From: Nemertoderma westbladi
Lineage: Eukaryota; Animalia; Xenacoelomorpha
Direction of reading: 5' to 3'
Length of the DNA stretch: 64,000 nucleotides
NCBI GenBank assembly: GCA_032718475.1
Contig: JAUCBJ010008300.1
Span: forward strand, 60,541-124,540
The translations under genes were made by a program, and so were the position numbers. The notes below the pieces were generated by a model that saw only the letters and a list, made by a program, of their open reading frames with translations, did no database searches and was not told the origin of the DNA. This document shows positions 1-64,000 of the stretch, piece after piece (within the stretch, counting starts at the first letter, position 1; every line of letters starts with the position of its first letter).

Positions 1-2004
1 GATATGGGCTTGCCGTTATTCGCCTCGATGGGGCTGGCTGTCACGGGTCTTATTTTCCTATAATTGCGCTAAATTAATGTTTGTGCATCATGTTATTAGT
101 ACCGCTAAATTAAGCACCGGCAAAATTACCTTATATGGTGACGTTTTGAGGGTTAGGGGGGCAATAGGGCTACAATCCGGCCTTCTTATTGGACTAACTG
201 CTTCCAGGTTGGCTTAATGCTAGCGCGGGCTGGAGAGCCAATAAGAGAGCGATTGAGTCACCTTATTGCATCACCCCACTCGGATCACCTATAAATTGGC
301 GGTCTGCCGGTAGAGCTGTACCAATCCCCATTACCACCCATTACCTTCAGTTCAACCTGTTAGAAGTATAATTTAGCGTATTTCTGCAATTTTCTACTTT
401 CGATTAATTTCTCGACATGATTTGCTAGTGCGATTATTCTTGATTGCGTTTCTCAATTAATCCTATCGATTACTGCTAATTACAACCGGAACTATGATTT
501 CTACCCTTTTTGTTAATGGTTCTATGTGATTCTTTTCTACGCAATAATCCTACGGGATTTATGCGCCGCTACGGTAGCTATTAGCATAATGGAGGGCTAA
601 GGTGCCGGTAGGCGGTGGGCACATCGGGGGGTTGAGCGACTAAGGGAGAGCGGAGGATTCAAAGGCGGGCAACGCTGGCGGAGGGCCACCGTTGCGGTCA
701 GGCAATTCGCGCTGTAGCACGCAGACCATTCGCCGATACAGTAATTAGGGGGCTGATGATCCAGGTTTCGTCTCTATTTAGTGTTAGGGGGGCAGGAATC
801 GGGTTAGTTAGGAAACCTAGATGTATCCGGGAGAGGCCTGCGCGTATTACAGCGTAGAGCGTAGAGTGTGTAGTACGAATAGTGAATCACACAATTGTGG
901 GCTATACAGTAGTTAACTACATAATTGCGAACGGTGATTGCTGATGCTGATTGGTGTGTTACTGAAGTGTGCCTATGATTATGAATGTTTAGGTAGGCGC
1001 CCTTTTCTCTTTGATTGATTTCTATTTCTTAGTTACAACAAATAATTACTGATTAAGTCAAAGTAATACGGTAATTTAGGCTATTACTAGCGAAACCTGT
1101 TGCGTAATAAATTAGAATTACGCATTCTGGAACTCTTAGTAATTAGTACGCTGTTACATATTTGTGACTGTAGTTGATTAGTAAAATTAAGAATTAGTAC
1201 GCAGCATAGCGGAGAATAGCTAAGGTAATAATTAGGGTACTGTAAACTATTCACGCTGAGCGGTTATTTGCATTAGCGGGCAATCAGCCAGATCGCATTA
1301 TTCAGTACGCAATAGGATAGTAATTTGCTGGCCTAAAGCCAGCCGCAGGCAAGTTTAGACCCATAGTGGTATTATCCACGTAGAAACAAATACTGTATCA
1401 TTTGATTATTTTAAATATTCTCGCATTCATACATTCTGTTAGGGAACCCCACGTATTCGCGATTAGAAAAGGCGTAGGAAAATAGTGTGCTTTAATAGTG
1501 ATAAAATTAGGCGTAAGAGTACTCTGAGTGCAAAGCCTCTCGCACTCGTCTTAAGTAAGCTTAGGGAGCCGACTCGGGTTTATTGTTTTGGTTATTCCCG
1601 CATGGCTCATAGATTCGAACAGTTAGCTCTCTATCGAGCGATCGGTAGAAACTGACAGACAAACTGACAAATGGTACCACCAAGGTACCGGACCTGTCGC
1701 GGTACCGTACCAGCGTGGTATGGGTATGCATGCGCTACCAAATCAGTCAGCCAGTTGAATGTACTATCTGATTATACTAACTGTACTATTCTGCTATTCC
1801 CATATACCAGTATACCAGCGGTATAGGAGGACTATAACTAAACCAGTAAACTGTCTCTGTCTGTCTGTAGGTTAAGTATACTGGTATAAATCATTCTAAG
1901 GTCAGCTGACGATAGCAGTACAGCTTACAGTAGTATGAAATGAATGGACTTCGCTAGCGAAGTCGGATCAGACAGTATGCCATTCCTGTAGTATAGTAGT
2001 CCTT
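1..2004. mobile_element. Unidentified non-coding non-satellite block, possibly the end of an LTR or other TE, truncated by the window start
   Basis: No ORF of 60 aa or more in any frame over 2 kb. Composition resembles the LTRs at 38947 and 52361, but I saw no alignable match. It joins the satellite abruptly mid-monomer at ~2005 (..gtagtcctt|ggttagaag). TE identity is inference only. Confidence 0.35.
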
Positions 2005-5000
2005 GGTTAGAAGTCATGAATATGAAAATCGACGTCGTTTTTTGTAAAAAATCAGAGGAGATTTTAATAAATTATTGCTGAAAAACACCAAGGATTTTGA
2101 CAAGGATTTAATACTCATTATATTCATGAACTAGCTGAGATATTTGAGGTGAATTATTGTATCACATATTAACTTTGGCTCCAGCCGCTTTGGCAATACG
2201 ATGAAACTATAATAAATATTCTAGAACACATCAATATTAACAGGGAGATAGGCTACTTATATCTTCACTCTGAGAGCCTCAAAAAGGGGGTGTTCCGACG
2301 CAATCAAAATTCATCCATCTCCAGGGGAAAGACGAAGCAAAGAACGGCTGATTACTTCTATAAATGTAAGGGTTACCTGCTCTTTTGACTTTCATTTAAG
2401 ATTGTATATCTCTTGGATTGGGTTAGAAGTCATGAATATGAAAATCGATGTCGTTTTTTGAAAAAAATCAGAGGAGATTTTAATAAATTATTGCTGAAAT
2501 CACCAAGGATTTTGACATGGCTTTAATACTCATTATATTCATGAACTAGCTGAGATATTTGAGGTGAATTATTGCATTACATATTAACTTTGGCTCCAGC
2601 CGCTTTGGCAATACGATGAATCTATAATAAATATTCTAGAACACAACAATATTAACAGGAAGATAGGCTACTTATCTCTCCACTCAGACAGCCACAGGTA
2701 GGGAGGTGTGTTTTGACACAATCAAAATTTAACCATCTCCAGGGGAAAGACGAAGCAAATAACAGCTGATTACTTCTATAAATGTAAGTGTTACCTGTTC
2801 TTATGACTTTTGTTTAAGATTCTCTATCTCGTGGAGTGCGTTAGAAGTTATAAATTTAAAAATCGATGTCGTTTTTTGTAAAAAATCTGAGAATATTTTG
2901 ATAAATTATTGCTGAAAGCCCAAGGATTTTGACATGGCTTTAATACTTCATTATGTTCATGAAAAAACTTAGATATTTGAGGTGAATTATTGCATTACAT
3001 AATAACTTGAACTCCAGCCACATTAGCAATACGATGAAACTATAATAAATATTCTACAACAGAACAATATTAACAGGGAAATAGGCTACTTATCTCTCCA
3101 CTCTGAGAGCCTCAGAAAGGGGGTGTTCCGATGCAATCAAAATTCATCCATCACCAGGAGGGGAAAGGCGAAGCAAAGAATAGCTGATTACTTCTATAAA
3201 TGTAAGTGTTACCTGTTCTTTTGACTTTCGTTTAAGATTGTCTATCTCTTGGAGTGGGTTAGAAGACATGAATATGAAAATCAATGTCGTTTTTTGTAAA
3301 AAATCAGAGGAGATTTTAATAAATTAATGCTGAAAAACACCAAGGATTTTGACATGGCTTTAATACTCATTATATTCATGAAATAGCTGAGAAATTTGAG
3401 GTGAATTATTGTATCACATATTAACTTCGGCTCCAGCCGCTTTGGCAATACGATGAAACTATAATAAATATTCTAGAACACAACAATATTAACAGGGAGA
3501 TAGGCTACCTATCTCTCCACTCTGAGAGCCTGAGAAAGGGGGTGTTCCGATGCAATCAAAATTCATCCATCAACAGGGGAAAGGCGAAGCAAAGAACAGC
3601 TGATTACGGCTATAAATGTAAGTGTTACCTGTTCTTTTGACTTTCATTTAAGATTCGCTATCTCATGGAGTGGGTTAGAAGTTATAAATATGAAAATCGA
3701 TGTGGTTTTTTGTAAAAAATCAGAGGATATTTTAATAAATTAATGCTGAAAAACACCAAGGATTTTATACTCATTATATTCATAAACTATTTGAGATATT
3801 TAATACGATGAAACTATAATAAATATTCTAGAACACAACAATATTAACAGGGAGATAGGCTACTTATATCTTCACTCTGAGAGCCACAGATAGGGGGTGT
3901 TCCGATGCAATCAAAAGAAATCCATCTCCTGGAGAAAGACGAAGCAAATAACAGCTGATTACTTCTATAAATGTAAGTATTACCTGTTCTTATGACTTTC
4001 GTTTAAGATTCTCTATCTCGTGGAGTGGGTTAGAAGTTATAAATATGAAAATCGATGTCGTTTTTTGTACAAAATCAGAGGAGATTTTAATAAATTAATG
4101 CTGAAAAACACCAAGGATTTTGACATGGCTTTAATACTTATTATATTCATAAAATAGCTCAAAATTTGAGGTGAATTATTGTATCACATATTAAGTTCGG
4201 CTCCTGCTGATTTGGCAATACGATGAAACTATAATACATATTCTAGAACACAACAATATTAACAGGTAGATAGGCTACTTATATCTTTACTCTGAGAGCC
4301 TCAAAAAGGAGGTGTTCCGACGCAATCAAAATTCATCCATCTCCAGGGGAAAGACGAAGCAAAAAACAGCTGATTACTTCTATAAATGTAAGTGTTACCT
4401 GCTCTTTTGACTTTCATTTAAGATTGTCTATCTCTTGGAGTGGGTTAGAAGTCATGAATATGAAAATCGATGTGGTTTTTTGTAAAAAATCAGAGGATAT
4501 TTTAATAAATTAATGCTGAAAAACACCAAGGATTTTGACATGGCTTTAATACTCATTATATTCATGAAATAGCTGAGAAATTTGAGGTGAATTATTGTAT
4601 CACATATTAACTTCGGCTCCAGCCGCTTTGGCAATACGATGAAACTATAATAAATATTCTAGAACACAACAATATTAACAGGGAGATAGGCTACTTATCT
4701 CTTCACTCAGAGAGCCTCAAAAAGGGGGTGTTCTGACACAATCAAAATTCATCCATCTCCAGGGGAAAGACGAAGCAAAGAACAGCTGATTTCTTCTATA
4801 AATTTAAGTGTTACCTGCTCCTTTGACTTTCATTTAAGATTGTCTATCTCTTGGAGTGGGTTAGAAGTCATGAATATGAAAATCGATGTCGTTTTATGTA
4901 AAAAATCAGAGGAGATTTTAATAAATTAATGCTGAAAAACACCAAGGATTTTGACATGGCTTTAATACTCATTATATTCATGAAATAGCTGAGAAATTTG

Positions 5001-8000
5001 AGGTGAATTATTGTATCACATATTAACTTCGGCTCCAGCCGCTTTGGCAATACGATGAAACTATAAAAAATATTCTAGAACACAACAATATTAACAGGGA
5101 GATAGGCTACTTATATCTTCACTCTGAGAGCCTCAAAAAGGGGGTGTTCCGACGCAATCAAAATTCATCCATCTCCAGGGGAAAGACGAAGCAAAGAACG
5201 GCTGATTACTTCTATAAATGTAAGGGTTACCTGCTCTTTTGACTTTCATTTAAGATTGTCTATCTCTTGGAGTGGGTTAGAAGTCATGAATATGAAAATC
5301 GATGTCGTTTTTTGAAAAAAATCAGAGGAGATTTTAATAAATTATTGCTGAAATCACCAAGGATTTTGACATGGCTTTAATACTCATTATATTCATGAAA
5401 TAGCTGAGAAATTTGAGGTGAATTATTGCATTACATATTAACTTTGGCTCCAGCAGCTTTGGCAATACGGTGAAACTATAATAAATATTCTAGAACACAA
5501 CAATATTAACAGGAAGATAGGCTACTTATCTCTCCACTCTGAGAGCCTCAGAAAGGGGGTGTTCCGACGCAATCAAAATTCATCCATCTCCTGGGGAAAG
5601 ACGAAGCAAATAACAGCTGATTACTTCTATAAATGTAAGTGTTACCTGTTCTTATGACTTTCGTTTAAGATTCTAAATCTCGTGGAGTGGGTTAGAAGTT
5701 ATAAATATGAAAATCGATGTCGTTTTTTATAAAAAATCTGAGAATATTTTGATAAATTATTGCTGAAAGCCCAAGGATTTTGACATGGCTTTAATACTTC
5801 ATTATGATCATGAAAAAACTTAGATATTTGAGGTGAATTATTCCATTACATTATAACTTTAACTCCAGCCACATTAGCAATACGATGAAACTATAATAAA
5901 TATTCTACAACAGAACAATATTAACAGGGAAATAGGCTACTTATCTCTCCACTCTGAGAGCCTCAGAAAGGGTGTGTTCCGATGCAATCAAAATTCATCC
6001 ATCACCAGGGGAAAGGCGAAGCAAAGAATAGCTGATTACTTCTATAAATGTAAGTGTTACCCCTGTTCTTTTGACTTTCATTTAAGATTGTCTATCTCTT
6101 GGAGTGGGTTAGAAGTCATGAATATGAAAATCGATGTCGTTTTATGTAAAAAATCAGAGGAGATTTTAATAAATTAATGCTGAAAAACACCAAGGATTTT
6201 GACATGTCTTTAATACTCATTATATTCATGAAATAGCTGAGAAATTTGAGGTGAATTATTGTATCACATATTAACTTCTACTCCAGCCGCTTTGGCAATA
6301 CAATGAAACTATAATAAATATTCTAGAACACAACAATATTAACAGGAAGATAGGCTACTTATCTCTCCACTCTGAGAGCCTCAGAAAGGGGGTGTTCCGA
6401 CGCAATCAAAATTCATCCATCTCCTGGGGAAAGACGAAGCAAATAACAGCTGATTACTTCTATAAATGTAAGTGTTACCTGTTCTTATGACTTTCGTTTA
6501 ATATTCTCTATCTCGTGGAGTGGGTTAGAAGTTATAAATATGAAAATCGATGTCGTTTTTTATAAAAAATCTGAGAATATTTTGATAAATTATTGCTGAA
6601 AGCCCAAGGATTTTGACATGGCTTTAATACTTCATTATGTTCATGAAAAAAATTAGATATTTGAGGCTAATTATTCCATTACATAATAACTTTAACTCCA
6701 GCCACATTAGCAATACGATGAAACTATAATAAATATTCTACAACAGAACAATATAAACAGGGAAATAGGCTACTTATCTCTCCACTCTGAGAGCCTCAGA
6801 AAGGGGGTGTTCCGATGCAATCAAAATTCATCCAACAACAGGGGAAAGGCGAAGCAAAGAACAGCTTATTACGGCTATAAATGTAAGTGTTACCTGTTCT
6901 TTTGACTTTCATTTAAGATTCGCTATCTCATGGAGTGGGTTAGAAGTTATAAATATGAAAATCGATGTAGTTTTTGAAAAAAATCAAAGGATATTATGAT
7001 TAATTATTGCTGAAAAACCCCAAGGATTTTGACATGGCTTTAATACTCATTATATTCATGAAATAGCTGAGAAATTTGAGGGGAATTATTGTATCACATA
7101 TTAACTTCGGCTCCAGCCGCTTTGGCAATACGATGAAACTATATTAAATATTCTAGAACACAACAATATTAACAGGGAGATAGGCTACTTATCTCTCCAC
7201 TCTGAGAGCCTCAGAAAGGGGGTGTTCCGACGCAATCAAAATTCATCCATCTCCTGGGGAAAGACGAAGCAAATAACAGCTGATTACTTCTATAAATGTA
7301 AGTGTTACCTGTTCTTATGACTTTTGTTTAAGATTCTAATTCTCGTGGAGTGGGTTAGAAGTTATAAATATGAAAATCGATGTCGTTTTTTATAAAAAAT
7401 CTGAGAATATTTTGATAAATTATTGCTGAAAGCCCAAGGATTTTGACATGGCTTTAATACTTCATTATGTTCATGAAAAAACTTAGATATTTGAGGTGAA
7501 TTATTGCATTACATTATAACTTTAACTCCAGCCACATTAGCAATACGATGAAACTATAATAAATATTCTACAACAGAACAATATTAACAGGGAAATAGGC
7601 TACTTATCTCTCCACTCTGAGAGCCTCAGAAAGGGGGTGTTCCGATGCAATCAAAATTCATCCATCAACAGGGGAAAGGCGAAGCAAAGAACAGCTTATT
7701 ACGGCTATAAATGTAAGTGTTACCTGTTCTTTTGACTTTCATTTAAGATTCGCTATCTCATGGAGTGGGTTAGAAGTTATAAATATGAAAATCGATGTAG
7801 TTTTGTAAAAAATCAGAGGATATTTTGATAAATTATTGCTGAAAAACCCCAAGGATTTTGACATGGCTTTAATACTCATTATATTCATGAACTAGCTGAG
7901 ATATTTGAGGTGAATTATTGCATTACATATTAACTTTGGCTCCAGCCGCTTTGGCAATACGATGAATCTATAATAAATATTCTAGAACACAACAATATTA

Positions 8001-11000
8001 ACAGGAAGATAGGCTACTTATCTCTCCACTCAGACAGCCACAGGTAGGGAGGGGTGTTTTGACACAATCAAAATTTAACCATCTCCAGGGGAAAGACGAA
8101 GCAAATAACAGCTGATTACTTCTATAAATATAAGTGTTACCTGTTCTTATGACTTTTGTTTAAGATTCTCTATCTCGTGGAGTGCGTTAGAAGTTATAAA
8201 TATGAAAATCGATGTCTTTTTTTGTAAAAAAATCTGAGAATATTTTGATAAATTATTGCTGAAAGCCCAAGGATTTTGACATGGCTTTAATACTTCATTA
8301 TGTTCATGAAATAGCTGAGAAATTTGAGGTCAGTTATTGTAATACATATTATCTTCGGCTCCAGCCGCTTTGGCAATACGATGAAACTATAATAAATATT
8401 CTAGAACACAACAATATTAACAGGGAGATAGCCTAATTATATCTTCACTCTGAGAGCCTCAAAAAGGGGGTGTTCCGACGCAATCAAATTTCATCCATCT
8501 CCTGGGGAAAGACGAAGCAAATAACAGCTGATTACTTCTATAAATGTAAGTTTTACCTGTTCTTATGACTTTCGTTTAAGATTATCTATCTCGTGGAGTG
8601 GGTTAGAAGATATAAATATGAAAATCGATGTCGTTTTTTGTAAAAAATCTGAGGATATTTTGATAAATTATTGCTGAAAGCCCAAGGATTTTGACATGGC
8701 TTTAATACTTCATTATGTTCATGAAAAAACTTAGATATTTGAGGTGAATTATTGCATTACATAATAACTCCAGCCACATTAGCAATACGATGAAACTATA
8801 ATAAATATTCTACAACAGAACAATATTAACGGGGAAATAGGCTACTTATCTATTTACTCTTAGAGCCTCAAAAAGCGGGTGTTCCGACGCAATCAAATTT
8901 CATCCATCTCCAGGGGAAAGGCGAAGCAAAGAACAGCTGATTACTTCTATAAATGAAAGTGTTACCTGTTCTTATGACTTTCGTTTAAGATGCTCTATCT
9001 CGTGGAGTGGGTTAGAAGTTATTAATATGAAAATCGATGTGGTTTTTGAAAAAAATCAGAGGATATTTTGATAAATTATTGCTGAAAAACCCCAAGGATT
9101 TTGACATGGCTTTAATACTCATTATATTCATGAACTAGCTGAGATATTTGAGGTGAATTATTGCATTACATATTAACTTTGGCTCCAGCCGCTTTGGCAA
9201 TACGATGAATCTATAATAAATATTCTAGAACACAACAATATTAACAGGAAGATAGGCTACTTATCTCTCTACTCAGACAGCCACAGGTAGGGAGGGGTGT
9301 TTTGACACAATCAAAATTTAACCATCTCCAGGGGAAAGACGAAGCAAATAACAGCTGATTACTTCTATAAATATAAGTGTTACCTGTTCTTATGACTTTT
9401 GTTTAAGATTCTCTATCTCGTGGAGTGCGTTAGAAGTTATAAATATGAAAATCGATGTCTTTTTTTGTAAAAAATCTGAGAATATTTTGATAAATTATTG
9501 CTGAAAGCCCAAGGATTTTGACATGGCTTTAATACTTCATTATGTTCATGAAATAGCTGAGAAATTTGAGGTCAGTTATTGTAATACATATTATCTTCGG
9601 CTCCAGCCGCTTTGGCAATACGATGAAACTATAATAAATATTCTAGAACACAACAATATTAACAGGGAGATAGCCTAATTATATCTTCACTCTGAGAGCC
9701 TCAAAAAGGGGGTGTTCCGACGCAATCAAATTTCATCCATCTCCTGGGGAAAGACGAAGCAAATAACAGCTGATTACTTCTATAAATGTAAGTTTTACCT
9801 GTTCTTATGACTTTCGTTTAAGATTATCTATCTCGTGGAGTGGGTTAGAAGATATAAATATGAAAATCGATGTCGTTTTTTGTAAAAAATCTGAGGATAT
9901 TTTGATAAATTATTGCTGAAAGCCCAAGGATTTTGACATGGCTTTAATACTTCATTATGTTCATGAAAAAACTTAGATATTTGAGGTGAATTATTGCATT
10001 ACATAATAACTCCAGCCACATTAGCAATACGATGAAACTATAATAAATATTCTACAACAGAACAATATTAACGGGGAAATAGGCTACTTATCTCTTTACT
10101 CTTAGAGCCTCAAAAAGCGGGTGTTCCGACGCAATCAAAATTCATCCATCTCCAGGGGAAAGACGAAGCAAAGAACAGCTGATTACTTCTATAAATGTAA
10201 GTGTTACCTGCTCTTTTGACTTTCATTTAAGATTGTCTATCTCTTGGAGTGGGTTAGAAGTCATGAATATGAAAATCGACGTCGTTTTTTGTAAAAAATC
10301 AGAGGAGATTTTAATAAATTATTGCTGAAAAACACCAAGGATTTTGACAAGGATTTAATACTCATTATATTCATGAACTAGCTGAGATATTTGAGGTGAA
10401 TTATTGCATTACATATTAACTTTGGCTCCAGCCGCTTTGGCAATACGATGAAACTATAATAAATATTCTAGAACACAACAATATTAACAGGGAGATAGGC
10501 TACTTTAATTATCTCTCCACTCTGAGAGCCTCAGAAAGGGGGTGTTCCGACGCAATCAAAATTCATCCATCTCCTGGGGAAAGACGAAGCAAATAACAGC
10601 TGAATACTTCTATAAATGTAAGTTTTACCTGTTCTTATGACTTTCGTTTAAGATTATCTATCTCGTGGAGTGGGTTAGAAGATATAAATATGAAAATCGA
10701 TGTCGTTTTATGTAAAAAATCTGAGGAAATTTTAATAAATTAATGCTGAAAAACACCAAGGATTTTGACATGGCTTTAATACTCATTATATTCATGAAAT
10801 AGCTGAGAAATTTGAGGTGAATTATTGTATCACATATTAACTTCGGCTCCAGCCGCTTTGGCAATACGATGAAACTATAATAAATATTCTAGAACACATC
10901 AATATTAACAGGGAGATAGGCTACTTATATCTTCACTCTGAGAGCCTTAAAAAGGGGGTGTTCCGACGCAATCAAAATTCATCCATCTCCAGGGGAAAGA

Positions 11001-12031
11001 CGAAGCAAAGAACGGCTGATTACTTCTATAAATGTAAGGGTTACCTGCTCTTTTGACTTTCATTTAAGATTGTATATCTCTTGGATTGGGTTAGAAGTCA
11101 TGAATATGAAAATCGATGTCGTTTTTTGAAAAAAATCAGAGGAGATTTTAATAAATTATTGCTGAAATCACCAAGGATTTTGACATGGCTTTAATACTCA
11201 TTATATTCATGAACTAGCTGAGATATTTGAGGTGAATTATTGCATTACATATTAACTTTGGCTCCAGCCGCTTTGGCAATACGATGAATCTATAATAAAT
11301 ATTCTAGAACACAACAATATTAACAGGAAGATAGGCTACTTATCTCTCCACTCAGACAGCCACAGGTAGGGAGGTGTGTTTTGACACATTCAAAATTTAA
11401 CCATCTCCAGGGGAAAGACGAAGCAAATAACAGCTGATTACTTCTATAAATGTAAGTGTTACCTGTTCTTATGACTTTTGTTTAAGATTCTCTATCTCGT
11501 GGAGTGCGTTAGAAGTTATAAATTTAAAAATCGATGTCGTTTTTTGTAAAAAATCTGAGAATATTTTGATAAATTATTGCTGAAAGCCCAAGGATTTTGA
11601 CATGGCTTTAATACTTCATTATGTTCATGAAAAAACTTAGATATTTGAGATGAATTATTGCATTACATAATAACTTGAACTCCAGCCACATTAGCAATAC
11701 GATGAAACTATAATAAATATTCTACAACAGAACAATATTAACAGGGAAATAGGCTACTTATCTCTCCACTCTGAGAGCCTCAGAAAGGGGGTGTTCCGAT
11801 GCAATCAAAATTCATCCATCACCAGGAGGGGAAAGGCGAAGCAAAGAATAGCTGATTACTTCTATAAATGTAAGTGTTACCTGTTCTTTTGACTTTCGTT
11901 TAAGATTGTCTATCTCTTGGAGTGGGTTAGAAGACATGAATATGAAAATCAATGTCGTTTTTTGTAAAAAATCAGAGGAGATTTTAATAAATTAATGCTG
12001 AAAAACACCAAGGATTTTGACATGGCTTTAA

Positions 12032-13583
12032 CCCTATTAAACCCGGGGAGGGGTCAATATGACCCCCCCCGTGGTTTTTTTATTATAATTCTGAAACAAA
12101 CGCAGTTGGGAATCTGAAATTTTACGACTTTTCCTAAAAATCTATTGTCTTCATGGTAGTGAAAACCGTTTTCAAAAATATTGGGTACTTTTCGAGTTAT
12201 AGCACCATTTTTTAACCCTACTTTTGGCACTTTTTTTGAGACGTTTTTTGAAAATTACATTTCATTAAATATGAATTGTAACATCTCGGTTTTTGATTTA
12301 CACCAGTTTTTTGGTGTTAGAAATTGGATGGAATTCATATAAATTGATTTAGAAATTTCAAACTTGTTTTTTTCGATGGGTGCCAAATTTTGGTGCCAGC
12401 ACCAAATTTTGAAATAAGTCAATTTTGTAAATTGATTATTTGAAACTTGTTTTTTACGCAATTGGGGTTTTTTGAGGTTCTGGATTCGATGAAATATATA
12501 CGAGTTGAACCAAGCGTATCAAACTTGTATTTTTCGGTGCTGTGTGCTAATTTTGGTGCTAGCACGAAATTTTGAAAATCCATTCAATATATAAAATTGC
12601 TTGTGACAATTTATTTCTTGCGTTTTAGAGGTTTATGGCTGTTCTGAATTCAATGGAAAATATAATTATCGAACTAGACATCTCAAACTTGTATTTTTCG
12701 GATGTGGGTGCAAAATGTGGTGCTAGCACCAAATTTTGAAAACCATCAAATATATCAATTGATTGTGTCACCTTGTTTCTTGCGTTATACGGGTTTGTGA
12801 TGGTTCTGAATTCAATGGAATCAGTAAAAATTTCATAAGAGTTCTCAAACTTGTATTTTTCGCCGGTGGGTGAAAATTGTTGTGCCAGCACCAAATTTTG
12901 GAAAATATGCAAATTGATAAGTAGATAGTATCACCTTGTTTCTTGCGTTATACGGGTTTATGAGGGTCCTGAATCCGATGGAATCAATAAAAACAGCACT
13001 GGACATCGCAAACTTGTACTTTTTGGTGATGGGTACGAAATTTGGTGCTAGCACCAAAATTTGCTAAATTACGCCGAAAAATACAAGTAACAATGATCTG
13101 GCATATTAGAAATGTATTCCATTAGAATCAGCGCCCTCGAAAACCTGAAAATGTGAATTTATAGCATCGTATAAGTGAATTAAAAATTTTGTGTTCTAAC
13201 TGAAAAGTGCTGGTTACTTGTTTTTTTCATTTTTTTCCTACGCAGAGAGGACTAAACAGCCATTTATAGTAATCATATCATTTTTAAATATTTTCCAATG
13301 TATTTTGCACCCCAAAAAACCTGTATTGAAAAATAATTAGCCGAAAATGTAACTTTCAAATTTTGTGAAAATTGTGCACTACTTGTAATTTTGGTGCTGC
13401 AATGTAACCACCCCAGTACATTTTTTCGAAAAATTTTTTTTTCGGTTGGATCCAGACAAGTGATACCTACGTACAAACAAAAAATCAGACGTTTTCGTAA
13501 ATATTTGTAGATTTTAGAGGGGGGGGTCAATATGACCCCCTCCCGGTATTTGTACAACATTTTATAGCCCGGTACTAATAGGG
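12032..13583. mobile_element. Non-autonomous piggyBac-superfamily DNA transposon, 1552 bp
   Basis: TTAA is duplicated at 12028-12031 and 13584-13587. Termini are CCCTATTAAACCCGGG and CCCGGTACTAATAGGG (13/16 inverted match). The subterminal palindrome GGGGTCAATATGACCCC occurs at both ends with asymmetric spacing. No transposase ORF. The paralogous empty site has a single TTAA at 3360-3363. Confidence 0.93.
12340..13070. repeat. Degenerate ~165-bp internal tandem repeat (about 5 copies) inside the piggyBac element
   Basis: A motif of the form tcaaacttgtattttt..TTTGGTGCTAGCACCAAAtttt recurs near 12390, 12553, 12718, 12881 and 13041. Confidence 0.8.
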
Positions 13584-15171
13584 TTAATACTCATTATATT
13601 CATGAAATAGCTGAGAAATTTGAGGTGAATTATTGTATCACATATTAACTTCGGCTCCAGCCGCTTTGGCAATACGATGAAACTATAATAAATATTCTAG
13701 AACACAACAATATTAACAGGGAGATAGGCTACTTATCTCTCCACTCTGAGAGCCTCAGAAAGGGGGTGTTCCGACGCAATCAAAATTCATCCATCTCCAG
13801 GGGAAAGACGAAGCAAAAAACAGCTGATTACTTCTATAAATGTAAGTGTTACCTGCTCTTTTGACTTTCATTTAAGATTGTCTATCTCTTGGAGTGGGTT
13901 AGAAGTCATGAATATGAAAATCGATGTGGTTTTTTGTAAAAAATCAGAGGATATTTTAATAAATTAATGCTGAAAAACACCAAGGATTTTGACATGGCTT
14001 TAATACTCATTATATTCATGAAATAGCTGAGAAATTTGAGGTGAATTATTGTATCACATATTAACTTCGGCTCCAGCCGCTTTGGCAATACGATGAAACT
14101 ATAAAAAATATTCTAGAACACAACAATATTAACAGGGAGATAGGCTACTTATATCTTCACTCTGAGAGCCTCAAAAAGGGGGTGTTCCGACGCAATCAAA
14201 ATTCATCCATCTCCAGGGGAAAGACGAAGCAAAGGACGGCTGATTACTTCTATAAATGTAAGGGTTACCTGCTCTTTTGACTTTCATTTAAGATTGTCTA
14301 TCTCTTGGAGTGGGTTAGAAGTCATGAATATGAAAATCGATGTCGTTTTTTGAAAAAAATCAGAGGAGATTTTAATAAATTATTGCTGAAATCACCAAGG
14401 ATTTTGACATGGCTTTAATACTCATTATATTCATGAAATAGCTGAGAAATTTGAGGTGAATTATTGCATTACATATTAACTTTGGCTCCAGCAGCTTTGG
14501 CAATACGATGAAACTATAATAAATATTCTAGAACACAACAACCCAGTGTGTCAAACGCACATTTTCCGCAGTGCGTATTTAGTGCGATACGCGTGCGTTT
14601 CGCTTTGCGTTTTTAGTGCGTTTCTAGTGCGGAGAACAAAAGAAAATGTGACGGTGTGAAATGTGCGAAACGCACGTATTTAATACGCGCTTTGACTTTT
14701 TTTGTGTGTTTATACCGCATATTTTTCGCAGGTGGTTTATATGCGTAATAAACATTCAAAAAACGCACAATTGCAAGTGAGAAATACGCAGATTTTACGC
14801 ATCGTATACGCAATGTTTACTCACATTTTACACACTATTTACGCTTATTAAAAGCGGTAAATACGCAGGTTTTATGATGCATTGTATACGCAATGTTTAC
14901 TCTCCCAATCTCCCAGAACTATAACCATGCTTTAACGGCTTTAACTTTAAAACTTAACTTTAAGTTAATAAAATATTGTAGAAAAATTTGGGGGGCAGGT
15001 ACCTGAATAACGACATGATAATTAAATTTATTTTTTTTAGTTGAAACGTTTGATATATTATGAACCAATTTTATAATATATTAGCGGAATAATCGAAATA
15101 TGAAAATGCTTATTGCTAGTATGCTTATTTAATTAAAACAGAATTAACTACAACTTGACTACAATTTGAAA

Positions 15172-15948
15172 TAGCTACATAACCGAATTTAGCACAAGTA
15201 TAAATATAAACGGGTCCATCAATGAGTATAAAAGGGTTCAGCTACAAGTATAACCGAATTTAGCACAAGTATAAATATAAACGGGTCCAGCTACAAGTAT
15301 AAACGAGTATAAACGGGTCCAGCAATGAGTATAAAAGGGTTCAGCTACAAGTATAACCGAATTTAGCACAAGTATAAATATAAACGGGTCCAGCAATGAG
15401 TATAAAAGGGTTCAGCTACAAGTATAACCGAATTTAGCACAAGTATAAATATAAACGGGTCCAGCAATGAGTATAAAAGGATTCAGCTACAAGTATAAAC
15501 GAGTATAAAAGGGTCCAGCAATGAGTATAAACGGGTCCAGCTACAAGTATAAACGAGTATAAACGGGTCCAGCTATAAGTATAAACGAGTATAAACGGGT
15601 CCAGCTACAAGTATAAACGAGTATAAAAGGGTCCAGCAATGAGTATAAACGGGTCCAGCTACAAGTATAAACGAGTATAAACGGGTCCAGCTATAAGTAT
15701 AAACGAGTATAAACGGGTCCAGCTACAAGTATAAACGAGTATAAAAGGGTCCAGCAATGAGTATAAACGGGTCCAGCTACAAGTATAAACGAGTATAAAC
15801 GGGTCCAGCTATAAGTATAAACGAGTATAAACGGGTCCAGCTACAAGTAAAGAAACTGGTCCATCAACTAGTATATAGAAACTGGTCCATCAACGAGATT
15901 ATACAAAACTGGTCAATCAAAGAGATTATACAAACTGGGTCCATCAAC
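15172..15948 (+). repeat. Compound minisatellite (22- and 32-bp units, 71- and 118-bp higher-order units)
   Basis: Units agctacaagtataaacgagtataaacgggtcc and agcaatgagtataaacgggtcc. A 118-bp block starts at 15541, 15659 and (partially) 15777. Confidence 0.95.
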
Positions 15949-15974
15949 AATCCTCATTCTCACCTCGTTTTCCT

Positions 15975-16877
15975 ATAAAGATATTATAAGCAGTTTATTA
16001 ATATTATATAGGCGTATATACCATGGTAAATAAATTACTGACTTAATTTTTTTTAGTTTAACTACACCTTTAATCAAGGTAATATAGTTTAGAGCACAAT
16101 AATTATGACAATATTACATTACAATATTACAATAATAATAATTACACAATAATTATGAGTTAACTATTATAATTAATAATACACACACAAACCGCCACCA
16201 GAATATTAAATTTAAATTTAAAGGAGCGTAGTGCAAAGTAAAGGTTCCGAGTTTTATTTAGAGGCTAGTTCGGTCAGAGTCGGTGCAGATGGACAGTGCA
16301 AAGCGTGGTAGCGATCACAACAGTTGCCATGGCAATAGAGGCAGATACAGTCTGTTGAAAGTGAGTGGAAAGGCCGGTTTGTTTGGCAAATTTTGTGGTG
16401 AAAACCGTGAGATGTAAATCTTGTTAATACGTGACGATTGCGCTGTTTAGATAGTTTCCAGGTAGAAGAAGCAAAAGCAGGGCCATTTGAGTAATTTTCT
16501 TGGATAAAGTTGAGTTCACGGTTGTGGCGGTAATGATTGTATTGCGTAATAACTTCGGTGTTAAATATCAGAGGTGATTTCGTAATTATGTCTTCGATAA
16601 AAGATTGTTCATCAACGAGATGAAAAGCTAGAGTCGATGAAGCCGTGATATGAAGGCCGAGCAACCGTTTAATGTAAGTTGATTTGATGCGGTCCAGTTC
16701 TTTCAGGTTTGCTAGGGTTAGGAAGCGGGCGAAGACAGGAAGGGCATAGAGAGCCATAGGGGCAATTTTCATTCTGAAAAGTTTTAATCCAGTGTCAACA
16801 GATAAAAGCCTGAGGTTGTTAAGAGAGCCCGTAATACTATACGATTTTTTCTTTTTTGAGGTAATATGTTTCGTATA
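15975..16877 (-). mobile_element. 5'-truncated non-LTR retrotransposon (LINE) 3' fragment nested in the CMC-like element
   Basis: Post-RT coding remnant at 16877-16254, then an AT-rich 3' UTR with a minus-strand AATAAA near 15995. The 3' boundary is approximate. Confidence 0.75.
16254..16877 (-). pseudogene. C-terminal part of a LINE ORF2 (RT thumb/connection region plus Cys/His finger)
   Basis: The frame is open upstream of the listed Met (YTKHITSKKKKSY..LKLFRMKIAPMALYA), matching the HI..K..L..LY..P.L.Y pattern that follows LINE RT. It ends in CICLYC..DRYHALHC. The RT catalytic core is absent. Confidence 0.75.
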
Positions 16878-19800
16878 TTACTCATACTTAATTAATACGA
16901 TATTAAAGCTCACGAAGACTTATTAAGTTTGAAGACGGTCACCTATAAATATATTATATATAATATGTTAGTAACATATAATAGTGTAAAATATATACTG
17001 GTACATCGAAAAATGTTATACATACGGGGCCTTCCTCTGCTCCTACCACAAACCAAAGTTATTTCGACCCAATTTCATTCTTAAATACACCACCGCTGGC
17101 GCAAGTAGTTCCACCTCTTCTACCTCTGCATTATATCCTCTTTATAACACTTATTGGTTTGGATATGTTTATAAATAAAATTTTATAAAGATAAATTTCT
17201 TAAAAAATTACGTAATTTGAAATATAAAAAAATATTATTTATTTATTAATTAATTTACTATATTTTTATTATATTGTTTAATTATCCATTTACCGTTTCT
17301 TGTATCGCACATCAAGTGATGAGTTTTGCTCATGGCATCCACCAACTCCTCCATAGTAATGCCATCAAATTTCTGAGAATTAACAATAAATAACAGATTG
17401 GTAACGCCCAGTTTCTGAAGCGAATATTTGACTGGGCAACCATTACTGATGACCTACCTACCCGGTGACCGCTGACCGGTTCCAAACACAACACAGACCT
17501 ATCAAGCACATACCTTGTACGTGTACCGGTACCTGCCCACAGAGTGCTGGTCTGCTGGAGTGTTCTCAGTAATCACGCAATGCATGATGGGATATTTCCC
17601 ATGATGCATTGTGTTGTGTGTAATAAGTGCGGATATGACAGGTTTTAAACACACTTTGGGCAAATGTGTACAACACGCACATTTCATAGTTACTGTGTTT
17701 TTAGTGTGGAAATTGTGCGGTATTTTCGCCTGATGATGCCCTTCAAAATAAATGCGTCAATCCCACATTAATTACACACTTATCCGCATAATTTACGCAT
17801 TCCGCGTGCGATCCGCATGCGTTCCGCACTTTCTTGACACACTGGGAATATTAACAGGAAGATAGGCTACTTATCTCTCCACTCTGAGAGCCTCAAAAAG
17901 GGGGTGTTCCGACGCAATCAAATTCATCCATCTCCTGGGGAAAGACGAAGCAAATAACAGCTGATTACTTCTATAAATGTAAGTGTTACCTGTTCTTATG
18001 ACTTTCGTTTAAGATTCTAAATCTCGTGGAGTGGGTTAGAAGTTATAAATATGAAAATCGATGTCGTTTTTTATAAAAAATCTGAGAATATTTTGATAAA
18101 TTATTGCTGAAAGCCCACGGATTTTGACATGGCTTTAATACTTCACTATGTTCATGAAAAAACTTAGATATTTGAGGTGAATTATTCCATTACATTATAA
18201 CTTTAACTCCAGCCACATTAGCAATACGATGAAACTATAATAAATATTCTACAACAGAACAATATTAACAGGGAAATAGGCTACTTATCTCTCCACTCTG
18301 AGAGCCTCAGAAAGGGTGTGTTCCGATGCAATCAAAATTCATCCATCACCAGGGGAAAGGCGAAGCAAAGAATAGCTGATTACTTCTATAAATGTAAGTG
18401 TTACCTGTTCTTTTGACTTTCTTTTAAGATTGTCTATCTCGTGGAGTGGGTTAGAAGTTATTAATATGAAAATCGATGTGGTTTTTGAAAAAAATCAGAG
18501 GATATTTTGATAAATTATTGCTGAAAAACCCCAAGGATTTTGACATGGCTTTAATACTCATTATATTCATGAACTAGCTGAGATATTTGAGGTGAATTAT
18601 TGCATTACATATTAACTTTGGCTCCAGCCGCTTTGGCAATACGATGAATCTATAATAAATATTCTAGAACACAACAATATTAACAGGAAGATAGGCTACT
18701 TATCTCTCCACTCAGACAGCCACAGGTAGGGAGGGGTGTTTTGACACAATCAAAATTTAACCATCTCCAGGGGAAAGACGAAGCAAATAACAGCTGATTA
18801 CTTCTATAAATGTAAGTGTTACCTGTTCTTATGACTTTTGTTTAATATTCTCTATCTCGTGGAGTGCGTTAGAAGTTATAAATATGAAAATCGATGTCGT
18901 TTTTTGTAAAAAATCTGAGAATATTTTGATAAATTATTGCTGAAAGCCCAAGGATTTTGACATGGCTTTAATACTTCATTATGTTCATGAAAAAACTTAG
19001 ATATTTGAGGCTAATTATTGCATTACATAATAACTTTAACTCCAGCCACATTAGCAATACGATGAAACTATAATAAATATTCTACAACAGAACAATATTA
19101 ACAGGGAAATAGGCTACTTATCTCTCCACTCTGAGAGCCTCAGAAAGGGGGTGTTCCGATGCAATCAAAATTCATCCAACAACAGGGGAAAGGCGAAGCA
19201 AAGAACAGCTTATTACGGCTATAAATGTAAGTGTTACCTGTTCTTTTGACTTTCATTTAAGATTCGCTATCTCATGGAGTGGGTTAGAAGTTATAAATAT
19301 GAAAATCGATGTAGTTTTTGAAAAAAATCAAAGGATATTATGATTAATTATTGCTGAAAAACCCCAAGGATTTTGACATGGCTTTAATACTCATTATATT
19401 CATGAAATAGCTGAGAAATTTGAGGTTAATTATTGTATCACATATTAACTTTGGCTCCAGCCGCTTTGGCAATACGATGAAACTATAATAAATATTCTAC
19501 AACAGAACAATATTAACAGGGAGATAGGCTACTTATCTCTCCACTCTGAGAGCCTCAGAAAGGGGGTGTTCCGATGCAATCAAAATTCATCCATCAACAG
19601 GGGGAAGGCGAAGCAAAGAACAGCTTATTACGGCTATAAATGTAAGTGTTACCTGTTCTTTTGACTTTCATTTAAGATTCGCTATCTCATGGAGTGGGTT
19701 AGAAGTTATAAATATGAAAATCGATGTAGTTTTTGAAAAAAATCAAAGGATATTATGATTAATTATTGCTGAAAAACCCCAAGGATTTTGACATGGCTTT

Positions 19801-22800
19801 AATACTCATTATATTCATGAAATAGCTGAGAAATTTGAGGTGAATTATTGTATCACATATTAACTTCGGCTCCAGCCGCTTTGGCAATACAATGAAACTA
19901 TAATAAATATTCTAGAACACAACAATATTAACAGGGAGATAGGCTACTTATCTCTCCACTCTGAGAGCCTCAGAAAGGGGGTGTTCCGACGCAATCAAAA
20001 TTCATCCATCTCCTGGGGAAAGACGAAGCAAATAACAGCTGATTACTTCTATAAATGTAAGTGTTACCTGTTCTTATGACTTTCGTTTAAGATTCTAATT
20101 CTCGTGGAGTGGGTTAGAAGTTATAAATATGAAAATCGATGTCGTTTTTTATAAAAAATCTGAGAATATTTTGATAAATTATTGCTGAAAGCCCAAGGAT
20201 TTTGACATGGCTTTAATACTTCATTATGTTCATGAAAAAACTTAGATATTTGAGGTGAATTATTGCATTACATTATAACTTTAACTCCAGCCACATTAGC
20301 AATACGATGAAACTATAATAAATATTCTACAACAGAACAATATTAACAGGGAAATAGGCTACTTATCTCTCCATTCTGAGAGCCTCAGAAAGGGGGTGTT
20401 CCGATGCAATCAAAATTCATCCATCAACAGGGGAAAGGCGAAGCAAAGAACAGCTTATTGCGGCTATAAATGTAAGTGTTACCTGTTCTTTTGACTTTCA
20501 TTTAAGATTCGCTATCTCATGGAGTGGGTTAGAAGTTATAAATATGAAAATCGATGTAGTTTTGTAAAAAATCAGAGGAGATTTAAATAAATTATTGCTG
20601 AAAAACACCAAGGATTTTGACATGGCTTTAATACTCATTATATTCATGAAATAGCTGAGAAATTTGAGGTGAATTATTTTATCCCATATTAACTTCGGCT
20701 CCAGCCGCTTTGGCAATACGATGAAACTATAACAAATATTCTAGAACACAACAATATTAACAAGGATATAGCCTAATTCTATCTTCACTCTGAGAGCCTC
20801 AAAAAGGGGGTGTTCCGACGCAATCAAATTTCATCCATCTCCTGGGGAAAGACGAAGCAAATAACTGCTGATTACTTCTATAAATGTAAGTGTTACCTGT
20901 TCTTATGACTTTCGTTTAAGATTATCTATCTCGTGGAGTGGGTTAGAAGATATAAATATGAAAATCGATGTCGTTTTTTGTAAAAAATCTGAGGATATTT
21001 TGATAAATTATTGCTGAAAGCCCAAGGATTTTGACATGGCTTTAATACTTCATTATGTTCATAAAAAAACTTAGATATTTGAGGTGAATTATTGCATTAC
21101 ATAATAACTCCAGCCACATTAGCAATACGATGAAACTATAATAAATATTCTACAACAGAACAATATTAACGGGGAAATAGGCTACTTATCTATTTACTCT
21201 TAGAGCCTCAAAAAGCGGGTGTTCCGACGCAATCAAATTTCATCCATCTCCAGGGGAAAGGCGAAGCAAAGAACAGCTGATTACTTCTATAAATGAAAGT
21301 GTTACCTATTCTTATGACTTTCGTTTAAGATGCTCTATCTCGTGGAGTGGGTTAGAAGTTATTAATATGAAAATCGATGTGGTTTTTGAAAAAAATCAGA
21401 GGATATTTTGATAAATTATTGCTGAAAAACCCCAAGGATTTTGACATGGCTTTAATACTCATTATATTCATGAACTAGCTGAGATATTTGAGGTGAATTA
21501 TTGCATTACATATTAACTTTGGCTCCAGCCGCTTTGGCAATACGATGAATCTATAATAAATATTCTAGAACACAACAATATTAACAGGAAGATAGGCTAC
21601 TTATCTCTCCCCTCAGACAGCCACAGGTAGGGAGGGGTGTTTTGACACAATCAAAATTTAACCATCTCCAGGGGAAAGACGAAGCAAATAACAGCTGATT
21701 ACTTCTATAAATATAAGTGTTACCTGTTCTTATGACTTTTGTTTAAGATTCTCTATCTCGTGGAGTGCGTTAGAAGTTATAAATATGAAAATCGATGTCT
21801 TTTTTTGTAAAAAATCTGAGAATATTTTGATAAATTATTGCTGAAAGCCCAAGGATTTTGACATGGCTTTAATACTTCATTATGTTCATGAAATAGCTGA
21901 GAAATTTGAGGTCAGTTATTGTAATACATATTATCTTCGGCTCCAGCCGCTTTGGCAATACGATGAAACTATAATAAATATTCTAGAACACAACAATATT
22001 AACAGGGAGATAGCCTAATTATATCTTCACTCTGAGAGCCTCAAAAAGGGGGTGTTCCGACGCAATCAAATTTCATCCATCTCCTGGGGAAAGACGAAGC
22101 AAATAACAGCTGATTACTTCTATAAATGTAAGTTTTACCTGTTCTTATGACTTTCGTTTAAGATTCTCTATCTCGTGGAGTGGGTTAGAAGATATAAATA
22201 TGAAAATCGATGTCGTTTTTTGTAAAAAATCTGAGGATATTTTGATAAATTATTGCTGAAAGCCCAAGGATTTTGACATGGCTTTAATACTTCATTATGT
22301 TCATGAAAAAACTTAGATATTTGAGGTGAATTATTGCATTACATAATAACTCCAGCCACATTAGCAATACGATGAAACTATAATAAATATTCTACAACAG
22401 AACAATATTAACGGGGAAATAGGCTACTTATCTCTTTACTCTTAGAGCCTCAAAAAGCGAGTGTTCCGACGCCATCAAAATTCATCCATCTCCAGGGGAA
22501 AGGCGAAGCAAAGAACAGCTGATTAATTCTATAAATGTAAGTGTTACCTGCTCTTTTGACTTTCATTTAAGATTGTCTATCTCTTGGAGTGGGTTAGAAG
22601 TCATGAATATGAAAATCGACGTCGTTTTTTGTAAAAAATCAGAGGAGATTTTAATAAATTATTGCTGAAAAACACCAAGGATTTTGACAAGGATTTAATT
22701 CTCATTATATTCATGAACTAGCTGTGATATTTGAGGTGAATTATTGCATTACATATTAACTTTGGCTCCAGCCGCTTTGGCAATACGATGAAACTATAAT

Positions 22801-25139
22801 AAATATTCTAGAACACAACAATATTAACAGGGAGATAGGCTACTTTAATTATCTCTCCACTCTGAGAGCCTCAGAAAGGGGGTGTTCCGACGCAATCAAA
22901 ATTCATCCATCTCCTGGGGAAAGACGAAGCAAATAACAGCTGAATACTTCTATAAATGTAAGTTTTACCTGTTCTTATGACTTTCGTTTAAGATTCTCTA
23001 TCTCGTGGAGTGGGTTAGAAGATATAAATATGAAAAACGATGTCGTTTTTTGTAAAAAATCTGAGGATATTTTGATAAATTATTGCTGAAAGCCCAAGGA
23101 TTTTGACATGGCTTTAATACTTCATTATGTTCATGAAAAAACGTAGATATTTGAGGTGAATTATTGCATTACATAATAACTTTAACTCCAGCCACATTAC
23201 CAATACGATGAAACTATAATAAATATTCTACAACAGAACAATATTAACGGGGAAATAGGCTACTTATTTCTTTACTCTTAGAGCCTCAAAAAGGGGGTGT
23301 TCCGACGCAATCAAAATTCATCCATCTCCAGGGGAAAGACGAAGCAAAGAACAGCTGATTACTTCTATAAATATAAGTGTTACCTGCTCTTTTGACTTTC
23401 ATTTAAGATTGTATATCTCTTGGAGTGGGTTAGAAGTCATGAATATGAAAATCGATGTTGTTTTTTGTAAACAATCAGAGGAGATTTTAATAAATTATTG
23501 CTGAAAAACACCAATTATTTTGACAAGGATTTAATACTCATTATATTCATAAACTAGCTGAGATATTTGAGGTGAATTATTGCATTACATATTAACTTTG
23601 ACTCCAGCCGCTTTGGCAATACGATGAAACTATAATAAATATTCTAGAACACAACAATATTAACAGGAAGATAGGCTACTTATCTCTCCACTCAGAAAGC
23701 CACAGGTAGTGAGGGGTGTTTTGACACAATCAAAATTTAACCATCTCCAGGGGAAAGACGAAGCAAATAACAGCTGATTACTTCTATAAATGTAAGTGTT
23801 ACCTGTTCTTTTGACTTTCGTTTAAGATTGTCTATCTCGTGGAGTGGGTTAGAAGTTATAAATATGAAAATCGATGTCGTTTTTTGTAAAAAATCTGAGA
23901 ATATTTTGATAAATTATTGCTGAAAGCCCAAGGATTTTGACATGGCTTTAATACTTCATTATGTTCATGAAATAGCTGAGAAATTTTAGGTCAGTTATTG
24001 TAATACATATTATCTTCGGCTCCAGCCGCTTTGGCAATACGATGAAACTATAATAAATATTCTAGAACACAACAATATTAACAGGGAGATAGCCTAATTA
24101 TATCTTCACTCTGAGAGCCTCAAAAATGGGGTGTTCCGACGCAATCAAATTTCATCCATCTCCTGGGGAAAGACGAAGCAAATAACAGCTGATTACTTCT
24201 ATAAATGTAAGTTTTACCTGTTCTTATGACTTTCGTTTAAGATTATCTATCTCGTGGAGTGGGTTAGAAGATATAAATATGAAAATCAATGTCGTTTTTT
24301 GTAAAAAATCTGAGGATATTTTGATAAATTATTGCTGAAAGCCCAAGGATTTTGACATGGCTTTAATACTTCATTATGTTCATGAAAAAACTTAGATATT
24401 TGAGGTGAATTATTGCATTACATAATAACTCCAGCCACATTAGCAATACGATGAAACTATAATAAATATTCTACAACAGAACAATATTAACGGGGAAATA
24501 GGCTACTTATATCTTTACTCTTAGAGCCTCAAAAAGCGGGTGTTCCGACGCAATCAAAATTCATCCATCTCCAGGGGAAAGACGAAGCAAAGAATAGCTG
24601 ATTACTTCTATAAATGTAAGTGTTACCTGCTCTTTTGACTTTCATTTAAGATTGTCTATCTCTTGGAGTGGGTTAGAAGTCATGAATATGAAAATCGATG
24701 TCGTTTTTTGTAAAAAATCAGAGGAGATTTTAATAAATTATTGCTGAAAAACACCAATTATTTTGACAAGGATTTAATACTCATTATATTCATAAACTAG
24801 CTGAGATATTTGAGGTGAATTATTGCATTACATATTAACTTTGGCTCCAGCCGCTTTGGCAATACGATGAAACTATAATAAATATTCTAGAACACAACAA
24901 TATTAACAGGAAGATCGGCTACTTATCTCTCCACTCAGACTGCCACAGGTAGAGAGGGGTGTTCCGACGCAATCAAAATTCATCCATCTCCAGGGGAAAG
25001 ACGAAGCAAATAACAGCTGATTACTTCTATAAATGTAAGTGTTACCTGTTCTTTTGACTTTCGTTTAAGATTGTCTATCTCGTGGAGTGGGTTAGAAGTT
25101 ATAAATATGAAAATCGATGTCGTTTTTTGTAAAAAATCT

Positions 25140-28100
25140 GAGAATATTTTAATAAATTATTGCTGAAAGCCCAAGGATTTTGACATGGCTTTAATACTTC
25201 ATTATGTTCATGAAATAGCTGAGAAATTTGAGGTCAGTTATTGTAATACATATTATCTTCGGCTCCAGCCGCTTTGGCAATACGATGAAACTATAATAAA
25301 TATTCTAGAACACAACAATATTAACAGGGAGATAGGCTACTTATCTCTTCACTTTGAGAGCCTCAACAACGGGGTGTTCCGACGCAATTAAATTTCATCC
25401 ATCTCCAGGGGAAAGGCGAAGCAAAGAACAGCTGATTACTTATATAAATGGAAGTGTTACCTGTTCTTTTGACTTTCATTTAAGATTCTCTATCTCGTGG
25501 AGTGGCTTAGAAGTTATAAATATAAAAATCGAAGTGGTTTTTGAAAAAAATCAAAGGATATTATGATTAATTATTGCTTAAAAACCACAAGAATTTTGAC
25601 ATGGATTTAATACTCATTATATTCATGAAATAGCTGAGAAATTTGCGGTGAATTATTGTATCACATATTAACTTCGGCTCCAGCCGCTTTGGCAAAACTA
25701 TGAAACTATAATAAATATTCTAGAACACAACAATATTAACAGGGAGATAGGCTACTTATATCTTCACTCTGAGAGCCTCAAAAAGGGGGTGTTCCGAAGC
25801 AATCAAAATTCATCCATCTCCAGGGGAAAGGCGAAGCAAAGAACAGCTGATTACTTCTATAAATGTAAGTGTTACCTGCTCTTTTGACTTTCATTTAAGA
25901 TTGTCTATCTCTTGGAGTGGGTTAGAAGTCATGAATATGAAAATCGACGTCGTTTTTTGTAAAAAATCAGAGGAGATTTTAATAAATTATTGCTGAAAAA
26001 CACCAAGGATTTTGACAAGGATTTAATACTCATTATATTCATGAACTAGCTGTGATATTTGAGGTGAATTATTGCATTACATATTAACTTTGGCTCCAGC
26101 CGCTTTGGCAATACGATGAAACTATAATAAATATTCTAGAACACAACAATATTAACAGGGAGATAGGCTACTTTAATTATCTCTCCACTCTGAGAGCCTC
26201 AGAAAGGGGGTGTTCCGACGCAATCAAAATTCATCCATCTCCTGGGGAAAGACGAAGCAAATAACAGCTGAATACTTCTATAAATGTAAGTTTTACCTGT
26301 TCTTATGACTTTCGTTTAAGATTCTCTATCTCGTGGAGTGGGTTAGAAGATATAAATATGAAAAACGATGTCGTTTTTTGTAAAAAATCTGAGGATATTT
26401 TGATAAATTATTGCTGAAAGCCCAAGGATTTTGACATGGCTTTAATACTTCATTATGTTCATGAAAAAACGTAGATATTTGAGGTGAATTATTGCATTAC
26501 ATAATAACTTTAACTCCAGCCACATTAGCAATACGATGAAACTATAATAAATATTCTACAACAGAACAATATTAACGGGGAAATAGGCTACTTATTTCTT
26601 TACTCTTAGAGCCTCAAAAAGGGGGTGTTCCGACGCAATCAAAATTCATCCATCTCCAGGGGAAAGACGAAGCAAAGAACAGCTGATTACTTCTATAAAT
26701 ATAAGTGTTACCTGCTCTTTTGACTTTCATTTAAGATTGTCTATCTCTTGGAGTGGGTTAGAAGTCATGAATATGAAAATCGATGTTGTTTTTTGTAAAA
26801 AATCAGAGGAGATTTTAATAAATTATTGCTGAAAAACACCAAGGATTTTGACAAGGATTTAATACTCATTATATTCATGAACTAGCTGAGATATTTGAAG
26901 TGAATTATTGCATTACATATTAACTTTGGCTCCAGCCGCTTTGGCAATACGATGAAACTATAATAAATATTCTAGAACACAACAATATTAACAGGAAGAT
27001 AGGCTACTTATCTCTCCACTCAGATAGCCACAGGTATGGAGGGGTGTTTTGACACAATCAAAATTTAACCATCTCCAGGGGAAAGATGAAGCAAATAACA
27101 GCTGATTACTTCTATAAATGTAAGTGTTACCTGTTCTTATGACTTTCTTTTAAGATTCTCTATCTCGTGGAGTGGGTTAGAAGATATAAATATGAAAATC
27201 GATGTCGTTTTTTGTAAAAAATCTTTGAAAATTTTGATAAATTATTGCTGAAAGCCCAAGGATTTTGACATGGCTTTAATACTTCATTATGTTCATGAAA
27301 TAGCTGAGAAATTTGAGGTCAGTTATTGTAATACATATTATCTTCGGCTCCAGCCGCTTTGGCAATACGATGAAACTATAATAAATATTCTAGAACACAA
27401 CAATATTAACAGGGAGATAGGCTACTTATCTCTTCACTTTGAGAGCCTCAACAACGGGGTGTTCCGACGCAATTAAATTTCATCCATCTCCAGGGGAAAG
27501 GCGAAGCAAAGAACAGCTGATTACTTATATAAATGGAAGTGTTACCTGTTCTTTTGACTTTCATTTAAGATTCTCTATCTCGTGGAGTGGCTTAGAAGTT
27601 ATAAATATAAAAATCGAAGTGGTTTTTGAAAAAAATCAAAGGATATTATGATTAATTATTGCTTAAAAACCACAAGAATTTTGACATGGATTTAATACTC
27701 ATTATATTCATGAAATAGCTGAGAAATTTGAGGTGAATTATTGTATCACATATTAACTTCGGCTCCAGCCGCTTTGGCAAAACTATGAAACTATAATAAA
27801 TATTCTAGAACACAACAATATTAACAGGGAGATAGGCTACTTATATCTTCACTCTGAGAGCCTCAAAAAGGGGGTGTTCCGAAGCAATCAAAATTCATCC
27901 ATCTCCAGGGGAAAGGCGAAGCAAAGAACAGCTGATTACTTCTATAAATGTAAGTGTTACCTGCTCTTTTGACTTTCATTTAAGATTGTCTATCTCTTGG
28001 AGTGGGTTAGAAGTCATGAATATGAAAATCGACGTCGTTTTTTGTAAAAAATCAGAGGAGATTTTAATAAATTATTGCTGAAAAACACCAAGGATTTTGA

Positions 28101-31100
28101 CAAGGATTTAATACTCATTATATTCATGAACTAGCTGTGATATTTGAGGTGAATTATTGCATTACATATTAACTTTGGCTCCAGCCGCTTTGGCAATACG
28201 ATGAAACTATAATAAATATTCTAGAACACAACAATATTAACAGGGAGATAGGCTACTTTAATTATCTCTCCACTCTGAGAGCCTCAGAAAGGGGGTGTTC
28301 CGACGCAATCAAAATTCATCCATCTCCTGGGGAAAGACGAAGCAAATAACAGCTGAATACTTCTATAAATGTAAGTTTTACCTGTTCTTATGACTTTCGT
28401 TTAAGATTCTCTATCTCGTGGAGTGGGTTAGAAGATATAAATATGAAAAACGATGTCGTTTTTTGTAAAAAATCTGAGGATATTTTGATAAATTATTGCT
28501 GAAAGCCCAAGGATTTTGACATGGCTTTAATACTTCATTATGTTCATGAAAAAACGTAGATATTTGAGGTGAATTATTGCATTACATAATAACTTTAACT
28601 CCAGCCACATTAGCAATACGATGAAACTATAATAAATATTCTACAACAGAACAATATTAACGGGGAAATAGGCTACTTATTTCTTTACTCTTAGAGCCTC
28701 AAAAAGGGGGTGTTCCGACGCAATCAAAATTCATCCATCTCCAGGGGAAAGACGAAGCAAAGAACAGCTGATTACTTCTATAAATATAAGTGTTACCTGC
28801 TCTTTTGACTTTCATTTAAGATTGTCTATCTCTTGGAGTGGGTTAGAAGTCATGAATATGAAAATCGATGTTGTTTTTTGTAAAAAATCAGAGGAGATTT
28901 TAATAAATTATTGCTGAAAAACACCAAGGATTTTGACAAGGATTTAATACTCATTATATTCATGAACTAGCTGAGATATTTGAAGTGAATTATTGCATTA
29001 CATATTAACTTTGGCTCCAGCCGCTTTGGCAATACGATGAAACTATAATAAATATTCTAGAACACAACAATATTAACAGGAAGATAGGCTACTTATCTCT
29101 CCACTCAGATAGCCACAGGTATGGAGGGGTGTTTTGACACAATCAAAATTTAACCATCTCCAGGGGAAAGATGAAGCAAATAACAGCTGATTACTTCTAT
29201 AAATGTAAGTGTTACCTGTTCTTATGACTTTCTTTTAAGATTCTCTATCTCGTGGAGTGGGTTAGAAGATATAAATATGAAAATCGATGTCGTTTTTTGT
29301 AAAAAATCTTTGAAAATTTTGATAAATTATTGCTGAAAGCCCAAGGATTTTGACATGGCTTTAATACTTCATTATGTTCATGAAATAGCTGAGAAATTTG
29401 AGGTCAGTTATTGTAATACATATTATCTTCGGCTCCAGCCGCTTTGGCAATACGATGAAACTATAATAAATATTCTAGAACACAACAATATTAACAGGGA
29501 GATAGGCTACTTATCTCTTCACTTTGAGAGCCTCAACAACGGGGTGTTCCGACGCAATTAAATTTCATCCATCTCCAGGGGAAAGGCGAAGCAAAGAACA
29601 GCTGATTACTTATATAAATGGAAGTGTTACCTGTTCTTTTGACTTTCATTTAAGATTCTCTATCTCGTGGAGTGGCTTAGAAGTTATAAATATAAAAATC
29701 GAAGTGGTTTTTGAAAAAAATCAAAGGATATTATGATTAATTATTGCTTAAAAACCACAAGAATTTTGACATGGATTTAATACTCATTATATTCATGAAA
29801 TAGCTGAGAAATTTGAGGTGAATTATTGTATCACATATTAACTTCGGCTCCAGCCGCTTTGGCAAAACTATGAAACTATAATAAATATTCTAGAACACAA
29901 CAATATTAACAGGGAGATAGGCTACTTATATCTTCACTCTGAGAGCCTCAAAAAGGGGGTGTTCCGAAGCAATCAAAATTCATCCATCTCCAGGGGAAAG
30001 GCGAAGCAAAGAACAGCTGATTACTTCTATAAATGTAAGTGTTACCTGCTCTTTTGACTTTCATTTAAGATTGTCTATCTCTTGGAGTGGGTTAGAAGTC
30101 ATGAATATGAAAATCGACGTCGTTTTTTGTAAAAAATCAGAGGAGATTTTAATAAATTATTGCTGAAAAACACCAAGGATTTTGACAAGGATTTAATACT
30201 CATTATATTCATGAACTAGCTGTGATATTTGAGGTGAATTATTGCATTACATATTAACTTTGGCTCCAGCCGCTTTGGCAATACGATGAAACTATAATAA
30301 ATATTCTAGAACACAACAATATTAACAGGGAGATAGGCTACTTTAATTATCTCTCCACTCTGAGAGCCTCAGAAAGGGGGTGTTCCGACGCAATCAAAAT
30401 TCATCCATCTCCTGGGGAAAGACGAAGCAAATAACAGCTGAATACTTCTATAAATGTAAGTTTTACCTGTTCTTATGACTTTCGTTTAAGATTCTCTATC
30501 TCGTGGAGTGGGTTAGAAGATATAAATATGAAAAACGATGTCGTTTTTTGTAAAAAATCTGAGGATATTTTGATAAATTATTGCTGAAAGCCCAAGGATT
30601 TTGACATGGCTTTAATACTTCATTATGTTCATGAAAAAACGTAGATATTTGAGGTGAATTATTGCATTACATAATAACTTTAACTCCAGCCACATTAGCA
30701 ATACGATGAAACTATAATAAATATTCTACAACAGAACAATATTAACGGGGAAATAGGCTACTTATTTCTTTACTCTTAGAGCCTCAAAAAGGGGGTGTTC
30801 CGACGCAATCAAAATTCATCCATCTCCAGGGGAAAGACGAAGCAAAGAACAGCTGATTACTTCTATAAATATAAGTGTTACCTGCTCTTTTGACTTTCAT
30901 TTAAGATTGTCTATCTCTTGGAGTGGGTTAGAAGTCATGAATATGAAAATCGATGTTGTTTTTTGTAAAAAATCAGAGGAGATTTTAATAAATTATTGCT
31001 GAAAAACACCAAGGATTTTGACAAGGATTTAATACTCATTATATTCATGAACTAGCTGAGATATTTGAAGTGAATTATTGCATTACATATTAACTTTGGC

Positions 31101-31845
31101 TCCAGCCGCTTTGGCAATACGATGAAACTATAATAAATATTCTAGAACACAACAATATTAACAGGAAGATAGGCTACTTATCTCTCCACTCAGATAGCCA
31201 CAGGTATGGAGGGGTGTTTTGACACAATCAAAATTTAACCATCTCCAGGGGAAAGATGAAGCAAATAACAGCTGATTACTTCTATAAATGTAAGTGTTAC
31301 CTGTTCTTATGACTTTCTTTTAAGATTCTCTATCTCGTGGAGTGGGTTAGAAGATATAAATATGAAAATCGATGTCGTTTTTTGTAAAAAATCTGAGAAA
31401 ATTTTGATAAATTATTGCTGAAAGCCCAAGGATTTTGACATGGCTTTAATACTTCATTATGTTCATGAAATAGCTGAGAAATTTGAGGTGAGTTATTGTA
31501 TTACATATTATCTTCGGCTCCAGCCGCTTTGGCAATACGATGAAACTATAATAAATATTCTAGAACACAACAATATTAACAGGGAGATAGGCTACTTATC
31601 TCTTCACTCTGAGAGCCTCAACAAGGGGGTGTTCCGACGCAATCAAATTTCATCCATCTCCAGGGGAAAGGCGAAGCAAAGAACAGCTGATTACTTTATA
31701 AATGGAAGTGTTACCTGTTCTTTGACTTTCTTTAAGATTCTCTATCTCGTGGAGTGGCTTAGAAGATATAAATATGAAAATCGATGTCGTTTTTTGTAAA
31801 AAATCTGAGGATATTTTGATAAATTATTGCTGAAAGCCCAAGGAT
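25140..31845 (+). repeat. Near-perfect 5-mer higher-order repeat, 2085-bp period, about 3.2 copies
   Basis: Matching spurious ORFs start at 25185, 27270, 29355 and 31440, exactly 2085 bp apart. Confidence 0.95.
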
Positions 31846-34800
31846 GAATTTTGATTGCGTCGGAACACCCCCTGTTTGAGGCTCTCAGAGTGAAGATATA
31901 AGTAGCCTATCTCCCTGTTAATATTGTTGTGTTCTAGAATATGTATTATAGTTTCATTGTATTGCCAAAGCGGCTGGAGCCGAACTTAATATGTGATACA
32001 ATAATTCACCTCAAATTTCTCAGCTATTTCATGAATATAATGAGTATTAAAGCCATGTCAAAATCCTTGGTGTTTTTCAGCAATAATTTATTAAAATCTC
32101 CTCTGATTTTTTACAAAAAACGACATCGATTTTTATATTCATGACTTCTAACCCACTCCAAGTGATAGACAATCTTAAATGGAAGTCAAAAGAGCAGGTA
32201 ACACGTACATTTATAGAAGTAATCAGCTGTTCTTTGCTTCGTCTTTCCCCTGGAGATGGATTCATTTTGATTGTGTCAGAACACCCCCTTTTTGAGGCTC
32301 TCAGAGTGAAGAGATAAGTAGCATATCTCCCTGTTAATATTGTTGTGTTCTAGAATATTAATTATAGTTTCATCGTGTTGCCAAAGCGGCTGGAGCCAAA
32401 GATAATATGTAATGCAATAATTCACCTCAAATATCTCAGCTAGTTCATGAATATAATGAGTATTAAATCCTTGTCAAAATCCTTGGTGTTTTTCAGCAAT
32501 AATTTATTAAAATCTCCTCTGATTTTTCAAAAGAGCAGGTAACACTTACATTTATAGAAGTAATCAGCTATTCTTTGCTTCGTCTTTCCCCTGGAGATGG
32601 ATGAATTTTGATTGCGTCGGAACACCCCCTTTTTGAGGCTCTCAGAGTGAAGATATAAGTAGCCTATCTCCCTGTTAATATTGTTGTGTTCTAGAATATG
32701 TATTATAGTTTCATCGTATTGCCAAAGCGGCTGGAGCCGAACTTAATATGTGATACAATAATTCACCTCAAATTTCTCAGCTATTTCATGAATATAATGA
32801 GTATTAAAGCCATGTCAAAATCCTTGGTGTTTTTCAGCAATAATTTATTAAAATCTCCTCTGATTTTTTACAAAAAACGACATCGATTTTCATATTTATA
32901 ACTTCTAACCCACTCCACGAGATAGAGAATCTTAAACGAAAGTCATAAGAACAGGTAACACTTACATTTATAGAAGTAATCAGCTGTTATTTGCTTCGTC
33001 TTTCTCCAGGAGATGGATTAATTTTGATTGCGTCGGAACACCCCCTATCTGTGGCTCTCAGAGTGAAGATATAAGTAGCCTATCTCCCTGTTAATATTGT
33101 TGTGTTCTAGAATATTTATTATAGTTTCATCGTATTAAATATCTCAAATAGTTCATGAATATAATGAGTATAAAATCCTTGTCAAAATCCTTGGTGTTTT
33201 TCAGCAATAATTTATTAAAATCTCCTCTGATTTTTTACAAAAAACGACATCGATTTTCATATTCATGACTTCTAATCCACTCCAAGAGATAGACAATCTT
33301 AAATGAAAGTCAAAAGAGCAGGTAACACTTACATTTATAGAAGTAATCAGCTGTTCTTTGCTTCGTCTTTCCCCTGGAGATGGATGAATTTTGATTGCGT
33401 CGGAACACCCCCTTTTTTGAGGCTCTCAGAGTGAAGATATAAGTAGCCTATCTCCCTGTTAATATTGTTGTGTTCTAGAATATGTATTATAGTTTCATTG
33501 TATTGCCAAAGCGGCTGGAGCCGAACTTAATATGTGATACAATAATTCACCTCAAATTTCTCAGCTATTTCATGAATATAATGAGTATTAAAGCCATGTC
33601 AAAATCCTTGGTGTTTTTCAGCAATAATTTATTAAAATCTCCTCTGAATTTTTTCAAAAGACGACATCGATTTTCACATTCATGACTTCTAACCCACTCC
33701 AAGAGATAGACAATCTTAAATGGAAGTCAAAAGAGCAGGTAACACTTACATTTATAGAAGTGATCAGCTGTTCTTTGCTTCGTCTTTCCCCTGGAGATGG
33801 ATGCATTTTGATTGTGTCAGAACACCCCCTTTTTGAGGCTCTCAGAGTGAAGAGATAAGTAGCATATCTCCCTGTTAATATTGTTGTGTTCTAGAATATT
33901 AATTATAGTTTCATCGTGTTGCCAAAGCGGCTGGAGCCAAAGATAATATGTAATGCAATAATTCACCTCAAATATCTCAGCTAGTTCATGAATATAATGA
34001 GTATTAAAGCCATGTCAAAATCCTTGGTGTTTTTCAGCAATAATTTATTAAAATCTCCTCTGATTTTTTACAAAAAACGACATCGATTTTCATATTCATG
34101 ACTTCTAACCCACTCCAAGAGATAGACAATCTTAAATGAAAGTCAAAAGAGCAGGTAACACTTACATTTATAGAAGTGATCAGCTGTTCTTTGCTTCGTC
34201 TTTCCCCTGGAGATGGATGCATTTTGATTGTGTCAGAACACCCCCTTTTTGAGGCTCTCAGAGTGAAGAGATAAGTAGCATATCTCCCTGTTAATATTGT
34301 TGTGTTCTAGAATATTAATTATAGTTTCATCGTGTTGCCAAAGCGGCTGGAGCCGAAGATAATATGTAATGCAATAATTCACCTCAAATATCTCAGCTAG
34401 TTCATGAATATAATGAGTATTAAAGCCATGTCAAAATCCTTGGTGTTTTTCAGCATTAATTTATTAAAATCTCCTCTGAATTTTTACAAAAAACGACAGC
34501 GATTTTTATATTCATGACTTCTAACCCACTCCAAGAGATAGACAATCTTAAATGAAAGTCAAAAGAGCAGGTAACACTTACATTTATAGAAGTAATCAGC
34601 TGTTCATTGCTTCGTCTTTCCCCTGGAGATGGATGAATTTTGATTGCGTCGGAACACCACCTTTTTGAGGCTCTCAGAGTGAAGATATAAGTAGCCTATC
34701 TCCCTGTTAATATTGTTGTGTTCTTGAATATGTATTATAGTTTCATCGTATTGCCAAAGTGGCTGGAGCCGAACTTAATATGTGATACAATAATTCACCT

Positions 34801-37800
34801 CAAATTTCTCAGCTATTTCATGAATATAATGAGTATTAAAGCCATGTCAAAATCCTTGGTGTTTTTCAGCAATAATTTATTAAAATCTCCTCTGATTTTT
34901 TACAAAAAACGACATCGATTTTCATATTCATGACTTCTAACCCACTCCAAGAGATAGACAATCTTAAATGAAAGTCAAAAGAGCAGGTAACACTTACATT
35001 TATAGAAGTAATCAGCTGTTCTTTGCTTCGTCTTTCCCCTGGAGATGGATGAATTTGATTGCGTCGGAACACCACCTTTTTGAGGCTCTCAGAGTGAAGA
35101 TATAAGTAGCCTATCTCCCTGTTAATATTGTTGTGTTCTTGAATATGTATTATAGTTTCATCGTATTGCCAAAGTGGCTGGAGCCGAACTTAATATGTGA
35201 TACAATAATTCACCTCAAATTTCTCAGCTATTTCATGAATATAATGAGTATTAAAGCCATGTCAAAATCCTTGGTGTTTTTCAGCAATAATTTATTAAAA
35301 TCTCCTCTGAATTTTTTCAAAAGACGACATCGATTTTCACATTCATGACTTCTAACCCACTCCTAGAGATAGACAATCTTAAATGGAAGTCAAAAGAGCA
35401 GGTAAAACTTACATTTATAGAAGTGATCAGCTGTTCTTTGCTTCGTCTTTCCCCTGGAGATGGATGCATTTTGATTGTGTCAGAACACCCCCTTTTTGAG
35501 GCTCTCAGGGTGAAGAGATAAGTAGCATATCTCCCTGTTAATATTGTTGTGTTCTAGAATATTAATTATAGTTTCATCGTGTTGCCAAAGCGGCTGGAGC
35601 CAAAGATAATATGTAATGCAATAATTCACCTCAAATATCTCAGCTAGTTCATGAATATAATGAGTATTAAAGCCATGTCAAAATCCTTGGTGTTTTTCAG
35701 CAATAATTTATTAAAATCTCCTCTGATTTTTTACAAAAAACGACATCGATTTTCATATTCATGACTTCTAACCCACTCCAAGAGATAGACAATCTTAAAT
35801 GGAAGTCAAAAGAGCAGGTAACACTTACATTTATAGAAGTAATCAGCTGTTCTTTGCGTCGTCTTTCCCCTGGAGATGGATGAATAATGATTGCGTCGGA
35901 ACACCCCCTTTTTGAGGCTCTCAGAGTGAATATATAAGTAGCCTATCTCCCTGTTAATATTGTTGTGTTCTAGAATATGTATTATAGTTTCATCGTATTG
36001 CCAAAGCGGCTGGAGCCGAACTTAATATGTGATACAATAATTCACCTCAAATTTCTCAGCTATTTCATGAATATAATGAGTATTAAAGCCATGTCAAAAT
36101 CCTTGGTGTTTTTCAGCAATAATTTATTAAAATCTCCTCTGATTTTTTACAAAAAACGACATCGATTTTCATATTCATGACTTCTAACCCACTCCAAGAG
36201 ATAGACAATCTTAAATGGAAGTCAAAAGAGCATGTAACACTTACATTTATAGAAGTAATCAGCTGTTCTTTGCTTCGTCTTTCCCCTGGAGATGGATGCA
36301 TTTTGATTGTGTCAGAACACCCCCTTTTTGAGGCTCTCAGAGTGAAGAGATAAGTAGCATATCTCCCTGTTAATATTGTTGTGTTCTAGAATATTAATTA
36401 TAGTTTCATCGTGTTGCCAAAGCGGCTGGAGCCAAAGATAATATGTAATGCAATAATTCACCTCAAATATCTCAGCTAGTTCTTGAATATAATGAGTATT
36501 AAATCCTTGTCAAAATCCTTGGTGTTTTTCAGCAATAATTTATTAAAATCTCCTCTGATTTTTTACAAAAAACGACATCGATTTTCATATTCATGACTTC
36601 TAACCCACTCCAAGAGATAGACAATCTTAAATGAAAGTCAAAAGAGCAGGTAACACTTACATTTATAGAAGTAATCAGCTGTTCTTTGCTTCGTCTTTCC
36701 CCTGGAGATGGATGAATTTGATTGCGTCGGAACACCCCCTTTTTGAGGCTCTCAGAGTGAAGATATAAGAAGCCTATCTCCCTGTTAATATTGTTGTGTT
36801 CTAGAATATTTAATATAGTTTCATCGTATTGCCAAAGCGGCTGGAGCCGAAGTTAATATGTGATACAATAATTCACCTCAAATTTCTCAGCTATTTCATG
36901 AATATAATGAGTATTAAAGCCATGTCAAAATCCTTGGGCTTTCAGCAATAATTTATCAAAATATTCTCAGATTTTTTACAAAAAACGACATCGATTTTCA
37001 TATTTATAACTTCTAACCCACTCCACGAGATAGAGAATCTTAAACGAAAGTCATAAGAACAGGTAACACTTACATTTATAGAAGTAATCAGCTGTAATTT
37101 GCTTCGTCTTTCCCCAGGAGATGGATGAATTTTGATTGCGTCGGAACACCCCCTTTCTGAGGCTCTCAGAGTGAAGATATAAGTAGCCTATCTCCCTGTT
37201 AATATTATTGTGTTCTAGAATATTTAATATAGTTTCATCGTATTGCCAAAGCGGCTGGAGCCGAACTTAATATGTGATACAATAATTCACCTCAAATTTC
37301 TCAGCTATTTCATGAATATAATGAGTATTAAAGCCATGTCAAAATCCTTGGTGTTTTTCAGCAATAATTTATTAAAATCTCCTCTGATTTTTTACAAAAA
37401 ACGACATCGATTTTCATATTCATGACTTCTAACCCACTCCAAGATATAGTCATCTTAAATGGAAGTCAAAAGAGCAGGTAACACTTACATTTATAGAAGT
37501 AATCAGCTGTTCTTGACTTTGTCTTTCCCCTGGAGATGGATGCATTTTGATTGTGTCAGAACACCCCCTTTTTGAGGCTCTCAGAGTGAAGAGATAAGTA
37601 GCATATCTCCCTGTTAATATTGTTGTGTTCTAGAATATTAATTATAGTTTCATCGTGTTGCCAAAGCGGCTGGAGCCAAAGATAATATGTAATGCAATAA
37701 TTTACCTCAAATATCTCAGCTAGTTCATGAATATAATGAGTATTAAATCCTTGTCAAAATCCTTGGTGTTTTTCAGCAATAATTTATTAAAATCTCCTCT

Positions 37801-38946
37801 GATTTTTTACAAAAAACGACATCGATTTTCATATTCATGACTTCTAACCCACTCCAAGAGATAGACAATCTTAAATGAAAGTCAAAAGAGCAGGTAACAC
37901 TTACATTTATAGAAGCAATCAGCTGTTCTTTGCTTCGTCTTTCCCCTGGAGATGGATGAATTTTGATTGCGTCGGAACACCCCCTTTTTGAGGCTCTCAG
38001 AGTGAAGATATAAGTAGCCTATCTCCCTGTTAATATTGTTGTGTTCTAGAATATTTAATATAGTTTCATCGTATTGCAAAAGCGGCTGGAGCCGAAGATA
38101 ATATGTGATACAATAATTCACCTCAAATTTCTCAGCTATTTCATGAATATAATGAGTATTAAAGCCATGTCAAAATCCTTGGTGTTTTTCAGCAATAATT
38201 TATTAAAATCTCCTCTGATTTTTTACAAAAAACGACATCGACTTTCATATTCATGACTTCTAACCCACTCCAAGAGATAGACAATCTTAAATGGAAGTCA
38301 AAAGAGCAGGTAACACTTACATTTATAGAAGTAATCAGCTGTTCTTTGCTTCGTCTTTCCCCTGGAGATGGATGCATTTTGATTGTGTCAGAACACCCCC
38401 TTTTTGAGGCTCTCAGAGTGAAGAGATAAGTAGCATATCTCCCTGTTAATATTGTTGTGTTCTAGAATATTAATTATAGTTTCATAGTGTTGCCAAAGCG
38501 GCTGGAGCCAAAGATAATATGTAATGCAATAATTCACCTCAAATATCTCAGCTAGTTCTTGAATATAATGAGTATTAAATCCTTGTCAAAATCCTTGGTG
38601 TTTTTCAGCAATAATTTATTAAAATCTCCTCTGATTTTTTACAAAAAACGACATCGATTTTCATATTCATGACTTCTAACCCACTCCAAGAGATAGACAA
38701 TCTTAAATGAAAGTCAAAAGAGCAGGTAACACTTACATTTATAGAAGTAATCAGCTGTTCTTTGCTTCGTCTTTCCCCTGGAGATGGATGAATTTGATTG
38801 CGTCGGAACACCCCCTTTTTGAGGCTCTCAGAGTGAAGATATAAGAAGCCTATCTCCCTGTTAATATTGTTGTGTTCTAGAATATTTAATATAGTTTCAT
38901 CGTATTGCCAAAGCGGCTGTAGCCGAAGTTAATATGTGATACAATA
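31842..38946 (-). repeat. ~416-bp satellite array, inverted block, left of the LTR element
   Basis: Reverse complement of the same monomer; the MPKRLEP..-type spurious ORFs switch to the + strand. A local 2076-bp period is visible (36529 vs 38605). Confidence 0.98.
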
Positions 38947-40865
38947 TAAATTGGAGAGATACGCCTATTCCTACTATCGGAAGAGACGGTAACAATACCT
39001 GCAATATCCTACTGTAAAGTTTGTAAATCAAATCATAAATCCGACCTTCTCACCAAAACAGTAAACCCTAAGTAAGCGAATATATTGCAGTATCGATCTC
39101 TTTTAACCGGTGAGGCAGAAAACAGTCTACGAGCAGACAAACTTCGATAAAACAAAATCCCGCGCAGCGAATCCTAAAATCAGGCTGACTCACTGACGGA
39201 CTAAGGGGCTCGTATACTTTGCCGCGGTGTGATTTATATGGTTGGGCAAAGGGACGCTAGCTAGGTATAGAGCAGATTTGGAGATGTCTAACTAGCGAGC
39301 AAAGTGCAGTAAGGACGAAAGTTAATTTTATATATTTTGAGGTGTAAATAATTTCTAACGCGCGTGTGTTAATTCTGAACGGTCAAAGCAGTTTTGCTCC
39401 TTCACATATATAATTACTGGGTACGGTGTGCATTTTACGAATATTCTAATTTTGTAACTTGTAGGTCCAATACTCACGAATGATAAGGTCCCTTCCCCTC
39501 TTGCGTATTTCCAGGACTCAAATTCAGGCATAAGGTTAATACTACGCCCAGAATTCGGCAATTTTAGGTACCAGGTCCCTGATACTAAGAAGAGATGTGT
39601 TAGTTTACTACTGTAGGCGTACGGGTACTAATAGCTATCCTGGCTCCTATCTAGAATTTTAGTCACCCAGGTAGTCCGGGTAACTTCCTATTAGGGCGTT
39701 GGCGGGGACACGGTAGATGTTAGTATATCCCTGATAGCCTCAATTTATTTTGCGCCTAGCGTAAACTGCCCTACCGCCTGAACGGTACAATCCCAATTCA
39801 GGTGAAAACACAGCAACCCCCTAGCCTACAAGTTCTGATGTAATAGACACGGTCGTACTGCAAATAGTCGCACACACACCTGTACTTAGCAAGAGTTAAG
39901 CGTACAGTTTGCTGCACCCTAACCAATGTGTATGCCTTGTACCGGTGTGCCTACGTCCTATCTGCGTACTAGTATCTGCTCTCTCTCCCTCTCCCCCGTA
40001 GGAATATGAAGGTCTACTGCGGTTTTTCCCTGAATCAAGACAGTACAGTCCCTATGATGTAATTTTGGGCTCACAGCGTGTCACTACGTCTACCTTTGAT
40101 CTTTTGGTCTTACACTTAGGTAGCAAGGATCGAACGCTGTCTAACCTTTCAGGCGATGGGCGAATAACACTAGATGGTATTGCGGGTTGTCTCTCGTCTA
40201 CATTCCCGTGATGTTCCCGTTCATTGCTGCGGCCCGATCTCTAGCTGGCCATCTTGTCCCTGAGTTTGTTCACCGTAGTGAAACCATATTAAAACAGATA
40301 GAAAGGCTGAGAGATGTGACTAGTATTTCTGACTTTATTATAAAACATATAATAACTATTATACAATAAACAATGTAATCTGAAATAAGACAGAAAGTGA
40401 ATGATGGAAATTGAGTAGTGATTGATAACTAATGAACGCACCTTTATATACTAAATTTGTGCCGCAATCAATCGAGAAAATTCTCGATTGTTCTATGGGT
40501 TCTAACAAGGTTTTAAAGATAGCTTATTGGTCCAGCTAATACTGTATATAACTTGCACGACATTGGTTACAATCAAATAACTACAGCCTTATTGGTACAG
40601 ACAAATGCAATTAATTTGTAGCGGTTAATTTAAATTAGTTGAAATTCTGCACAAAAAATAATTCGCACTTACTAGGATTCGAACTCGATACCTACTACAC
40701 TTATAATTTCCAACGCTCTACCAACTGAGCTACTGAACCACCTGACCGATAGATGCATAATAGATAGAACCAATACGAATGAGAACTCAAAGCAATCTTT
40801 ACAAAGTTAATTCGAATAAAATAAAATTTTGAAAATCCACGGCATTTAGGGAATATAATTCTATA
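38947..40865 (-). repeat. 3' LTR (1919 bp)
   Basis: Direct repeat of 52361-54279, running TAAATTGGAG..AATTCTATA on the + strand. The right boundary is ambiguous by a few nt. Confidence 0.93.
40653..40739 (-). promoter_or_regulatory. tRNA-derived Pol III cassette (A box, B box, T6) in the 3' LTR
   Basis: The minus strand reads GGTTCAG-TAGCTCAGTTGGTAGAGC..GAGTTCGAATCC..TTTTTT. The D-arm and T-loop are tRNA-like, but the acceptor stem does not pair. Confidence 0.75.
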
Positions 40866-40873
40866 CCGCTCCA
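40866..40873 (-). other. Candidate short, weak polypurine tract
   Basis: Minus-strand TGGAGCGG immediately precedes the 3' LTR. Confidence 0.35.
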
Positions 40874-41039
40874 TGAAAACAGGATATTATCGTGCATAAA
40901 ATATACGGTTTTCACCAATAATCAATCAAACTATAGAATACTTAGGGCGTACTTACATATTTACAATTAAGTTTCAAACAATACTTCCTTTCTACGTAAT
41001 GATTCGATACAAAATAATTACAAATTCAAACTTTACGTA

Positions 41040-41680
41040 TTTAAGGCTTTACTAAGTAAGTACAATATAAATCTAAATTAAATTCACCAATATAAATCTA
41101 TTGCATCTCAGATATTGCATAAATTCAAACAATTACAAATACAAATAAATGAAAACAATAAGAAAGGCTCGCAAGTCTTCCATCTACTATTGTATCTCAA
41201 ATATTGCATAAATTCAAGTAATTACAAATACTTTCGTACCTAAATGTAGATTGCATAAGTTTTGGAATAATTACAAATATGAGTCTTTCTGAGCACAAAT
41301 TTTTCTGTCTATAAAACTTTCTCTTTAGGTACAAATACTACTTATAAAATATAAATTGCATAATATTCGGAACAATACAAATTGCATAAGTTTGGAATAA
41401 TATAAGTTGTATAAGTTCGGAATAATTACAAATATAAAATATAAATTCTTACTAAATATAAATCTTACTAACTATAAGTCTTTACTTAAATATAAATATA
41501 AACTGCATAAGTTTAGAATAATATAAACCTTTGCATCTCAAATATGAAACATAAATCTTTCAAATATAAGTTCCTTCTAAATATAAACTTTCTAAATTTC
41601 ATAAATTCGGAACAATACAAATTGCATAAGTTTTTTAAATATAAAACATATAATTCAAATAAATCACAAATCATAAGAAA
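41040..41680. repeat. Very AT-rich degenerate repeats in the element's 3' untranslated region
   Basis: Repeated ttgcataa(a/g)tt..aattacaaata motifs. Confidence 0.7.
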
Positions 41681-41716
41681 GGCCCACGAGTCTTCCGTCC
41701 ACCCTTGCCCTCCCCT

Positions 41717-43153
41717 TTATCGCTTAGTTGATCGAGCCCTGCCGCGTCCTCGAAAACTGCGCACAGGTGACTTTGCTCGCGATATGGGACTAATGGGGCG
41801 AGTCACTGGTTTACTTGGGACGTTGAGAGACGGTGCAACTATTTCCTCGCAAATTCGTCTGTTTGGCATCCCGAAACCTCGACCAATTCCTCGTGACCGA
41901 TCAGTTGTCGCTACAGTTGGTAGAACGTCTGGGAACGCGTGAGAAGCGGACGACGCAGACCCAAGAGTAGCTTGCGCCCCCTGTTGATCAGCTGGTGTAT
42001 GTCCCGATCCTCCTACTGGTTCTCTTGGAAGTGATACCGTATCCCGAGTAACTCGAATAGTCGGCTCAACTCCCTTGCGTTCTTCTACATTAATAATTTT
42101 CTTCAATTGTTGGCCCACCTTCTGGACCCGTATGATCCTACCCTGCCCGTCCTCCCGAGGGTGACGTGCAGACGGCGCAACCGGAGTGGCTGATATATTC
42201 GTCGCCTCTAGGACCTCTTCTTCCTCGAATACGCTCGCTCGTATACGTTTATGGTAAAACGCGGCTCGGTACGCCCATGCGACGGTTAACCAAGCTCCTT
42301 TGTTCCGCTTTTCAGTTCGGAAACGATCAAATTCACCATACGTGATACGATTTACGACTTTCTGAAAATTCCACGTGTTCTTGTTATCTGGGTGAATCTG
42401 TAACAGATACTCGCGCACCACTCGGAATCCGCTGTCGTGGGGCAAAATATCGACAACCTCGATAAGTTCGTCATATTGAGGCATAGCGGAGATGTATCCT
42501 TCCGACATCATCGTTTGAGGATTCACCGCCCAAAATCCAAGATGCGCTCTCATCGGAAACCGTCTTCTTTGTGCTGATACATGTTCGTCGGCTAAATCTT
42601 CCCACTCATCAAATAACTTCCTCACGAGTTTTACAGATTCGTGTTCATAAGGTATGTCTCTTAGTTGGCATTCAGATGCTCGATGTCCCTTTATATTGCA
42701 GTAAGTACACTGAGCCATAAATCTCCAGCAAGTATAAAAGGTATGAGACCCTTGATCCCCACACCATCCACAGATTAGCTGAGTCGTAGTAATGTGCTTT
42801 CCACTGCACTTTGCCATATGATGTCCAGCGACGCCACATTTACTACACATCGTATTAGCAGGGTACCACACTCGTTCGTATATAAGATCTCCAATCGGTC
42901 GAGCGCTTCCTCCCACACTATAATCGTAATCATCTGGGTCTATGGGTTGGTAGGTTTCTGAAGGTTGTATGCAAACTATAGCATCTGTTGCTTCAAGTTG
43001 TCGAATCTCCGTCTGAGATTTCTTCGGGAGGTTCCTTTCTATCTCAAGAAGTTCCTCTAAAGGATCGTCGGCGATCGTAGTAGTTACGTTGAAATCATCA
43101 CCGAGGTGACCGATAGGCGCGCGCGTCTGCCGTGATTCATCCGTAATCTCCAC
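41717..43153 (-). CDS. Accessory protein with three CCHC zinc knuckles and a basic RG-containing tail (478 aa)
   Basis: Knuckles CSKCGVAGHHMAKC, CGWCGDQGSHTFYTC and CTYCNIKGHRASEC; C-terminus RSFRGRGRARSTKR. The listed start is GTG and the frame is open from ~43204, so the true start is uncertain. Confidence 0.8.
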   Translation of the reverse strand: MEITDESRQTRAPIGHLGDDFNVTTTIADDPLEELLEIERNLPKKSQTEIRQLEATDAIVCIQPSETYQPIDPDDYDYSVGGSARPIGDLIYERVWYPANTMCSKCGVAGHHMAKCSGKHITTTQLICGWCGDQGSHTFYTCWRFMAQCTYCNIKGHRASECQLRDIPYEHESVKLVRKLFDEWEDLADEHVSAQRRRFPMRAHLGFWAVNPQTMMSEGYISAMPQYDELIEVVDILPHDSGFRVVREYLLQIHPDNKNTWNFQKVVNRITYGEFDRFRTEKRNKGAWLTVAWAYRAAFYHKRIRASVFEEEEVLEATNISATPVAPSARHPREDGQGRIIRVQKVGQQLKKIINVEERKGVEPTIRVTRDTVSLPREPVGGSGHTPADQQGAQATLGSASSASHAFPDVLPTVATTDRSRGIGRGFGMPNRRICEEIVAPSLNVPSKPVTRPISPISRAKSPVRSFRGRGRARSTKR

Positions 43154-44139
43154 GATACGTTTTGAGCAAAGTTTATGCTCTCGAAAACTTCCGGTGTCAT
43201 CTCCTTAGCTGAAGTTTGATCGTGTGACGTCCAATGGCAAGGTAGGCTCGCGAGTCTTCCACCCCATTCTTCCATCTCACCTTTCTCGAAAGCCTTGTAG
43301 GCTCTGTATAGGCTAAGAGCTTCTTTCTTTTCGCGGGTTGACTGATTCGCCTCGTCCAGCGTAAGTTCAAATACATCGGGTTCAACAACCTTAGGTGGGT
43401 AAATGACAGTTTCTCCCGCCTTTGGTCCGGTCATAGCAAATGAATGATATGGATTCGATAAAGGATACCCTCCTTCCTGGTAGCGTAGTTGTTGATGATT
43501 CGAACACCTCGCCAATATCGGTTCGGGATTTTCCTTATTCAAACGCATCGGAATCGCATTTCGTTGTTCGCGCATACAAGAACCGCATTGATAATAAAGT
43601 TTATAAACTGAAAATGCTTCCTTGGTTTCTCTATCGTCCCCTCGAGTTCGTCTGTAAAGATGCATTCCATCGAATTCATCGCGTACCGCAGGCATAGGTT
43701 CATGCGCCTTCAGGTATTGCATGGTATGATACAAACGACTAATTTCAGTATCGGGGTCTTCGCTAATGTCTCCCGTGTCACACAAGGCATCGTACGGGTA
43801 AAGTTCGTTGAAGGTTTGGCGCAAACTTTCGATTCTTTCGTTCAATGCGTTTTGCCTTCTCTTTAATACGTTCGAGTCATATTTAGTTCTCGCGAGTTTC
43901 GCTGTACTTTCCGATAATTCTTTTATACCAAATATAGTGTAATCCTTGGCTCCAAATCTTTCGAATGGCGCTGCTGCCTCCTCTTGGATATCATATCCCC
44001 ATCTCGGCTCTCCTTGTATCCCTTTCTCCATAATTAGGGGTGTAGTTACATAATCATTACTACTAGAGGGAATACAACAGAGTTTGTGGTTAGTTGTGAG
44101 GAGACGTGAGAGTTTCGTCTGCCTTTTGGGCTTCGACAA
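43084..44139 (-). CDS. Accessory ORF of unknown function (351 aa; first ATG at 44031)
   Basis: Long open frame with protein-like composition, a coiled-coil-like segment and a CGSC..CSNH possible metal site. It overlaps the next ORF. Confidence 0.65.
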   Translation of the reverse strand: MSKPKRQTKLSRLLTTNHKLCCIPSSSNDYVTTPLIMEKGIQGEPRWGYDIQEEAAAPFERFGAKDYTIFGIKELSESTAKLARTKYDSNVLKRRQNALNERIESLRQTFNELYPYDALCDTGDISEDPDTEISRLYHTMQYLKAHEPMPAVRDEFDGMHLYRRTRGDDRETKEAFSVYKLYYQCGSCMREQRNAIPMRLNKENPEPILARCSNHQQLRYQEGGYPLSNPYHSFAMTGPKAGETVIYPPKVVEPDVFELTLDEANQSTREKKEALSLYRAYKAFEKGEMEEWGGRLASLPCHWTSHDQTSAKEMTPEVFESINFAQNVSWRLRMNHGRRARLSVTSVMIST

Positions 44140-44690
44140 CGCTCTAACCTCCTACCCATAGCCTAAGATCTAAGGTTTCTTTAATGACACGCTGCTTCTT
44201 ATCTAAAATATTTTGCCGAAGTAAAACGAATTTGGGCTAAACTGGCCGTGAGTCTAAAATACTCACTTTTTGATCCCAAACTATTATCAGAAAATAAGCA
44301 GTCAAGAATTAGTAATAAATATAGGGGAGTCTATTTTGTCGTAACTTATTGAAACAAGACCGTGTAAAATTTAATTAAAATTTTAAGAAAGGCTCGCAAG
44401 TCTTCCTCTCTTGTTTCTCTAATTTTAAGTTCCACCCGACTGTACCCTGAAATCTATTCACTGGAGAAAATTTTAAAAATTTTTCAAATCCAAATGGATT
44501 GTCTAAAATTTCGAAAATGTCTCAATATTGTGAGTTCCAAGTAGAATTCCATTTCTTATACCTACAAATCCCGCTCCTATGTGACACATAAGGGTACTAC
44601 CCTCAATGTTCACATATAAAGACAATGGAATTCTACCGCTGTCCTTACTACGGTGTACAGGTACGTGGAAATCTATTTGTAAACTCCTAA

Positions 44691-47600
44691 TTATTTACTA
44701 GTATTAGGTGGAGATTTGTAGTCTCCAGACTCGTTACGAGTCTCTTCAAGAAGTACGAGACGTTGAGTCGGTCTGTCTACTGTGCGACCGTCAATTGTCC
44801 GTACCGTCACAGTTCTTGTCACTCCATCCATAGATGGATGTGTGGCTAAAATGACACCTGTTATCCAGAAGCGTCTTTTCAGATTCACTTCTGCCAACAG
44901 CACGTGATCTCCCGGCTTTAATGCGCGGGTGTTATTGTACCAGTTTGTTCTGGCAGAAATAGAGGGCAAATAATGGTTTTGCCATATTTCCCAGAATTTG
45001 TTAGCCAGTAGTTGCGTGATTTTCCACGCTTTTTTCCCGTAACTATCGCTTTCCATTGGAATGGAAATCGGCGTTAATGTCGTCGGTGCCTGCATAAGCA
45101 GGTGTGCCGGTGTTAAAGCAAACTGGGATTGTTTGTCATCGGGTACTAATACTATTGGTCTAGTATTTAGTATTGCCTCGATTTCAACAAAAAATGTTGT
45201 CAGTTGGTCGTCTGTTAATATGTGGTTTACTGGAATGACCTTTGCCATTGCTGTCTTTATAGATCTAATCAGTCTCTCCCAGACTCCGCCTCTCCAAGGA
45301 CTATCTGGAGGATTAAACTTCCAAACAATCTTGTGAGGTTGCAGTTCGTTCGAGATTTGATCATGATCTAATCTCTTAAAGGCTCTAGCAATCTCATTCC
45401 GAGCACCAACAAAGTTTGTCCCTTGGTCTGAGTACAAGCATTTTACTAGTCCGCGTCTAGCGATAAATCGCCGCAGTGCTAGTATAAACGCGTTGGTGGA
45501 AAGATCCATCACACGTTCAATGTGAACTGCCCTACTGGACATACATGTGAAAATCAGTCCCCAGCGTTTTACTAGTATACGTCCACGTTTAGTATGTATG
45601 GGACCAAAGCAATCAATTCCAGTCTCTGTAAAAGGTGGTCTGAATGCTTGAAGTCGTGCTTGTGGTAGTTCACTCATTTCTTGGGTACCTATTCTAGAAT
45701 GTACCTTTTTACAAATAATACACGTACGTGTCACTGAACTTAACGCTTTACTGGGTCTAATTAATACAAATCTAGTACGTAAGTAGGAAAGACAGTGGTG
45801 TCTTCCAGCGTGTTTCAGATGTAAATGTGCGTCCAGTATCATTGCACGTTGTAGTTCGTGATGTTGCGGTATTATTATTGGGTACCTAAAGTTCGTGTTA
45901 AAGTCAATGTTTTGAAGCCGAGATTTATGACAAATTAAGCCATTATAAATAATCGGACTCCAACTCAGTATCGGTGACGACTTGATTGGTTGACCTTGAT
46001 TTATAGATGTGAATTCGCGCGCGAAATATCGCAGTTGGTAATGGCGAATTAATTTAATCTCACACCTGTCAATCTCAGCCAATGTAAGTCGACGTGTAAA
46101 GTCACGTTTGCCTTTAACGTATTGTACAAAACGTACAATCCACGCTAATTTTCGGCAAGCGTTTGACCAAGAGTCTGTTAAGTTTACAATACGGTCGACA
46201 TAAGTATTTGTGACGTCATCAGGTAAGTCAATTGGGAATTTGGAAGGTTTTAAATTACTAGAAGGGCCCACGGGTCCGCCGGCAAGTATTCCCTTGTTGA
46301 CTGTTGATCCGTCCGGGTCTACAAGTAATTTGTCCTTCTTTGTCTTCTTACCTTGATTGTCAGTACTTTGTAAGTCGATCGTTAATGGTGGTTTGAACTC
46401 TATGGGATCAGTGGGTTTCGCTAAACTTATTTTTCTGCCGACATTAATCCCAGGTCTCGCCATAGGTTGCAGGTTCGGTATGTCTCTTGAGCGCAAAGTA
46501 ACACCTGTATTTACATTAGCGTAGGTACTACCCACATCTGTAATACATGAGGTTTCACCGTGCTTATGGTTGCTCAAGTGTGTCAAAATTGGTAGTTTGT
46601 CAATACAAGGCCGCTCCAATAGGGAAACTGCGGCTTTATTGTTAGTCAATACATTACTAGTGTCTAGTCGACTGTCTAGTAGTGTGTCTGGCGATACGTC
46701 TGGTAACGTATCTGGTTGTTTGTCAATAGAAGGCCGCTCCAATAGGGAAACTGCGGCTTTACTGTTTGTCAGTGCGTTACTAACGTCTGGTGGAACATTT
46801 TGTGACATGTCTGTCAAAACGTCTGGTTGACCGTCTAGTAACGTGTCTGGTTGACCGTCTGGCGATATGTCTGGTGTAGAAAGGCTCGCAAGTCTTCCTC
46901 TCTTGACCTTTGAAGTTATATCCTTCCATTTCGCCTTCGGTTTTTTCTTGAGTTTTGCCGCCGTTGTCTTTTTCTTTGTCTCGACGGGCACTGTTGAGGT
47001 TGTTGGGGTAGGTAGACTCGCAAGCCTATCATCTGTCGTCGATGGAGTCTCTAGCTGACTCGTCTTCTCCCCAAGTTCTAAACTCCGCTGGTGGGTTAGC
47101 TGCTCCTTGTGACTTATCATACTAGTTACACGTCTGTGATGTTTTGTCGACTGTAGCGTAGTATGGTTCACGTCGTGTGAAAAGGAATGAATTGAGTTTG
47201 TAGTCAATAAACTACATGTACTCTGTACGTCGTCTTCCTCGTCACTTACGTCTAGTGTGCGCACAGGCGCTCGAGTATACCACCCTATCGGCGTTCTGCA
47301 GGCGTATGCGTTTCCTGCTACAACTGCCGATGGTCTGGTTTCCCACACCTGGTGTAGGTTGAATTGGTCCGTCCCGATCAGCATTGCTACCGATCTATAA
47401 TTGACAGGACATTCGGGTACACCAAGGTGTCTGAAATACTTACGGTCCTCCAGAGATTGTTCCGGCACTGGACCTAGTAGGTTACTAAAGTCCTTCGTGG
47501 CCGCAAAGGTTAGATCTCTAAAGGGCAACAAAGACCTCTCCCTCTCGCTGTGTTGCGATTTTGGAAGAAGAGAGTCTAAGTCCAACTTAACTCGTGTCAC

Positions 47601-50600
47601 TGGTATTGCACGCTGGCCGTGCATACTACTTACTGTATAACTTACGTGCTTACCTTGTCTAAGATCTGTTACGACGTCAGCTATCTTTTCATCTACGTAA
47701 CTGTGAGATGAGGCTGAGTCTAGAATCGCGTAAATCCTCTTACTCCCTTTTGTGCCAGTAACTTTAATTGGGATTACACTGAATCCCTTCAGTTGGTCAG
47801 TGGTCAGGAGCGCGATTGACGGTTGTTCGTCTCCATTTGAATATTCGTCGTCTTCTGATTCTTCGTCCGACGATCCGGATTGTTCTGAAAAGCAATCCTC
47901 TATATGGGTCACGAAAGTCGGAGTCGTTTTCGATTCCCGTTTTCGGTAAGCCGCATCACATCTCGCTGCTGCTTCCGGGTGTTCCCTGGCGAAGCGTTTC
48001 GTCGGCGTGTGGCTGTCTGTGTGGAGCAGACCGTCGTGGTTGCGTCCACAGGATGGACAAGTGTCGGTATTTGGGCAATCCTTACGGACGTGTCCGTGTC
48101 GCGTACACCGCCAACAAGAGTCCAGTGGCCGTATCTGCAGCCGTCGTTCTTCTGAGTTCAACTCGCGAAATTGTCGACAACCTCGTAACTTGTGACCAAT
48201 ATACCGCTTACCTAAATGTTCGCAGTATTGGCAGCCGTTGAAGTCGGTGCTGAGTTGCTGTCTCGTCTGTTTCGTCCCAATGGGCGCAGATACTCTATTA
48301 CCGTCTGAGAATTGTCGTGATTCCGTCGGTGTGGCGTAAGTGGCCGTCTTTGTGGATGTTGTCTGGGGTTTTTGTCGGTTAGAGGATGGCAGTGTGATCC
48401 CTTCTGCCACGATGTGCTGGTCGGTATAGTTAGATCGAGTTTCTACTACCGCCTCCCTGGATATTAAAAGGTACACATCTTCTAATTTTAGGAATCCTCC
48501 TCGCTCCTCTCGCTGGTATTCGACCTTCCTCCACTCCCGACGAAGTCGATGGTGGAGTCGTCCTATTATCTTTAATAGGACTGTAGGGGTATTTCCGTAA
48601 TCAAGTTGTCCAATTGATCTTAAGGTAGTGATAGCGTTCTTAATCTCGTCAGCCAGTTTTAGTAAGTCGACGGGTTTAGTGATAGCCCCTCCCTTACAGA
48701 GTTCTTCTATTACTGACCTGGCCATACTCACTGTACCTCCGTATATCGAAGTCAAACGATCGTACGCTAGTTCGAAAGCGTCTGGTACACCGACGAAAGT
48801 CTCCGCCAAACGTTTAGGTTCTCCTGACAACGTTTGGAGCAAGTAATTGAACTTCTCTCGTGATGTAAAGGCGCACACGGCGATCTGGGATTCAATATAG
48901 TCTACGAAGGTATGCCAGTGTTTTGAGCTACCGGAGAACTTCGGTGGTTGTTGTACCGGCAATCCCTGTCTGGCTGCGAATTTCGCTATCTCCTCGGCAA
49001 CGTTCAGAGTTTCGCGTCCTTGGTTGGTAGTCTGGTTGATGTTCTCCCTTCTAGGCGCTTTTCCCTGATACGATGTGGGGTTTGAAGGTACCGGTCTTTG
49101 TGGTCCCTTCGGGTGTCTATTGTGTTCGAATTCGGAATTTCTCGAACTGTCGGTGTAACCTTCCTCCAGACGTTCCTCAATCCGGGCCAACTTGTTGACA
49201 ATGTCGGCGAACTGTTGCGCACCGATCGCGCCCGCTGGTGGTAACGCCTTCTGTGTCGGTGTATTCTGTGGAGGATTATCTGCAAAGGAGTTGTCTGAAC
49301 GCTCGCGTTTATATTCATCGGCCGCCCCTGTTCTAAATACCTCGCGTTTCGGGTAATCCGATTCGCTCGAAGTACTACTATCATCTGGATATGGTGGTCG
49401 ACGTGCTCGCGTTCGTTGCGTCGTACGAGTTCTAACGGCTCGTTTCGGAACATCGTCCACTGATCTCCGTTGTTCGGTAGGCTCACAAGTCTTCCTCGAA
49501 GTCGTAGATTGCGATGTAAACTGGTTGAACGGTCGCGTCTCCACTGTTCTCCGTTGTTCGGTAGGCTCACAAGTCTTCCTCGAAGTCGTAGATTGCGATG
49601 TAAACTGGTTGAACGGTCGCGTCTCCACTGTTCTCCGTTGTTCGGTAGGCTCACAAGTCTTCCTCGAAGTCGTAGATTGCGATGTAAACTGAACCGGTGG
49701 GCGAATGACAGCATTTGAGACAACTGGCCTTGTAGGTCGAAACGTCATTGGGTAAGCGTAATGTGTAACGGGTTTAGGTGTCAAAGGTGGACTCACCTGT
49801 TTTGTCGTCAGTAGCGCAGGTCCGGTCAATAAACTACTACGATCCGTAATCGGTGGGTTACTTACCTTGACTTTCGGAATGGGCGACGACGTTGCTCTTG
49901 GCGGTGTAAACTCGTCCGGAATAACAAACCTGTGGTCCGTCGCACCATGGATAGGAGAAATGTTACTACTACCCGCAATCGAAACAGGTTCCTTAGTCGT
50001 AACCGGTGCAAACATATGAGTTACTTGTGGGAATCGTTGACACACGTCTTTTACTAATTGTCGTTCCCGTCCGGGTGCTCCTACGCTTCCTTCCTTCTTC
50101 CGTTCCTGAATTTGGCGATGTCTTACCTCTAACTGGTCCAAATCATGTCCGTCGCGAGATCTCATCGATCGATCGCGGGCTAGAAGATCCAGATTTTCCT
50201 TAGTTTCGGCTAATTCTCTCGCCCTCTTCTCAAGTTCGAAACGAAGTTTAACTTCCTTTTCTCGTTGTTCCGTTTGTTGTTGTTGCGCCTCGAACTCTGC
50301 TTGTCGTATCGCTTGTTGGGCTTTTATTTGCCGTGTCTTCATCTCGACTCTGGCTTCCGAAACTACTCTTTGTCGCTCTAACTCTGCCGCAGCCGTTTGT
50401 CGCTCTAACTCTGCCGCAGCCGTTTGTCGCTCTAACTCAGCCGCTGCAGCTGCCGCTGCCGTTTGTCGCTCTAACTCGGCCGCTGCCGCTGCCGTTTGTC
50501 GCTCTAACTCGGCTGTTGCCGTTCGTTGCGCTAACTCGGCCGTTGCCGCTTGTTGGGCAATGTCCAACTCTAACCTTTCCATTTCGGCCGCTTCGAGTTC

Positions 50601-51557
50601 GGCTTGTTCCTGCAGATGAGAGATTCTCGCTACATTCGCAACACGTATTTTCTCTTCCTCTACTGCTGTTTGTATCATTAGAAGTTGAGCTTGTTCTTCT
50701 ATCTCGTGTTGCTGTCTGTAGAACTGCTGCTGTTGTCGAGCAACTTCTGACGTGACTATACTTCCTTCGCAGATTTCGCTACGAATACTTACCAATGATT
50801 GATTTAGTATTCCCGGTGCCGATTCGATTTGTGCGAATGAAGTTTCCCTCGTGTATTCCGGCACGGTTTCCAAATCGCCGACGTCTTCGCCGCACATGCG
50901 TAAGTGGTCCGTCAGATGTTTCAATTGTCCATCCAGTCGGTACAATTCCTGTTCTTCCTCGGGTTGTAATAATTCGTCCGAAACTGACTCACCTAACAAC
51001 TGGTCCGCTTGTTCCTGTTGTATCTGTCTAATCGTCGACTTAAACTGAATCAGTTTCTCTCTAGTGATCATTAGTTTCTCGAGGATTCTAAGTTGAGTAT
51101 CCATGTCCTGTCTCTGTCTAGCTAGATCTTGTAGGCCAACTAGATTATCTACGGACTTATATACTTTACTCTGTACTCTAACCTGGAGGGTGTAGAACTC
51201 GAATCGAGACATCGGAGCGGTCAACCCGTCTAATATGCGTTGGCCTTCTCCAATACTCCTGGTTATATGCGCCATGTATCCACCGACGCTTCTAACCACA
51301 CTTTCTGTGCTTCCTGCTGAACTTACCAATTCCGTTTCCCTATATCTAGGTTGCGGAACAGTTAGAAAGTCCTCGGTCCTGCCGTCGCCTCGTACTACGG
51401 CATCCGGTACTCCCGTTGGATGTACTGGTGACGCACACGGTGTAGGTTCGGTAGGCTCGCGAGTCTTCCCCTGTGGTTCTTCCGCCGCTGACTTATCCGC
51501 GTCACATGAGTCATAGTCGGTTTGTGTATTCTTCGTATAGTCTTGTTTGTCACTCAT
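44691..51557 (-). CDS. BEL/Pao Gag-protease-integrase polyprotein without RT or RNase H (2288 aa)
   Basis: In order: coiled-coil N-terminus; DUF1759-like Gag (PPKFSGSSKHWHTF..LSGEPKRL); three BEL-type Cys/His knuckles (CQYC..H..C, CWRCTRHGHVRKDC, CPSCGRNHDGLLH); aspartic protease AILDSASSHSYV; integrase HHCC (HLHLKH..CIIC); DDE core (GIDCFGP, SDQGTNF, GGVWERLI); DUF5641-like tail (NKFWEIWQNHYL). No YxDD motif seen between protease and integrase. Confidence 0.95.
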   Translation of the reverse strand: MSDKQDYTKNTQTDYDSCDADKSAAEEPQGKTREPTEPTPCASPVHPTGVPDAVVRGDGRTEDFLTVPQPRYRETELVSSAGSTESVVRSVGGYMAHITRSIGEGQRILDGLTAPMSRFEFYTLQVRVQSKVYKSVDNLVGLQDLARQRQDMDTQLRILEKLMITREKLIQFKSTIRQIQQEQADQLLGESVSDELLQPEEEQELYRLDGQLKHLTDHLRMCGEDVGDLETVPEYTRETSFAQIESAPGILNQSLVSIRSEICEGSIVTSEVARQQQQFYRQQHEIEEQAQLLMIQTAVEEEKIRVANVARISHLQEQAELEAAEMERLELDIAQQAATAELAQRTATAELERQTAAAAAELERQTAAAAAAAELERQTAAAELERQTAAAELERQRVVSEARVEMKTRQIKAQQAIRQAEFEAQQQQTEQREKEVKLRFELEKRARELAETKENLDLLARDRSMRSRDGHDLDQLEVRHRQIQERKKEGSVGAPGRERQLVKDVCQRFPQVTHMFAPVTTKEPVSIAGSSNISPIHGATDHRFVIPDEFTPPRATSSPIPKVKVSNPPITDRSSLLTGPALLTTKQVSPPLTPKPVTHYAYPMTFRPTRPVVSNAVIRPPVQFTSQSTTSRKTCEPTEQRRTVETRPFNQFTSQSTTSRKTCEPTEQRRTVETRPFNQFTSQSTTSRKTCEPTEQRRSVDDVPKRAVRTRTTQRTRARRPPYPDDSSTSSESDYPKREVFRTGAADEYKRERSDNSFADNPPQNTPTQKALPPAGAIGAQQFADIVNKLARIEERLEEGYTDSSRNSEFEHNRHPKGPQRPVPSNPTSYQGKAPRRENINQTTNQGRETLNVAEEIAKFAARQGLPVQQPPKFSGSSKHWHTFVDYIESQIAVCAFTSREKFNYLLQTLSGEPKRLAETFVGVPDAFELAYDRLTSIYGGTVSMARSVIEELCKGGAITKPVDLLKLADEIKNAITTLRSIGQLDYGNTPTVLLKIIGRLHHRLRREWRKVEYQREERGGFLKLEDVYLLISREAVVETRSNYTDQHIVAEGITLPSSNRQKPQTTSTKTATYATPTESRQFSDGNRVSAPIGTKQTRQQLSTDFNGCQYCEHLGKRYIGHKLRGCRQFRELNSEERRLQIRPLDSCWRCTRHGHVRKDCPNTDTCPSCGRNHDGLLHTDSHTPTKRFAREHPEAAARCDAAYRKRESKTTPTFVTHIEDCFSEQSGSSDEESEDDEYSNGDEQPSIALLTTDQLKGFSVIPIKVTGTKGSKRIYAILDSASSHSYVDEKIADVVTDLRQGKHVSYTVSSMHGQRAIPVTRVKLDLDSLLPKSQHSERERSLLPFRDLTFAATKDFSNLLGPVPEQSLEDRKYFRHLGVPECPVNYRSVAMLIGTDQFNLHQVWETRPSAVVAGNAYACRTPIGWYTRAPVRTLDVSDEEDDVQSTCSLLTTNSIHSFSHDVNHTTLQSTKHHRRVTSMISHKEQLTHQRSLELGEKTSQLETPSTTDDRLASLPTPTTSTVPVETKKKTTAAKLKKKPKAKWKDITSKVKRGRLASLSTPDISPDGQPDTLLDGQPDVLTDMSQNVPPDVSNALTNSKAAVSLLERPSIDKQPDTLPDVSPDTLLDSRLDTSNVLTNNKAAVSLLERPCIDKLPILTHLSNHKHGETSCITDVGSTYANVNTGVTLRSRDIPNLQPMARPGINVGRKISLAKPTDPIEFKPPLTIDLQSTDNQGKKTKKDKLLVDPDGSTVNKGILAGGPVGPSSNLKPSKFPIDLPDDVTNTYVDRIVNLTDSWSNACRKLAWIVRFVQYVKGKRDFTRRLTLAEIDRCEIKLIRHYQLRYFAREFTSINQGQPIKSSPILSWSPIIYNGLICHKSRLQNIDFNTNFRYPIIIPQHHELQRAMILDAHLHLKHAGRHHCLSYLRTRFVLIRPSKALSSVTRTCIICKKVHSRIGTQEMSELPQARLQAFRPPFTETGIDCFGPIHTKRGRILVKRWGLIFTCMSSRAVHIERVMDLSTNAFILALRRFIARRGLVKCLYSDQGTNFVGARNEIARAFKRLDHDQISNELQPHKIVWKFNPPDSPWRGGVWERLIRSIKTAMAKVIPVNHILTDDQLTTFFVEIEAILNTRPIVLVPDDKQSQFALTPAHLLMQAPTTLTPISIPMESDSYGKKAWKITQLLANKFWEIWQNHYLPSISARTNWYNNTRALKPGDHVLLAEVNLKRRFWITGVILATHPSMDGVTRTVTVRTIDGRTVDRPTQRLVLLEETRNESGDYKSPPNTSK
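49460..49692 (-). repeat. In-frame 84-bp tandem repeat x3 within gag
   Basis: QFTSQSTTSRKTCEPTEQRR is repeated three times. Confidence 0.95.
50368..50550 (-). repeat. In-frame 27-36-bp tandem repeat (AAAELERQT) within the gag coiled coil
   Basis: The motif tttgtcgctctaactc recurs about 6 times. Confidence 0.92.
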
Positions 51558-51641
51558 TTCGGTAGTTGTAAGTCAAGTGAAGTGAGTGTAAAAGTATCGA
51601 GTTTACCGTATTTGTATAAAACGGTACTAATTACAGTCATA

Positions 51642-51763
51642 TAAAATTAGCCTACCGGCCGATTTTATAGCAGATGGATAAAATTAGCCTAAACGGCCAA
51701 TTTTACAGCAAATAAATGTCACGGAATAAGTATATAATAAAATTAGCCTAGCGGCCAATTTTA
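51642..51763 (-). other. Three tandem stem-loops in the 5' leader
   Basis: Copies at 51642-51667, 51679-51705 and 51738-51763. The minus strand reads UAAAAUUGGCC-loop-GGCUAAUUUUA. Confidence 0.75.
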
Positions 51764-52349
51764 CAACAAATAAATCGGATAACGATATGCGTTATCAAAA
51801 GGTAAATTAAATACAATAATACGGACTAATTCAGCAATGAACAAAGAAATCATACGGAATGCATAAATACTTGAGACAGTGGAACCCACAATAATTTTAA
51901 CTAATACGGTAATGCCTAACTTATTTATGCAACTTTTCGAACTCACCCACTCCAATAATTCTCCAGAAAAACAGATTCCCAGATACAAACCGAACGTGAA
52001 CCTTTCCGTTTTTAACGTTGCGGACGAAACGCGATTTTCCCAACCAAAGTTGTTGGGTTATCTATCTCCCAAACTTGCTAAACACGGTCTTGCTCCCGTT
52101 ACAGTCTAGAAATGAGTTCTGAATCCTGAAAAACAAAAGAGTTAGGTTTTACTTTACGAAATTTTGTACCGGTACAATATGGTATTTAAACCCTTTTAAA
52201 CACCGGTATTCAATTCCAAAATATTTTACACGCGGTTCAAATCAAATTTTATTTCAAAAAATTAGCACTTAGCTAATCAAATATAAATTTTTACCTCAAA
52301 ATACAAAATTTTCAAATAACTTTAGTCCTACCGAACCGTAGAAGTAAAA

Positions 52350-52360
52350 CATATTCCTAC
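52350..52360 (-). other. Non-tRNA primer-binding-site candidate GTAGGAATATG
   Basis: It abuts the 5' LTR, lacks the TGG start of a tRNA PBS, and is the exact complement of LTR 53412-53422 on the same RNA strand. Confidence 0.7.
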
Positions 52361-54279
52361 TAAATTGGAGAGATACGCCTATTCCTACTATCGGAAGAGA
52401 CGGTAACAATACCTGCAATATCCTACTGTAAAGTTTGTAAATCAAATCATAAATCCGACCTTCTCACCAAAACAGTAAACCCTAAGTAAGCGAATATATT
52501 GCAGTATCGATCTCTTTTAACCGGTGAGGCAGAAAACAGTCTACGAGCAGACAAACTTCGATAAAACAAAATCCCGCGCAGCGAATCCTAAAATCAGGCT
52601 GACTCACTGACGGACTAAGGGGCTCGTATACTTTGCCGCGGTGTGATTTATATGGTTGGGCAAAGGGACGCTAGCTAGGTATAGAGCAGATTTGGAGATG
52701 TCTAACTAGCGAGCAAAGTGCAGTAAGGACGAAAGTTAATTTTATATATTTTGAGGTGTAAATAATTTCTAACGCGCGTGTGTTAATTCTGAACGGTCAA
52801 AGCAGTTTTGCTCCTTCACATATATAATTACTGGGTACGGTGTGCATTTTACGAATATTCTAATTTTGTAACTTGTAGGTCCAATACTCACGAATGATAA
52901 GGTCCCTTCCCCTCTTGCGTATTTCCAGGACTCAAATTCAGGCATAAGGTTAATACTACGCCCAGAATTCGGCAATTTTAGGTACCAGGTCCCTGATACT
53001 AAGAAGAGATGTGTTAGTTTACTACTGTAGGCGTACGGGTACTAATAGCTATCCTGGCTCCTATCTAGAATTTTAGTCACCCAGGTAGTCCGGGTAACTT
53101 CCTATTAGGGCGTTGGCGGGGACACGGTAGATGTTAGTATATCCCTGATAGCCTCAATTTATTTTGCGCCTAGCGTAAACTGCCCTACCGCCTGAACGGT
53201 ACAATCCCAATTCAGGTGAAAACACAGCAACCCCCTAGCCTACAAGTTCTGATGTAATAGACACGGTCGTACTGCAAATAGTCGCACACACACCTGTACT
53301 TAGCAAGAGTTAAGCGTACAGTTTGCTGCACCCTAACCAATGTGTATGCCTTGTACCGGTGTGCCTACGTCCTATCTGCGTACTAGTATCTGCTCTCTCT
53401 CCCTCTCCCCCGTAGGAATATGAAGGTCTACTGCGGTTTTTCCCTGAATCAAGACAGTACAGTCCCTATGATGTAATTTTGGGCTCACAGCGTGTCACTA
53501 CGTCTACCTTTGATCTTTTGGTCTTACACTTAGGTAGCAAGGATCGAACGCTGTCTAACCTTTCAGGCGATGGGCGAATAACACTAGATGGTATTGCGGG
53601 TTGTCTCTCGTCTACATTCCCGTGATGTTCCCGTTCATTGCTGCGGCCCGATCTCTAGCTGGCCATCTTGTCCCTGAGTTTGTTCACCGTAGTGAAACCA
53701 TATTAAAACAGATAGAAAGGCTGAGAGATGTGACTAGTATTTCTGACTTTATTATAAAACATATAATAACTATTATACAATAAACAATGTAATCTGAAAT
53801 AAGACAGAAAGTGAATGATGGAAATTGAGTAGTGATTGATAACTAATGAACGAATCGCACCTTTATATACTAAATTTGTGCCGCAATCAATCGAGAAAAT
53901 TCTCGATTGTTCTATGGGTTCTAACAAGGTTTTAAAGATAGCTTATTGGTCCAGCTAATATATAACTTGCACGACATTGGTTACAATCAAATAACTACAG
54001 CCTTATTGGTACAGACAAATGCAATTAATTTGTAGCGGTTAATTTAAATGAGTTGAAATTCTGCACAAAAAATAATTCGCACTTACTAGGATTCGAACTC
54101 GATACCTACTACACTTATAATTTCCAACGCTCTACCAACTGAGCTACTGAACCACCTGACCGATAGATGCATAATAGATAGAACCAATACGAATGAGAAC
54201 TCAAAGCAATCTTTACAAAGTTAATTCGAATAAAATAAAATTTTGAAAATCCACGGCATTTAGGGAATATAATTCTATA
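52361..54279 (-). repeat. 5' LTR (1919 bp)
   Basis: Direct repeat of 38947-40865, upstream of gag on the minus strand. Confidence 0.93.
54067..54153 (-). promoter_or_regulatory. tRNA-derived Pol III cassette in the 5' LTR
   Basis: Same A box, B box and T6 as 40653-40739. Confidence 0.75.
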
Positions 54280-57200
54280 CAATAATTCACCTCAAATTTC
54301 TCAGCTATTTCATGAATATAATGAGTATTAAAGCCATGTCAAAATCCTTGGGCTTTCAGCAATAATTTATCAAAATATTCTCAGATTTTTTACAAAAAAC
54401 GACATCGATTTTCATATTTATAACTTCTAACCCACTCCACGAGATAGAGAATCTTAAACGAAAGTCATAAGAACAGGTAACACTTACATTTATAGAAGTA
54501 ATCAGCTGTAATTTGCTTCGTCTTTCCCCAGGAGATGGATGAATTTTGATTGCGTCGGAACACCCCCTTTCTGAGGCTCTCAGAGTGAAGATATAAGTAG
54601 CCTATCTCCCTGTTAATATTATTGTGTTCTAGAATATTTAATATAGTTTCGTCGCATTGCCAAAGCGGCTGGAGCCGAACTTAATATGTGATACAATAAT
54701 TCACCTCAAATTTCTCAGCTATTTCATGAATATAATGAGTATTAAAGCCATGTCAAAATCCTTGGTGTTTTTCAGCAATAATTTATTAAAATCTCCTCTG
54801 ATTTTTTACAAAAAACGACATCGATTTTCATATTCATGACTTCTAACCCACTCCAAGATATAGTCAATCTTAAATGGAAGTCAAAAGAGCAGGTAACACT
54901 TACATTTATAGAAGTAATCAGCTGTTCTTGACTTCGTCTTTCCCCTGGAGATGGATGCATTTTGATTGTGTCAGAACACCCCCTTTTTGAGGCTCTCAGA
55001 GTGAAGAGATAAGTAGCATATCTCCCTGTTAATATTGTTGTGTTCTAGAATATTAATTATAGTTTCATCGTGTTGCCAAAGCGGCTGGAGCCAAAGATAA
55101 TATGTAATGCAATAATTTACCTCAAATATCTCAGCTAGTTCATGAATATAATGAGTATTAAATCCTTGTCATAATCCTTGGTGTTTTTCAGCAATAATTT
55201 ATTAAAATCTCCTCTGATTTTTTACAAAAAACGACATCGATTTTCATATTCATGACTTCTAACCCACTCCAAGAGATAGACAATCTTAAATGAAAGTCAA
55301 AAGAGCAGGTAACACTTACATTTATAGAAGCAATCAGCTGTTCTTTGCTTCGTCTTTCCCCTGGAGATGGATGAATTTTGATTGCGTCGGAACACCCCCT
55401 TTTTGAGGCTCTCAGAGTGAAGATATAAGTAGCCTATCTCCCTGTTAATATTGTTGTGTTCTAGAATATTTAATATAGTTTCATCGTATTGCAAAAGTGG
55501 CTGGAGCCGAACTTAATATGTGATACAATAATTCACCTCAAATTTCTCAGCTATTTCATGAATATAATGAGTATTAAAGCCATGTCAAAATCCTTGGTGT
55601 TTTTCAACAATAATTTATTAAAATCTCCTCTGATTTTTTACAAAAAACGACATCGATTTTCATATTCATGACTTCTAACCCACTCCAAGAGATAGACAAT
55701 CTTAAATGGAAGTCAAAAGAGCAGGTAACACTTACATTTATAGAAGTAATCAGCTGTTCTTGACTTCGTCTTTCCCCTGGAGATGGATGCATTTTGATTG
55801 TGTCAGAACACCCCCTTTTTGAGGCTCTCAGAGTGAAGAGATAAGTAGCATATCTCCCTGTTAATATTGTTGTGTTCTAGAATATTAATTATAGTTTCAT
55901 CGTGTTGCCAAAGCGGCTGGAGCCAAAGATAATATGTAATGCATTAATTTACCTCAAATATCTCAGCTAGTTCATGAATATAATGAGTATTAAATCCTTG
56001 TCAAAATCCTTGGTGTTTTTGAGCAATAATTTATTAAAATCTCCTCTGATTTTTTACAAAAAACGACATCGATTTTCATATTCATGACTTCTAACCCACT
56101 CCAAGAGATAGACAATTTTAAATGAAAGTCAAAAGAGCAGGTAACACTTATATTTATAGAAGTAATCAGCTGTTCTTTGCTTCGTCTTTCCCCTGGAGAT
56201 GGATGAATTTGATTGCGTCGGAACACCCCCTTTTTGAGGCTCTCAGAGTGAAGATATAAGTAGCCTATCTCCCTGTTAATATTGTTGTGTTCTAGAATAT
56301 GTATTATAGTTCATCGTATTGCCAAAGCGGCTGGAGCCGAACTTAATATGTGATACAATAATTAACCTCAAATTTCTCAGCTATTTCATGAATATAATGA
56401 GTATTAAAGCCATGTCAAAATCCTTGGTGTTTTTCAGCAATAATTTATTAAAATCTCCTCTGATTTTTTACAAAAAACGACATCGACTTTCATATTCATG
56501 ACTTCTAACCCACTCCAAGAGATAGAGAATCTTAAATGGAAGTCAAAAGAGCAGGTAACACTTACATTTATAGAAGTAATCAGCTGTTCTTTGCTTCGTC
56601 TTTCCCCTGGAGATGGATGCATTTTGATTGTGTCAGAACACCCCCTTTTTGAGGCTCTCAGAGTGAAGAGATAAGTAGCATATCTCCCTGTTAATATTGT
56701 TGTGTTCTAGAATATTAATTATAGTTTCATCGTGTTGCCAAAGCGGCTGGAGCCAAAGATAATATGTAATGCAATAATTCACCTCAAATATCTCAGCTAG
56801 TTCTTGAATATAATGAGTATTAAATCCTTGTCAAAATCCTTGGTGTTTTTCAGCAATAATTTATTAAAATCTCCTCTGATTTTTTACAAAAAACGACATC
56901 GATTTTCATATTCATGACTTCTAACCCACTCCAAGAGATAGACAATCTTAAATGAAAGTCAAAAGAGCAGGTAACACTTACATTTATAGAAGTAATCAGC
57001 TGTTCTTTGCTTCGTCTTTCCCCTGGAGATGGATGAATTTGATTGCGTCGGAACACCCCCTTTTTGAGGCTCTCAGAGTGAAGATATAAGAAGCCTATCT
57101 CCCTGTTAATATTGTTGTGTTCTAGAATATTTAATATAGTTTCATCGTATTGCCAAAGCGGCTGTAGCCGAAGTTAATATGTGATACAATAATTCACCTC

Positions 57201-60200
57201 AAATTTCTCAGCTATTTCATGAATATAATGAGTATTAAAGCCATGTCAAAATCCTTGGGCTTTCAGCAATAATTTATCAAAATATTCTCAGATTTTTTAC
57301 AAAAAACGACATCGATTTTCATATTTATAACTTCTAACCCACTCCACGAGATAGAGAATCTTAAACGAAAGTCATAAGAACAGGTAACACTTACATTTAT
57401 AGAAGTAATCAGCTGTAATTTGCTTCGTCTTTCCCCAGGAGATGGATGAATTTTGATTGCGTCGGAACACCCCCTTTCTGAGGCTCTCAGAGTGAAGATA
57501 TAAGTAGCCTATCTCCCTGTTAATATTATTGTGTTCTAGAATATTTAATATAGTTTCATCGCATTGCCAAAGCGGCTGGAGCCGAACTTAATATGTGATA
57601 CAATAATTCACCTCAAATTTCTCAGCTATTTCATGAATATAATGAGTATTAAAGCCATGTCAAAATCCTTGGTGTTTTTCAGCAATAATTTATTAAAATC
57701 TCCTCTGATTTTTTACAAAAAACGACATCGATTTTCATATTCATGACTTCTAACCCACTCCAAGATATAGTCAATCTTAAATGGAAGTCAAAAGAGCAGG
57801 TAACACTTACATTTATAGAAGTAATCAGCTGTTCTTGACTTCGTCTTTCCCCTGGAGATGGATGCATTTTGATTGTGTCAGAACACCCCCTTTTTGAGGC
57901 TCTCAGAGTGAAGAGATAAGTAGCATATCTCCCTGTTAATATTGTTGTGTTCTAGAATATTAATTATAGTTTCATCGTGTTGCCAAAGCGGCTGGAGCCA
58001 AAGATAATATGTAATGCAATAATTTACCTCAAATATCTCAGCTAGTTCATGAATATAATGAGTATTAAATCCTTGTCAAAATCCTTGGTGTTTTTCAACA
58101 ATAATTTATTAAAATCTCCTCTGATTTTTTACAAAAAACGACATCGATTTTCATATTCATGACTTCTAACCCACTCCAAGAGATAGACAATCTTAAATGA
58201 AAGTCAAAAGAGCAGGTAACACTTACATTTATAGAAGCAATCAGCTGTTCTTTGCTTCGTCTTTCCCCTGGAGATGGATGAATTTTGATTGCATCGGAAC
58301 ACCCCCTTTTTGAGGCTCTCAGAGTGAAGATATAAGTTGCCTATCTCCCTGTTAATATTGTTGTGTTCTAGAATATTTAATATAGTTTCATCGTATTGCA
58401 AAAGTGGCTGGAGCCGAACTTAATATGTGATACAATAATTCACCTCAAATTTCTCAGCTATTTCATGAATATAATGAGTATTAAAGCCATGTCAAAATCC
58501 TTGGTGTTTTTCAACAATAATTTATTAAAATCTCCTCTGATTTTTTACAAAAAACGACATCGATTTTCATATTCATGACTTCTAACCCACTCCAAGAGAT
58601 AGACAATCTTAAATGGAAGTCAAAAGAGCAGGTAACACTTACATTTATAGAAGTAATCAGCTGTTCTTGACTTCGTCTTTCCCCTGGAGATGGATGCATT
58701 TTGATTGTGTCAGAACACCCCCTTTTTGAGGCTCTCAGAGTGAAGAGATAAGTAGCATATCTCCCTGTTAATATTGTTGTGTTCTAGAATATTAATTATA
58801 GTTTCATCATGTTGCCAAAGCGGCTGGAGCCAAAGATAATATGTAATGCATTAATTTACCTCAAATATCTCAGCTAGTTCATGAATATAATGAGTATTAA
58901 ATCCTTGTCAAAATCCTTGGTGTTTTTGAGCAATAATTTATTAAAATCTCCTCTGATTTTTTACAAAAAACGACATCGATTTTCATATTCATGACTTCTA
59001 ACCCACTCCAAGAGATAGACAATTTTAAATGAAAGTCAAAAGAGCAGGTAACACTTATATTTATAGAAGTAATCAGCTGTTCTTTGCTTCGTCTTTCCCC
59101 TGGAGATGGATGAATTTGATTGCGTCGGAACACCCCCTTTTTGAGGCTCTCAGAGTGAAGATATAAGTAGCCTATCTCCCTGTTAATATTGTTGTGTTCT
59201 AGAATATGTATTATAGTTCATCGTATTGCCAAAGCGGCTGGAGCCGAACTTAATATGTGATACAATAATTAACCTCAAATTTCTCAGCTATTTCATGAAT
59301 ATAATGAGTATTAAAGCCATGTCAAAATCCTTGGTGTTTTTCAGCAATAATTTATTAAAATCCCCTCTGATTTTTTACAAAAACCACATCGATTTTCATA
59401 TTTATAACTTCTAACCCACTCCATGAGATAGAGAATCTTAAATGAAAGTCAAAACAACTAACAGGTAACACTGGTAACACAGTGAAGAGATAAGTAGCCT
59501 ATCTCCCTGTTAATATTATTGTGTTCTAGAATATTTATTATAGTTTCATCGTATTGCCAAAGAGACTGGAGCTGAAATTAATATATAATGCAACAATTCA
59601 CCTCAAGTATCTCAGCTATTTCATGAACATAATGAAGTATTAAATCCATGTTAAAATCCTTCGGGTTTTTCAGCAATAATTTATCAAAATATACCCTGAT
59701 TTTTTTCAAAAACCACATCGATTTTCATATTTATAACTTCTAACCCACTCCACGAGATAGAGAATCTTAAACGAAAGTCATAAGAACAGGTAACACTTTC
59801 ATTTATAGAAGTAATCAGCTGTTATTTGCTTCGTCTTTCCCCAGGAGATGGATTAAATTTGATTGCGTCGGAACACCCCCCTTTTTGAGGCTCTCAGAGT
59901 GTAGAGAAAAGTAGCCTATCTCCCTGTTAATATTGTTGTTTTCTAGAATATTGAATATAGTTTCATCGTATTGCCAAAGCGGCTGGAGCCAAAGTTAATA
60001 TGTGATACAATAATTCACTTCAAATTTCTCAGCTATTTCATGAATATAATGAATATTAAAGCCATGTCAAAATCCTTGGTGTTTTTCAGTATTAATTTAT
60101 TAAAATCTCCTCAGATTTTTTACAAAAAACGACATCGATTTTCATATTTATAACTTCTAACCCACTCCACGAGGTTGAGAATCTTAAACGAAAGTCATAA

Positions 60201-63200
60201 GAACAGGTAACACTTACATTTATAGAAGTAATCAGCTGTTCTTTGATTCGACTTTCCCCTGGAGATGGATTAATTTTGATTGCGTCGTAACACCCCCTAT
60301 CTGTGGCTCTCAGAGTGAAGATATAAGTAGCCTATCTCCCTGTTAATATTGTTGTGTTCTAGAATATTTATTATAGTTTCATCGTATTAAATATCTCAAA
60401 TAGTTCATGAATATAATGAGTATAAAATCCTTTTCAAAATCCTTGGTGTTTTTCAGCAATAATTTATTAAAATCTCCTCTGATTTTTTACAAAAAACGAC
60501 AACGATTTTCATATTCATGACTTCTAATCCACTCCAAGAGATAGACAATCTTAAATGAAATTCAAAAGAGCAGGTAATACTTACATTTATAGAAGTAATC
60601 AGCTGTTCTTTGCTTCGTCTTTCCCCTGGAGATGGATGAATTTTGATTGCGTCGGAACACCCCCTTTTTGAGGCTCTCAGAGTGAAGATATAAGTAGCCT
60701 ATCTCCCTGTTAATATTGTTGTGTTCTAGAATATGTATTATAGTTTCATCGTATTGCCAAAGCGGCTGGAGCCAAACTTAATATGTGATACAATAATTCA
60801 CCTCAAATTTCTCAGCTATTTCATGAATATAATGAGTATTAAAGCCATGTCAAAATCCTTGGTGTTTTTCAGTATTAATTTATTAAAATCTCCTCTGATT
60901 TTTTACAAAAAACGACATCGATTTTCATATTTATAACTTCTAACCCACTCCACGAGATTGAGAATCTTAAACGAAAGTCATAAGAACAGGTAACACTTAC
61001 ATTTATAGAAGTAATCAGCTGTTATTTGCTTCGTCTTTCTCCAGGAGATAGATTAATTTTGATTGCGTCGGAACACCCCCTATCTGTGACTCTCAGAGTG
61101 AAGATATAAGTAGCCTATCTCCCTGTTAATATTGTTGTGTTCTAGAATATTTATTATAGTTTCATCGTATTAAATATCGCAAATAGTTCATGAATATAAT
61201 GAATATAAAATCCTTGTCAAAATCCTTGGTGTTTTTCAGCAATAATTTATTAGAATCTTCTCTGATTTTTTACAAAAAACTACATCGATTTTCATATTCA
61301 TGACTTCTAATCCACTCCAAGAGATAGACAATCTTAAATGAAAGTCAAAAGAGCAGGTAACACTTACATTTATAGAAGTAATCAGCTGTTCTTTGCTTCA
61401 ACTTTCCCCTGGAGATGGATTAATTTTGATTGCGTCGTAACACCCCCTATCTGTGGCTCTCAGAGTGAAGATATAAGTAGCCTATCTCCCTGTTAATATT
61501 GTTGTGTTATAGAATATTTATTATAGTTTCATCGTATTAAATATCTCAAATAGTTCATGAATATAATGAGTATAAAATCCTTTTCAAAATCCTTGGTGTT
61601 TTTCAGCAATAATTTATTAAAATCTCCTCTGATTTTTTTCAAAAAACGACATCGATTTTCATATTCATGACTTCTAACCCACTCCAAGAGATAGACAATA
61701 TTATATGAAAGTCAAAAGAGCAGGTAACACTTAAATTTATAGAAGTAATCAGCTGTTCTTTGCTTCGTTTTTCCCCTGGAGATGGATGAATTTTGATTGC
61801 GTCGGAACACCCCCTTTTTGAGGCTCTCAGAGTGAAGATATAAGTAGCCTATCTCCCTGTTAATATTGTTGTGTTCTAGAATATTTATTATAGTTTCATC
61901 GTATTGCCAAAGCGGCTGGAGCCAAAGTTAATATGTGATACAATAATTCACCTCAAATTTCTCAGCTATTTCATGAATATAATGAGTATTAAAGCCATGT
62001 CAAAATCCTTGGTGTTTTTCAGCAATAATTTATTAAAATCTCCTCTGATTTTTTACAAAAAACAACATCGATTTTCATATTCATGACTTCTAACCCACTC
62101 CAAGAGATAGACAATCTTAAATGGAAGTCAAAAGAGCAGGTAACACTTACATTTATAGAAGTAATCAGCTGTTCTTTGCGTCGTCTTTCCCCTGGAGATG
62201 GATGAATTATGATTGCGTCGGAACACCCCCTTTTTGAGGCTCTCAGAGTGAAGAAATAAGTAGCCTATCTCCCTGTTAATATTGTTGTGTTCTAGAATAT
62301 GTATTATAGTTTCATCGTATTGCCAAAGCGGCTGGAGCCGAACTTAATATGTGATACAATAATTCACCTCAAATTTCTCAGCTATTTCATGAATATAATG
62401 AATATAAAATCCTTGTCAAAATCCTTGGGGTTTTTCAGCAATAATTTATTAGAATCTTCTCTGATTTTTTACAAAAAACTACATCGATTTTCATATTCAT
62501 GACTTCTAATCCACTCCAAGAGATAGACAATCTTAAATGAAAGTCAAAAGAGCAGGTAACACTTACATTTATAGAAGTAATCAGCTGTTCTTTGCTTCAA
62601 CTTTCCCCTGGAGATGGATTAATTTTGATTGCGTCGTAACACCCCCTATCTGTGGCTCTCAGAGTGAAGATATAAGTAGCCTATCTCCCTGTTAATATTG
62701 TTGTGTTCTAGAATATTTATTATAGTTTCATCGTATTAAATATCTCAAATAGTTCATGAATATAATGAGTATAAAATCCTTTTCAAAATCCTTGGTGTTT
62801 TTCAGCAATAATTTATTAAAATCTCCTCTGATTTTTTTCAAAAAACGACATCGATTTTCATATTCATGACTTCTAACCCACTCCAAGAGATAGACAATAT
62901 TATATGAAAGTCAAAAGAGCAGGTAACACTTAAATTTATAGAAGTAATCAGCTGTTCTTTGCTTCGTTTTTCCCCTGGAGATGATGAATTTTGATTGCGT
63001 CGGAACACCCCCTTTTTGAGGCTCTCAGAGTGAAGATATAAGTAGCCTATCTCCCTGTTAATATTGTTGTGTTCTAGAATATTTATTATAGTTTCATCGT
63101 ATTGCCAAAGCGGCTGGAGCCAAAGTTAATATGTGATACAATAATTCACCTCAAATTTCTCAGCTATTTCATGAATATAATGAGTATTAAAGCCATGTCA

Positions 63201-64000
63201 AAATCCTTGGTGTTTTTCAGCAATAATTTATTAAAATCTCCTCTGATTTTTTACAAAAAACAACATCGATTTTCATATTCATGACTTCTAACCCACTCCA
63301 AGAGATAGACAATCTTAAATGGAAGTCAAAAGAGCAGGTAACACTTACATTTATAGAAGTAATCAGCTGTTCTTTGCGTCGTCTTTCCCCTGGAGATGGA
63401 TGAATTATGATTGCGTCGGAACACCCCCTTTTTGAGGCTCTCAGAGTGAAGATATAAGTAGCCTATCTCCCTGTTAATATTGTTGTGTTCTAGAATATGT
63501 ATTATAGTTTCATCGTATTGCCAAAGCGGCTGGAGCCGAACTTAATATGTGATACAATAATTCACCTCAAATTTCTCAGCTATTTCATGAATATAATGAG
63601 TATTAAAGCCATGTCAAAATCCTTGGTGTTTTTCAGCAATAATTTATTAAAATCTCCTCTGATTTTTTACAAAAAACGACATCGATTTTCATATTCATGA
63701 CTTCTAACCCACTCCAAGAGATAGACAATCTTAAATGGAAGTCAAAAGAGCAGGTAACACTTACATTTATAGAAGTGATCAGCTGTTCTTTGCTTCGTCT
63801 TTCCCCTGGAGATGGATGCATTTTGATTGTGTCAGAACACCCCCTTTTTGAGGCTCTCAGAGTGAAGAGATAAGTAGCATATCTCCCTGTTAATATTGTT
63901 GTGTTCTAGAATATTAATTATAGTTTCATCGTGTTGCCAAAGCGGCTGGAGCCAAAGATAATATGTAATGCAATAATTCACCTCAAATATCTCAGCTAGT
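54280..64000 (-). repeat. ~416-bp satellite array, inverted block, right of the LTR element (7-mer and 3-mer HORs)
   Basis: The array resumes in the interrupted monomer. Periods of 2907 bp (54657 vs 57564) and 1198 bp (61904 vs 63102) are visible. Confidence 0.98.

Follow-up and report, generated by a model that had tools for sequence, protein, structure and literature searches.

Why does a single near-palindromic 20-mer recur throughout the interior of one mobile element, in translated and untranslated parts alike? This question is raised by a locus in the 64,000-nt stretch of contig JAUCBJ010008300.1 from Nemertoderma westbladi that was analysed here (the window). When we searched for the minus-strand motif GGAAGACTYGYGAGCCTWYC with the pattern GRWAGGCTCRCRAGTCTTCC, allowing up to 3 mismatches, we obtained 13 matches. 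They correspond to 11 distinct sites, as 43241 and 51450 are palindromic and were counted on both strands, whereas 0.02 would be expected by chance in the 64-kb window. Dinucleotide shuffles gave a mean of 0.02 and a maximum of 1 match, and 13 matches were reached in none of 100. Eight sites match the pattern exactly (41162, 43241, 44387, 46879, 49476, 49560, 49644 and 51450); 41677 has one mismatch, 47011 was found on the opposite strand only, with two mismatches, and 43112-43131 has three. A covariance model, which takes structure into account, yielded a twelfth, diverged copy at 46261-46280. Every one of the ten sites listed in the initial annotation was recovered, but the total is 12, the copies at 43112-43131 and 46261-46280 having been overlooked.

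All 12 copies are located within 41162-51469, the internal part of one LTR retrotransposon. Neither the pattern search nor the covariance-model search of the window revealed a copy in the LTRs or in the surrounding satellite, and outside the element the top covariance-model matches reach just E 5.7 to 9.2. This is a weak control, since a single 416-bp satellite makes up nearly all of the remaining window. The restriction of the motif to the element holds within the window, against a background of nearly pure satellite. In a sense-strand scan for YGYG loops with at least 6 of 8 flanking pairs, 12 of the 13 hits were the motif. The copies at 41162, 44387 and 46879 are identical at 20 of 20 positions despite unrelated flanks, and at least 8 independent positions over 10 kb have just 20 to 28 nt in common. 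The motif is sequence-specific.

The carrier is one 15.3-kb Bel/Pao-type LTR retrotransposon on the minus strand (38947-54280), young and present in many copies. Its 3' LTR (38947-40866, minus strand; 1,920 bp) and its 5' LTR (52361-54280, minus strand), the latter delimited by direct repeat and alignment, form a direct repeat pair 13,414 bp apart and differ over their 1,920 bp by one mismatch and an offsetting pair of 5-base indels. The LTR includes a tRNA-like fragment. The insertion interrupts the 416-bp satellite: a 4-bp target duplication, AATA, is present at 38943-38946 and 54281-54284 inside satellite, and the satellite unit continues across the insertion site, with a loose end at 38946. 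ORF1 (44691-51572, minus strand; 2,293 open codons, first ATG at 51557) encodes an N-terminal part with a coiled coil and repeats, a Bel/Pao Gag domain (DUF1759, Pfam E 6e-11), CCHC knuckles, a protease-like DSAS motif that we spotted by eye in the translation, about 640 residues without a family, and an integrase (Integrase_H2C2 at 22.1 bits, slightly short of the cut-off of 25.5; DUF5641 at E 1.7e-20). Two further reading frames lie downstream. ORF2 (43084-44151, minus strand; 355 open codons, first ATG at 44031) gave no family and no homologue in the protein collection searched. ORF3 (41717-43204, minus strand; 495 open codons) occupies the -1 frame with respect to ORF2, which it overlaps by 121 nt, and has CCHC-type zinc knuckles (zf-CCHC at 18.1 bits, under the Pfam cut-off of 20.8). 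A weak protein-atlas lead for ORF3 (score 0.87) points toward CCHC/HEXBP-like proteins.

The LTRs with the 4-bp duplication, the DUF1759 Gag and the H2C2-finger integrase with its DUF5641 tail are features of Bel/Pao elements, and the closest proteins are Bel/Pao polyproteins of Lepidoptera (21-22% identity), whereas the LTR ends differ from the usual TG...CA. Reverse transcriptase and RNase H were sought in ORF1 residues 1260-1900, where no Pfam family was found at E up to 10, and Pfam detected no Pao peptidase domain in the element. Unlike Bel/Pao elements, it is thus without detected reverse transcriptase, RNase H and Pao peptidase, and has two additional downstream ORFs, one of them with CCHC knuckles. 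Since no reverse transcriptase/RNase H domain lies between protease and integrase, the element is, judging from its domain content, a non-autonomous derivative. Contig pieces matching it number 19,645, 734 and 8,007 in three DNA runs of one organism. In view of so many matching pieces and no reverse transcriptase, it is reasonable to propose that the element has multiplied and needs a way of being picked by a helper.

In LTR retroelements, known cis-acting signals are mostly located in the 5' leader. The leader of this element (52360-51558, minus strand) contains no motif copy; the first starts at 51469, inside ORF1. All copies lie on the minus strand except for that at 47011, the orientation of which is ambiguous. 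The first copy (51450-51469, class A, GGAAGACTCGCGAGCCTACC) begins 88 nt past the ORF1 ATG and is translated as GKTREPT. It is followed by three copies in the units of a tandem 84-bp repeat, as the initial annotation had recognised, namely 49644-49663 in unit 1 (class A with a TGTG loop, translated as RKTCEPT), 49560-49579 in unit 2 and 49476-49495 in unit 3. The diverged copy at 47011-47030 reads GATAGGCTTGCGAGTCTACC on the sense strand, where it is translated as DRLASLP, and can be taken either as class A, inverted and changed at 3 positions, or as a sense copy changed at 4. The class B copy at 46879-46898 (GGAAGACTTGCGAGCCTTTC, translated as GRLASLS) has 28 identical nt in common with the untranslated class B copy at 44387-44406, which lies 284 nt past the ORF1 stop and 356 nt ahead of the first ATG of ORF2. 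Between these two, the diverged candidate twelfth copy (46261-46280, GGCGGACCCGTGGGCCCTTC, translated as GGPVGPS) was found inside a covariance-model match at 46256-46285 (17.6 bits, E 0.014), and its pairs 4-17 and 8-13 are altered on both sides. Close to the end of ORF2, the class A copy with a CGCG loop at 43241-43260 is translated as GGRLASLP. The ORF2/ORF3 overlap contains the diverged copy at 43112-43131 (GGCAGACGCGCGCGCCTATC), in which the loop-closing pair is G-C instead of U-A. The last two copies are untranslated: 41677-41696, a class B variant (GGAAGACTCGTGGGCCTTTC), begins 20 nt past the ORF3 stop and has the U.G wobble ascribed to it before, as its loop-closing pair, and 41162-41181 (class B), located some 300 nt before the 3' LTR, is flanked on either side by copies of a 45-nt repeat.

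The coding copies use two frames, one of which gives GKTREPT or RKTCEPT and the other GRLASL, DRLASL, GRRARLS or GGPVGPS, and the copies at 44387, 41677 and 41162 are outside open frames. With two frames and untranslated DNA involved, the motif is under constraint, or has at any rate been copied, at the nucleic-acid level rather than as a peptide. The initial annotation had reached the same view from the KTREPT/KTCEPT and RLASL readings of this 20-mer and its untranslated occurrences. The copies at 43112 and 46261 change nearly all encoded residues while keeping pairing, i.e. the pair-keeping changes are non-synonymous. Around 44387, genomic copies of the family have one variable place within 120 nt, loop position 1 (C/U); the family is so uniform around this one copy examined that conservation cannot be read from it. 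When the homologous stretches 41696-41652 and 41181-41138 (82%) are compared, the motif is kept at 17 of 20 positions and the flank at 20 of 25, so the motif shows no better preservation.

A stable 8-bp hairpin on the minus-strand RNA, as originally described, is not borne out, and a hairpin in the sense RNA is poorly supported by structure prediction. Positions 6 and 15 form an A.C mismatch in 11 of the 12 copies, with an additional A.A mismatch in 5. The ten canonical copies fold at only -0.4 to -2.0 kcal/mol and the three diverged ones at -2.9 to -4.2 kcal/mol, the strongest sense-strand fold being that of 47011 (-4.2 kcal/mol). In context, i.e. with 120 nt on each side, the mean pair probability of the sense stem is at least 0.25 in just 3 of 12 copies. 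Rfam 15, searched over 38900-54300 with E up to 5, returned IS102 as the sole match (22.8 bits against a cut-off of 46, E 3.1), away from the motif copies. The loop, in turn, is YGYG on the sense strand in all 12 copies, whichever way 47011 is oriented, and its differences comprise at least 6 separate C/U changes and no G/A change. As the internal region shows no CpG depletion (observed/expected 1.22), CpG decay is no obvious cause of the C/U loop variation.

At pair 8-13, 9 copies have U-A and one each has G-C, C-G or U.G, while at pair 4-17 there are 11 copies with A-U and one with G-C. When 47011 is sense-oriented and 46261 included, the covariation score is 0.233 versus 0.154 ± 0.032 (5 of 500 shuffles as high) and cells changed on both sides number 4 versus 1.9 expected (14 of 500 as high). 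If 47011 is instead treated as inverted, there are 2 double changes, a count reached by 19 to 31 of 500 shuffles. In a simulation, random substitutions lose 4.7 to 6.6 pairs, compared with an observed loss of 0 (P 0.001 to 0.02), a result that hinges on 47011 in sense orientation and is not significant once 46261 and 47011 are left out. It is important to note that the signal depends on three or four diverged copies, that 46261 was found with a structure-aware model, and that related sequences may reach such counts in a shuffle test without structure. Covariation would therefore best be called suggestive, not significant, given few sequences and the weight of analysis choices. Likewise, the stem-preserving changes reported for 47011 keep its pairs if the copy is sense-oriented, but an inverted copy retains them trivially.

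What could such a motif be for? With a probability of about one in three, the 12-copy near-palindrome would be a set of RNA binding sites for the zinc-knuckle protein of the element, aiding packaging by helper particles. The form that is read would be the single-stranded genomic sense RNA, and the reader may be either the nucleocapsid part of Gag or the ORF3 protein; the element encodes candidate readers with CCHC knuckles in both ORF1 and ORF3. The protein, not the stability of the stem, would hold the structure and may recognise the conserved A.C mismatch along with both G residues of the loop. Retroviral CCHC knuckles favour exposed G in loops. The purpose would be packaging, whereby the RNA is chosen and packed into particles that borrow the reverse transcriptase of a helper. 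A more elaborate version is somewhat doubtful. Here, the element without reverse transcriptase would parasitise its helper via a sequence-specific 12-copy address label, read multivalently by its own zinc-knuckle proteins to load the 13-kb RNA; the label would consist of a quasi-palindromic stem-loop in which the A.C wobble is fixed and the loop reads YGYG, and would be distributed across coding and non-coding RNA.

Several other explanations have to be weighed. The motif may have no function at all, being a short piece that internal duplications have spread, together with template switching by the reverse transcriptase at the palindrome, and that looks conserved only as the family is young. 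We regard this as doubtful, in spite of a number of points in its favour: the family is very uniform, with that one variable place in 120 nt and near-identical LTRs, and several copies are part of a local repetition (84-bp tandem units, 45-nt repeats on either side of 41162, 45-nt homology of 41677 and 41162), the last of which preserves the motif no more closely than the adjoining flank. Moreover, the tRNA-like fragment in the LTR indicates that foreign pieces were picked up earlier, and the 3' untranslated part has many rearranged variants. Yet at least 8 independent positions over 10 kb with unrelated flanks would have to be accounted for, and we know of no neutral process that spreads one 20-mer in such a manner. 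Diverged copies retain pairing, none of the 15 listed of 57 joints connects two motif copies, and the eight listed deletions in the 3' untranslated part all leave both motif copies intact. Alternatively, the self-complementary copies might zip one genomic RNA to another or join far-apart parts of a single RNA, for dimer linkage or compaction of the 13-kb RNA. The YGYG centre self-pairs through G.U on the sense strand, and predicted sense homodimers (-8.2 to -23.9 kcal/mol) are far more stable than the hairpins; 47011 with other copies even gives -19.9 to -30.0 kcal/mol. Once local structure has to be opened, however, the net energy is about -11 to +16 kcal/mol and mostly near or above zero, and duplexes between a copy and the element's own leader are ordinary compared with random 30-mers (rank fractions 0.02 to 0.52). 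Known dimerization palindromes belong to the 5' leader, beside the region for packaging and primer binding, and none of the 12 copies is found in the leader. A precedent exists in Ty1, where two self-complementary sequences in the 5' UTR, PAL1 and PAL2, are essential for RNA dimer formation (PMC6844567). Like these, the motif is self-complementary in an LTR retrotransposon's genomic RNA, and two copies can pair (predicted -8.2 to -30.0 kcal/mol), but 12 copies over 10 kb, outside the 5' leader and with a modest net energy after opening, make a pairing role rather unlikely.

Pairing could also take place on the other strand. If the + strand of the window were the folded one, as minus-strand cDNA or as an antisense transcript, the motif might act in pausing, priming or binding during reverse transcription, or in antisense control. 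On that strand the A.C mismatch turns into G.U (G.T in DNA), and the copies fold at -2.5 to -8.3 kcal/mol, the canonical ones at -3.9 to -4.9 versus -0.4 to -2.0 kcal/mol for sense. A hairpin is predicted in context in 5 of 12 copies versus 3 of 12, and 11 of 12 copies show the AGAC...GCCT asymmetry without variation, or 11 of 11 pattern-found copies with 47011 inverted. On the other hand, the number of pairs is about equal between the strands (77 versus 81 of 96 by alignment count), class B copies acquire an A.C mismatch there, the loops become CRCR, which to our knowledge fits no recognised loop class, and no antisense promoter or transcript is known for the element. Overall, this scenario seems unlikely. 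We consider it quite unlikely that the motif is a double-stranded DNA site for a dimeric DNA-binding protein, be it one of the element or a host transcription, insulator or silencing factor, with half-sites GRWAGRCT spaced 4 bp apart. Its near-palindromic dyad symmetry would suit such a site, which would tolerate a possible inversion of 47011, and the core CTCGCGAG of two copies is similar to a palindromic motif known from promoters. Yet symmetric variation would be expected, whereas the centre varies by C/T on one strand only (at least 6 versus 0), which argues against a symmetric double-strand site. In addition, nearly all copies show the same difference between the half-sites, mirrored compensatory changes are unexpected for a protein-DNA site, and the copies extend across coding sequence over 10 kb rather than being grouped near a promoter. 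Finally, a peptide motif RLASL might be reused in the proteins, e.g. for cleavage or docking, with nucleotide identity being secondary. Both 47011 and 43241 indeed encode RLASLP, and their six codons differ by three synonymous third-position transitions only. However, four copies are in the other frame (KTREPT/KTCEPT), three are untranslated, and 43112 and 46261 give RRARL and GPVGP in the RLASL frame. The peptide reading, contradicted for 7 of 12 copies by frame or position, is highly improbable.

Returning to RNA sites bound by a zinc-knuckle protein, a parallel may be drawn to single-stranded RNA viruses. In packaging-signal-mediated assembly, many short stem-loops with a common recognition feature occur genome-wide, including in coding regions, and are proposed to bind coat protein multivalently (PMC6281560). 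The motif may resemble such dispersed signals, as 12 copies with a YGYG loop are found across coding and non-coding parts, but a sense stem is predicted in context for just 3 of them. In viral packaging signals, the stems are degenerate and a small loop motif alone is held in common; in contrast, the whole 20-mer of the element is nearly invariant and prediction gives it a weak sense stem. The carrier, too, is different, an LTR retrotransposon of an animal-type family instead of an RNA virus.

How non-autonomous elements lacking a reverse transcriptase come to be selected by a helper is poorly understood, and a 12-fold 20-nt tag would offer a simple, testable handle on this selection, in a system consisting of a single short RNA and, encoded alongside it, two proteins that are candidate readers. 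Should template switching instead have left the motif behind as a by-product, the motif would point to a hotspot mechanism by which the interior of such elements is shaped. If the packaging role is true, the idea of dispersed packaging signals would reach from RNA viruses to retrotransposons, and with the address label a dispersed, multivalent packaging code would be described for the first time in an LTR retrotransposon belonging to the Bel/Pao group.

A search of the 64-kb window with the pattern of the initial annotation, allowing up to three mismatches, returned 13 matches; they fall on 11 sites, since two of the sites are palindromic and match on both strands. In dinucleotide shuffles the mean was 0.02 matches and none of 100 reached 13. 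The ten copies of the 20-nt near-palindrome claimed in that annotation were thereby confirmed, and one missing from its list, 43112 (three mismatches; copies are named by their start in the window), was added. Eight sites fit the pattern exactly and 41677 fits with one mismatch; at 47011 the opposite strand alone fits, with two mismatches. A covariance model made from the 11 sites and run unfiltered over all 64 kb regained them at 31 to 39 bits and yielded an additional copy, 46261, at 46256–46285 on the minus strand (17.6 bits, E 0.014), with the 20-mer GGCGGACCCGTGGGCCCTTC; model matches outside the element that carries the motif had E values of 5.7 to 9.2. All 12 copies lie within 41162–51469, and none falls in the LTRs, the 800-nt 5′ leader or the domain-matched protein stretches. 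Three are contained in an 84-bp tandem repeat. Self-comparison of the internal region of the element limits homology between copies to 20 to 28 nt, the exception being 41677 and 41162, which share 45 nt at 82%. Of the 13 hairpins with a YGYG loop found on the sense strand, 12 are the motif itself and one, at 43555, is unrelated, which leaves no broader class that joins this loop to different stems. An internal polypurine tract was considered since AAGAGAGGAAGA stands upstream of two copies; the idea was dropped because the motif does not resemble the sequence adjoining the 3′ LTR and because such a tract would leave the palindrome unexplained.

The carrier is an LTR retrotransposon at 38947–54280, whose sense strand is the minus strand of the window. 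Its two LTRs, 1920 bp each, are identical except for a single mismatch and a pair of offsetting 5-base indels, and the 4-bp duplication AATA is present on both flanks. The element interrupts one unit of a 416-bp satellite (2005–38946 and 54277–63998; about 33–34% GC), which makes up most of the window, occurs in both orientations and switches from one to the other near 31.9–33.1 kb, where the sign of the GC skew flips. The satellite is also broken by two tandem arrays at 12350–13063 and 15276–15849, with periods of 163 bp and 32–118 bp. On the element strand the LTRs start with GTATAG and end with AATTTA (38947–38952 and 54275–54280), not with the usual TG...CA, and neither an obvious primer-binding site (TGG...) nor a polypurine tract was seen at the LTR borders. 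An LTR stretch at 40720–40760 on the minus strand, recurring at about 54134–54174 in the other LTR, resembles a tRNA 5′ half with a D-arm-like part (TAGCTCAGTTGGTAGAGC) and may be a captured fragment. As ARAGORN reported no tRNA gene in the window, no local source for a tRNA or primer-binding-site origin of the motif was found either.

ORF1 (minus strand, 2293 codons) encodes a Bel/Pao Gag domain (DUF1759), CCHC knuckles, an integrase zinc finger and a DUF5641 tail. Neither a reverse transcriptase nor an RNase H was detected in the element. The segment of about 640 residues at 45873–47795 (minus strand), where Bel/Pao elements have these enzymes, includes three motif copies and a 123-bp tandem repeat (46590–46827); the 640 residues from the protease-like motif to the integrase had no match in Pfam at E up to 10. 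Other repeats are a 27-nt alanine-rich one (AELERQTAAA-like; 50357–50577, minus strand) in the N-terminal coiled-coil part of ORF1 and three direct repeats of 27–40 nt (AATTGGCCGNTAGGCTAATTTTAT-like; 51641–51775, minus strand) in the 5′ leader, directly before ORF1, a usual location for leader signals. Downstream of ORF1 on the same strand follow ORF2, without family or homologue, and ORF3, which has CCHC-type knuckles and a weak atlas lead. The two overlap by 121 nt at 43084–43204 (minus strand), with ORF3 in the −1 frame of ORF2 and the diverged copy 43112 inside the overlap. Stimulation of a programmed −1 frameshift by this copy was rejected, as the overlap holds no X XXY YYZ slippery heptamer.

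The proposal that the constraint on the motif acts at the nucleotide level, and not on the peptide, holds. Four copies translate as GKTREPT or RKTCEPT, five are read in another frame as GRLASL (46879 and 43241), DRLASL (47011), GRRARLS (43112) or GGPVGPS (46261), and three lie outside open frames. Copies 41162, 44387 and 46879 are identical at all 20 positions despite unrelated flanks, and 43112 and 46261 keep the pairing with an almost wholly different peptide. Peptide constraint is hinted at only by RLASLP, which 47011 and 43241 both encode, with three synonymous differences.

As a hairpin in the sense RNA, the motif has a YGYG loop in all 12 copies, but its stem is less stable than the initial annotation assumed. 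Pair 6-15 (numbered 1–20 on the sense strand) is an A.C mismatch in 11 of the 12 copies and G.U in one, and the five copies of one sequence class, class A, add A.A at 3-18. Predicted fold energies of the ten canonical copies range from −0.4 (class A) to −2.0 kcal/mol (the second class, B); those of the diverged copies are −2.9 (43112), −3.4 (46261) and −4.2 kcal/mol (47011). A search of Rfam gave nothing relevant. The AGACU around the mismatched A fits DRACH, the methylation-site consensus, in 10 of the 12 copies; this consensus is too short and common to give a methylation-site reading any weight.

Comparison of the copies suggests pairing without proving it. Double changes were seen, and their significance depends on the orientation of 47011, which, if an inverted copy, retains its pairs trivially. 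When it is taken as inverted, two pairs have one double change each, and 19 to 31 of 500 shuffles equal that. With 47011 in the sense orientation and 46261 added, a copy that enters the set via a structure-aware model, the covariation score is 0.233 against 0.154 ± 0.032 (5 of 500 shuffles as high) and there are four doubly changed cells against 1.9 (14 of 500 shuffles), in a comparison where related sequences may outscore shuffles even if they have no structure. The loop-closing pair occurs as U-A, G-C, C-G and U.G, and pair 4-17 as A-U or G-C. In simulations that placed an equal number of random substitutions in the four diverged copies, 4.7 to 6.6 pairs were lost versus none in the real sequences (P 0.001 to 0.02, varying with transition bias; reference copies chosen by us).

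The opposite strand may be the one that folds: the A.C mismatch is G.U there, and canonical copies are predicted at −3.9 to −4.9 kcal/mol, with 46261 down to −8.3 kcal/mol. When 120 nt of flanking sequence are included on either side, the mean stem pair probability reaches 0.25 in 5 of 12 copies on that strand versus 3 of 12 (44387, 47011 and 43241) on the sense strand; standard pairs are nearly equal in number by our count from the alignment (81 of 96 opposite, 77 of 96 sense). Alternatively, the near-palindrome may be a duplex DNA site. The central four letters speak to this reading: on the sense strand they are CGCG, TGCG, TGTG or CGTG in all 12 copies, in either orientation of 47011, and the differences between copies comprise at least six separate C/T changes and no G/A change. 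Both kinds of difference would be expected if a symmetric duplex were recognised or if CpG decay were symmetric, and we estimate the chance of the one-sided result at about 1 in 32. CpG decay is not favoured as the source of this variation because the internal region, with a CpG observed/expected ratio of 1.22, is not depleted. Over all 791 differences found in the aligned contigs, C>T and G>A are similar in number (123 and 110 in sequencing run X1). The one-sided loop variation suggests that the motif is read as a single strand, most simply in the genomic RNA, and that the two invariant loop G residues would matter to the reader.

The motif copies may instead be RNA-RNA pairing sites. Predicted sense-strand homodimer duplexes are strong (−8.2 to −23.9 kcal/mol), and 47011 with class A reaches −30.0 kcal/mol; once the cost of opening local structure is counted, the predicted net energy lies between about −11 and +16 kcal/mol. 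Duplexes of the copies with the 5′ leader are not unusual, and an 11-nt match between the leader near 52330 and the 3′ arm of class A is, by our estimate, within chance. Finally, the motif may be a neutral by-product in a young family. Three DNA runs from three studies of one coded organism gave 19645, 734 and 8007 contig pieces matching the whole element at 80 to 100% identity; the element therefore belongs to a multicopy family with variants, with contig depth figures not to be read as copy numbers. In the 120 nt around 44387 the genomic copies are as uniform in the flanks as in the motif, a comparison without power on conservation. The sole variable place there is loop position 1, with C for T on the sense strand in X1 (2.4% of the depth) and in X4 (12%), another of the runs. 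Because contigs carry no linkage between positions, covariation cannot be tested on them. Genomic copies are most rearranged at 41195–41673, an AT-rich 3′ untranslated part built of short internal repeats and flanked by copies 41162 and 41677. Of the 57 joints, 15 are listed, and none of these connects two motif copies; 8 of them lie in this part, and the eight deletion variants listed for the 3′ untranslated part all fall between its two motif copies and spare both. No run that contains the element is listed as RNA; a further one, X5, under a different organism label (B), is taken only tentatively as RNA. In X5, 54 pieces match parts of 38900–54300, most at 95% identity or more, and a fraction of 0.27 of the sampled words is present; the sample may come from a close relative or be mixed.

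Relatives were sought more widely. Metagenome contigs gave 26 loci, most of them GC-rich, with one exact motif match apiece, which we take as chance matches; none of the 26 has two copies or is like the element by blastn or tblastn. Viral contigs contained neither a motif match nor an integrase relative. In the protein collection, the Gag region found only two distant Bel/Pao polyproteins, ORF2 had no homologue, and residues 1–700 of ORF1 had none among shorter proteins. A limited literature search, covering titles and the opening parts of abstracts, turned up no account of a hairpin repeated and scattered through an LTR retrotransposon.

The best-supported statement is that a sequence-specific 20-nt quasi-palindrome with strand-specific features is kept or copied as nucleic acid, and that it is confined to the transcribed body of a multiplied Bel/Pao-type element that lacks reverse transcriptase and encodes two sets of CCHC knuckles. 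The PAL1/PAL2 sequences of Ty1 share self-complementarity with the motif but, unlike its copies, are located in the leader (PMC6844567). With a probability of about one in three, the motif would be a protein-binding site present in multiple copies on the genomic RNA, by which that RNA is selected or packed. It would then work like the dispersed packaging signals of RNA viruses (PMC6281560). A fixed stem sequence sets it apart from them. In this reading the protein would recognise the A.C mismatch and the loop G residues, and it would be the protein, not stem energy, that holds the fold.

Follow-up and report, generated by a model that had tools for sequence, protein, structure and literature searches.

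A BEL/Pao-derived LTR element that probably belongs to an abundant family without reverse transcriptase and RNase H

The common view of non-autonomous LTR elements is that they are either empty shells, such as LARD and TRIM elements, whose internal region has no protein-coding capacity, or recent, decaying deletion copies. The mouse IAP 1-delta-1 form, a class II endogenous retrovirus, is non-autonomous and is described in the available text of PMC6466679 as the most active subtype, supplied with Gag and Pol in trans while its own fusion protein acts in cis. In wheat and barley, RLG_Sabrina and RLG_WHAM (with RLG_Wilma) and BARE2 (with BARE1) are high-copy families with an incomplete coding set and a long dependence on a partner, and partners are recognised by a shared primer-binding site (PBS), LTR termini and activity times (PMC9744471, available portion). 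Tos17 of rice is without gag (PMC3977881, available portion). Within BEL/Pao, short copies of the Drosophila element rooA are young and have been proposed to spread passively via intact helpers (PMC3087523, available portion). TARE1 was considered as a further parallel and rejected, since it is autonomous as described in the available part of PMC3701649.

The element described here does not fit the LARD/TRIM description, as its three ORFs are intact and differ between copies mainly by silent changes. It resembles the IAP 1-delta-1 and BARE2 type in that one essential function is missing, the other ORFs are intact and the defective form itself has multiplied. As far as the source describes IAP 1-delta-1, both have suffered an in-frame internal loss, which leaves a fusion ORF in a non-autonomous element. 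There, the loss is a 1.9-kb deletion into gag and pol that nothing fills, and complete partner elements have been identified, whereas here only reverse transcriptase (RT) and RNase H (RH) are missing, 349 unrelated residues stand instead and the integrase (IN) is kept. The likeness to Sabrina, WHAM, BARE2 and Tos17, as these are presented in the available texts, is that whole high-copy populations are missing part of the coding set. Those are plant Gypsy/Copia elements, Sabrina and WHAM without RT and integrase, BARE2 and Tos17 without Gag; none of the plant cases, as described in the available portion of PMC9744471, keeps Gag, protease (PR) and integrase while losing only RT/RH. The short rooA copies, according to the same partial source as above, reach only about one quarter of full length, some of them with stop codons, whereas the frames here are intact and appear constrained. 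The kind of element is therefore already known (compare IAP 1-delta-1, Sabrina/WHAM and BARE2), and the loss of RT/RH alone appears, from its sequence, to be a new variation.

Layout of the element and its retained proteins

Within the window (the whole stretch of DNA analysed, 64 kb), a minus-strand LTR element of 15.3 kb is inserted in a 416-bp satellite, in the order LTR, 800-nt leader, ORF1, ORF2, ORF3, LTR:

38942..38946, no strand: left copy of the target-site duplication (TSD), CAATA; 4-6 bp, one ambiguous base on each side
38947..40866, minus strand: 3' LTR, 1920 bp, from an identity run and global alignment to the 5' LTR; final base ambiguous with the TSD
41717..42850, minus strand: ORF3, 377 aa from the first ATG; 3 listed differences between copies, all silent
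43084..44031, minus strand: ORF2, 315 aa; listed differences 4 silent, 1 replacing
44691..51557, minus strand: ORF1, 2288 codons, open; N-terminal coiled-coil/low-complexity region, Gag, knuckle, protease, filler, integrase
52334..52360, minus strand: post-LTR segment, 27 nt directly after the 5' LTR, the expected primer-binding position
52361..54280, minus strand: 5' LTR, 1920 bp; includes the arm 53412-53438, predicted to pair with the post-LTR segment
54280..54284, no strand: right copy of the TSD, from comparison of both flanks with the uninterrupted 416-bp satellite unit

Global alignment of the LTR pair gave 1 substitution and two 5-bp indels over 1920 bp, in agreement with an earlier note on this DNA, which had called the LTRs near-identical; its TSD was likewise recovered, as a duplication of 4-6 bp, by comparison with the uninterrupted satellite unit. 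Near-identical LTRs together with a target duplication indicate that the integration was recent. The termini of the 3' LTR are not TG...CA. Searches of the element with Rfam and ARAGORN gave no matches, and a T-arm-like string in the LTR was on that ground rejected as a recognisable tRNA.

ORF1 runs from 51557 to 44691 on the minus strand and, as had been claimed, all of its 2288 codons are open. Its retained parts and the filler between them are as follows:

44742..46088, minus strand: integrase, aa 1824-2272; 41% identity to the relative P0004 over 450 aa
46089..46211, minus strand: pre-integrase segment, aa 1783-1823; hmmsearch with the RT-RH profile, positions 644-684, i-E 0.001
46212..47258, minus strand: filler, aa 1434-1782, 349 residues occupying the RT/RNase H slot; bounds by homology
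47259..47795, minus strand: protease, about aa 1255-1433; aligned to P0004 by BLASTP as far as aa 1433
48525..48938, minus strand: Gag core, DUF1759, aa 874-1011; Pfam E 5.9e-11

An HMM scan of the ORF, proposed in the earlier note, matched DUF1759 and DUF5641 among the families named there, and Peptidase_A17 and RVT were without a match; the only other Pfam matches in ORF1 were a weak zf-CCHC and Integrase_H2C2. The protease, matched by neither DUF1758 nor Peptidase_A17, contains the catalytic D1280 in ILDSAS, followed by LIGTDQ and TPIGWY (aa 1422-1427, 47277-47294). Its motif is D-S-A, not D-S-G, and alanine after D-S is also found in 4 of 47 relatives. The pre-integrase segment contains WSNACRKLAWIVRF (aa 1797-1810, 46128-46169), and the integrase contains an H2C2 zinc domain (1900-1954) and DUF5641 (2177-2270), both from Pfam. 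The protease and DDE residues had been described as retained, and this was confirmed: the catalytic Asp is D in 47/47 relatives, and the columns of D1982, D2045 and E2094 (numbers counted from the motif starts) are each invariant in 97/97. The best 120 relatives in the protein collection are BEL/Pao polyproteins, with identities of at most 41%, and their alignments cover Gag/PR and IN, never the filler.

The element thus has the LTR pair with a short TSD, the DUF1759 Gag, the integrase with DDE residues and DUF5641, and the aspartic protease after Gag (aligned to P0004, without a Pfam match) of BEL/Pao (Belpaoviridae). What it is missing are RT and RNase H (group order PR-RT-RH-IN), on which classification of the group is based. 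It is for this reason regarded as BEL/Pao-derived through the ancestry of its Gag, PR and IN rather than as a complete member.

The filler in the place of RT and RNase H

An RT-RH profile of 711 positions, made from 92 relatives, was run against all six frames of the window with filters off. Within the 64 kb it matched only aa 1783-1823, with its last ~40 positions (644-684). A tblastn search of the window with the RT-RH part of P0004 returned nothing below E 0.5, and Pfam found no domain in the 533 aa around the filler; the earlier observation that no RT or RNase H motif is present was therefore upheld by all three methods. In the full-length relative P0004, the corresponding flanking points are 710 aa apart, compared with 391 unrelated aa here.

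The in-frame replacement of RT and RNase H by a spacer of ~350 aa, the central claim of the earlier note, was reproduced as a filler of 349 aa whose bounds lie no more than about 60 bases from those first given. The filler frame contains 0 stops, compared with 26 and 27 in the two other sense frames, which is more than chance would leave open. The filler is rich in T, L, S, D, K and P, and no structure was predicted for it (single-sequence AlphaFold2 of aa 1410-1836, mean pLDDT 39). Neither the RT-RH profile nor Pfam, PDB sequences or the 120 relatives gave a match to it. A search of the protein collection for shorter relatives with aa 1380-1850 gave nothing at E <= 0.001, and a metagenome locus, L001, was dismissed as a chance match, having one shared 8-residue word and stops in the frame. 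Three features lie within the filler:

46590..46827, minus strand: tandem duplication, 123 bp (41 codons); 46590-46704 against 46713-46827, 80% identical
46877..46897, minus strand: filler copy of the 21-nt sense-strand motif GAAGACTTGCGAGCCTTTCTT, 1 mismatch
46923..46976, minus strand: basic patch KKKTTAAKLKKKPKAKWK, aa 1528-1545

The duplication (given as ~123 bp) and the basic patch had both been pointed out before and were found as described. Further copies of GAAGACTTGCGAGCCTTTCTT occur at 41160-41180, 41675-41695, 43239-43259 and 44385-44405, making 5 matches at <=3 mismatches against 0 expected, and 46878-46905 is an exact 28-nt match to 44386-44413. This motif of 21-28 nt recurs in the element's own non-coding parts, and its matches were the only ones obtained when an origin of the filler was sought in other frames and parts of the element. 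The statement that novel sequence fills the gap therefore needs qualifying, since part of the filler is an internal duplication and the filler also carries a recurring motif.

Two of the 120 relatives, P0057 and P0060, both from other animals, are RT-RH deletion derivatives of BEL/Pao polyproteins. Like ORF1 they are open and have Gag/PR joined to the pre-integrase segment, with the 3' break at profile positions 636 and 596 compared with 644 here; they differ in being direct joins without filler, each forming a single-member cluster.

Sibling copies and selection

The stretch is present in three contig runs from organism A, each of a different study (X1, X3 and X4), and in one from organism B (X5), and the sibling evidence consists of tables of short contigs rather than full-length copies. 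X1 may be the sample from which the window was assembled and is thus not independent support. There are no RNA runs among those listed, X5 being RNA by guess only, and the parts of the element are compared by contig counts, not by the depth figures of the runs. On the 11.5-kb internal part there were 10211 (X1), 6095 (X3), 482 (X4) and 43 (X5) contigs, and on the 1.5 kb around the filler 1387, 882, 35 and 11, respectively. Per base, the filler stretch is as dense in contigs as the internal part or denser in X1, X3 and X5; in X4 it has about half the density. X1 contigs are spread similarly over the identity classes in both parts, with 488/500/315/84 for the filler stretch and 3630/3548/2253/780 for the whole internal part, and filler-bearing contigs at 85-100% identity were found in all four runs. 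The protease-filler junction is bridged in X1 (records 4-7), X3 (records 15-16) and X5 (record 31), and the filler-integrase junction in X4 (record 17), X1 (record 1) and X5 (records 26-28).

The RT-less form itself has multiplied. The search for other copies that the earlier note had called for thus found the filler, albeit in short contigs only, in four runs, and its argument against a simple post-insertion deletion was borne out by the same filler with both junctions in many diverged copies from four studies and two organism labels. Some X1 and X4 contigs switch to unrelated sequence at 46981, just upstream of KKKTTAAKLKKKPKAKWK, and others depart from the window sequence at 43157-43161, indicating that sister forms with other content exist; one of these could carry RT.

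Silent and replacing differences were counted among the best-supported 40 of 505 differences in the internal part and the best-supported 40 of 57 in the filler stretch. Among the 63 listed in-ORF differences, Gag-PR, pre-IN/IN, ORF2 and ORF3 jointly had 18 silent and 2 replacing, for which a neutral expectation of 29% silent gives a binomial p = 2e-8. All 4 listed differences in the integrase are silent, and those of the pre-integrase segment are 3 silent and 1 replacing. The listed differences in the filler, by contrast, were 13 silent and 22 replacing (p = 0.2), and the retained parts differ from the filler with p = 1.7e-4 in a Fisher test. The check on selection suggested for Gag and integrase, carried out in the form of these counts, thus gave a strong silent excess among copies. 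Of the 12 listed small indels, 11 are non-coding and the single one in an ORF is 3 nt; none of those listed lies in the region 46000-47500. The length variants of the filler, 123 nt and 36 nt (the 36 by our own count), are multiples of three only, and one X5 contig has a single duplication unit, joined 46606->46730. Judged from these differences, Gag, PR, IN, ORF2 and ORF3 appear to be constrained between copies, and the filler appears near-neutral but frame-keeping.

How the family may replicate

Together, these results make it rather probable that the element represents an abundant BEL/Pao-derived family without RT and RNase H, which likely replicates with both enzymes supplied in trans by another element. 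The trans supply of RT is reached by elimination and is likely on that basis. On this reading, a semi-autonomous lineage would retain two orphan ORFs besides Gag, PR and IN, and would obtain RT/RNase H in trans. The RT-containing polyprotein of a helper would join the element's RNA and Gag-PR-IN polyprotein during assembly, the helper enzyme would make the cDNA, and the element's own integrase would insert it. The filler would be only a flexible in-frame tether that keeps the integrase translated.

The cDNA might begin from a self-primed start, proposed because the post-LTR segment is predicted to base-pair with the LTR. Positions 52334-52360 are complementary to 53412-53438 (inverted repeat I1), with an 11-nt perfect core and 74% over 27 nt, and this pairing of the two arms is present when the natural 1113-nt stretch is folded, in the MFE and in the centroid structure alike. 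There is no TGG-type tRNA site in the 27 nt after the 5' LTR. By our own estimate, a core of this length would arise by chance within 1920 nt with a probability of ~5e-4. The segment is thus a candidate self-priming site. In Tf1, the PBS pairs with the first 11 nt of the transcript. A possible likeness to Tf1/Tf2 self-priming is that here, too, RNA made from the LTR would contain, further upstream, a stretch complementary to the PBS-position segment; unlike in Tf1, the arm lies 842 nt into the 1920-nt LTR. The candidate would add a case to hints from other genomes of self-priming in BEL/Pao.

It is rather unlikely, though the best of the alternatives, that this is an ordinary passenger family of RT-less deletion derivatives, which owe all their mobility to closely related full-length masters with the same Gag, PR, IN and LTRs, in which case the element's own proteins would be unneeded and the silent bias inherited from the masters. 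The sister forms diverging at 46981 and 43157-43161 are consistent with this, as are the in-frame RT-RH deletion derivatives in other animals (P0057 and P0060, 2/120 relatives) and the short rooA copies, proposed to be helper-spread in the available text of PMC3087523. However, the filler matches Gag, PR and IN both in contig density and in divergence, and the RT-less form would therefore be as old as most of the family's spread. Dispensable proteins also predict frame decay, yet the indels that are listed fall largely outside the ORFs, and the listed differences of ORF2 and ORF3 taken together are 7 silent to 1 replacing.

It is improbable that the element is autonomous, with a highly divergent or unrelated polymerase concealed in the filler, in ORF2 or ORF3, or in the N-terminal 850 aa. 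Such a reading could draw on the two accessory ORFs, which appear to be under purifying selection with no family or fold recognised, and on the ORF3 frame, open from 43204 onward, whose -1 overlap with ORF2 resembles that of pol with gag. No X XXY YYZ slippery heptamer is present in that overlap, however, and a -1 frameshift between the two was rejected. ORF2 gave no family, no relatives and no confident fold in Pfam, PDB sequences, the ESM Atlas (no usable match) and AlphaFold2 (single-sequence pLDDT 34, which, like that of the filler model, is too low for a fold search). Three CCHC zinc-knuckle-like motifs are the sole recognisable feature of ORF3; its frame had no relatives at E <= 0.001 in the protein collection, and the ESM Atlas gave zinc-knuckle leads only, all below 0.9. 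PHROGs gave nothing useful. The earlier note had named an RT-like fold in the spacer or accessory ORFs as evidence against its view, and no RT-like sequence was found there or in the N-terminal 850 aa: in all four regions Pfam gave no RVT, RdRP or RNase H match at E up to 1-10 and the BEL/Pao RT-RH profile had no match, a PDB sequence search returned nothing below E 0.29, and the filler is predicted to be without structure. That this is a single dead copy, altered by a private deletion and rearrangement after insertion, is suggested by the one copy in the window and is scarcely credible given 2288 open codons, nearly identical LTRs and the hundreds to thousands of contigs in four runs that carry the filler and bridge its junctions.

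Trans supply of RT/RNase H to a family that keeps its other proteins is thus the preferred reading. A stronger version, possible but doubtful, is that of a long-lived lineage outsourcing reverse transcription only, with constrained Gag, PR, IN and two further ORFs, self-priming, and a fast-evolving disordered tether that maybe recruits a foreign RT, and out-multiplying its autonomous relatives. If that were true, the element would be a parasite of another element's polymerase, not a decaying copy. Set against the usual picture of empty shells or decaying copies, a whole abundant family here appears to be without the polymerase only, its remaining coding set constrained. If upheld on full-length copies, it would offer a natural system for learning which proteins act in cis (capsid, protease, integrase) and which are shared (RT/RNase H), how a helper polymerase enters a foreign particle, and how such partnerships shape very repeat-rich animal genomes.

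RT and RNase H are absent from a recently integrated element

A satellite of 415-416 bp, which fills most of the window, is the insertion site of an LTR retrotransposon on the minus strand. Set against an intact satellite unit, the two flanks show a target duplication of 4-6 bp (CAATA, with one ambiguous base on each side), and the two LTRs are identical but for one substitution and two 5-bp indels. Integration of the element is recent. Given a 5-bp target duplication, the LTR ends (38947 / 40866 and 52361 / 54280) read TA...TA on the sense strand and not the usual TG...CA. Between the LTRs the minus strand carries three ORFs.

LTRs and ORFs of the element
52361-54280, minus: 5' LTR, 1920 bp
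51557 to 44691, minus: ORF1, 2288 codons
44031 to 43084, minus: ORF2, 315 aa
42850 to 41717, minus: ORF3, 377 aa, with three CCHC knuckle-like motifs
38947-40866, minus: 3' LTR, 1920 bp

The rest of the window is the same satellite (2005-12031, 17847-31845, 33137-38946 and 54277-63998), whose orientation flips near 32 kb, with further inserts and shorter-period arrays at about 12.3-17.8 kb (163-nt and 32-118-nt repeats). A 207-aa ORF at 16254-16877 matched no family.

A Pfam HMM scan of ORF1, a check proposed in an earlier note on this DNA, gave the domains listed below and no match to RT, RNase H, Peptidase_A17 or DUF1758; no Pfam family matched the 533-aa stretch around the spacer, even at E 10.

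Pfam matches in ORF1
aa 874-1011: DUF1759
aa 1147-1163: zinc knuckle, weak
aa 1900-1954: Integrase_H2C2
aa 2177-2270: DUF5641

The nearest proteins, among the best 120 of 453 matches (7249 candidates), were BEL/Pao polyproteins of many animals, with at most 41% identity, and these align to the Gag/protease and integrase parts of ORF1 only. With P0004, a full-length relative that carries RT and RNase H, aa 852-1433 (Gag through protease) align to residues 307-836 and aa 1824-2272 (integrase) to residues 1546-1993. Since the aligned blocks end at aa 1433 and resume at 1824, the part between them spans 710 residues in P0004 and 391 residues, unrelated to these, in ORF1. An RT-RNase H profile of 711 positions, built from 92 of 97 relatives, was run with all filters off over ORF1 and six frames of the whole window; its only match was of positions 644-684 to aa 1783-1823, a short segment after RNase H. 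A tblastn search of the window with the RT-RNase H region of P0004 returned nothing below E 0.5. RT and RNase H are absent from the element.

All three integrase residues (D, D, E), invariant in 97 aligned relatives, are kept in ORF1, as is the protease Asp, invariant in 47. The protease motif (47709-47726) reads D-S-A, where Gly follows D-x in 43 of the 47 relatives and Ala in the other 4. The loss of RT and RNase H from ORF1 claimed in the earlier note is thus borne out by Pfam, profile and tblastn, and its account of 2288 open codons, retained catalytic residues, near-identical LTRs and a target duplication was likewise correct. The element is BEL/Pao by descent of its Gag, protease and integrase, and lacks the RT and RNase H by which a complete member is defined.

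The filler and its spread through the family

The stretch in place of RT and RNase H, here called the filler, was delimited by homology, from the flanking aligned parts and the profile match, as aa 1434-1782 (window 46212-47258). It showed no similarity to the 120 relatives (the best 120 of 453 matches) or to PDB sequences, and its only match to the rest of the element is a motif of 21-28 nt. Its composition is rich in T, L, S, D, K and P, and its frame holds 0 stops, against 26 and 27 in the other two sense frames. The basic patch, 123-bp duplication and flanking motifs lie where the earlier note had placed them. A single-sequence AlphaFold2 model has almost no secondary structure (mean pLDDT 39), weak evidence that is compatible with a disordered linker.

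In its 21-nt form, GAAGACTTGCGAGCCTTTCTT, the motif has five sense-strand copies against 0 expected, and weaker copies occur in the 84-nt N-terminal repeats of ORF1. Possible roles are a cis signal or a site of template switching that contributed to the making of the filler.

Copies of the 21-nt motif
46877-46897, minus: within the filler
44385-44405, minus: after ORF1
43239-43259, minus: near the ORF2/ORF3 junction
41675-41695, minus: after ORF3
41160-41180, minus: 3' untranslated part

The stretch occurs in four public sequencing runs, three from organism A in as many studies (X1, X3 and X4) and one from organism B in a fourth (X5). The window may itself derive from X1. Sibling contigs were placed on the window at a likeness of at least 85%.

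Sibling contigs on the 11.5-kb internal part and on 1.5 kb around the filler
X1: 10211 and 1387
X3: 6095 and 882
X4: 482 and 35
X5: 43 and 11

Per base, contigs covered the filler stretch at least as densely as the whole internal part in X1, X3 and X5, and about half as densely in X4. In X1 the identity classes 99+, 95-99, 90-95 and under 90 were alike for the internal part (3630/3548/2253/780) and the filler stretch (488/500/315/84). The protease-filler junction was bridged by contigs of X1 (records 4-7), X3 (records 15-16) and X5 (record 31), and the filler-integrase junction by contigs of X4 (record 17), X1 (record 1) and X5 (records 26-28). Contig density, identity classes and bridged junctions together indicate that the filler belongs to the unit that multiplied; its age is roughly that of most of the diversification within the family. 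The filler-bearing contigs of X1, X3, X4 and X5, which between them bridge both junctions, support a lineage and not a private deletion, as the earlier note had it.

The best-supported sibling differences were classified by codon, taking the best 40 of 505 places in the internal part and the best 40 of 57 in the filler stretch; pooled, these gave 67 distinct places, 63 of them inside ORFs. The counts below rest on this listed subset and on short contigs, not full-length copies.

Silent and replacing differences among sibling copies
Gag-protease: 4 silent, 0 replacing
Pre-integrase: 3 silent, 1 replacing
Integrase: 4 silent, 0 replacing
ORF2: 4 silent, 1 replacing
ORF3: 3 silent, 0 replacing
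These five regions: 18 silent, 2 replacing
N-terminal 850 aa of ORF1: 5 silent, 3 replacing
Filler: 13 silent, 22 replacing

Given the observed transition bias, neutral change would be silent in about 29% of cases. Within the listed subset the 18:2 count departs strongly from this expectation (binomial p = 2e-8), the 13:22 of the filler shows no departure (p = 0.2), and the two differ (Fisher p = 1.7e-4). The placement of small indels agrees with these counts: 11 of the 12 listed (27 in all) fall outside ORFs, in the leader, the ORF1-ORF2 spacer and the 3' untranslated part, the lone one within an ORF is of 3 nt, and none of those listed lies in 46000-47500. Length variants of the filler, a 123-nt single-unit form in X5 and a net 36-nt insertion by count in X4, are both multiples of three. 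By these counts the remaining ORFs are under constraint.

The N-terminal 850 aa of ORF1 contain a tandem repeat of three 84-nt units (28 aa each) and an array rich in Ala with a 27-nt period (49456-49707, 50357-50577), with length variants among sibling contigs of net -93 and -51 nt, in frame by count.

Sister forms and the downstream ORFs

At 46981, inside the filler, one 519-letter contig of X4 (240 unlike letters) and five contigs of X1 depart from the window; these forms share the first ~93 filler residues and turn to unrelated sequence immediately ahead of the basic patch. At 43157-43161, between ORF2 and ORF3, contigs of X1, X4 and X5 depart in both directions, and an X4 contig of 1887 letters carries ORF2 on into other sequence. 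The departures at these two places indicate that sister forms with other modules exist, one of which could be an RT-bearing partner. Contig depth in X4 is much higher on 40845-43148 than on the rest of the element, which hints that the module of ORF3, 3' end and LTR is common to another family.

ORF2 and ORF3 gave no family, relatives or confident model. Neither contains anything resembling a polymerase, though there is a low probability that one of them holds an unrecognisable one. The frame of ORF3 (41717-43204) is open for 118 codons upstream of the first ATG and shares 120 nt with the end of ORF2, to which it is in the -1 frame. This is a gag-pol-like arrangement, with no slippery heptamer in the overlap.

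Proposed replication with RT supplied in trans

The overall reading of the earlier note is supported as to the lineage and the constraint on its own genes (18 silent against 2 replacing in the listed subset); that RT is borrowed in trans we infer, and with it that the family is semi-autonomous. Element RNA and the Gag-protease-filler-integrase polyprotein would enter particles alongside the RT-containing polyprotein of a compatible element, whose RT would synthesise the cDNA; insertion would then fall to the element's own integrase. The filler would be a flexible tether with the sole role of keeping integrase in frame, which would explain its drift in sequence and length without ever losing frame.

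Non-autonomous LTR elements are common, and LARD and TRIM elements are empty ones. The plant families Sabrina and WHAM lack RT and INT throughout and BARE2 lacks Gag (PMC9744471), Tos17 lacks gag (PMC3977881), rooA has short copies in Drosophila (PMC3087523), and Troyka comprises non-autonomous elements (PMC12440569). Mouse IAP 1-delta-1, with its own protein in cis and polymerase in trans (PMC6466679), is a documented parallel for the proposed scheme. P0057 and P0060, two of the best 120 of 453 relatives and from other animals, are clean in-frame deletions of RT-RNase H in which the filler is absent, with breakpoints close to the 3' boundary of the region missing here. A non-exhaustive literature search found no abundant animal BEL/Pao family that is missing RT and RNase H alone, with a drifting in-frame linker in their slot and with Gag, protease, integrase and two extra ORFs constrained.

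No TGG-type tRNA site is present in the 27-nt segment that immediately follows the 5' LTR (52334-52360). This segment is complementary to LTR positions 53412-53438: 11 nt form a perfect core, and complementarity over the 27 nt is 74%. An 11-mer complement of this kind is estimated to occur by chance in 1920 nt with a probability of about 5e-4. In the predicted fold of the natural 1113-nt stretch the two arms are paired; this check is weak, since the ends of the stretch were set at the arms. The LTR arm lies 842 nt into the LTR, is followed by a purine run of 19 nt, and recurs in the 3' LTR at 39998-40024. From its complementarity, the post-LTR segment is a candidate self-priming site, and a partner, if found, should share this self-complementary segment.

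Follow-up and report, generated by a model that had tools for sequence, protein, structure and literature searches.

Candidate self-priming in a non-autonomous BEL/Pao retroelement of Nemertoderma westbladi: a primer-binding site complementary to its own LTR

We analysed a stretch of 64,000 nucleotides from Nemertoderma westbladi (GenBank assembly GCA_032718475.1, contig JAUCBJ010008300.1, positions 60,541 to 124,540), hereafter the window. This 64-kb window is mainly a 416-bp satellite array, in which a retroelement lies on the minus strand, running from 54279 to 38947. Its overall structure is as follows.

38947..54279, minus strand: BEL/Pao LTR retrotransposon, non-autonomous, 15,333 bp, within the 416-bp satellite array
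52361..54279, minus strand: 5' LTR, 1,919 bp, with TA...TA ends rather than TG...CA
38947..40865, minus strand: 3' LTR
54280..54284, minus strand: target-site duplication TATTG, 5 bp, with its second copy at 38942-38946
40866..40872, minus strand: short purine tract GGAGCGG preceding the 3' LTR, resembling the GGGGCCGG and GGAGCCA tracts of relatives
44691..51572, minus strand: open frame of 2,293 aa with Gag (DUF1759, Cys-His boxes), protease, about 360 aa unrelated to reverse transcriptase (RT) or RNase H, integrase and DUF5641
41717..44151, minus strand: two overlapping extra frames downstream of the integrase, of 355 aa and 495 aa, the second with weak zinc knuckles

The LTRs are 99.4% identical, with one substitution and two 5-nt indels between them, and the element looks like a recent insertion. 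The LTR end at 52361 is set by the 3' LTR and the TATTG duplication, and is also marked by three contigs of run X3 that diverge there into dissimilar flanks (agreement 0.59). TG...CA are the usual LTR ends in BEL/Pao and are seen in the relatives; the element itself has paired LTRs and a 5-bp duplication, but TA...TA ends. Elsewhere in the window, the satellite array changes orientation at 31841/31842, and positions 1-2004, some 2 kb of non-satellite sequence with CCAAT and TATA motifs, are unrelated to the element's LTR. Two further insertions carry terminal inverted repeats: one at 12032-13583, with short repeats between TTAA sites, which we take to be piggyBac-like by motif, and one at 14542-17846, with a minisatellite and a 207-aa frame that has no Pfam match.

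The long frame has Pfam matches to DUF1759 (6e-11), DUF5641 (1.7e-20) and Integrase_H2C2, and 574 protein homologues at 1e-20, DUF5641 being carried by the matches listed. Its domain order is colinear with that of relative P0010, and Gag, protease and integrase are of BEL/Pao type, following the order PR-(RT-RH)-IN. These three domains are open, with about 360 low-complexity residues standing in frame in place of RT and RNase H; neither enzyme was found in the window, where tblastn with three autonomous relatives matched only Gag-PR and IN, an absence that the first-pass annotation had overlooked. Judged by its sequence, the element is a non-autonomous BEL/Pao derivative with an integrase of its own, and since neither RT nor RNase H is encoded, both must be supplied in trans. 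As to the extra frames, no homologue was found for the 495-aa product (Atlas hits <0.9), and the 355-aa frame was scanned against Pfam only. The integrase is 36-43% identical to those of BEL/Pao elements of fish, echinoderms, amphioxus and corals, and sits on a long, unplaceable branch of about 2 changes per site (quick tree). No close protein relative was found among 1.84 billion representatives (best integrase identity 43%), no autonomous partner in the protein searches (with the same best identity) and no relative among viral contigs. The element's proteins show no chromodomain match and are not those of Ty3/gypsy chromoviruses, and the element is not a member of the Tf1/sushi group.

The junction between the 5' LTR and the internal region carries the features on which the priming question turns.

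52350..52360, minus strand: candidate primer-binding site (PBS) GTAGGAATATG, at offset 0 from the LTR, with a family variant at 52352
53412..53422, minus strand: candidate self-primer CATATTCCTAC, with a family variant at 53420, the partner of 52352
39998..40008, minus strand: copy of the candidate primer in the 3' LTR
52380..52426, minus strand: two PBS-like repeats within U5, GTAGGAATA at 52388 and GTAGGATATTG at 52426, the latter after TTTACA
54071..54155, minus strand: degenerate tRNA-like A-box/B-box segment in U3, followed by a T run (by eye)

The first-pass annotation had proposed that this PBS pairs with the element's own LTR instead of a tRNA, and the observations on which it built hold. 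On the minus strand, 52360-52350 reads GTAGGAATATG directly against the LTR end at 52361, without a TGG, and its exact 11-bp complement CATATTCCTAC lies at 53422-53412 and 40008-39998 and at no other minus-strand site in the window. The pairing extends neither way, T53423 standing opposite T52349 and G53411 opposite A52361, and a minus-strand AATAAA begins at 53163, about 260 nt downstream of the start of the 11-mer, as had been noted. Two accessory claims fared less well: the initiator-like context at the LTR 11-mer is present but holds little information, and the additional pairing of GGAGAG..AGATAC with the U5 end could form (-17.7 kcal/mol, p 0.026, 500 shuffles) but is not conserved, with 0 of 12 relatives at p<0.15. 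A match of at least 11 nt at offset 0 arises in 16 of 20,000 dinucleotide shuffles of the LTR, and at offsets 0-3 in 53 of 20,000; the LTR contains a complement to 10 of 11,484 internal 11-mers. The 11-nt match is thus strong for a single element, and not decisive given the scan of many windows. An inner tRNA PBS at the TGG near 53702 was ruled out by eye, as this TGG opens a TACG hairpin, and a splice-built primer in this element's LTR reaches 9 nt against 11 contiguous. Cer7 reportedly encodes a tRNA-like primer of its own; here, the U3 segment at 54071..54155, which we take to be tRNA-like from its A-box/B-box motifs, has no PBS complement and no ARAGORN or Rfam match, and was rejected as such a primer. 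Within U5, 52426-52350 holds three successive words resembling an LTR end plus PBS, the first after a canonical ACA, and the U5 end may, on this pattern, have shifted outwards twice.

Variation within the family bears on whether the pairing is maintained. Five runs, sampled as contigs only, contain 31-67% of the family's sampled words; run X5, possibly RNA, has no coverage at either the primer or the PBS. The third base of the 11-mer varies (53420 A>G, plus strand) at 94% of depth in run X3, 11% in X4 and 10% in X1; the partner change, 52352 T>C (plus strand), was predicted from it before being looked for, and was then found. It is the sole letter change inside the PBS at a threshold of 5% in any run, with a share of 19.6 of 63.2 depth in X3 (31%), 123 of 9,021 in X1 (1.4%) and 0 in X4. 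Together, the two changes turn a U-A into a C-G pair. The variants are unphased, 1,070 nt apart and unequal in share, the PBS variant being carried by one contig per run with patchy contig depths, and the 53420 variant is not listed again at the stricter likeness of 90. That the family keeps its pairing when letters change is supported by this one unphased compensatory pair. Further downstream, a one-base deletion variant at 53162 leaves the AATAAA hexamer intact. Another X3 contig shows 90 differences in 701 nt (52532-53233), and on the plus strand X3 has T>C at 107 places and A>G at 5, which in the element's sense orientation is A-to-G; by this substitution pattern, the contig is an ADAR-like hypermutated copy. 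The X3 contig with the PBS variant has two other letters in 69 nt and is therefore not that copy. In the U3 part (54279-53820), X3 depth is 20-40 times that of the remaining LTR, one X3 contig lacks 53558-52125 and a second seems to connect 51947 with about 44060, which would reflect either deletion derivatives or a family sharing the promoter only.

These data also speak to the notion that the pairing is a relic, left by a lineage that once self-primed, this RT-less family having since ceased to prime and spreading instead by recombination within the satellite. The lack of RT and RNase H in the window, the non-canonical TA ends, the location in a tandem array and the absence of an autonomous partner from the protein searches, with a best integrase identity of 43%, are what it would lead one to expect. 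It sits poorly with a single insertion bounded by a 5-bp duplication, with LTRs so little diverged, with an open 2,293-aa frame that includes integrase, and with several flanks at the LTR end; together with these points, the A-to-G hypermutated copy bespeaks recent passage through RNA. We judge a relic quite improbable.

Beyond the family, we collected 95 relative loci with integrase identity of 34-43%. As the element's integrase lies on a long, unplaceable branch, these are analogues at that identity and not sister families. Seventeen loci were inspected and four excluded, their contigs ending inside a repeat; in 13, two LTR copies set the LTR end and the next bases. All three loci with a TGG site have an own-LTR complement of only 4-5 nt, and they group together, along with two unlabelled rows, in one small clade (support 99, quick tree). 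Among the non-TGG loci with a known LTR end, 8 of 10 have a complement of 10-12 nt, 0-5 nt from the LTR end: contiguous in L003, L029 and L083, and found only across a predicted GT-AG intron with pyrimidine tract in L046, L059, L064, L079 and L086. When PBS and LTR were swapped among 14 elements, the window's included, none of 182 pairs reached 10 nt. In ten further loci only the LTR start is known, and every ACA within 1,200 nt was taken as a candidate LTR end; 9 of the 10 reach 10-14 nt. A null of 40 shuffles per locus, run on all of them but L049, attained the observed value 0 times for six loci, 3 times for L047, 4 times for L070 and 18 times for L005. A narrower first pass had overlooked L051, L060 and L081, and four loci without a clear LTR start were excluded. 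Three loci stay below the strict test (L024, 9 nt; L002, 7 nt; L005, 8 nt); L005:1209-1650 gives 11 nt if a weaker acceptor is allowed, and L002:1-140 about 10 nt across a junction if the LTR ends at a later ACA (by eye). Since L047 and L049 belong to the L046 family, the passing loci make 15 distinct families, in 10 of which the match depends on a predicted GT-AG splice. The paired words differ across all 15, and the paired PBS starts with GT in 10 of them, as in the window's element; a poly(A) hexamer A[AT]TAAA lies downstream of the primer in 9 of 12 relatives and in the window's element. The co-variation test suggested in the first-pass annotation thus finds the pairing retained with different letters in 15 distant families. 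One TGG-site element, L088:5422-11401, a BEL/Pao element with both LTRs and a 5-bp target duplication, stands in a record titled Wolbachia chromosome, likely host contamination or a nuclear Wolbachia insert; 15 further matches fall in bacterial bins.

We accordingly give very little credence to the view that the 11-bp match arose by chance and was selected from many windows. In its favour are odds per element between roughly 1 in 400 and 1 in 1,250 and the very many windows scanned; a coincidence would not explain a variant pair on matching partners, nor the same geometry in 15 unrelated families against 0 of 182 swapped controls.

Where the primer would lie within the transcript is a separate matter, for which the following features are relevant.

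53841..54009, minus strand: promoter-like cluster and rival start site, with CCAAT at 54009, 53980 and 53949, TATA at 53869 and TTAGTT at 53846 (motif matches only)
53748..53753, minus strand: AATAAA upstream of the primer, whose use in the 3' LTR would be incompatible with self-priming
53158..53163, minus strand: AATAAA, 248 nt past the 3' end of the primer, the poly(A) signal that would be required for self-priming
53409..53465, minus strand: 5' arm of a predicted imperfect hairpin of about 50 bp burying the 11-mer (0 of 100 shuffles as stable)
53194..53246, minus strand: 3' arm of the same hairpin

The clearest promoter motifs lie about 420 nt upstream of the 11-mer. The predicted probability of the PBS/11-mer duplex is near 1 for transcripts starting at 53422, 53421 or 53450, 0.28 from 53500 and 0 from 53600 or further upstream, where the 11-mer is held in a hairpin. 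A start within about 30 nt of the 11-mer is thus favoured by folding, folds of kilobase RNAs being weak evidence; they would imply either such a start, with the hairpin masking the 3'-LTR copy, or a longer transcript that refolds. A primer-hiding hairpin is as stable in 0 of 100 shuffles of L083, as in the window's element; it was rejected as a general feature, being absent in L003 and L029 and matched by 5-6 of 100 shuffles in L070 and L081. The first exon of the spliced relatives supplies only 3-7 nt of the primer, and L029 has its primer 122 nt 3' of a TATA box, so that there the primer is probably internal. If the predicted introns are taken at face value, in the splice-dependent families the primer is internal to the transcript, and a transcript-start primer cannot hold. 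In L029 itself, one repeat carries an acceptor at the junction, while its counterpart shows the joined form; the repeats are 88% identical and may be different copies. For the window's element, we consider a primer downstream of the cap, as it must be in the spliced relatives, somewhat the likelier arrangement, and a primer formed by the transcript's first nucleotides somewhat the less likely. Given the internal primer of the relatives, a distant transcript start would not refute self-priming.

The same promoter region suggests another explanation, in which the pairing is structural, serving packaging, dimerisation or a leader-closing translation switch, while an outside RNA such as a tRNA fragment primes a transcript that starts at a TATA-directed site near 53840 and possibly uses the first AATAAA. 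Three CCAAT boxes, TATA and TTAGTT followed by AATAAA at 53753 resemble an ordinary U3-R, and these motifs near 53840, with an AATAAA of their own, keep an outside primer in play; long transcripts, moreover, are predicted to fold with the 11-mer away from the PBS, and Belpaoviridae are tRNA-primed according to ICTV (PMC8742986). A structural role, on the other hand, does not account for a pairing that starts 0-5 nt from the LTR end, the very place at which DNA synthesis has to begin, or for TGG relatives that lack it, and one conserved outside primer would not allow a paired sequence that varies by family. We hold this explanation to be unlikely.

Taken together, we consider it likely that this BEL/Pao element self-primes by RNA fold-back, the LTR 11-mer taking the place of a tRNA. 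The compensatory variant pair and the pairing in independent families support the core of what the first-pass annotation had advanced, whose U5 extension is not conserved. In Tf1, the PBS is paired by the first 11 bases, and cleavage by RNase H falls between bases 11 and 12 (available text of PMC7175516 and PMC4600332); the element probably works as a self-primer of this type. Its RNA would fold back so that the 11-mer pairs with the PBS and primes reverse transcription; by analogy with Tf1, the RT/RNase H of an autonomous relative would cut just 3' of C53412, and the freed 3'-OH would prime a strong-stop DNA of about 1,050 nt, from 52361 to 53411. With such a cut and such a product, the RNA must end beyond 53411; the strong-stop DNA would, on the same analogy, transfer to an RNA 3' end polyadenylated after the AATAAA at 53163. 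Plus-strand synthesis would then copy the primer back into the PBS, and the two would thereby stay in step. More speculatively, a U3-dependent hairpin could hide the 3'-LTR copy of the primer, a role that intron retention could have in the relatives.

With Belpaoviridae (Semotivirus) the element shares DUF1759 Gag, Cys-His boxes, protease, integrase, DUF5641 and a 5-bp target duplication. In the ICTV description, the PBS is 18 nt long and serves tRNA-Arg or tRNA-Gly, the LTRs measure 0.2-1.2 kb and the genomes 4.2-10 kb (PMC8742986); the element, in contrast, has no TGG after the LTR and no such tRNA site, 1.9-kb TA-ended LTRs, a length of 15.3 kb, no RT or RNase H and extra 3' frames. Tf1 and Tf2 of Schizosaccharomyces pombe and the Tf1/sushi group, including Tj1 and Tcn1, are described as likewise lacking a tRNA site and having an 11-nt, LTR-adjoining PBS complementary to their own LTR RNA. 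Yet Tf1 is a Ty3/gypsy element whose primer is its first 11 bases, whereas the window's element is BEL/Pao, would form a loop of about 1,050 nt and lacks an RT/RNase H of its own; and, unlike in Tf1, the primer spans a predicted splice junction in 10 of the 15 related families. In the plant Ty1/copia TAR lineage (Houba, Osr-1), self-priming is predicted on the same evidence, complementarity of at least 10 nt at 0-5 nt from the LTR, a published screen within which the 11/11 match at offset 0 falls; that lineage is copia, from plants, and the available text describes no compensatory or splice-built primer there (PMC6317226). The fungal GalEa copia elements, with their Conserved Hairpin Site, also have a complementary pair in place of a PBS; their site is palindromic and, in the text available, its authors found no complementary U5 repeat, whereas the window's element has its partner in the LTR (PMC5445492).

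BEL/Pao elements are regarded as tRNA-primed, their replication being poorly understood (PMC8742986), and self-priming as described for Ty3/gypsy and predicted for plant copia (available text of PMC6317226). In the accessible portions of the literature searched (including PMC2864245, PMC6238403, PMC8220671, PMC554778, PMC3118150, PMC9094657 and PMC12471100), self-priming is described only for Tf1/sushi, Tcn1 and the copia TAR lineage, and the main texts of the Sinbad paper and of a BEL/Pao survey, as available, mention neither PBS nor tRNA. The first-pass annotation's impression that self-priming is undescribed for BEL/Pao thus agrees with this literature, subscription journals, Repbase and GyDB being outside its scope; within the same bounds, a transcript-internal, often splice-built primer is a mechanism that we did not find in print.

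What this element adds is a compensatory variant predicted and then found, an RT-less family, and a hairpin that may replace an intron. We tentatively propose, as a generalisation rather less likely to hold than not, that much of BEL/Pao in aquatic animals swapped tRNA priming for a transcript-internal self-primer, active only at the 5' end through splicing in most families and through escape from a U3-dependent hairpin in this one, with the RT-less family priming by borrowed enzymes. Self-priming in BEL/Pao could account for the failure of tRNA-based annotation to find a PBS in such elements, and would presumably let them escape control through tRNA fragments, while a splice-built primer would tie retrotransposition to host splicing. 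Overall, it would place self-priming in all three LTR-retrotransposon superfamilies and would bear on whether self- or tRNA-priming came first, a question raised in the available text of PMC3601003.
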